Assembly (NCBI GenBank): GCA_046861645.1
Contig: JBHHUM010000051.1
Span: forward strand, 1-14,416
Source of the DNA: Fidelibacterota bacterium
GTDB lineage: Bacteria; Fidelibacterota; Marinisomatia; Marinisomatales; UBA2128
Direction: 5' to 3'
Length of the DNA stretch: 14,416 nt
Below, piece after piece: positions 1 through 14,416 of this stretch (position 1 is the stretch's first letter; the number at the start of each line of letters is the position of its first letter). The position numbers were made by a program, and so were the translations under genes. Under the pieces are notes generated by a model. It had not been told where the DNA came from and did no database searches. It was given only the letters and a program-made list of their open reading frames with translations.

Positions 1-64
1 AAGGTGATAACCAACTATTTCCCCGAAGGGACCTGTGAGCAGGTGTCCATTTTACTAAGGTCAT
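1..64 (-). CDS. 5' end of a gene running off the left edge; probably an Hsp20/alpha-crystallin small heat-shock protein
   Basis: Minus-strand ATG at 64-62 with an AGGAGG RBS (78-73). The frame is open to the window edge: MTLVKWTPAHRSLRGNSWLSP. An MTLV(K/R)W.P start is typical of bacterial Hsp20 N-termini. Only 21 codons are visible. Confidence 0.6.
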   Translation of the reverse strand, partial: MTLVKWTPAHRSLRGNSWLSP

Positions 65-116
65 TTTTATTTCCTCCTTTTTAATCTTATTAAGAAGCGA
101 TTTCACCTACCATAGA

Positions 117-133
117 TGCAAGGGGTGTGCCAG
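117..133 (-). promoter_or_regulatory. Sigma54 (RpoN) -24/-12 promoter for the left-edge gene
   Basis: Minus strand reads CTGGCAC-ACCCC-TTGCA, matching TGGCAC-N5-TTGCW with exact GG/GC spacing. The predicted start (~106) is about 40 nt upstream of the ATG at 64. Confidence 0.8.
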
Positions 134-170
134 AATGAAGTGTGAGAAAAACAGTCATTTTACTCCGCCC

Positions 171-205
171 ATATGACAGGATGGGTGCGTTTATATGGCA
201 GGCTG
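171..205. repeat. Imperfect direct repeat, candidate enhancer-binding-protein site for the sigma54 promoter
   Basis: ATATGACAGGATG (171-183) and ATATGGCAGGCTG (193-205) are 11/13 identical with a 22-bp period, about 65-100 bp upstream of the predicted sigma54 start. Confidence 0.4.
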
Positions 206-268
206 AATATGAAGGTGTGTCTTAACTGCGGTTGGTGTGATCGTAAGCCGACTATATTCGGATAAAAG

Positions 269-733
269 TTAGTCTTCTGAATAGGAGATCTTCTTATTAG
301 AAAAGAAGAGTTCGTTTACCAAGACTGTGTGAGTGGACACTCCAGGCAGATCATTTTGGATTGAGCGGACGACTTGGTTCAAATCTTGAATATCTCTTGT
401 ACGAATTTTAATGGTGATATGTTTCTCGTCAACTGTTGTGTTTGCAACTCTGACACCATTAATTTTTAATATGTATTTAATAGTAGCTTCTTCAACCTCT
501 GTTGTTAAAGATGTCTGAAAAATTATATCAACGTAAGCTATAATTGGTTTTCCAAGGAGGTCATGGTCTAAGTCAACAGTAAACTTTTTGATATAACCAG
601 CCGCGGAGAGATTGTTTACTCTTCTGGTTACGGCCTGCCTTGTGAGGCCAATTAGCCTTCCCAACTCAATGAAGGGAATCCGACCATCATCCTGTAGAAC
701 ATCCAAGATCTTAAAGTCAATATTGTCAAGCAT
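269..733 (-). CDS. Lrp/AsnC family transcriptional regulator (154 aa)
   Basis: N-terminal MLDNIDFKILDVLQDDGRIPFIELGRLIGLTRQAVTRRVNNLSAAGYIKKF is the AsnC-type HTH. It is followed by the LGKPIIAYVDI linker and a RAM-like C-terminal domain. RBS GAGGGGAGG at 749-741. Confidence 0.93.
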   Translation of the reverse strand: MLDNIDFKILDVLQDDGRIPFIELGRLIGLTRQAVTRRVNNLSAAGYIKKFTVDLDHDLLGKPIIAYVDIIFQTSLTTEVEEATIKYILKINGVRVANTTVDEKHITIKIRTRDIQDLNQVVRSIQNDLPGVSTHTVLVNELFFSNKKISYSED

Positions 734-790
734 AGTATTACCTCCCCTCTTTTATTCCCGGGTTATTGAATGCAATAAGTACTCATCTTG

Positions 791-848
791 GCTACATTGT
801 ACAACTATACCTAACATAATGCAACATTTAACAAACAATGTGCAACAT
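791..848. repeat. Helically phased array of NCAACAT-like heptamers, candidate Lrp operator
   Basis: GCTACAT 791, ACAACTA 801, CTAACAT 811, GCAACAT 821, CAAACAA 832, GCAACAT 842. Spacings are 10, 10, 10, 11, 10 bp. Confidence 0.55.
796..824 (-). promoter_or_regulatory. Sigma70-type promoter for the Lrp/AsnC gene
   Basis: Minus strand TTGCAT (824-819), 17-bp spacer, TACAAT (801-796). Confidence 0.6.
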
Positions 849-864
849 ATAGTAAAAGAACTTC

Positions 865-893
865 TTGATTTGTTAATCTGTAATTACTATAAT
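865..893 (+). promoter_or_regulatory. Sigma70-type promoter for the TonB receptor operon
   Basis: TTGATT (865-870), 17-bp spacer, TATAAT (888-893). RBS GGAGG at 947-951 before ATG 956. Confidence 0.75.
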
Positions 894-955
894 TGTAACA
901 TTGTGTCCATATTATCAAGCAGTGGAACAAAGATAGAAACAACTTGGGAGGAAAT

Positions 956-3577
956 ATGAACAGAATAAATACAAGCCTGTTATATATCCTTTTGTGCCTT
1001 TTTCCGGTTGCAGCAATGGCACAGGGAACAATTACAGGTACAGTAACAGACAGTGATGGAAGTGCTGTTGTAGGCGCCAACGTTTTCCTCGATGGCACGA
1101 ACATGGGAGACGCCACTGACGCCAACGGTGATTTTACTATCGCTGATGTCCCCGCAGGCGGCTACACAATAATAGCCAGCGCTATTGGCTATAAAACAGG
1201 TAAAGATGCCATTGTTATTACCGACGGTGTTGTAACTGCTAGCTTCACTTTGGGCACTGATATTCTTGGTATGGATGCTGTTGTAATAACAGGTGTTCTT
1301 AATCCGACATCCAAACTTGAGTCGAGCGTTGCTATTTCCACAGCGGATGCCGTGGAAATTTCTCAACGTGCCCCAAGGAATACGGCCGATCTTCTGAAAT
1401 ACATTCCAGGGTTCTATGTTGAGAGCTCCGGTGGCGAAGGTGGAAACAACCTCTTCACCCGCGGGATTCCCGCTGATGGTAGTTTCCGTTACGTGTCAGT
1501 ACAGGAAGATGGGATGCCAGTTTTTAATGCACCGGAGTGCATGTTTTTCAATGTGGACCTTGCAGTGAGGATGGACGAAAATATCCAACGTATGGAGAGT
1601 GTCCGCGGTGGCTCCGGATCAATATTAGCTTCTAATGCTGCAGGTGGCATCATCAATTACATCAGTAAAACGGGTGGTGCTAAATTTGGCGGGTCAGCAA
1701 AATTTACCACTGGAGATTATGGAATGTACCGCACAGATTTAGAATTTGGTGGCCCTCTTGGGGAGAATATCCGCTATCACATGGGTGGCTTTTATCGTAC
1801 AGATCAGGGGATTCGACCCACTGGTTTTACCGCTAATCAAGGTGGTCAAATTAAAGGCAACCTGACCTACTTGATGGATAAAGGGTACATTCGGTTGTAC
1901 GGGAAATATCTCAACGATCGCAATGTTTTTTACCTGCCGGTCCCCCTAAGTGGTTTAGATGAAGAACTGGAAGGTTTTGATGCCAACTATGGCACGATGA
2001 CCAGTCTAGATTTACTCTATCTCAATGTACGTAAGCCCGAGGGCCGCGGATATCAAGAGCAGTATCTAGATGACGGTATGCATCCTACCCTGTATACAGT
2101 TGGCAGCGAATTGTCGTATGAACTAAGTGACAATCTCTTGCTGCGCAACAAGATGAAACGCTCAGTTCTGGATCATCAGTTCAACGCCATTTTCTCATTG
2201 AACGATCCATCTCTGGCAGGTGATTATGCTACTGCGGCCGGTGTTACTGATCCGGTTTGGAGTTATGTCAGAGGAGAAGGTGCTGGAGATACTATTAGCG
2301 ACATCAGTAACCTCAATGGCAACGGATTGGTAGTGGATGTCGGTTGGTGGGCAGTTACCATGCCCATGAATGATTTTGCCAACGATTTATCATTGACAAG
2401 AAGTTTGGGCAGTCATGATGTTACCTTAGGGTATTGGTTTTCCTATGATAAACAGGAAGCACACTGGTGGTGGCATAACGTACTAATGGAGATAGCTGAA
2501 AATCCGCGTGCATTAGATTTACTGGATAGTGATACTGGTATCTATTACACGGATAACGGATTTTCCAAGTATGGATCCATGTACTTGAACTATGAATTCA
2601 CCAATTTCGTAAACGCCTTTTACCTGAATGATGAATTCACCATAGGTGACATGACGATTAATGCCGGATTGCGATCCGAATCGGGTACAATAAACGGAAT
2701 GACTGAAAACACTCAAAACTACGATATGGCTGACACCACAACTATGGCTGATGATGCTGTTCTGTATGGAGATGGTACCTATGGAACCTGGGGTTTTGAG
2801 TATGATGAGCTGGCGTGGTCCGTAGGGTTGAACTACAAAATGAGTGATAACATGGCAGTGTTTGGTCGTGCTAGCAACGGTTTCCGGGCACCAGATGACA
2901 ACAATCTTGTGTTTTCCAAGGCTGAGGGATCCCGAGTTGAGGATATATCTCAATTTGAGATAGGCGGAAAATACAATTCACCAAACTTGGCAACATTTGC
3001 GACTTTCTTCTACAGCACATTAAATGACTTCCCGTTCGGCGACGAAGTCGTAGGTGATGACGGATCAATTACCAACTTGACTCGTTACGCCGATGCTATA
3101 GCAATGGGAACTGAGATTGAATTAATTGCCAAGCTTGGCAATATTGGTCTTAATTTCACTGGGACCGTTCAAGATATAACCTACAGGGACTATGTCTTCA
3201 CAATAGGTGGAGTAACCACGGACTTTGAAGGCAAACAAGTCCGCCGTATTCCCAAGATCTTTTTCACCCTGATGCCATCATATACCATGGGTGATTTGTT
3301 TGTCAATGTGACCATACAGCATTTTGGCGACCGCTTTACGGATGATGCCAACACTGAAAGCGCCAAACTACCCGGGTTTATCCAGTTTAACGCTGGAGCG
3401 ACCTATCAATGGGGTGATCTAGCGTTTTCGGTAAATGCGACTAACTTGACCAATACAATTGGTCTTACGGAAGGGAATCCTCGAACTGAGTCAGTGCTGG
3501 CTGGTGAGAAATCCTTCCGTATGGCCCGTCCTATCATGGGTCGTTCACTTATAGCATCCTTGGCCTACAATTTTTAA
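956..3577 (+). CDS. TonB-dependent outer-membrane receptor, probably sugar/disaccharide-specific, with an N-terminal carboxypeptidase-regulatory-like domain
   Basis: True start is probably ATG 956 (GGAGG RBS), not TTG 944. Features: signal peptide ending AMA|Q, GTITGTVTDSDGSAVVGANV...TDANGDFTIADVPAGGYTIIASAIGY domain, TonB-box-like DAVVITG, plug motifs ADLLKYIPGFYV and IQRMESVRGG...AAGGIINYISK, C-terminal NLTN...GRSLIASLAYNF ending in Phe. Confidence 0.95.
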   Translation: MNRINTSLLYILLCLFPVAAMAQGTITGTVTDSDGSAVVGANVFLDGTNMGDATDANGDFTIADVPAGGYTIIASAIGYKTGKDAIVITDGVVTASFTLGTDILGMDAVVITGVLNPTSKLESSVAISTADAVEISQRAPRNTADLLKYIPGFYVESSGGEGGNNLFTRGIPADGSFRYVSVQEDGMPVFNAPECMFFNVDLAVRMDENIQRMESVRGGSGSILASNAAGGIINYISKTGGAKFGGSAKFTTGDYGMYRTDLEFGGPLGENIRYHMGGFYRTDQGIRPTGFTANQGGQIKGNLTYLMDKGYIRLYGKYLNDRNVFYLPVPLSGLDEELEGFDANYGTMTSLDLLYLNVRKPEGRGYQEQYLDDGMHPTLYTVGSELSYELSDNLLLRNKMKRSVLDHQFNAIFSLNDPSLAGDYATAAGVTDPVWSYVRGEGAGDTISDISNLNGNGLVVDVGWWAVTMPMNDFANDLSLTRSLGSHDVTLGYWFSYDKQEAHWWWHNVLMEIAENPRALDLLDSDTGIYYTDNGFSKYGSMYLNYEFTNFVNAFYLNDEFTIGDMTINAGLRSESGTINGMTENTQNYDMADTTTMADDAVLYGDGTYGTWGFEYDELAWSVGLNYKMSDNMAVFGRASNGFRAPDDNNLVFSKAEGSRVEDISQFEIGGKYNSPNLATFATFFYSTLNDFPFGDEVVGDDGSITNLTRYADAIAMGTEIELIAKLGNIGLNFTGTVQDITYRDYVFTIGGVTTDFEGKQVRRIPKIFFTLMPSYTMGDLFVNVTIQHFGDRFTDDANTESAKLPGFIQFNAGATYQWGDLAFSVNATNLTNTIGLTEGNPRTESVLAGEKSFRMARPIMGRSLIASLAYNF

Positions 3578-3610
3578 ACGAGGTTAGGAGGCGTTAAAGA
3601 CCTGATCTAG

Positions 3611-3649
3611 AAAGGTGGGGGGGCGCTAAAGCCTCCTCACCTTTTTCTT
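3611..3649 (+). terminator. Intrinsic terminator-like hairpin between the receptor and symporter 1
   Basis: AAAGGTGGGGGGGC (3611-3624) pairs with GCCTCCTCACCTTT (3631-3644): 14 bp including 2 G-U pairs, 6-nt loop, running into TTTTTCTT. Confidence 0.75.
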
Positions 3650-3712
3650 AATTCCGGCGATGGGGAATATTACACTCTATTCCAATAATCAAGGTTATGA
3701 ATAGGAGGTAAA

Positions 3713-5308
3713 GTGCAACCTTACAAACTACATCCAATTGATTTGTCGATTGCAGGACTATACGTAGTATTTGTTATTGGCTTGGGTATTTATCTGGCAA
3801 GGAGCCACAAGGGCGCAGAGGATTATTTTCTTGGAGGAAGGACATTCATCTGGCCCCTGGTTGGATTGTCTTTGTACGCCTCCAATATGTCGAGCAGTAG
3901 TCTGGTAGGCATGGCTGGGAGTGCTTATGGAACGGGCATCTCCGTTTTCAACTACGAATGGATGGCTGCTGTAATACTAGTTTTCTTTGCAATTTTCTTT
4001 TTACCCTATCTGCTCCGGTCGCAGGTATTCACATTACCGGAGTTTCTTGAGCGGCGATACGATTCCAGGTCACGATTCTACTTCTCAGGTCTCAATATTC
4101 TAATGACTATCGTTATTGACACTGCTGCCACACTGTATGCCGGAGCCATTGCTATAAGTATAGTCTACCCCGATATTCCCATGTGGATGACCATGATGAT
4201 ATTAGCCGTCATTGCCGGTATATACACCACGGCAGGAGGGCTGTCAGCCGTTATTCTGACTGATGCTATACAAGCCGTTCTTCTTACGGTTGGATCTCTA
4301 ATTATAACCGTTCTTGCTTTTATAAAGATTGGCTCTTGGAGTGCTGTTACCGAAGTGATCCCTCCCGAGATGCTTCACCTGTTTATGCCTTTGGATAATG
4401 AGTTTTTGCCTTGGCTTGGTGTATTAACTGGGGTACCTATTCTGGGGTTTTACTTCTGGTGTACAAATCAGTTTATGGTTCAGCGGGTTCTCGCAGCAAA
4501 AAATGTAGATCATGGCCGATGGGGCGCCTTGTTTGCAGGTCTTATGAAGCTCCCACCTATTTTCATTATGGTTTTACCGGGTACGATGGCTCGTGTACTT
4601 TATCCAGATCTTCCAAGAGCTGATATGGCGTTTCCGCAATTAGTATTTGATCTATTGCCAATTGGTATTCGTGGAGTGATTGTGGCTGGGTTTTTAGCCG
4701 CCATTATGTCCAGCTTGGATTCTACTCTTAATTCTGCTTCAACCCTTCTAACAATGGACTTTTTCAAAAAGCTTCGTCCCAAATCGAGTAGTCGAGAACT
4801 TATGTGGGCAGGTCGCATTTTCACTTTCATATTTATGATTTTGGCAGCTTCGTGGGCTCCACAAATATTGAAGTTTCCCTCTCTTTGGCATTATCTTCAG
4901 AGTGTGCTGGCCTATGCCAGCCCACCCATCGTAGCACTTTATTTGGTGGGTTTGTTCTGGAAAAGGGCAAATAGTCATGGAGCCTTTGCGGGAATAATCG
5001 TAGGCTTCATTTTGGGTATAGGACAACTCATTCTCAGATTTATCTTTCCGGATGCTTCATGGCTACCTCAAATTCATTTTCTTTATATGGCAGCTATCCT
5101 GTTAATATTATCGACTGTTACTATAATAGTTGTTAGTCTGTTAACAGAGGCTCCAGAGATGGAAAAGGTTAAGAGCTATATTTGGACACCTAAGCACTAC
5201 CGGGCGGAAACCGAGGAACTGAGATCTCTACCATGGTATAAGAATTATCGCATACTTGCTGGTGGACTACTTGTGCTGACTATTGTAGTCGTAGGCATGT
5301 TTGCATAG
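3713..5308 (+). CDS. Sodium:solute symporter (SLC5/SGLT-like), probable Na+/sugar cotransporter
   Basis: GTG start with AGGAGG RBS. Motifs EDYFLGGR, GLSLYASNMSS, TLPEFLERRYD, YTTAGGLSAVILTDAIQ, YFWCTNQFMVQRVLAAK and AAIMSSLDSTLNSASTLLTMDFF; many hydrophobic segments. Confidence 0.95.
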   Translation: MQPYKLHPIDLSIAGLYVVFVIGLGIYLARSHKGAEDYFLGGRTFIWPLVGLSLYASNMSSSSLVGMAGSAYGTGISVFNYEWMAAVILVFFAIFFLPYLLRSQVFTLPEFLERRYDSRSRFYFSGLNILMTIVIDTAATLYAGAIAISIVYPDIPMWMTMMILAVIAGIYTTAGGLSAVILTDAIQAVLLTVGSLIITVLAFIKIGSWSAVTEVIPPEMLHLFMPLDNEFLPWLGVLTGVPILGFYFWCTNQFMVQRVLAAKNVDHGRWGALFAGLMKLPPIFIMVLPGTMARVLYPDLPRADMAFPQLVFDLLPIGIRGVIVAGFLAAIMSSLDSTLNSASTLLTMDFFKKLRPKSSSRELMWAGRIFTFIFMILAASWAPQILKFPSLWHYLQSVLAYASPPIVALYLVGLFWKRANSHGAFAGIIVGFILGIGQLILRFIFPDASWLPQIHFLYMAAILLILSTVTIIVVSLLTEAPEMEKVKSYIWTPKHYRAETEELRSLPWYKNYRILAGGLLVLTIVVVGMFA

Positions 5309-5333
5309 GGTTTCAGACAGGGATAGATTCCTG

Positions 5334-6830
5334 ATGCATATCGCATTTCTTAATCCTCAGGGTAACTTTGATCCAACCGATTATGGGTGGACACAACACC
5401 CGGACTTTGGGGGGCAACTCGTTTATGTTAAGGAAGTTGCTTTGGCCATGGGTGAAGACGACCATCGTGTTGACATTATTACCAGGCAGATTGATGATAC
5501 AAATTGGCCAGAGTTTGCGGGGCGAATTGACGGTTATCTGGGGCACGATAATGTTCGTATTCTACGATTCCCTTGTGGACCACTCCATTTTCTTAAAAAG
5601 GAAGATATGTGGCCGTACATTTATGAATGGGTTAACAATATCTTGTTATTCTACGAAAACAAACCTGCCTTCCCGGATATCTTCACAGGGCACTATGCCG
5701 ATGGTGGTTTAGCAGGTGCGATGATTCTAAATGAGCGAGGAAAACCGTACACGTTCACTGGCCACAGCCTAGGTGCTCAAAAAATGGATAAGCTCATTGT
5801 AGGAGAAGAAATATTTTTAGAAAAAGTCCGCCATTTTCACTTTGATAAACGGATCACTGCTGAGAGATTAGCTATGAGTAGTGCTAGCAGAATAATCACA
5901 AGCACGAAACAAGAACGTATGATTCAATACGGGCACCATCTCTATGAAGATGCCGTTGATACATCTGACGAGGGGAAGTTTGCTGTCATTCCGCCGGGAG
6001 TAAATTTGAGCATATTTGCCAGAGATTTGCAGGACATTGAGATTCCCGAGAAAGTTGAGAGGATGATTAAGCGGGATATCAGCGAGTCTCGCCGAAATCT
6101 ACCGTTGGTTATCTGTTCCAGTCGATTAGACCGTAAGAAGAATCATCTTGATTTAGTCAAAGCGTGGGCTGTAAGCCCGAAACTGAAGGCATCTGCCAAC
6201 CTTGCGATTATTACTCGCGGGTCGGAGAATCCTATGGAAGAATGGATGGAACTGTTTTCAGGTGAAGAACAAACTGTCTTTGGGGAAATAATGGATGTTA
6301 TAGAAAATCATGATTTGGCCGGATGCATCACTGCATTCAGCTTGAACAGCCAAACAGAATTGGCAGCTTGTTATCAATACCTTGCAAAAAACTTGCAGGG
6401 AATCTTTGCACTAACTGCGGTTTATGAACCTTTTGGGTTGGCGCCGCTTGAAGCCATCGCATCTGGACTGCCTGTTGTCGTGACTAAAAATGGTGGACCC
6501 AGTGAGAGCTTGAAAGATAAAAACGGAAAATATGGGGTACTGGTTGATCCTCAAGACCCGCAAGACATTGCAGAAGGCATACTGCTCTTAGCGACAGACG
6601 TGAATTACTGGAAAAGAATGCGGGCAGTTGGAAGGAAGAGGGTTCAGGACAAATATACTTGGCAGAAGACGGCAAAGGGATACTTTGATGTATTTGAATC
6701 TATTCTATCTGATATAAGCCAACAGGACAAGAGGGTGGTTATCCCACAGTACTTTTACAACTCAGATGTTGTAGACGTGACACCGGAAGAATTGCGGGAT
6801 CGGTATTTTATGAAAGAGAAATCAGTGTGA
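5334..6830 (+). CDS. Sucrose-phosphate synthase-like GT4 glycosyltransferase (single domain, Halothermothrix orenii SPS type, no SPP domain)
   Basis: HIAFLNPQGNFDP...HPDFGGQLVYVKEV, FTGHSLGAQKM, STKQER..QYGHHLY, VIPPGVN, SSRLDRKKNH and YEPFGLAPLEAIASGLPVVVTKNGGP closely match H. orenii SPS as I recall it. Start is probably ATG 5334 rather than TTG 5301. Confidence 0.88.
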   Translation: MHIAFLNPQGNFDPTDYGWTQHPDFGGQLVYVKEVALAMGEDDHRVDIITRQIDDTNWPEFAGRIDGYLGHDNVRILRFPCGPLHFLKKEDMWPYIYEWVNNILLFYENKPAFPDIFTGHYADGGLAGAMILNERGKPYTFTGHSLGAQKMDKLIVGEEIFLEKVRHFHFDKRITAERLAMSSASRIITSTKQERMIQYGHHLYEDAVDTSDEGKFAVIPPGVNLSIFARDLQDIEIPEKVERMIKRDISESRRNLPLVICSSRLDRKKNHLDLVKAWAVSPKLKASANLAIITRGSENPMEEWMELFSGEEQTVFGEIMDVIENHDLAGCITAFSLNSQTELAACYQYLAKNLQGIFALTAVYEPFGLAPLEAIASGLPVVVTKNGGPSESLKDKNGKYGVLVDPQDPQDIAEGILLLATDVNYWKRMRAVGRKRVQDKYTWQKTAKGYFDVFESILSDISQQDKRVVIPQYFYNSDVVDVTPEELRDRYFMKEKSV

Positions 6831-7474
6831 TGATTGGGGATAAATTGATGATAAAGGAGAAACATCATCGGGCTGCCCGCGGCGTATTGGAGAACACTCT
6901 GACGGAAAGACAACAAGTGGCTGGCAGATATGTGATTACTATTGCGGGAGAATCGGGAAGTGGAAAATCTGAGACGGCCGTTGCATTGGCGGAAGGCTTT
7001 TCCAAGGATGGTGTGAACAGCGTTATTCTCCAGCAAGATGATTATTTTGTTTATCCCCCAAAGACCAACGATGCCACTCGCAGAAAAGACATTGGCTGGG
7101 TTGGTCCACAAGAGGTCCGTTTGGACCTGCTGGACAAACATCTTGAGATGGTCCTACAGGGATCGGAATCAATAACCAAGCCACTGGTCATTTACAAAGA
7201 AGATCAGACTACTGATGAAACGATATCCCTAACAAACGTTAAAGTCGTTATTGCTGAAGGTACCTATACAACCATGCTGAAAAATGCTAACTGCCGTGTC
7301 TTCATTGACCTGACCTATCATGCTACGAAAGCCTCTCGGTTAGAACGTGCCAGGGAAGAGCAAGATGACTTCATTGAGAAGGTCCTTAAAATTGAACACA
7401 AGATTATTTCAAAACACAAGGCGCGAGCAGATTTGATCATAGATCGGGACTTCAATGTCACGAAAGTCGGATAA
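6827..7474 (+). CDS. Uridine-kinase/phosphoribulokinase-fold P-loop kinase, substrate unknown
   Basis: ITIAGESGSGKS Walker A, QDDYF, VVIAEGTY and the RLERARE lid follow the PRK/URK/PanK pattern. The start (GTG 6827 or ATG 6830) overlaps the upstream TGA. Confidence 0.8.
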   Translation: MMIGDKLMIKEKHHRAARGVLENTLTERQQVAGRYVITIAGESGSGKSETAVALAEGFSKDGVNSVILQQDDYFVYPPKTNDATRRKDIGWVGPQEVRLDLLDKHLEMVLQGSESITKPLVIYKEDQTTDETISLTNVKVVIAEGTYTTMLKNANCRVFIDLTYHATKASRLERAREEQDDFIEKVLKIEHKIISKHKARADLIIDRDFNVTKVG

Positions 7475-8861
7475 GACTATAAATTCTCTGAGAGCCGAAC
7501 ATTTTCACCGCTCTTTTCTAAGTTCGGATAAGGGGCACATTCTGATGATCTCAAATCATGGGATTCATCAGTGGAATATTGTGCCGGGACTGCCTGATAC
7601 AGGGGGGCAGAACGTTTATGTAAACCAGTTTTCGGATATGCTGGCCAAGTTAGGTTTCAGAATCACCATTGCTAATCGTGGAGGATACAAGCATCCTATT
7701 ACCGATGAGATGCACAGGGGATTACATTATAAAAATGATAAACAGAGAATCCTCTACGTCGAGGATGACAAAGACAAGTTCATGCGCAAGGAGGATATGA
7801 ATGAGCAAATCCCAAAGCTCGCTCAGTTCCTCTTTGATTTTATCGAAAATGAAGGGACTATAGTTGACCTGATTATATCGCATTATTGGGATGGGTTTAA
7901 ACTGGGCGTTTTCTTCTGCCGGAAGTATGCCCACCCCATCAGGCACATATGGGTTCCCCATTCACTCGGGGTTGTGAAGAAACAGAATATGGACCCGAGT
8001 ACTTGGGAAATGCTTCGGATTGATGAACGGATTGAAATAGAGAGATCACTCCTTGAGGAATTGGATGGAGTTGTAGCCACCTCCACGGTAATTCGTAAAT
8101 CATTGCAGCAGGATTACAGCTGTAAGGAGCCCCTTTTTCTTCCGCCATGTATTGACACTGAGCGCTTCTATCCCCGTCAGATTGAAGATAACCACAATAT
8201 ATGGAAATTTCTCTCTGATTGTACAGATTTACCAGCGGACACTCTCCATCGGTATAAAATAGTTACTGAGATCAGTCGTACAGATCACACCAAGAGAAAG
8301 GATGTGCTGATTAAGGCATTTACACAGGTTCAACAGCGTGTTAAGGACTGTGTTCTGATCATTTCCATTGATGAAACGGAAGAGCAGCTATCAGCGGAGT
8401 TGCACAAGCTGATTGATAAACTCGGGATACGATCCCATACAGTAGTTATTGGTCATGAGCATGAACGCTTACCAGACATTTACAGGATCACAGATGTTTA
8501 CTGTTCTCCATCGGTTATGGAAGGTTTCGGGATGTCGGTGCAGGAAGCTGCCGCAACGGGGGTGCCTGTGGTGAGTAGTCGTTTGATTCCCTTTGCCGTT
8601 GAGTATTTAGCTGAAGGATATGGGGGTGAGCCGTTCTACAAAGGAAAAGGAGCGATTGTCGTTCAGGCAGATGATGTGGACAGATTCTCCATGGCGCTGG
8701 AGGAGCTGCTGGAGAATAACACACTTCGGTCCGAGATGGGCAGACAGGCATATCACATTACCATTCCGGAATTCACCTGGGAGCAAAAAGTTAAGGAGCT
8801 TTTGAGCGCCATTGACAGCATTCCTACCAGTGAAAAGGAGGGTGTTGGCGATTATGCCTGA
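7455..8861 (+). CDS. GT4 glycosyltransferase, SPS/mannosylfructose-phosphate synthase (MfpsA)-like; specificity unknown
   Basis: LMISNHG...GLPDTGGQNVYV, SHYWDG, WVPHSLG, PPCIDTERFYP, ISRTDHTK and the EX7E motif MEGFGMSVQEAAATGVPVV. The DTGGQ.VYV signature marks the SPS/SuS/MfpsA clade. Confidence 0.85.
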   Translation: MSRKSDKTINSLRAEHFHRSFLSSDKGHILMISNHGIHQWNIVPGLPDTGGQNVYVNQFSDMLAKLGFRITIANRGGYKHPITDEMHRGLHYKNDKQRILYVEDDKDKFMRKEDMNEQIPKLAQFLFDFIENEGTIVDLIISHYWDGFKLGVFFCRKYAHPIRHIWVPHSLGVVKKQNMDPSTWEMLRIDERIEIERSLLEELDGVVATSTVIRKSLQQDYSCKEPLFLPPCIDTERFYPRQIEDNHNIWKFLSDCTDLPADTLHRYKIVTEISRTDHTKRKDVLIKAFTQVQQRVKDCVLIISIDETEEQLSAELHKLIDKLGIRSHTVVIGHEHERLPDIYRITDVYCSPSVMEGFGMSVQEAAATGVPVVSSRLIPFAVEYLAEGYGGEPFYKGKGAIVVQADDVDRFSMALEELLENNTLRSEMGRQAYHITIPEFTWEQKVKELLSAIDSIPTSEKEGVGDYA

Positions 8862-9948
8862 CTTTTTAGAACATGACAAGCTCAAAAAGATTCTTCAGTC
8901 TTCATCTGTAAGTAGGTTGCCTATGGAAAAGTTGATTGCTCTTTTTAGGGAAGAGGATGCTCTGAATGAAATGCTTCCGGACAGGAAATGGGTGCAGGAT
9001 CCGCGGGACAAATCAGTGACGCTTTTTAATCCTTCCCGATCTAAAAGACCCCACGAGCACAAAGACCGTGTAAAGACTGTTAAAAACAACTCATGTCCTA
9101 TATGTGAAGGACATACCACAGATGTTATTGATGTCGCTGAGTTGAGCGAAGGATTTACATTTATTAACAAGAATCTGTATCCCATCGTATATCCATTTGC
9201 GTCTGATAGTAACAGAGACGAACAAACTGCTTTTGGTTTCCATCTCCTGCAATGGACATCTTCCTATCACAATCGTGATTGGCACAACATGCCGCTTAGT
9301 GATCGTATTATAGTACTGCAGCGTTTGGCGGCCCTGGAAGAAATGTTTCTGTATGGGACAAAAACTGGAATTACTGGAAATGAGCAGTGGAACAACGACA
9401 AGGGTATTAGCAGGTTTGTATCCATTATCAAGAACTATGGTCGCTCAGCAGGGTGCTCTCTAATCCACGGTCACCAGCAGATTGCATTCAGCAATGTGAT
9501 GCCGGGGCGATTTCAGAATAACCTCAGTTTTTACCAGAGAAAGCAGCGCTCATTTTCTGCCTATATGTTTGAGCAAACCCCAGTAGACTTGGTCTTGAAA
9601 GATTATGGACAAGCCGTTTTGGCGGTTCCTTACTTCATGAAGCGACCTTACGATATGATTCTTATGATTAAGGAGACTAAAAAGCAATATCTGTGCGAGC
9701 TTAGTCATTCAGAAATTGAATCTGTTGCAGAAGGGCTCTGTGATACTATGAGACTGTACCGGAATATTCTACCTAAGATTGGACGAGATGTAGCGTTTAA
9801 TTGGGTTCTACACAACGGCCCAGGGGTTGGACTGTATTTTGAGTTTTTACCTAATACCCAAGAGATGGGAGGATTTGAAAAGTTGGGTTTATGGGTTTGT
9901 CAAAGCAACCCGGAGATGGCGGCAGCAGACCTGAGAGAAGTACTGTGA
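8854..9948 (+). CDS. GalT-like (HIT superfamily) hexose-1-phosphate nucleotidyltransferase / NDP-sugar phosphorylase
   Basis: RSKRPH, zinc-binding CPIC, NLYP and KNYGRSAGCSLIHGHQQI (catalytic HxHxQ). Start is probably ATG 8854 (GGAGGG RBS, ATGCCTGA overlap with the upstream stop) rather than TTG 8812. Confidence 0.85.
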   Translation: MPDFLEHDKLKKILQSSSVSRLPMEKLIALFREEDALNEMLPDRKWVQDPRDKSVTLFNPSRSKRPHEHKDRVKTVKNNSCPICEGHTTDVIDVAELSEGFTFINKNLYPIVYPFASDSNRDEQTAFGFHLLQWTSSYHNRDWHNMPLSDRIIVLQRLAALEEMFLYGTKTGITGNEQWNNDKGISRFVSIIKNYGRSAGCSLIHGHQQIAFSNVMPGRFQNNLSFYQRKQRSFSAYMFEQTPVDLVLKDYGQAVLAVPYFMKRPYDMILMIKETKKQYLCELSHSEIESVAEGLCDTMRLYRNILPKIGRDVAFNWVLHNGPGVGLYFEFLPNTQEMGGFEKLGLWVCQSNPEMAAADLREVL

Positions 9949-9967
9949 TTATTGAGGATTCTCACAA

Positions 9968-11839
9968 ATGATTGATCTAATAATAGTATTAGTCTTTATT
10001 GCCTACAGTGTTAGCGCTGGTTTCCGGGCCAAGTCTAAAGCCTCCAGAAACCTTGAGGAGTACTTCTTAGCTGGCCGGACGATTCCTGGCTGGAAAGCAG
10101 GTTTCAGCATGGCTGCCACTCAGTATGCGGCAGACACACCACTATTGGTCATGGGGTTGATTGCTACCGGCGGCGTCTTTATGCTTTGGCGGTTGTGGAT
10201 ATATGGTCTGGCATTTCTCATGATGGGATTTATCCTGGGCCGGGCCTGGCGCAGGTCTATGGTTCTAACAGATGCGGAGTTTACAGAAATCCGCTACAGC
10301 GGCCGCGGTGTTGTTGCCCTCCGTGGACTCAAAGCCGTTTATTATGGCACTGTGATTAACTGCACAGTAATGGCTATGGTTCTAGTGGCCGCCATTAGAA
10401 TTTCGGAGACATTTCTGGTTTGGCATGAGTGGCTTCCCGAAGGAATCTATAACACAATACTAATGTGGGTGCAGTCCATCGGCGCTCAACTCTTCTCTGG
10501 TGCGACAGGATTAGACCCATGGATTGCCACGGCTAATAATATAGTCAGTATAATTGTAATTCTGGCGTTTGTGGCTCTCTATTCCACTACAGGTGGTCTC
10601 CGCAGTGTAATTGCCACGGATATCGTACAGTTTTCCATCGCTATGATTGCTACACTGATTTATGCCATTATCGCAGTTTCCAAGGCAGGAGGATTCGGCG
10701 GCATGATTGATAGGTTGGTAGCGCTTTACGGTGAGGCGCGTGCTGGAGAGATTTTGTCCTTCAGCCCGAACAGTTGGGATGCTGTGCTTCCATTCCTGGT
10801 GCTGATCGGGCTGCAGTGGTTTTTTCAGATGAACAGCGATGGAACCGGCTACCTTGCCCAGCGGACTATGGCTTGCCGTACGGATCGTGGAGCCCGGCAG
10901 GCAGGATTTATCTTTACAGTGGCACAGATTCTTGTCCGGTCTCTCTTCTGGCTGCCTATCGGTGTAGCGCTGCTGGTGATCTATCCGTACGATCCAGGAT
11001 CTGTAGGCAGCGAAACATTTGTAGCCGGCCGCGAAATCCTGTTTGCTACCGGCATCAAAGACCTCCTACCACCCGGCATCCGGGGATTGATGCTGACAGG
11101 ATTACTGGCAGCGTTAGCTTCCACAATTGATACGCACCTGACATGGGGGGCAAGCTATTGGAGTAATGATATCTACAAGCGGATTGTGAACGAAGCGTGG
11201 CTTAAGAGGCAGCCGTCGTCACGAGAGTTGGTAATCGTGGCCCGTTTATCGAATCTGCTCATTCTTGGCATTGCACTGGTTATTATGGCTAATCTTGGTT
11301 CCATACAGGCAGCGTGGTATATTTCGCTTCTTTTCGGGGCAGGAATGGGTTCGGTTTTAGTACTGCGCTGGCTGTGGGAAAGGATAAACCTCTATTCGGA
11401 AGTAGCAGCCATCGCTACGTCTTTAATTGTGGCGCCGGTTATTCTCTTTACAATAGAAGACGAGTGGTTTCGATTGCTGCTTATGTCTGCGGCCTCCACA
11501 ATTTCCGTCGTAGTTGTAACACTGCTGACGCCTGAGACTGAGCACAGCATCCTGGACAGGTTTTTCCGGAGGGTGAAGCCCTTAGGCTTCTGGAGAGGCA
11601 CTGCAAAGCGCTGCGGCATCGGCGCAGAAATCCCCCTCAAACAGTTTAAACAAGGAGCGTACCTGGTACTGACTACAGCCCTAACAATATTTCTACTGTT
11701 AGTAGGCATTGGAAAGCTCATTATTCCGGCTCCATCTAGCTCTTCTTTGTTTGCGTTCGCGTTGATAGTGTTGGGGTTGGTCAGCATAAAATTGTGGTGG
11801 GGTAAAGTGATTGTTGCTAAAGAGGTAGAAAATGATTGA
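9968..11839 (+). CDS. Second sodium:solute symporter (SSS family, different subfamily from 3713-5308)
   Basis: EEYFLAGRTIPGW, SMAATQYAADTPL, YSTTGGLRSVIATDIVQF, GTGYLAQRTMAC and AALASTIDTHLTWGASYWSNDIY; GAGGA RBS; polytopic membrane protein. Confidence 0.93.
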   Translation: MIDLIIVLVFIAYSVSAGFRAKSKASRNLEEYFLAGRTIPGWKAGFSMAATQYAADTPLLVMGLIATGGVFMLWRLWIYGLAFLMMGFILGRAWRRSMVLTDAEFTEIRYSGRGVVALRGLKAVYYGTVINCTVMAMVLVAAIRISETFLVWHEWLPEGIYNTILMWVQSIGAQLFSGATGLDPWIATANNIVSIIVILAFVALYSTTGGLRSVIATDIVQFSIAMIATLIYAIIAVSKAGGFGGMIDRLVALYGEARAGEILSFSPNSWDAVLPFLVLIGLQWFFQMNSDGTGYLAQRTMACRTDRGARQAGFIFTVAQILVRSLFWLPIGVALLVIYPYDPGSVGSETFVAGREILFATGIKDLLPPGIRGLMLTGLLAALASTIDTHLTWGASYWSNDIYKRIVNEAWLKRQPSSRELVIVARLSNLLILGIALVIMANLGSIQAAWYISLLFGAGMGSVLVLRWLWERINLYSEVAAIATSLIVAPVILFTIEDEWFRLLLMSAASTISVVVVTLLTPETEHSILDRFFRRVKPLGFWRGTAKRCGIGAEIPLKQFKQGAYLVLTTALTIFLLLVGIGKLIIPAPSSSSLFAFALIVLGLVSIKLWWGKVIVAKEVEND

Positions 11840-11890
11840 CGGTAAATAGTACAAAAATAGGGCTTTAATAAAAGAGGAAAAAAGACAGAA

Positions 11891-13108
11891 ATGAGATTTC
11901 TTGATGATTACAGGGGAATTGTTAGTGATGAGGTGTTGGAGACCATCTGCTCCAAGGCGGCCACTTTGAGCGGTATCAGAATGGCACACGTAAACGCTAC
12001 TGCTTATGGGGGTGGTGTAGCGGAGATCCTTAGCAATCTTATCCTCCTGATGAATGATGTGGGGGTAAGGGCGGACTGGCGCGTGCTGCATGGAACACCG
12101 GAATTTTTCGAGGTAACTAAGAAATTTCATAACACACTGCAAGGGGACAATGAAATATCCTTTTCGCAGGAGGAACTTGACCTCTACAAATACACAAATG
12201 AGAAGTTTGCCAAGTTTGTCGATCTTGGTCATGATGTGGTAATTATACATGACCCTCAGCCCGCGGCCCTGGTACACTACATTGAGCACTCCCATCCTTG
12301 GGTCTGGCGCTGCCATATTGATATTACCAAGCCTAACCAGAAGGCGTGGGACTTTATGGCGCAGTATGTGGTAGAATATAATAAGATGATTGTCTCAGCT
12401 GAAGCTTACAAGCGCCCCGATCTGCAGCTTGAACAGCAGATTATGGCGCCGTCCATTGACCCACTGTCTAATAAAAATATGGATCTGTCGCAGAATACAA
12501 TTGATGACTACTTGACACGGGAGAATATTCCCACAGACAAGCCTATCATCACACAAGTCTCGCGCTTCGATCCGTGGAAGGATCCTGAGGGGGTACTTAG
12601 GGTATGGGAGGAAGTCAGGAAGGAAGTGGACTGCCGCCTGGTTTTCTGCTACAACATGGCTAGCGATGATCCGGAGGGAGTTCGCATATATGAGAAAATG
12701 GTCGCAGTGGTCAAGCAGCACATGGAAAATGGAGACGTCCTCTTTATACGCGGAGATGATCCTATTCTTGTGAATGTTCTCCAACGGTATTCCTCAGTGG
12801 TACTCCAGAAATCGATCCGGGAAGGATTCGCCCTGGTGGTAACAGAAGCGCTATGGAAGGGCACTCCTGTTGTGGCGTCGAATGTAGGGGGTATTCCGAC
12901 CCAGATCAAAGACGGAGAGACAGGGTTCTTAGTGGAGCCGCAGGACATTTCCGGATGTACAGCCAAGGTCATTCAGCTTCTTCAGGATAGAGATTTGGCT
13001 GGCGAGATCGGGTCAAAAGCCCGGGAGTATGTGAGGGAGAATTTTCTTATTACAAGGCACCTGCAAGATTATCTCAACTTATTGGTTGAACTGCTGGAAA
13101 GGAAATAA
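11891..13108 (+). CDS. treT: Trehalose glycosyltransferring synthase TreT-like GT4
   Basis: HVNATAYGGGVAEIL, FFEVTKKFHNTLQG, IIHDPQPAAL, WVWRCHID, PSIDPLSNKN, QVSRFDPWKDP and QKSIREGFALVVTEALWKGTPVVASNVGGIP are TreT family signatures. Confidence 0.88.
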   Translation: MRFLDDYRGIVSDEVLETICSKAATLSGIRMAHVNATAYGGGVAEILSNLILLMNDVGVRADWRVLHGTPEFFEVTKKFHNTLQGDNEISFSQEELDLYKYTNEKFAKFVDLGHDVVIIHDPQPAALVHYIEHSHPWVWRCHIDITKPNQKAWDFMAQYVVEYNKMIVSAEAYKRPDLQLEQQIMAPSIDPLSNKNMDLSQNTIDDYLTRENIPTDKPIITQVSRFDPWKDPEGVLRVWEEVRKEVDCRLVFCYNMASDDPEGVRIYEKMVAVVKQHMENGDVLFIRGDDPILVNVLQRYSSVVLQKSIREGFALVVTEALWKGTPVVASNVGGIPTQIKDGETGFLVEPQDISGCTAKVIQLLQDRDLAGEIGSKAREYVRENFLITRHLQDYLNLLVELLERK

Positions 13109-13110
13109 TT

Positions 13111-14070
13111 GTGAGCGGAGCTGAAAAGTACATTGGTGGTATTGATCTGGGCGGTACCAAGATAGCCGCCATTGTATCCACTGAAGAGGGAAAGATTCTT
13201 GCTAAAGACAAGGTTTCCACGCCCAATGGAAAGTTCAGTGTGATCGCAGCAACAATGGTACAGAGTCTTACCAGAGTATGTGATATAGCTTCCGTTTCCA
13301 TCGAGGATCTCCATGCTATTGGGGTGGGCGTGCCCGGTTCGGTAGATGAACAAGGTAATGTGGCTGTAATGCCTAACTTGGGGCTGAAGAACATTGCCGT
13401 TGCTTCGGTATTGAGCGAAGTATTTGACAAGCCCGTTGCCGTAGAGAATGATGTAAATCTGGCTACACTGGCTGAATATTTCCTTGGGGCAGGAGAAGGG
13501 CTGAATTCTCTGTACGGCATTGTGCCGGGGACAGGAGTTGGCGGCGGTTACGTCGCGAATGGGAAGATTGTGAGAGGGAAAAACGGAACGGCCGGCGAGA
13601 TTGGTCACATGGTGGTGAAGATGGATGGAACCCGGTGTGGTTGCGGGCAAAAAGGGTGTCTGGAAGCGTTTGTCAGCAAGATTGGATTCGCCCAGGAGTT
13701 GCGGGGAGCAGTCTTGAGAGGCGAAGATTCAGTTTTGATGAAACACAAGGATAATGATTTTAAAACGGTTAACAGCCCAGCCCTGAGAAGTGCGTGGGAT
13801 GCAGGTGATAAGCTGACCCGCCAACTTCTAGTCGAGCAGGCTCGCATACTTGGTATTGCTGTGGCGAATGTTGTAAATCTCACCGGAGTCGAAGGCTTCT
13901 TCATAGGCGGGGGAGTCTATGAGATTCTTGGAAATGTCCTTCTCCCCATTATCTGGGAGACTGCCGAGCGACACGCAATTGGCGGCGGGATGTCTGGTGT
14001 GCGGTTGGCCTTGTCGGGATTGGGAGGAGACGCCGTCGCAATGGGGGCTGCTCTATTAGCGAGAAAATAG
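13111..14070 (+). CDS. ROK family sugar kinase (glucokinase-like)
   Basis: GIDLGGTKI, IGVGVPG, VENDVN, GTGVGGG, AGEIGHM and the zinc motif CGCGQKGCLEAF. No N-terminal HTH, so a kinase rather than a repressor. GTG start 2 nt after the treT stop. Confidence 0.93.
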   Translation: MSGAEKYIGGIDLGGTKIAAIVSTEEGKILAKDKVSTPNGKFSVIAATMVQSLTRVCDIASVSIEDLHAIGVGVPGSVDEQGNVAVMPNLGLKNIAVASVLSEVFDKPVAVENDVNLATLAEYFLGAGEGLNSLYGIVPGTGVGGGYVANGKIVRGKNGTAGEIGHMVVKMDGTRCGCGQKGCLEAFVSKIGFAQELRGAVLRGEDSVLMKHKDNDFKTVNSPALRSAWDAGDKLTRQLLVEQARILGIAVANVVNLTGVEGFFIGGGVYEILGNVLLPIIWETAERHAIGGGMSGVRLALSGLGGDAVAMGAALLARK

Positions 14071-14104
14071 AACCTCGACAAATTATACTGTATATTTGAG
14101 CCCC

Positions 14105-14338
14105 ATGGATGCCAGTGGGTTCACTCAACAATTCCGACAGAAGGGGCTGCTGTACTTTATTGCTTCCGCCTCTCTTTTATCGGTTTCATGCTCCAGCTCC
14201 TCTGAAGACAATGATACTGCACTGTCAGATTTTATTCTCGAGGACACAAACCCTGCTTCTGCGACCTAGGGTTAACTGATTGGTCCCAGCTTCTATGAGG
14301 GTGAGGTGTCAGCTTACTATTTTGGAGATACCGGCTAG
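14105..14338 (+). pseudogene. Stop-interrupted small lipoprotein gene, possibly a remnant of a redoxin-like N-terminus
   Basis: The frame reads MDASGFTQQFRQKGLLYFIASASLLSVS-C-SSSSEDNDTALSDFILEDTNPASAT*G*LIGPSFYEGEVSAYYFGDTG*. It has a basic/hydrophobic signal with a lipobox-like Cys29, and stops at TAG 14267, TAA 14273 and TAG 14336. Confidence 0.55.
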
Positions 14339-14416
14339 CGAAGGACCGACGTACTACGAACTGGCAACATTGTGCGTAGGTGTTGGTCAAGGAGTATCTA
14401 CAATTGTGGAGTGGAT

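Follow-up and report, generated by a model that had tools for sequence, protein, structure and literature searches.

Gene content of the locus

The window analysed here is one entire contig of 14.4 kb from a marine metagenome-assembled genome (MAG) of 184 contigs and 94% completeness; gene order is known up to the contig end, and the genome-wide absences given below refer to this MAG. Positions 944-14070 are occupied by the main genes, nine in number, co-directional on the plus strand and separated by at most 136 bp or by short overlaps, with a regulator gene divergent from them:

269..733, minus strand: AsnC/Lrp-type regulator (PF13412 and PF13404), divergent from the operon
944..3577, plus strand: TonB-dependent receptor (TBDR) with PF13715 (CarboxypepD_reg), PF07715 (Plug) and PF00593 (barrel), no SusD partner
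3713..5308, plus strand: SSS1, SGLT/YidK-like Na+/solute symporter (PF00474, 256 bits)
5301..6830, likely start 5334, plus strand: GT4a, Halothermothrix orenii-type sucrose-phosphate synthase (SPS; PDB 2r60)
6827..7474, plus strand: PRK/uridine-kinase-fold (Udk) P-loop kinase (PF00485, 40 bits)
7455..8861, plus strand: GT4b, second retaining GT4, of an uncharacterised SPS/MshA-like family (3c48)
8812..9948, likely start about 8923, plus strand: GalT-like enzyme, GalT branch of the HIT superfamily (PDB 1z84)
9968..11839, plus strand: SSS2, long divergent Na+/solute symporter (PF00474, 114 bits)
11891..13108, plus strand: TreT-type trehalose glycosyltransferring synthase, GT4 (PF21269, 193 bits)
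13111..14070, plus strand: ROK-family sugar kinase, glucokinase-like (PF00480, 202 bits)
1189..9965, plus strand: module B, an accessory block comprising the TBDR barrel, SSS1, GT4a, the kinase, GT4b and the GalT-like gene

The first-pass annotation of this DNA had described importers, three GT4 enzymes, a GalT-like protein and two kinases in a cluster devoid of glycoside hydrolases (GHs) and HAD phosphatases. All nine genes were recovered, and a domain scan of the ten window ORFs found no GH or HAD/phosphatase domain.

Two modules with different histories

The same annotation had treated the genes as a single cluster, which comparison with relatives contradicts: the locus is a composite of module A (TBDR-SSS2-TreT-ROK), common to relatives, and module B, accessory with respect to a genome of the same genus (G003), and not one evolutionary unit. 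At the TBDR end, DNA identity between the window and G003 is 83% and confined to window positions 1-1188, and no counterpart of 1189-9965 was found in that genome. The boundary falls inside the TBDR gene, of which the first ~245 bases are common to the same-genus locus and the remainder belongs to the accessory block; the TBDR proteins of the two genomes are 33% identical, and TreT is 95% identical. Two other contigs cover the borders: X6, from an independent sample, spans the breakpoint (980-1386), and X8, also an independent marine contig, matches the window from 9966 onward but is dissimilar upstream, the divergence lying exactly at 9966. The GC content of module B is 0.445, compared with 0.494 for 9966-14070 and 0.431 genome-wide. 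SPS is present in 1 of 120 relatives, and the GalT-like gene is absent from the 40 relatives searched, save one 27-bit match, G003 and the other TreT carriers being among the genomes without it.

Such sharply bordered insertion is what would be expected if adjacency implied no common pathway, that is, if module B were an unrelated cassette for glycoside or glycoconjugate synthesis inserted beside a trehalose locus, with a GT4b acceptor other than fructose-6-phosphate (F6P), for example inositol phosphate as in MshA. We regard this as quite improbable. The block carries its own TBDR barrel and SSS1, and it is tightly packed against SSS2, with 20 bp between the GalT-like gene and the symporter.

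Module A and the slot behind SSS2

Among 121 genomes of the order, SSS2 was detected in 11, and a TBDR gene lies directly upstream of it in 6 of these 11 and beside the operon in G024. Among the ten relatives, the gene directly after SSS2 is TreT in five (G003, G024, G047, G056 and G063, the last across a contig break), a bPGM-GH65 phosphorylase fusion in two (G015 and G053) and a TreC-like GH13 in one (G098; NF008183 619 bits, above the cut-off of 535); in the other two (G029 and G081) the contig ends after SSS2 and the slot is not visible. Because GH65 phosphorylases and the TreC-like GH13 alternate with it behind TBDR-SSS2, TreT occupies the slot of a cleaving enzyme, which fits the cleaving role that it had been assigned from the window. 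Trehalase-like GHs are encoded near the locus in G053 and G056, and TreT is followed by ROK in G003, G006, G024, G056 and G063. The nearest named relatives of the window TreT are Fidelibacterota/Marinimicrobia proteins; it matches PDB 2x6q (375 bits) and 6zj4 (330 bits), and scores 417 bits with NF041139, under the cut-off of 775. The ROK kinase likewise scores under the cut-off of its model (TIGR00744, 175 bits against 260).

We propose that SSS2 imports trehalose or another alpha-glucoside. The AsnC/Lrp-type protein at 269..733 is a candidate regulator of module A; ORFs of 154-156 aa, matched by length and place, stand at the equivalent position in G003, G098 and G029. SSS1 (NF007790 317 bits, under the cut-off of 401) has orthologues of 75% identity inside the SSS2 loci of G015 and G029, the former with a GH65 gene, and a homologue of 42% identity in the GH13-SSS-SSS2-TreT locus of G056. 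Sucrose or fructose is its proposed substrate.

Glycosyltransferases and kinase of module B

GT4a is close to the H. orenii SPS (HoSPS; PDB 2r60, E 1.7e-164, 551 bits), with 281 bits for TIGR02472, under the cut-off of 576, and keeps the equivalents of the F6P-phosphate ligands, namely, K in 'FLKKED' and R in 'FDKRITAE'. GT4b is more distant from solved structures, matching 3c48 (MshA, 73 bits), 2r60 (59 bits) and 6kih (57 bits), and in its family K112 is conserved in 39/40 sequences and R192 and H169 in 40/40. In T. elongatus SPS (TeSPS), R105 and R178 are described as binding the phosphate of sucrose 6-phosphate (S6P) (PMC7264703). Equivalents of both are kept in GT4a and GT4b, whereas Gln replaces R178 in the sucrose synthases 4rbn and 3s27. 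Retention of these phosphate ligands, Arg/Lys as in SPS and MshA, implies that GT4a and GT4b should use a sugar phosphate and not free sucrose; for a reverse route, the P-loop kinase would then have to phosphorylate a disaccharide. The first-pass annotation had these enzymes cleaving a free non-reducing disaccharide, which the residues of GT4a and GT4b speak against; its reverse GT reactions are retained, with a disaccharide-kinase step, missing from that scheme, now required.

The P-loop kinase (structure model pLDDT 89.8) has homologues of 40-55% identity fused to SPS-like GT4s, to GH13_18 domains and, in 8 clusters, to GH100-like domains. The best PDB match of the fused GH13_18 domain is 6s9v, a sucrose 6F-phosphate (S6FP) phosphorylase (675 bits; next match 440), and S6FP phosphorylases are reported to be invariably clustered with a kinase (Tauzin 2019, PMC6521584). 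AgaSK, by published account, phosphorylates C6 of the glucose of sucrose and not C6 of the fructose (PMC7688924), and a sequence-level link from the window kinase to a characterised sucrose kinase, AgaSK included, was sought and not found. In G022, a homologue of 53% identity adjoins a GH100 invertase; G017 has SPS and the kinase without an importer or GalT-like gene. PfkB takes the same region of homologous operons, and the two kinases share an operon in 0 of 80. Given the GH100 adjacency, the GH100-like fusions and this lack of co-occurrence with PfkB, a plain fructokinase would be simpler than a sucrose kinase; we propose that the enzyme is a sucrose(-6F) or fructose kinase.

The GalT-like enzyme and its conserved operons

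The GalT-like protein has no Pfam match at E<=0.001 and only 34 and 25 bits with the NCBIfam GalT models. Its best PDB match is 1z84 (At5g18200; E 2e-8), with the classical GalTs trailing at E 0.09-0.4, and it belongs to a large family (1092 homologues at E<=0.001) in which CxxC (C95, C98) and H219-G-H221-Q-Q223 (HxHxQ) are invariant across 24 sequences. At5g18200 is identified as an ADP-glucose phosphorylase (bioRxiv 10.64898/2026.09.13.751320), in keeping with the phosphorylase activity first suggested for the window protein, and we propose that the latter is an NDP-glucose phosphorylase.

A GT4a or GT4b gene shares an operon with the GalT-like gene in 50 of 80 loci, in Anaerolineae, Spirochaetes and others; GT4b stands immediately upstream in 43 of the 80, and in three (L033, L045 and L068) the two form a single-ORF fusion. 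The coupling of GT and GalT-like enzyme that the first pass had read from one locus is thus borne out, although the expected wider co-occurrence does not extend to TBDR, SSS and TreT, which accompany the GalT-like gene in 0 of 80 loci elsewhere. This last count would suit an unrelated cassette, as would MshA as the top GT4b match and IolC as the best model of the PfkB partner (181 bits); SPP-like phosphatases, GH32-like genes, the HoSPS-type GT4a and the fusions of kinase to sucrose enzymes instead indicate a fructoside.

The remaining partners of the GT4/GalT-like core are either LacI/ABC importers with a kinase or an SPP phosphatase. LacI/SBP/ABC permease importers occur in 20 of the 80 operons, never with SPP, and together with a kinase in 13; SPP occurs in 11, one of which has a kinase as well (L057, the exception, with PfkB). 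In 10-11 operons, most of them from Spirochaetes, SPP is the immediate neighbour of GT4b, and there the GT4b/GalT-like pair must work in synthesis. Nor are the homologous loci hydrolase-free, since 12 contain a GH32-like gene; with the 10 that contain SPP, this makes 22 of the 50 GT4-linked operons, so that the absence of phosphatases and hydrolases, on which the first-pass reading leaned, extends to homologous clusters only in part.

Hydrolases and phosphatases elsewhere in the genome

The S6PP family gave no match genome-wide in the MAG; the control search matched in 10/14 genomes. GH37, GH65 and GH100 had no genome matches either, and the GH13s of the genome are amylase-like. No credible GH32 was found: the stronger 'GH32N' match is a GH130 mannobiose phosphorylase and was rejected, and the weaker (C21; 20.9 bits, below cut-off) fits no NCBIfam family. 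For these families, the lack of hydrolases and phosphatases described for the window is supported by the genome. Neither GlgC nor GalT was detected above cut-off in the genome.

Direction of the pathway

We infer substrates, reaction directions and transporter specificities from these gene contexts and residues. The best reading, to which we give somewhat less than an even chance, is NDP-dependent catabolism by reverse GT reactions, drained by an NDP-glucose phosphorylase. Module A would import trehalose or a related alpha-glucoside, TreT in reverse would convert the disaccharide and NDP to NDP-glucose and glucose, and ROK would phosphorylate the glucose released. Module B, added en bloc, would import a sucrose-type fructoside, which the P-loop kinase would phosphorylate and the SPS-like GT4s would cleave in reverse (sucrose-6F-P + NDP -> NDP-glucose + fructose-6-P). 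The GalT-like HIT enzyme (NDP-glucose + Pi -> glucose-1-P + NDP) might then recycle the nucleotide, pull both GT equilibria and drain the NDP-glucose that TreT produces. Module B would achieve the same net reaction as a kinase plus a sucrose-6F-phosphate phosphorylase, the GT4/HIT pair replacing GH13_18.

This catabolic reading is favoured because the window combines importers with a kinase in a genome without S6PP; because the GT4s, coupled and fused to GalT-like enzymes, keep the S6P-phosphate ligands; because kinase homologues are fused to S6FP-phosphorylase-like GH13_18 domains and SPS-like GTs; and because of the relationship to 1z84, the alternation in the TreT slot, the reversibility of TreT and the lack of GH37, GH65 and GH100. 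It is weakened by the SPP beside GT4b and the GH32-like genes of homologous operons, by a kinase that fits a fructokinase, with AgaSK acting on glucose C6 and sharing no sequence link, by the gene content of G017, and by the discussion of HoSPS in the literature as an osmolyte (sucrose) synthesis enzyme. A further weakness is that characterised SSS transporters take up monosaccharides and other small solutes and are not known to transport disaccharides.

Several of these points would suit compatible-solute synthesis from scavenged hexoses, a doubtful but serious alternative. SSS1 and SSS2 would import fructose and glucose, with the P-loop kinase as fructokinase and ROK as glucokinase; the GalT-like enzyme would make NDP-glucose from glucose-1-P and NDP, saving one ATP relative to a pyrophosphorylase; SPS and GT4b would make sucrose-6F-P, to be dephosphorylated by an unspecific phosphatase; and TreT would build trehalose from NDP-glucose and free glucose. 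The SPP-adjoined operons, the similarity of GT4a to HoSPS and a kinase linked or fused to GH100 invertase but never found with PfkB are as this scheme predicts. The free glucose acceptor of TreT would be obtainable via an importer, the GalT-like enzyme could be the NDP-glucose route in a genome with no GlgC or GalT above cut-off, and brine metagenomes share a small fraction of the window's sampled words. Yet the genome has no S6PP-family phosphatase, and a kinase stands where the phosphatase would be needed; the operon begins with a TBDR and has two importers; relatives fill the TreT slot with a catabolic GH65 phosphorylase or TreC-like GH13; SPP is absent from the Type I homologous loci, which are operons of ABC importers under LacI control; and the GalT-like gene is missing from G003 and the other carriers of TreT.

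SPS and NDP-glucose phosphorylase both catalyse reactions close to equilibrium. TreT is reportedly reversible (PMC1769515). The locus might accordingly act as a bidirectional sucrose/trehalose buffer whose near-equilibrium GT4 and HIT steps take their direction from mass action and the accessory kinase, forward with plentiful hexose phosphates or high salt and backward with external or stored disaccharide as carbon. The GT4b/GalT-like pair does accompany SPP in certain lineages and importers plus kinases in others. However, no operon has both SPP and importers, and L057 alone combines SPP with a kinase, which suggests single-direction loci, and the genome offers no phosphatase with which synthesis could be finished; we consider a buffer unlikely.

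Comparison with known systems

In the catabolic reading, the positions that hydrolases or phosphorylases hold in relatives are taken by GTs, a kinase and a GalT-like enzyme; this would point to a so far undescribed breakdown of sucrose- and trehalose-like sugars. The SPS/SPP synthesis route (H. orenii SPS 2r60, T. elongatus SPS 6kih) resembles module B in the catalytic His and phosphate ligands kept by GT4a and in the SPP that adjoins GT4b in other phyla, but window and genome are without SPP and have a kinase, importers and the GalT-like enzyme instead. The latter shares with At5g18200 the GalT branch, the HxHxQ motif and the Zn-site cysteines, albeit at low identity, in a bacterial family under the Pfam and NCBIfam GalT cut-offs.

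In the R. gnavus/Thermoanaerobacterium sucrose-6F-P route (AgaSK, RgSPP, TtSPP), as described in PMC6521584 and PMC7688924, a P-loop or PfkB kinase adjoins the enzyme that converts sucrose-6F-P to G1P and F6P; the net reaction proposed for module B is the same, and some homologues of the window kinase carry a TtSPP-like GH13_18 domain in the same protein. The window itself has no GH13_18, and cleavage would proceed via GT4, catalytic NDP and the HIT phosphorylase.

The TreT of T. litoralis, whose gene reportedly lies in a trehalose/maltose transporter cluster, is likewise a GT4 encoded beside an importer. The window differs in that its importer is TBDR plus SSS and not ABC, a ROK kinase is attached, and the operon also encodes a candidate NDP-glucose phosphorylase, a feature of this window alone. 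The reaction of the T. litoralis enzyme, trehalose + ADP <-> ADP-glucose + glucose, is reported as reversible (Qu et al. 2004, cited in PMC1769515).

The Xanthomonas sux locus relies on an amylosucrase (GH13) and a transporter of the MFS type, unlike the window. It also combines a TBDR for sucrose with an inner-membrane transporter that serves a small disaccharide, as is proposed for the window.

Gene content of the locus

The window corresponds to contig C8 (14,416 bases) of a 184-contig, 2.51-Mb MAG with an estimated completeness of 94.47% and contamination of 0.14%. Nine co-directional ORFs, overlapping slightly or lying no more than 136 bp apart, fill positions 944–14070 and were identified by Pfam, NCBIfam and PDB searches:

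944–3577, + strand: TonB-dependent receptor (TBDR) with CarboxypepD_reg, Plug and barrel domains
3713–5308, + strand: SSS1, an SGLT/YidK-like SSS symporter
5301–6830, + strand: GT4a, a glycosyltransferase (GT) matching the Halothermothrix-type sucrose-phosphate synthase (SPS) of H. orenii (HoSPS, 2r60) with 551 bits
6827–7474, + strand: PRK-like kinase with a P-loop PRK/uridine-kinase fold
7455–8861, + strand: GT4b, a second GT4 with best matches to MshA 3c48 (73 bits), 2r60 (59) and 6kih (57)
8812–9948, + strand: GalT-like protein, best PDB match 1z84 (E 2e-8)
9968–11839, + strand: SSS2, a long, divergent SSS symporter
11891–13108, + strand: TreT-like GT, 375 bits to 2x6q
13111–14070, + strand: ROK kinase (PF00480, 202 bits)

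No GH or HAD domain was detected in the ten window ORFs scanned, bearing out the gene content described in the first-pass annotation. A SusC/SusD polysaccharide utilisation locus was rejected because the TBDR scored only 59.6 bits against the SusC-type model TIGR04056 (cut-off 368) and no SusD ORF lies in the 136 bp between the TBDR and SSS1. In a scan for promoters and terminators, the counts matched the level of shuffled sequence (27 vs 26.1; 16 vs 12.0), and the scan is mute on operon structure.

Composite origin of the locus

In a genome of the same genus, G003, the corresponding genes are arranged in the order AsnC, TBDR, SSS2, TreT, ROK, with amino acid identities to the window of 96%, 95% and 76% for SSS2, TreT and ROK, respectively. 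DNA homology between G003 and the window is confined to positions 1–1188 (83%) and 9966–14070 (90%), and the TBDRs share 33% protein identity. Because this homology stops at 1188 and resumes at 9966, we delineated 1189–9965 as an accessory block, module B, which encompasses the rest of the TBDR, SSS1, GT4a, the kinase, GT4b and the GalT-like gene, as distinct from module A (TBDR-SSS2-TreT-ROK). The comparison with G003 thus reveals a composite of two modules, not the single co-directional unit originally envisaged. With a GC content of 0.445, module B lies between module A (0.494) and the genome as a whole (0.431). Of 120 relatives in the order, one yielded SPS and four the kinase; the GalT-like gene was absent from the 40 relatives searched, save for one 27-bit match.

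Contigs from other sequencing runs were compared with both breakpoints. In an independent marine sample (runs X5 and X6), a contig over 980–1386 bridges the left breakpoint and further contigs span much of module B, with 7216–8658 almost uncovered, which is a gap in cover only. A 3.2-kb contig from a run of another study, X8, matches 9966–12924 and is unlike the window exactly before 9966. In X1, possibly the source sample of the window, a 12.5-kb contig spans 1862–14391. That modules A and B are unrelated and merely adjacent is, in our estimation, very unlikely.

A further X1 contig passes directly from base 79 to base 14362, leaving out the entire locus; its shorter side comprises only 30 letters, and the junction could reflect either an assembly-graph artefact or a variant without the locus.

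TreT occupies the slot of a phosphorylase or hydrolase

SSS2 is present in 11 and TreT in 7 of the 121 genomes of the order. A TBDR is encoded directly upstream of SSS2 in the host genome (G000), G003, G053, G063, G081 and G098, and beside the operon in G024. Among the ten relatives, TreT directly follows SSS2 in G003, G024, G047, G056 and G063 (in the last, across a contig break), and ROK follows TreT in G003, G024, G056 and G063, as well as in G006, but not in G047. In G015 and G053, SSS2 is instead directly followed by a beta-phosphoglucomutase-GH65 fusion and then a distant PRK-like kinase (35–38% identity), and in G098 by a TreC-like GH13 (NF008183, 619 bits, above the cut-off of 535); in G029 and G081, the contig ends after SSS2. 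Trehalase/GH63-like genes are also located near SSS2 in G053 and G056, the latter with a GH13 in addition. TreT-ROK thus holds the slot taken in sister loci by a phosphorylase or hydrolase plus a kinase, and this is our best evidence that TreT cleaves an imported disaccharide, a role for which it had already been put forward and which the alternation with GH65 phosphorylase and TreC-like GH13 upholds.

The assignment as TreT (EC 2.4.1.245) is supported by the TreT-specific N-terminal domain PF21269 (193 bits) and by a 330-bit match to 6zj4 in addition to 2x6q; against the NCBIfam equivalog NF041139, a Thermococcales model, the protein scores 416.8 bits, under the cut-off of 775. The Thermococcus litoralis enzyme is encoded in a transporter context. 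Its reaction is described as reversible in passages of PMC1769515.

The G015 and G053 fusions (L111 4833–8006 and L112 4824–7967) are proteins of ~1050 aa combining an N-terminal beta-phosphoglucomutase-type HAD domain with a full GH65 phosphorylase. The SSS2 homologues of G015 (C145:27923–29776) and G029 (C122:29581–31431), both same-genus genomes, each contain one in-frame TAA within the match, which might mean that the gene is shorter, that both genomes share a pseudogene or that the codon is a sequencing artefact.

GT4a and GT4b resemble phospho-sugar enzymes

GT4a is a close homologue of a structurally characterised SPS (EC 2.4.1.14), aligning with 2r60 over residues 11–490 (E 1.7e-164), and scores 280.7 bits against NCBIfam TIGR02472, under the cut-off of 576. 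For the T. elongatus enzyme (TeSPS), excerpts of PMC7264703 assign binding of the sucrose-6-P phosphate to R105 and R178 and an essential role to H158. Alignments place K/R at both of these phosphate positions in GT4a, HoSPS and MshA, with GT4a also carrying GHSLG, and in the GT4b family (40 sequences) K112 is conserved in 39 and R192 and H169 in all 40. Both GTs thus possess the phosphate-binding basic residues and the catalytic His, with residue roles as given in those excerpts. Sucrose synthase (EC 2.4.1.13), which acts on free sucrose and NDP, was considered and rejected for both proteins: GT4a and GT4b have Arg at the TeSPS R178 position, occupied by Gln in 4rbn and 3s27, and are 468–509 aa long, compared with about 800 for sucrose synthase with its N-terminal regulatory domains.

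From their sequences, GT4a and GT4b therefore look like phospho-sugar enzymes, unlike sucrose synthase, and given the retained K/R ligands, running them backward would call for a phosphorylated disaccharide. The earlier suggestion that the SPS-type GTs cleave a free disaccharide accordingly has to give way, as these enzymes would need a phosphorylated substrate.

In two related loci (L032, 11107–13536, and L046), GT4a homologues of 809–824 aa, much longer forms of the HoSPS type, are encoded directly behind the GalT-like gene and could be SPS-SPP fusions (SPP, sucrose-phosphate phosphatase).

The GalT-like enzyme and its conserved operons

The GalT-like protein contains the HxHxQ nucleophile motif and CxxC zinc site of GalT-branch HIT proteins, with C95, C98 and H219-G-H221-Q-Q223 invariant in 24 homologues. 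It has no Pfam match at E<=0.001 (PF01087 is not reached, and only DUF4931_N appears at E<=10, with 16 bits) and falls below the NCBIfam cut-offs for TIGR00209 (34 vs 448 bits) and NF008724 (25.5 vs 102 bits). The best-matching structure, 1z84, is At5g18200, named ADP-glucose phosphorylase in part of bioRxiv 10.64898/2026.09.13.751320, and no galactose genes lie near the GalT-like gene. On the basis of this structural ranking and the absent galactose genes, we propose that the GalT-like protein is an NDP-glucose phosphorylase, which would convert ADP-, UDP- or GDP-glucose to G1P.

The family comprises 1092 proteins at E<=0.001, from Anaerolineae, Spirochaetes, Marinimicrobia-like bacteria and others. 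We examined 80 loci with 44–54% identity to the GalT-like protein, from Anaerolineae, Spirochaetes, Competibacteraceae and others. By tblastn, GT4b lies directly upstream of the GalT-like gene in 43/80, and TBDR, SSS1, SSS2 and TreT were found in 0/80; in L033, L045 and L068, GT4b and the GalT-like protein form a single ORF of 825–871 aa. The postulated coupling of GT and GalT is thus borne out.

For gene content, we compared 80 operons, made up of the window and 79 loci; L006 was excluded because the ORF filter had lost its GalT-like ORF. In raw counts that ignore kinship, GT4a or GT4b is present in 50/80, with many GT4-less loci being contig-edge fragments or from Gammaproteobacteria. Counted likewise, LacI/SBP/ABC permease genes occur in 20/80, a PfkB kinase in 17, a PRK-like kinase in 8 (never together with PfkB), an SPP-like phosphatase in 11 and a GH32-like gene in 12. 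SPP and importers never share an operon, and SPP and a kinase do so only in L057. The expectation that homologous clusters would be free of hydrolases and phosphatases fails in part, with SPP or a GH32-like gene in 22 of the 50 GT4-linked operons. The SPP-bearing loci favor the main rival explanation, osmolyte synthesis from imported hexoses, which we consider unlikely overall but deserving of weight.

Two further gene arrangements were observed. In L022, L028, L035 and L036 (Competibacteraceae and other Gammaproteobacteria), no GT4 gene adjoins the GalT-like gene, which precedes an endonuclease III-like gene and, in all except L036, a DUF1841 gene; the partner or role of the GalT-like protein may differ in these four loci. 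In a third architecture (L013, L031, L037, L071 and L075; Anaerolineales/Thermoflexales), the GalT-like gene is accompanied by a HoSPS-type GT4a, PfkB and then a CYTH-CHAD protein, sometimes preceded by a SixA-like histidine phosphatase, and often with an 8-oxoguanine-deaminase-like gene upstream. A polyphosphate kinase gene is present in L013, L031 and L061.

Links of the PRK-like kinase to sucrose metabolism

The kinase (PF00485, 40 bits) is a P-loop kinase of the kind found with sucrose enzymes. Its structural neighbors in the ESM Atlas include the AgaSK alpha-galactosidase/sucrose-kinase cluster (TM 0.92), GH36C-kinase clusters, one GH13-kinase cluster and one fusion of a GT to a kinase. 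Searching the PDB by sequence profile and by fold did not recover the AgaSK link: apart from 3c8u, the matches were generic entries of the PRK, Udk and PanK types, with the AgaSK kinase domain not among them. A search limited to longer proteins yielded 22 matches with a kinase domain at 40–59% identity, mostly fusions: 9 to full-length SPS-like GT4s, 8 to GH100-like domains and 2 to GH13. Within the order, the kinase adjoins a GH100 gene in G022 (53% identity) and SPS in G017 (62% and 60% identity). The GH13 part of one fusion, P0247, matches 6s9v, a sucrose 6(F)-phosphate phosphorylase, with 675 bits (next match, 440). AgaSK phosphorylates C6 of the glucose of sucrose (sections of PMC7688924), and a kinase is invariably encoded close to sucrose-6F-phosphate (S6FP) phosphorylases (sections of PMC6521584).

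These associations firmly connect the kinase with sucrose metabolism. Its links to GH100 and its mutual exclusion with PfkB favor fructose as a candidate substrate, and a fructokinase reading would again suit osmolyte synthesis; the fusion to S6FP phosphorylase favors the other candidate, sucrose, with phosphorylation at 6F.

In both P0247 and P0248, the PRK-like kinase is fused to a GH13_18 domain nearest to 6s9v, and it is possible that this fusion answers where S6FP comes from in S6FP phosphorylase pathways.

Sugar metabolism in the host genome

The 94.47%-complete host genome yielded zero matches to S6PP (sucrose-phosphate phosphatase), GH37, GH65 and GH100; neither the S6PP family model PF05116 nor tblastn with the SPP proteins of related loci returned a match. 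The genome-wide check for spp, GH32, GH37 and GH65 thus agrees with the initial expectation, its GH32 hits being marginal and not credible: the stronger GH32N match, G000:C141:2754–3749, is a GH130 beta-1,2-mannobiose phosphorylase (NF052550, 477 bits, above the cut-off of 450), and the weaker, on C21, is below cut-off and fits no NCBIfam family. The three GH13s of this genome resemble amylases or cyclomaltodextrinases. For PfkB fructokinase, its search turned up just a weak ribokinase-like ORF, and a GlgC/GalU search returned six NTP-transferase family genes, none above either cut-off.

A possible hydrolase-free route of disaccharide catabolism

Our preferred reading, held with slightly less than even confidence, is that the window encodes a hydrolase-free scavenging operon. 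TreT would run in reverse, with ROK trapping the released glucose, and a sucrose-type sugar would pass through the kinase, then an SPS-type GT4 acting in reverse, then the GalT-like NDP-glucose phosphorylase; this HIT enzyme would recycle NDP for both the TreT and the SPS-type branches. The equilibria of SPS and NDP-sugar phosphorylase are modest, so such a route should be feasible. In this form, the original idea of a reverse-glycosyltransferase, hydrolase-free locus retains its GT/GalT coupling and its TreT component, having lost the single unit, the unphosphorylated SPS substrate and the SPP/GH32-free homologous loci.

A broader proposal is possible, if doubtful: an SPS-like GT4 and a divergent GalT-branch HIT protein may jointly act as a widespread, hitherto unrecognised two-enzyme 'phosphorylase', interconverting a glycoside phosphate (most likely sucrose-6F-phosphate) plus Pi with hexose-1-P plus fructose-6-P via catalytic NDP-sugar. 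Accessory genes would set the direction, SPP for synthesis and kinase plus importer for catabolism, and in the window the pair would also provide the sink for trehalose degradation by TreT, making disaccharide catabolism complete without a GH. That the locus serves as a bidirectional buffer seems improbable to us. The literature searched, which excludes most subscription journals, contained no description of a bacterial GT4/GalT-like pair or of TreT in Marinimicrobia.

If hydrolase-free scavenging is correct, sugar catabolism can rely on GTs and a nucleotide-sugar phosphorylase in place of glycoside hydrolases and phosphorylases, such that CAZyme-based predictions would miss sucrose and trehalose consumers of this kind, and a function would be assigned to the large, uncharacterised GalT-like family and its conserved, sometimes fused GT4 partner. 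A P-loop kinase fused to S6FP phosphorylases could also help explain the source of their substrate. Even if the pathway is biosynthetic, ATP-saving formation of NDP-glucose from G1P and NDP would be a novelty in the synthesis of sucrose by bacteria.

Flanking genes

Right behind ROK, a 57-aa ORF (14096–14269, + strand) has a lipoprotein-like signal, with a hydrophobic run to SVSC followed by a Ser-rich stretch; with the end of the contig so close, at 14416, it could be either a fragment or the beginning of another gene. At the other end, an AsnC/Lrp-type gene (269–733, − strand), divergent from the operon, may be a candidate regulator of the locus. ORFs of 154–156 aa occupy the matching place by the TBDR/SSS genes in G003 (L089 4429–4893), G098 (L124 2978–3448) and G029 (L125 4127–4591).

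Follow-up and report, generated by a model that had tools for sequence, protein, structure and literature searches.

Sucrose-phosphate synthase (SPS) works reversibly, and it is sucrose-phosphate phosphatase (SPP) that pulls the reaction toward synthesis (PMC9971976), as the preliminary description of the present locus had assumed. The stand-alone GT4 enzyme of H. orenii (2R60/2R66/2R68) has been interpreted as a maker of the osmolyte sucrose (PMC2626281), and a complex of T. elongatus SPS shows the glucose 6-OH bound to His158, an essential residue, with two arginines binding the phosphate of the fructose (PMC7264703). A kinase acting on sucrose itself is described for AgaSK of Ruminococcus gnavus E1 (UniProt G4T4R7): the isolated 215-residue RgSK domain, modelled on the uridine kinase 3ASY, phosphorylates sucrose (PMC7688924), and the product is reported, with reference to a 2011 paper, to carry its phosphate on glucose C6 (PMC7688924; also PMC6521584). 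The GH13_18 sucrose-6F-phosphate (S6FP) phosphorylases (TtSPP, 6S9V; RgSPP; IcSPP, 6S9U) carry either a GFDVHQ motif (promiscuous toward sucrose) or a KXXYYQ motif (strict) (PMC7178133); a kinase gene adjoins both characterized S6FP phosphorylase loci, for which import of S6FP has been proposed (PMC6521584). Sucrose use by way of a sucrose kinase and a reversed SPS, as proposed here, was not found in the literature searched, which comprised few subscription papers and described neither a sucrose kinase coupled to SPS nor a catabolic use of SPS.

The window, that is, the whole stretch of DNA analyzed, is 14,416 nt long and makes up an entire contig (G000:C8) of a Fidelibacterota bacterium. All genes from the TonB receptor through the ROK kinase lie on the same strand, with the AsnC regulator gene divergent (Table 1). 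A promoter and terminator scan of the window gave chance-level results (27 against 26.1 expected, and 16 against 12.0).

Table 1. Genes of the 14,416-nt window
Feature	Position	Strand	Basis or remark
Lrp/AsnC-family regulator, divergent	269..733	-	ORF list, Pfam
TonB-dependent outer-membrane receptor	944..3577	+	start 944 or 956 (uncertain); ORF list, Pfam
Sodium:solute symporter, immediately 5' of SPS	3713..5308	+	profile matches
Halothermothrix-type sucrose-phosphate synthase (putative activity), GT4, 498 aa, without phosphatase domain	5334..6830	+	Pfam, 2R60 match
AgaSK-related P-loop kinase, PRK/URK/PanK fold, 214 aa	6830..7474	+	candidate sucrose 6F-kinase
Second GT4, SPS-like motifs, 468 aa	7455..8861	+	23% identity to SPS
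GalT/HIT-family protein, HxHxQ motif	8854..9948	+	putative NDP-glucose phosphorylase; PDB match At5g18200
Second sodium:solute symporter	9968..11839	+	profile matches
TreT-like glycosyl-transferring trehalose synthase	11891..13108	+	PF21269; NF041139 417 bits, cut-off 775
ROK-family hexose kinase	13111..14070	+	profile matches

The SPS gene opens with an ATG at 5334 and closes with a TGA at 6828–6830, and its product, as first described, lacks a HAD/SPP part, only GT4 domains being matched by Pfam. Among solved structures it comes closest to H. orenii SPS 2R60, which it matches over residues 2–479 (550 bits, E 5e-164), so that two stand-alone GT4 enzymes are homologous over almost their full length; with TIGR02472, the window SPS (the one protein scored in this comparison) reaches 281 bits, under the cut-off of 576. 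The GGQ, K-E, H-Y, HSLG, R, R..K and E-P-F-G motifs are all kept, and we take their residues to have the roles that they have in the acceptor site of H. orenii SPS. As judged by these matches, the gene encodes an intact member of the H. orenii-type SPS family with putative enzyme activity. It differs from the H. orenii enzyme in setting, since it sits in an importer cluster together with a kinase, and no phosphatase was found for it.

The stop codon of the SPS gene overlaps the start of the kinase gene in GTGATG (6827–6832), as the preliminary description had stated. Translation from the GTG at 6827 does give the 215 residues claimed there, but the ATG at 6830, which gives 214 residues and a TGATG overlap, is the likelier start because homologues begin M-x-G-D (M1 is 90% conserved). 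The kinase ends with a TAA at 7472–7474, and the next gene, encoding the second GT4, starts at 7455 within it. A Walker A motif (GESGSGKS) and D70 are present, and PF00485 is matched at 40 bits. The AlphaFold model is predicted with a pLDDT of 96.8 from 118 sequences and of 38.8 from the single sequence. Compared with solved PanK, UCK, PRK and 3C8U structures it gives TM values of 0.58–0.67, a likeness at the level of the predicted fold only, and a search of solved structures with the model returned no close match (best Z 19.1, rmsd 2.3, 175 aligned residues, 19% identity). The kinase had been called an orphan, which does not hold: 5212 of 5541 candidates are related at E<=0.001 (783 representatives at 50% identity), and a characterized relative exists in the AgaSK domain.

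The family carries the automatic name 'uridine kinase', and an ordinary uridine or cytidine kinase, or a nucleotide-recycling enzyme serving the glycosyltransferases, was among the functions considered earlier. With Udk (TIGR00235; PDB 3ASY, human UCK2) the window kinase has in common the fold, the Walker A motif and the position of the catalytic Asp, and the PF00485 match points the same way. However, it scores only 66 bits with TIGR00235 (cut-off 220) and 65 with PRK05480 (cut-off 180), and a canonical Udk, with 146 bits on PF00485, is encoded on another contig of the genome, C75. At the positions where five aligned Udks have D-H-P and Y-D...H, which we take to be the acceptor motifs of Udk, the window kinase has V-G-P and L-V-I-Y. 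It also falls into a separate clade and a different gene context, in which some neighbors of the family (GH13_18, GH100-like) work without a nucleotide. By profile, motif and tree the window kinase is thus not a uridine kinase, and we consider a role in nucleotide metabolism very improbable.

The closest characterized relative of the window kinase, as judged by sequence and predicted structure, is the sucrose-kinase domain of AgaSK. An Atlas structure search retrieved an AgaSK cluster (935 aa) with a TM of 0.92 over 207 residues, both structures being predicted. A replicon of Agathobacter rectalis encodes an AgaSK orthologue, in which residues 1–719 align with 2YFN (1401 bits) and the C-terminal domain shares 32% identity with the window kinase across 193 residues (E 8e-19). 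A profile of the kinase family (114 rows) scores 114.5 bits on that domain and 62 on the Udk of the window genome. In a tree of 41 rows, which held one sucrose-kinase sequence and no PRK or 1RZ3-type rows, the family and the AgaSK domain are separated from five Udks, YggC and CoaA with support of 100/99, the AgaSK domain sitting on a long branch (5.19). On the acceptor side, P77, N80, G92, E95, T145, R175 and E189 are common to the family and the AgaSK domain and occur in none of the five Udks. The AgaSK domain departs from the family at P118, G144, Y146 and H190 and by a 10-residue insertion. Both proteins have a URK-fold unit of about 215 residues and both kinds have S6FP phosphorylase neighbors, but the window kinase stands alone, with SPS as its partner instead of a fused GH36 part, for which tblastn gave no match in the window genome. 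AgaSK was not among the results of a second search for long proteins, which added three GH100-like fusions and otherwise gave ABC-ATPase noise.

We then consider the gene neighborhood, for which locus counts refer to the best 80 of 142 GTDB loci. A co-directional GT4 gene lies within 300 bases of the kinase in 73 of these 80, of which 19 encode a protein nearest the window SPS type and 54 one nearest the second SPS-like type; the other seven have an unnamed GH13-like gene (three), a GH100-like gene (two) or neither (two). All 61 aligned full-length GT4 neighbors keep DxGGQ and related SPS motifs. The pairing of kinase and SPS is not due to chance. Importers and LacI regulators adjoin the kinase–SPS pair. 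A point against import-linked breakdown is that recurrent transporters are lacking beside most of the 54 loci whose GT4 is of the second type. The symporter immediately 5' of the window SPS has relatives, 61–69% identical, that adjoin kinase and GH100-like genes (L003, L062). The family itself is patchy: with 7–20 candidates scored per genome, it occurred in 2 of 151 genomes of a sample from the same phylum, this genome included, and in 2 of 401 and 6 of 301 genomes of two further samples.

A second type of partner comprises S6FP phosphorylases and GH100-like hydrolases. In the 301-genome sample, which is centered on a Chloroflexi MAG, the next gene downstream of four of five new kinases is a GH13_18 gene, with GFDVHQ in every case, and ABC-importer-like genes precede the pair; these kinases share 45–49% identity with the window kinase. 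The A. rectalis AgaSK orthologue is followed by a KNIYYQ enzyme, of the KxxYYQ type. Among 37 long proteins that carry the kinase, 15 are GH100-like fusions and 15 GT4 fusions, and the remainder comprise two oligo-1,6-glucosidase-like GH13 proteins, one unnamed GH13-like protein, two GH13_18 proteins and two unassigned ones. In P0126 the kinase is fused to a TtSPP-like enzyme with GFDVHQ, which scores 675 bits with 6S9V and 440 with the best sucrose phosphorylase; in P0131, possibly an assembly artefact, it is joined to a C-terminal fragment with KISYYQ.

We favor the reading that the kinase, a stand-alone relative of the AgaSK domain, phosphorylates imported sucrose at fructose C6 and that the coupled SPS then runs in reverse, because of (i) the kinship to AgaSK, (ii) the coupling to S6FP phosphorylases, (iii) the co-occurrence with SPS and (iv) the scarcity of SPP. 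The direction of breakdown is also favored by the importers, LacI regulators and HIT-family proteins that adjoin the pair. We regard this reading as probable, with genes and homology as its basis. The TonB receptor and a sodium symporter would import the sugar, presumably sucrose; the kinase would convert sucrose and ATP into S6FP and ADP; and the SPS, for which the literature supports reversibility, would turn S6FP and NDP into NDP-glucose and F6P. The GalT-like protein could then convert NDP-glucose and phosphate into glucose-1-P and NDP, recycling the NDP. The last two steps would sum to S6FP + Pi -> G1P + F6P, which is the reaction of the GH13_18 S6FP phosphorylases; the proposed route would use two enzymes in place of that one, and a GH13_18 gene was not found in this genome. 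Nor did we find a GH100-like gene, a full-length GH32 gene or another sucrose-splitting enzyme there, whereas PFK is present.

The position of the phosphate in this scheme is set against the one experimental statement on the family's product, sucrose-6G-phosphate (PMC7688924, PMC6521584). The context of the window kinase calls for the 6F isomer: SPS buries the glucose 6-OH on the catalytic His, so sucrose-6G-phosphate should not fit, and a kinase product that enters SPS would have to be the 6F isomer. The long branch of the AgaSK domain, its four differing positions and its insertion also count against the favored reading. The kinase could alternatively keep the published AgaSK regiochemistry and pass its product to a hydrolase, with SPS in a separate role. 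We consider this quite improbable, since neither SPS nor the S6FP phosphorylases, which are the usual neighbors, are described as using the 6G isomer in the papers cited, and since the genome yielded no full-length GH32. The fructosyl-6 kinase of the preliminary description keeps its support from kinship and context, while the published glucose-C6 product and the surviving fructokinase alternative speak against it.

The scarcity of phosphatases was evaluated both in this genome and across the family. In this genome, which is 94.5% complete, PF05116 and TIGR01484 (HAD-IIB) had no match, while controls matched in 10 of 14 and 14 of 14 cases. Of the 80 kinase genomes, 50 were scored with TIGR02471, and none exceeded the cut-off, with six weak matches and one of full length (106 bits, in G008); PF05116 matched in 10 of the 50, strongly in G008 only, where the gene lies away from the kinase locus. 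A reciprocal survey was centered on SPS: the SPS sequence queried by itself gave no match among metagenome or viral contigs, whereas an alignment query succeeded, and 80 of 367 confirmed metagenome loci of the window SPS type, many of them short, were analyzed. Profile searches found no SPP-like gene in these 80; they also picked up a beta-PGM/GH65 fusion, in L112. At one kinase locus (L077), an SPP-like HAD gene lies directly upstream of the kinase and GT4 genes (139 bits, cut-off 210), and at two others (L043, L079) a trehalose-phosphatase gene is nearby. The surveyed genomes include incomplete MAGs, and related loci are not independent. SPP is scarce alongside this kinase, with L077 and G008 as exceptions.

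The same survey supplies the strongest argument for a fructokinase, an alternative that was raised at the outset and survives. In it, the kinase would deliver F6P to a forward-running SPS, with an unrecognized phosphatase completing the synthesis, and elsewhere would salvage fructose behind invertase-like or phosphorylase partners. Of the 80 SPS-centered loci, this kinase occurs without a PfkB at 23, a PfkB without this kinase at 29, both at three and neither at 25, a near-exclusive replacement (Fisher p 2.6e-4, a value overstated because related loci are not independent), and a fused PfkB copy has its best match in the H. orenii 'fructokinase' 3HJ6; the argument holds unless those PfkBs are themselves sucrose kinases. 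Operons of sps, spp, fructokinase and amylosucrase are known (PMC9971976), the GH100-like and oligo-1,6-glucosidase-like fusions would free fructose, and the putative fructose-transport kinase 3C8U has the same fold (Z 17.4 with the kinase model). The gene for GlgC, the enzyme that forms ADP-glucose, is next to 11 of the 19 SPS-type GTDB loci and would suit synthesis no less than breakdown; the SPP-like genes of L077 and G008 likewise weigh against a catabolic reading. TtSPP-type phosphorylases also split plain sucrose, so a fructokinase would serve them equally well. However, the nearest characterized relative is a sucrose kinase; YggC lies outside the clade without most of the family signature, and FrcK/YggC-type PRK09270 models score the window kinase at 18–26 bits (cut-offs 227–281). 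The genome already has a ROK and two PfkB kinases, no phosphatase to complete a synthesis was found in it or, over the cut-off, in the 50 genomes, and the strict KxxYYQ phosphorylases yield no free fructose, according to PMC6521584. Taken together, we regard a fructokinase as unlikely.

A further alternative keeps the logic of a disaccharide kinase and changes the substrate, to mannosylfructose, trehalose or another alpha-glucoside, with the second GT4 or TreT as the partner. Both of these genes are present in the locus, some GT4s fused to the kinase are named mannosylfructose-phosphate synthase by JGI, and some loci have TreS genes or GH65/trehalose-phosphatase genes close by. A literature search on mannosylfructose found nothing relevant. 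The gene to which the kinase is coupled is, however, a close relative of H. orenii SPS; the closest kinases (58–62% identical) lie directly 3' of the same SPS type where the second GT4 is absent (L001, L002, L089–L094, L097); and the partners of known specificity use S6FP. We consider a substrate other than sucrose distinctly unlikely.

More tentatively, the scheme of a sucrose 6F-kinase and a reversed SPS may extend beyond this locus. It is possible that the family as a whole is the missing PTS-independent sucrose 6F-kinase that supplies bacterial S6FP phosphorylases from within the cell, that the AgaSK product needs revising, that phosphatase-free bacterial SPS, including the Halothermothrix type that serves as structural model for making sucrose, is catabolic, and that the PfkB replacements are a second, convergent sucrose kinase. 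If so, an sps gene lacking spp would, in many uncultured anaerobes, point to sucrose breakdown and not to production of an osmolyte, and with the kinase sucrose-6F-phosphate could be made enzymatically from sucrose and ATP in a single step. The kinase makes the source of bacterial sucrose-6F-phosphate directly testable.

Finally, the best PDB match of the GalT-like protein is Arabidopsis At5g18200 (1Z84; 37 bits, E 1.7e-8), described as an ADP-glucose phosphorylase in PMC6329318; HxHxQ is intact, the homology is distant and the specificity putative. The second GT4 and the GalT-like gene recur together at other SPS loci, the latter in 14 of the 80 SPS-centered loci. DUF4922, another protein with HxHxQ, is encoded at 14 of the 19 SPS-type GTDB loci; it has no pairwise similarity to the window GalT-like protein (E 7), and the two are grouped as HIT-type on the basis of Pfam and the HxHxQ motif. 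Reversibility is also described for TreT (PMC13597711), and TreT together with the ROK kinase would form a parallel reverse-synthase route for trehalose.

Two protein families adjoin the P-loop kinase or are fused to it. The first, an unnamed GH13-like protein of ~700 aa, directly follows the kinase when separate; it has no match in Pfam, and the first-ranked clusters of an Atlas search with it were all annotated "hypothetical". We propose it as a candidate new sugar-phosphate-splitting enzyme. The second is a distant GH100-like family, often accompanied by a sugar transporter and present with the kinase in a cultured organism, Gemmatirosa kalamazoonensis (L082), and is a candidate sucrose-phosphate hydrolase. 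At L077, an SPP-like HAD gene lies directly upstream of the kinase and a GT4 gene. This arrangement is either a counter-example or a sign that sucrose and sucrose-phosphate are cycled there.

The kinase also has a divergent sister subfamily (~31% identity), in which Asn80 on the acceptor side is replaced by Arg. In one phylum sample it occurs in ~30 of 301 genomes at 1–3 copies each, and none of the sugar genes tested for was found near these copies. Since a GH65 gene precedes the sister-subfamily kinase in L112 (where GH65 is fused to β-PGM) and in L151, a trehalose- or kojibiose-type kinase is hinted at for these members.

Features of the window and of compared genome or metagenome loci (L) and long kinase-domain proteins (P)
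Feature	Coordinates	Further occurrences
Lrp/AsnC-type regulator, divergent	window 269-733	
Second GT4 + GalT-like gene	window 7455-9948	upstream of SPS: L098, L104, L107, L110, L121, L139, L161
GH13-like protein	L004:3812-5935	L058, L075, L178, P0121
GH100-like family	L003:6754-7923; L082:8769-9923	L062, L191, L192, P0141-P0150
SPP-like HAD gene	L077:879-1628	
Sister-subfamily kinase	L112:3327-3980; L151:1883-2536; L170:214-864	L193-L219
SPS-PfkB fusion	L108:3-2627; L121:3998-6439; L126:1599-4166	others
DUF4922 protein, HxHxQ motif	L040:6332-7408	13 GTDB loci

Whereas related loci carry a sugar-binding LacI regulator, that of the window is of the Lrp/AsnC type, which was not found again among 80 kinase loci. 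The window's second GT4 and GalT-like genes recur as a pair elsewhere. In Proteobacteria, a DUF4922 gene is divergent from kinase-SPS, often with glgC; we propose its product as a candidate NDP-glucose phosphorylase; if so, a function could be assigned to DUF4922.

Finally, some H. orenii-type SPS proteins carry a C-terminal PfkB domain in which the GAGD motif is changed to GARD, GGRD or GGSD; this domain is possibly non-catalytic or regulatory. A second, intact PfkB gene sometimes follows the fusion gene.
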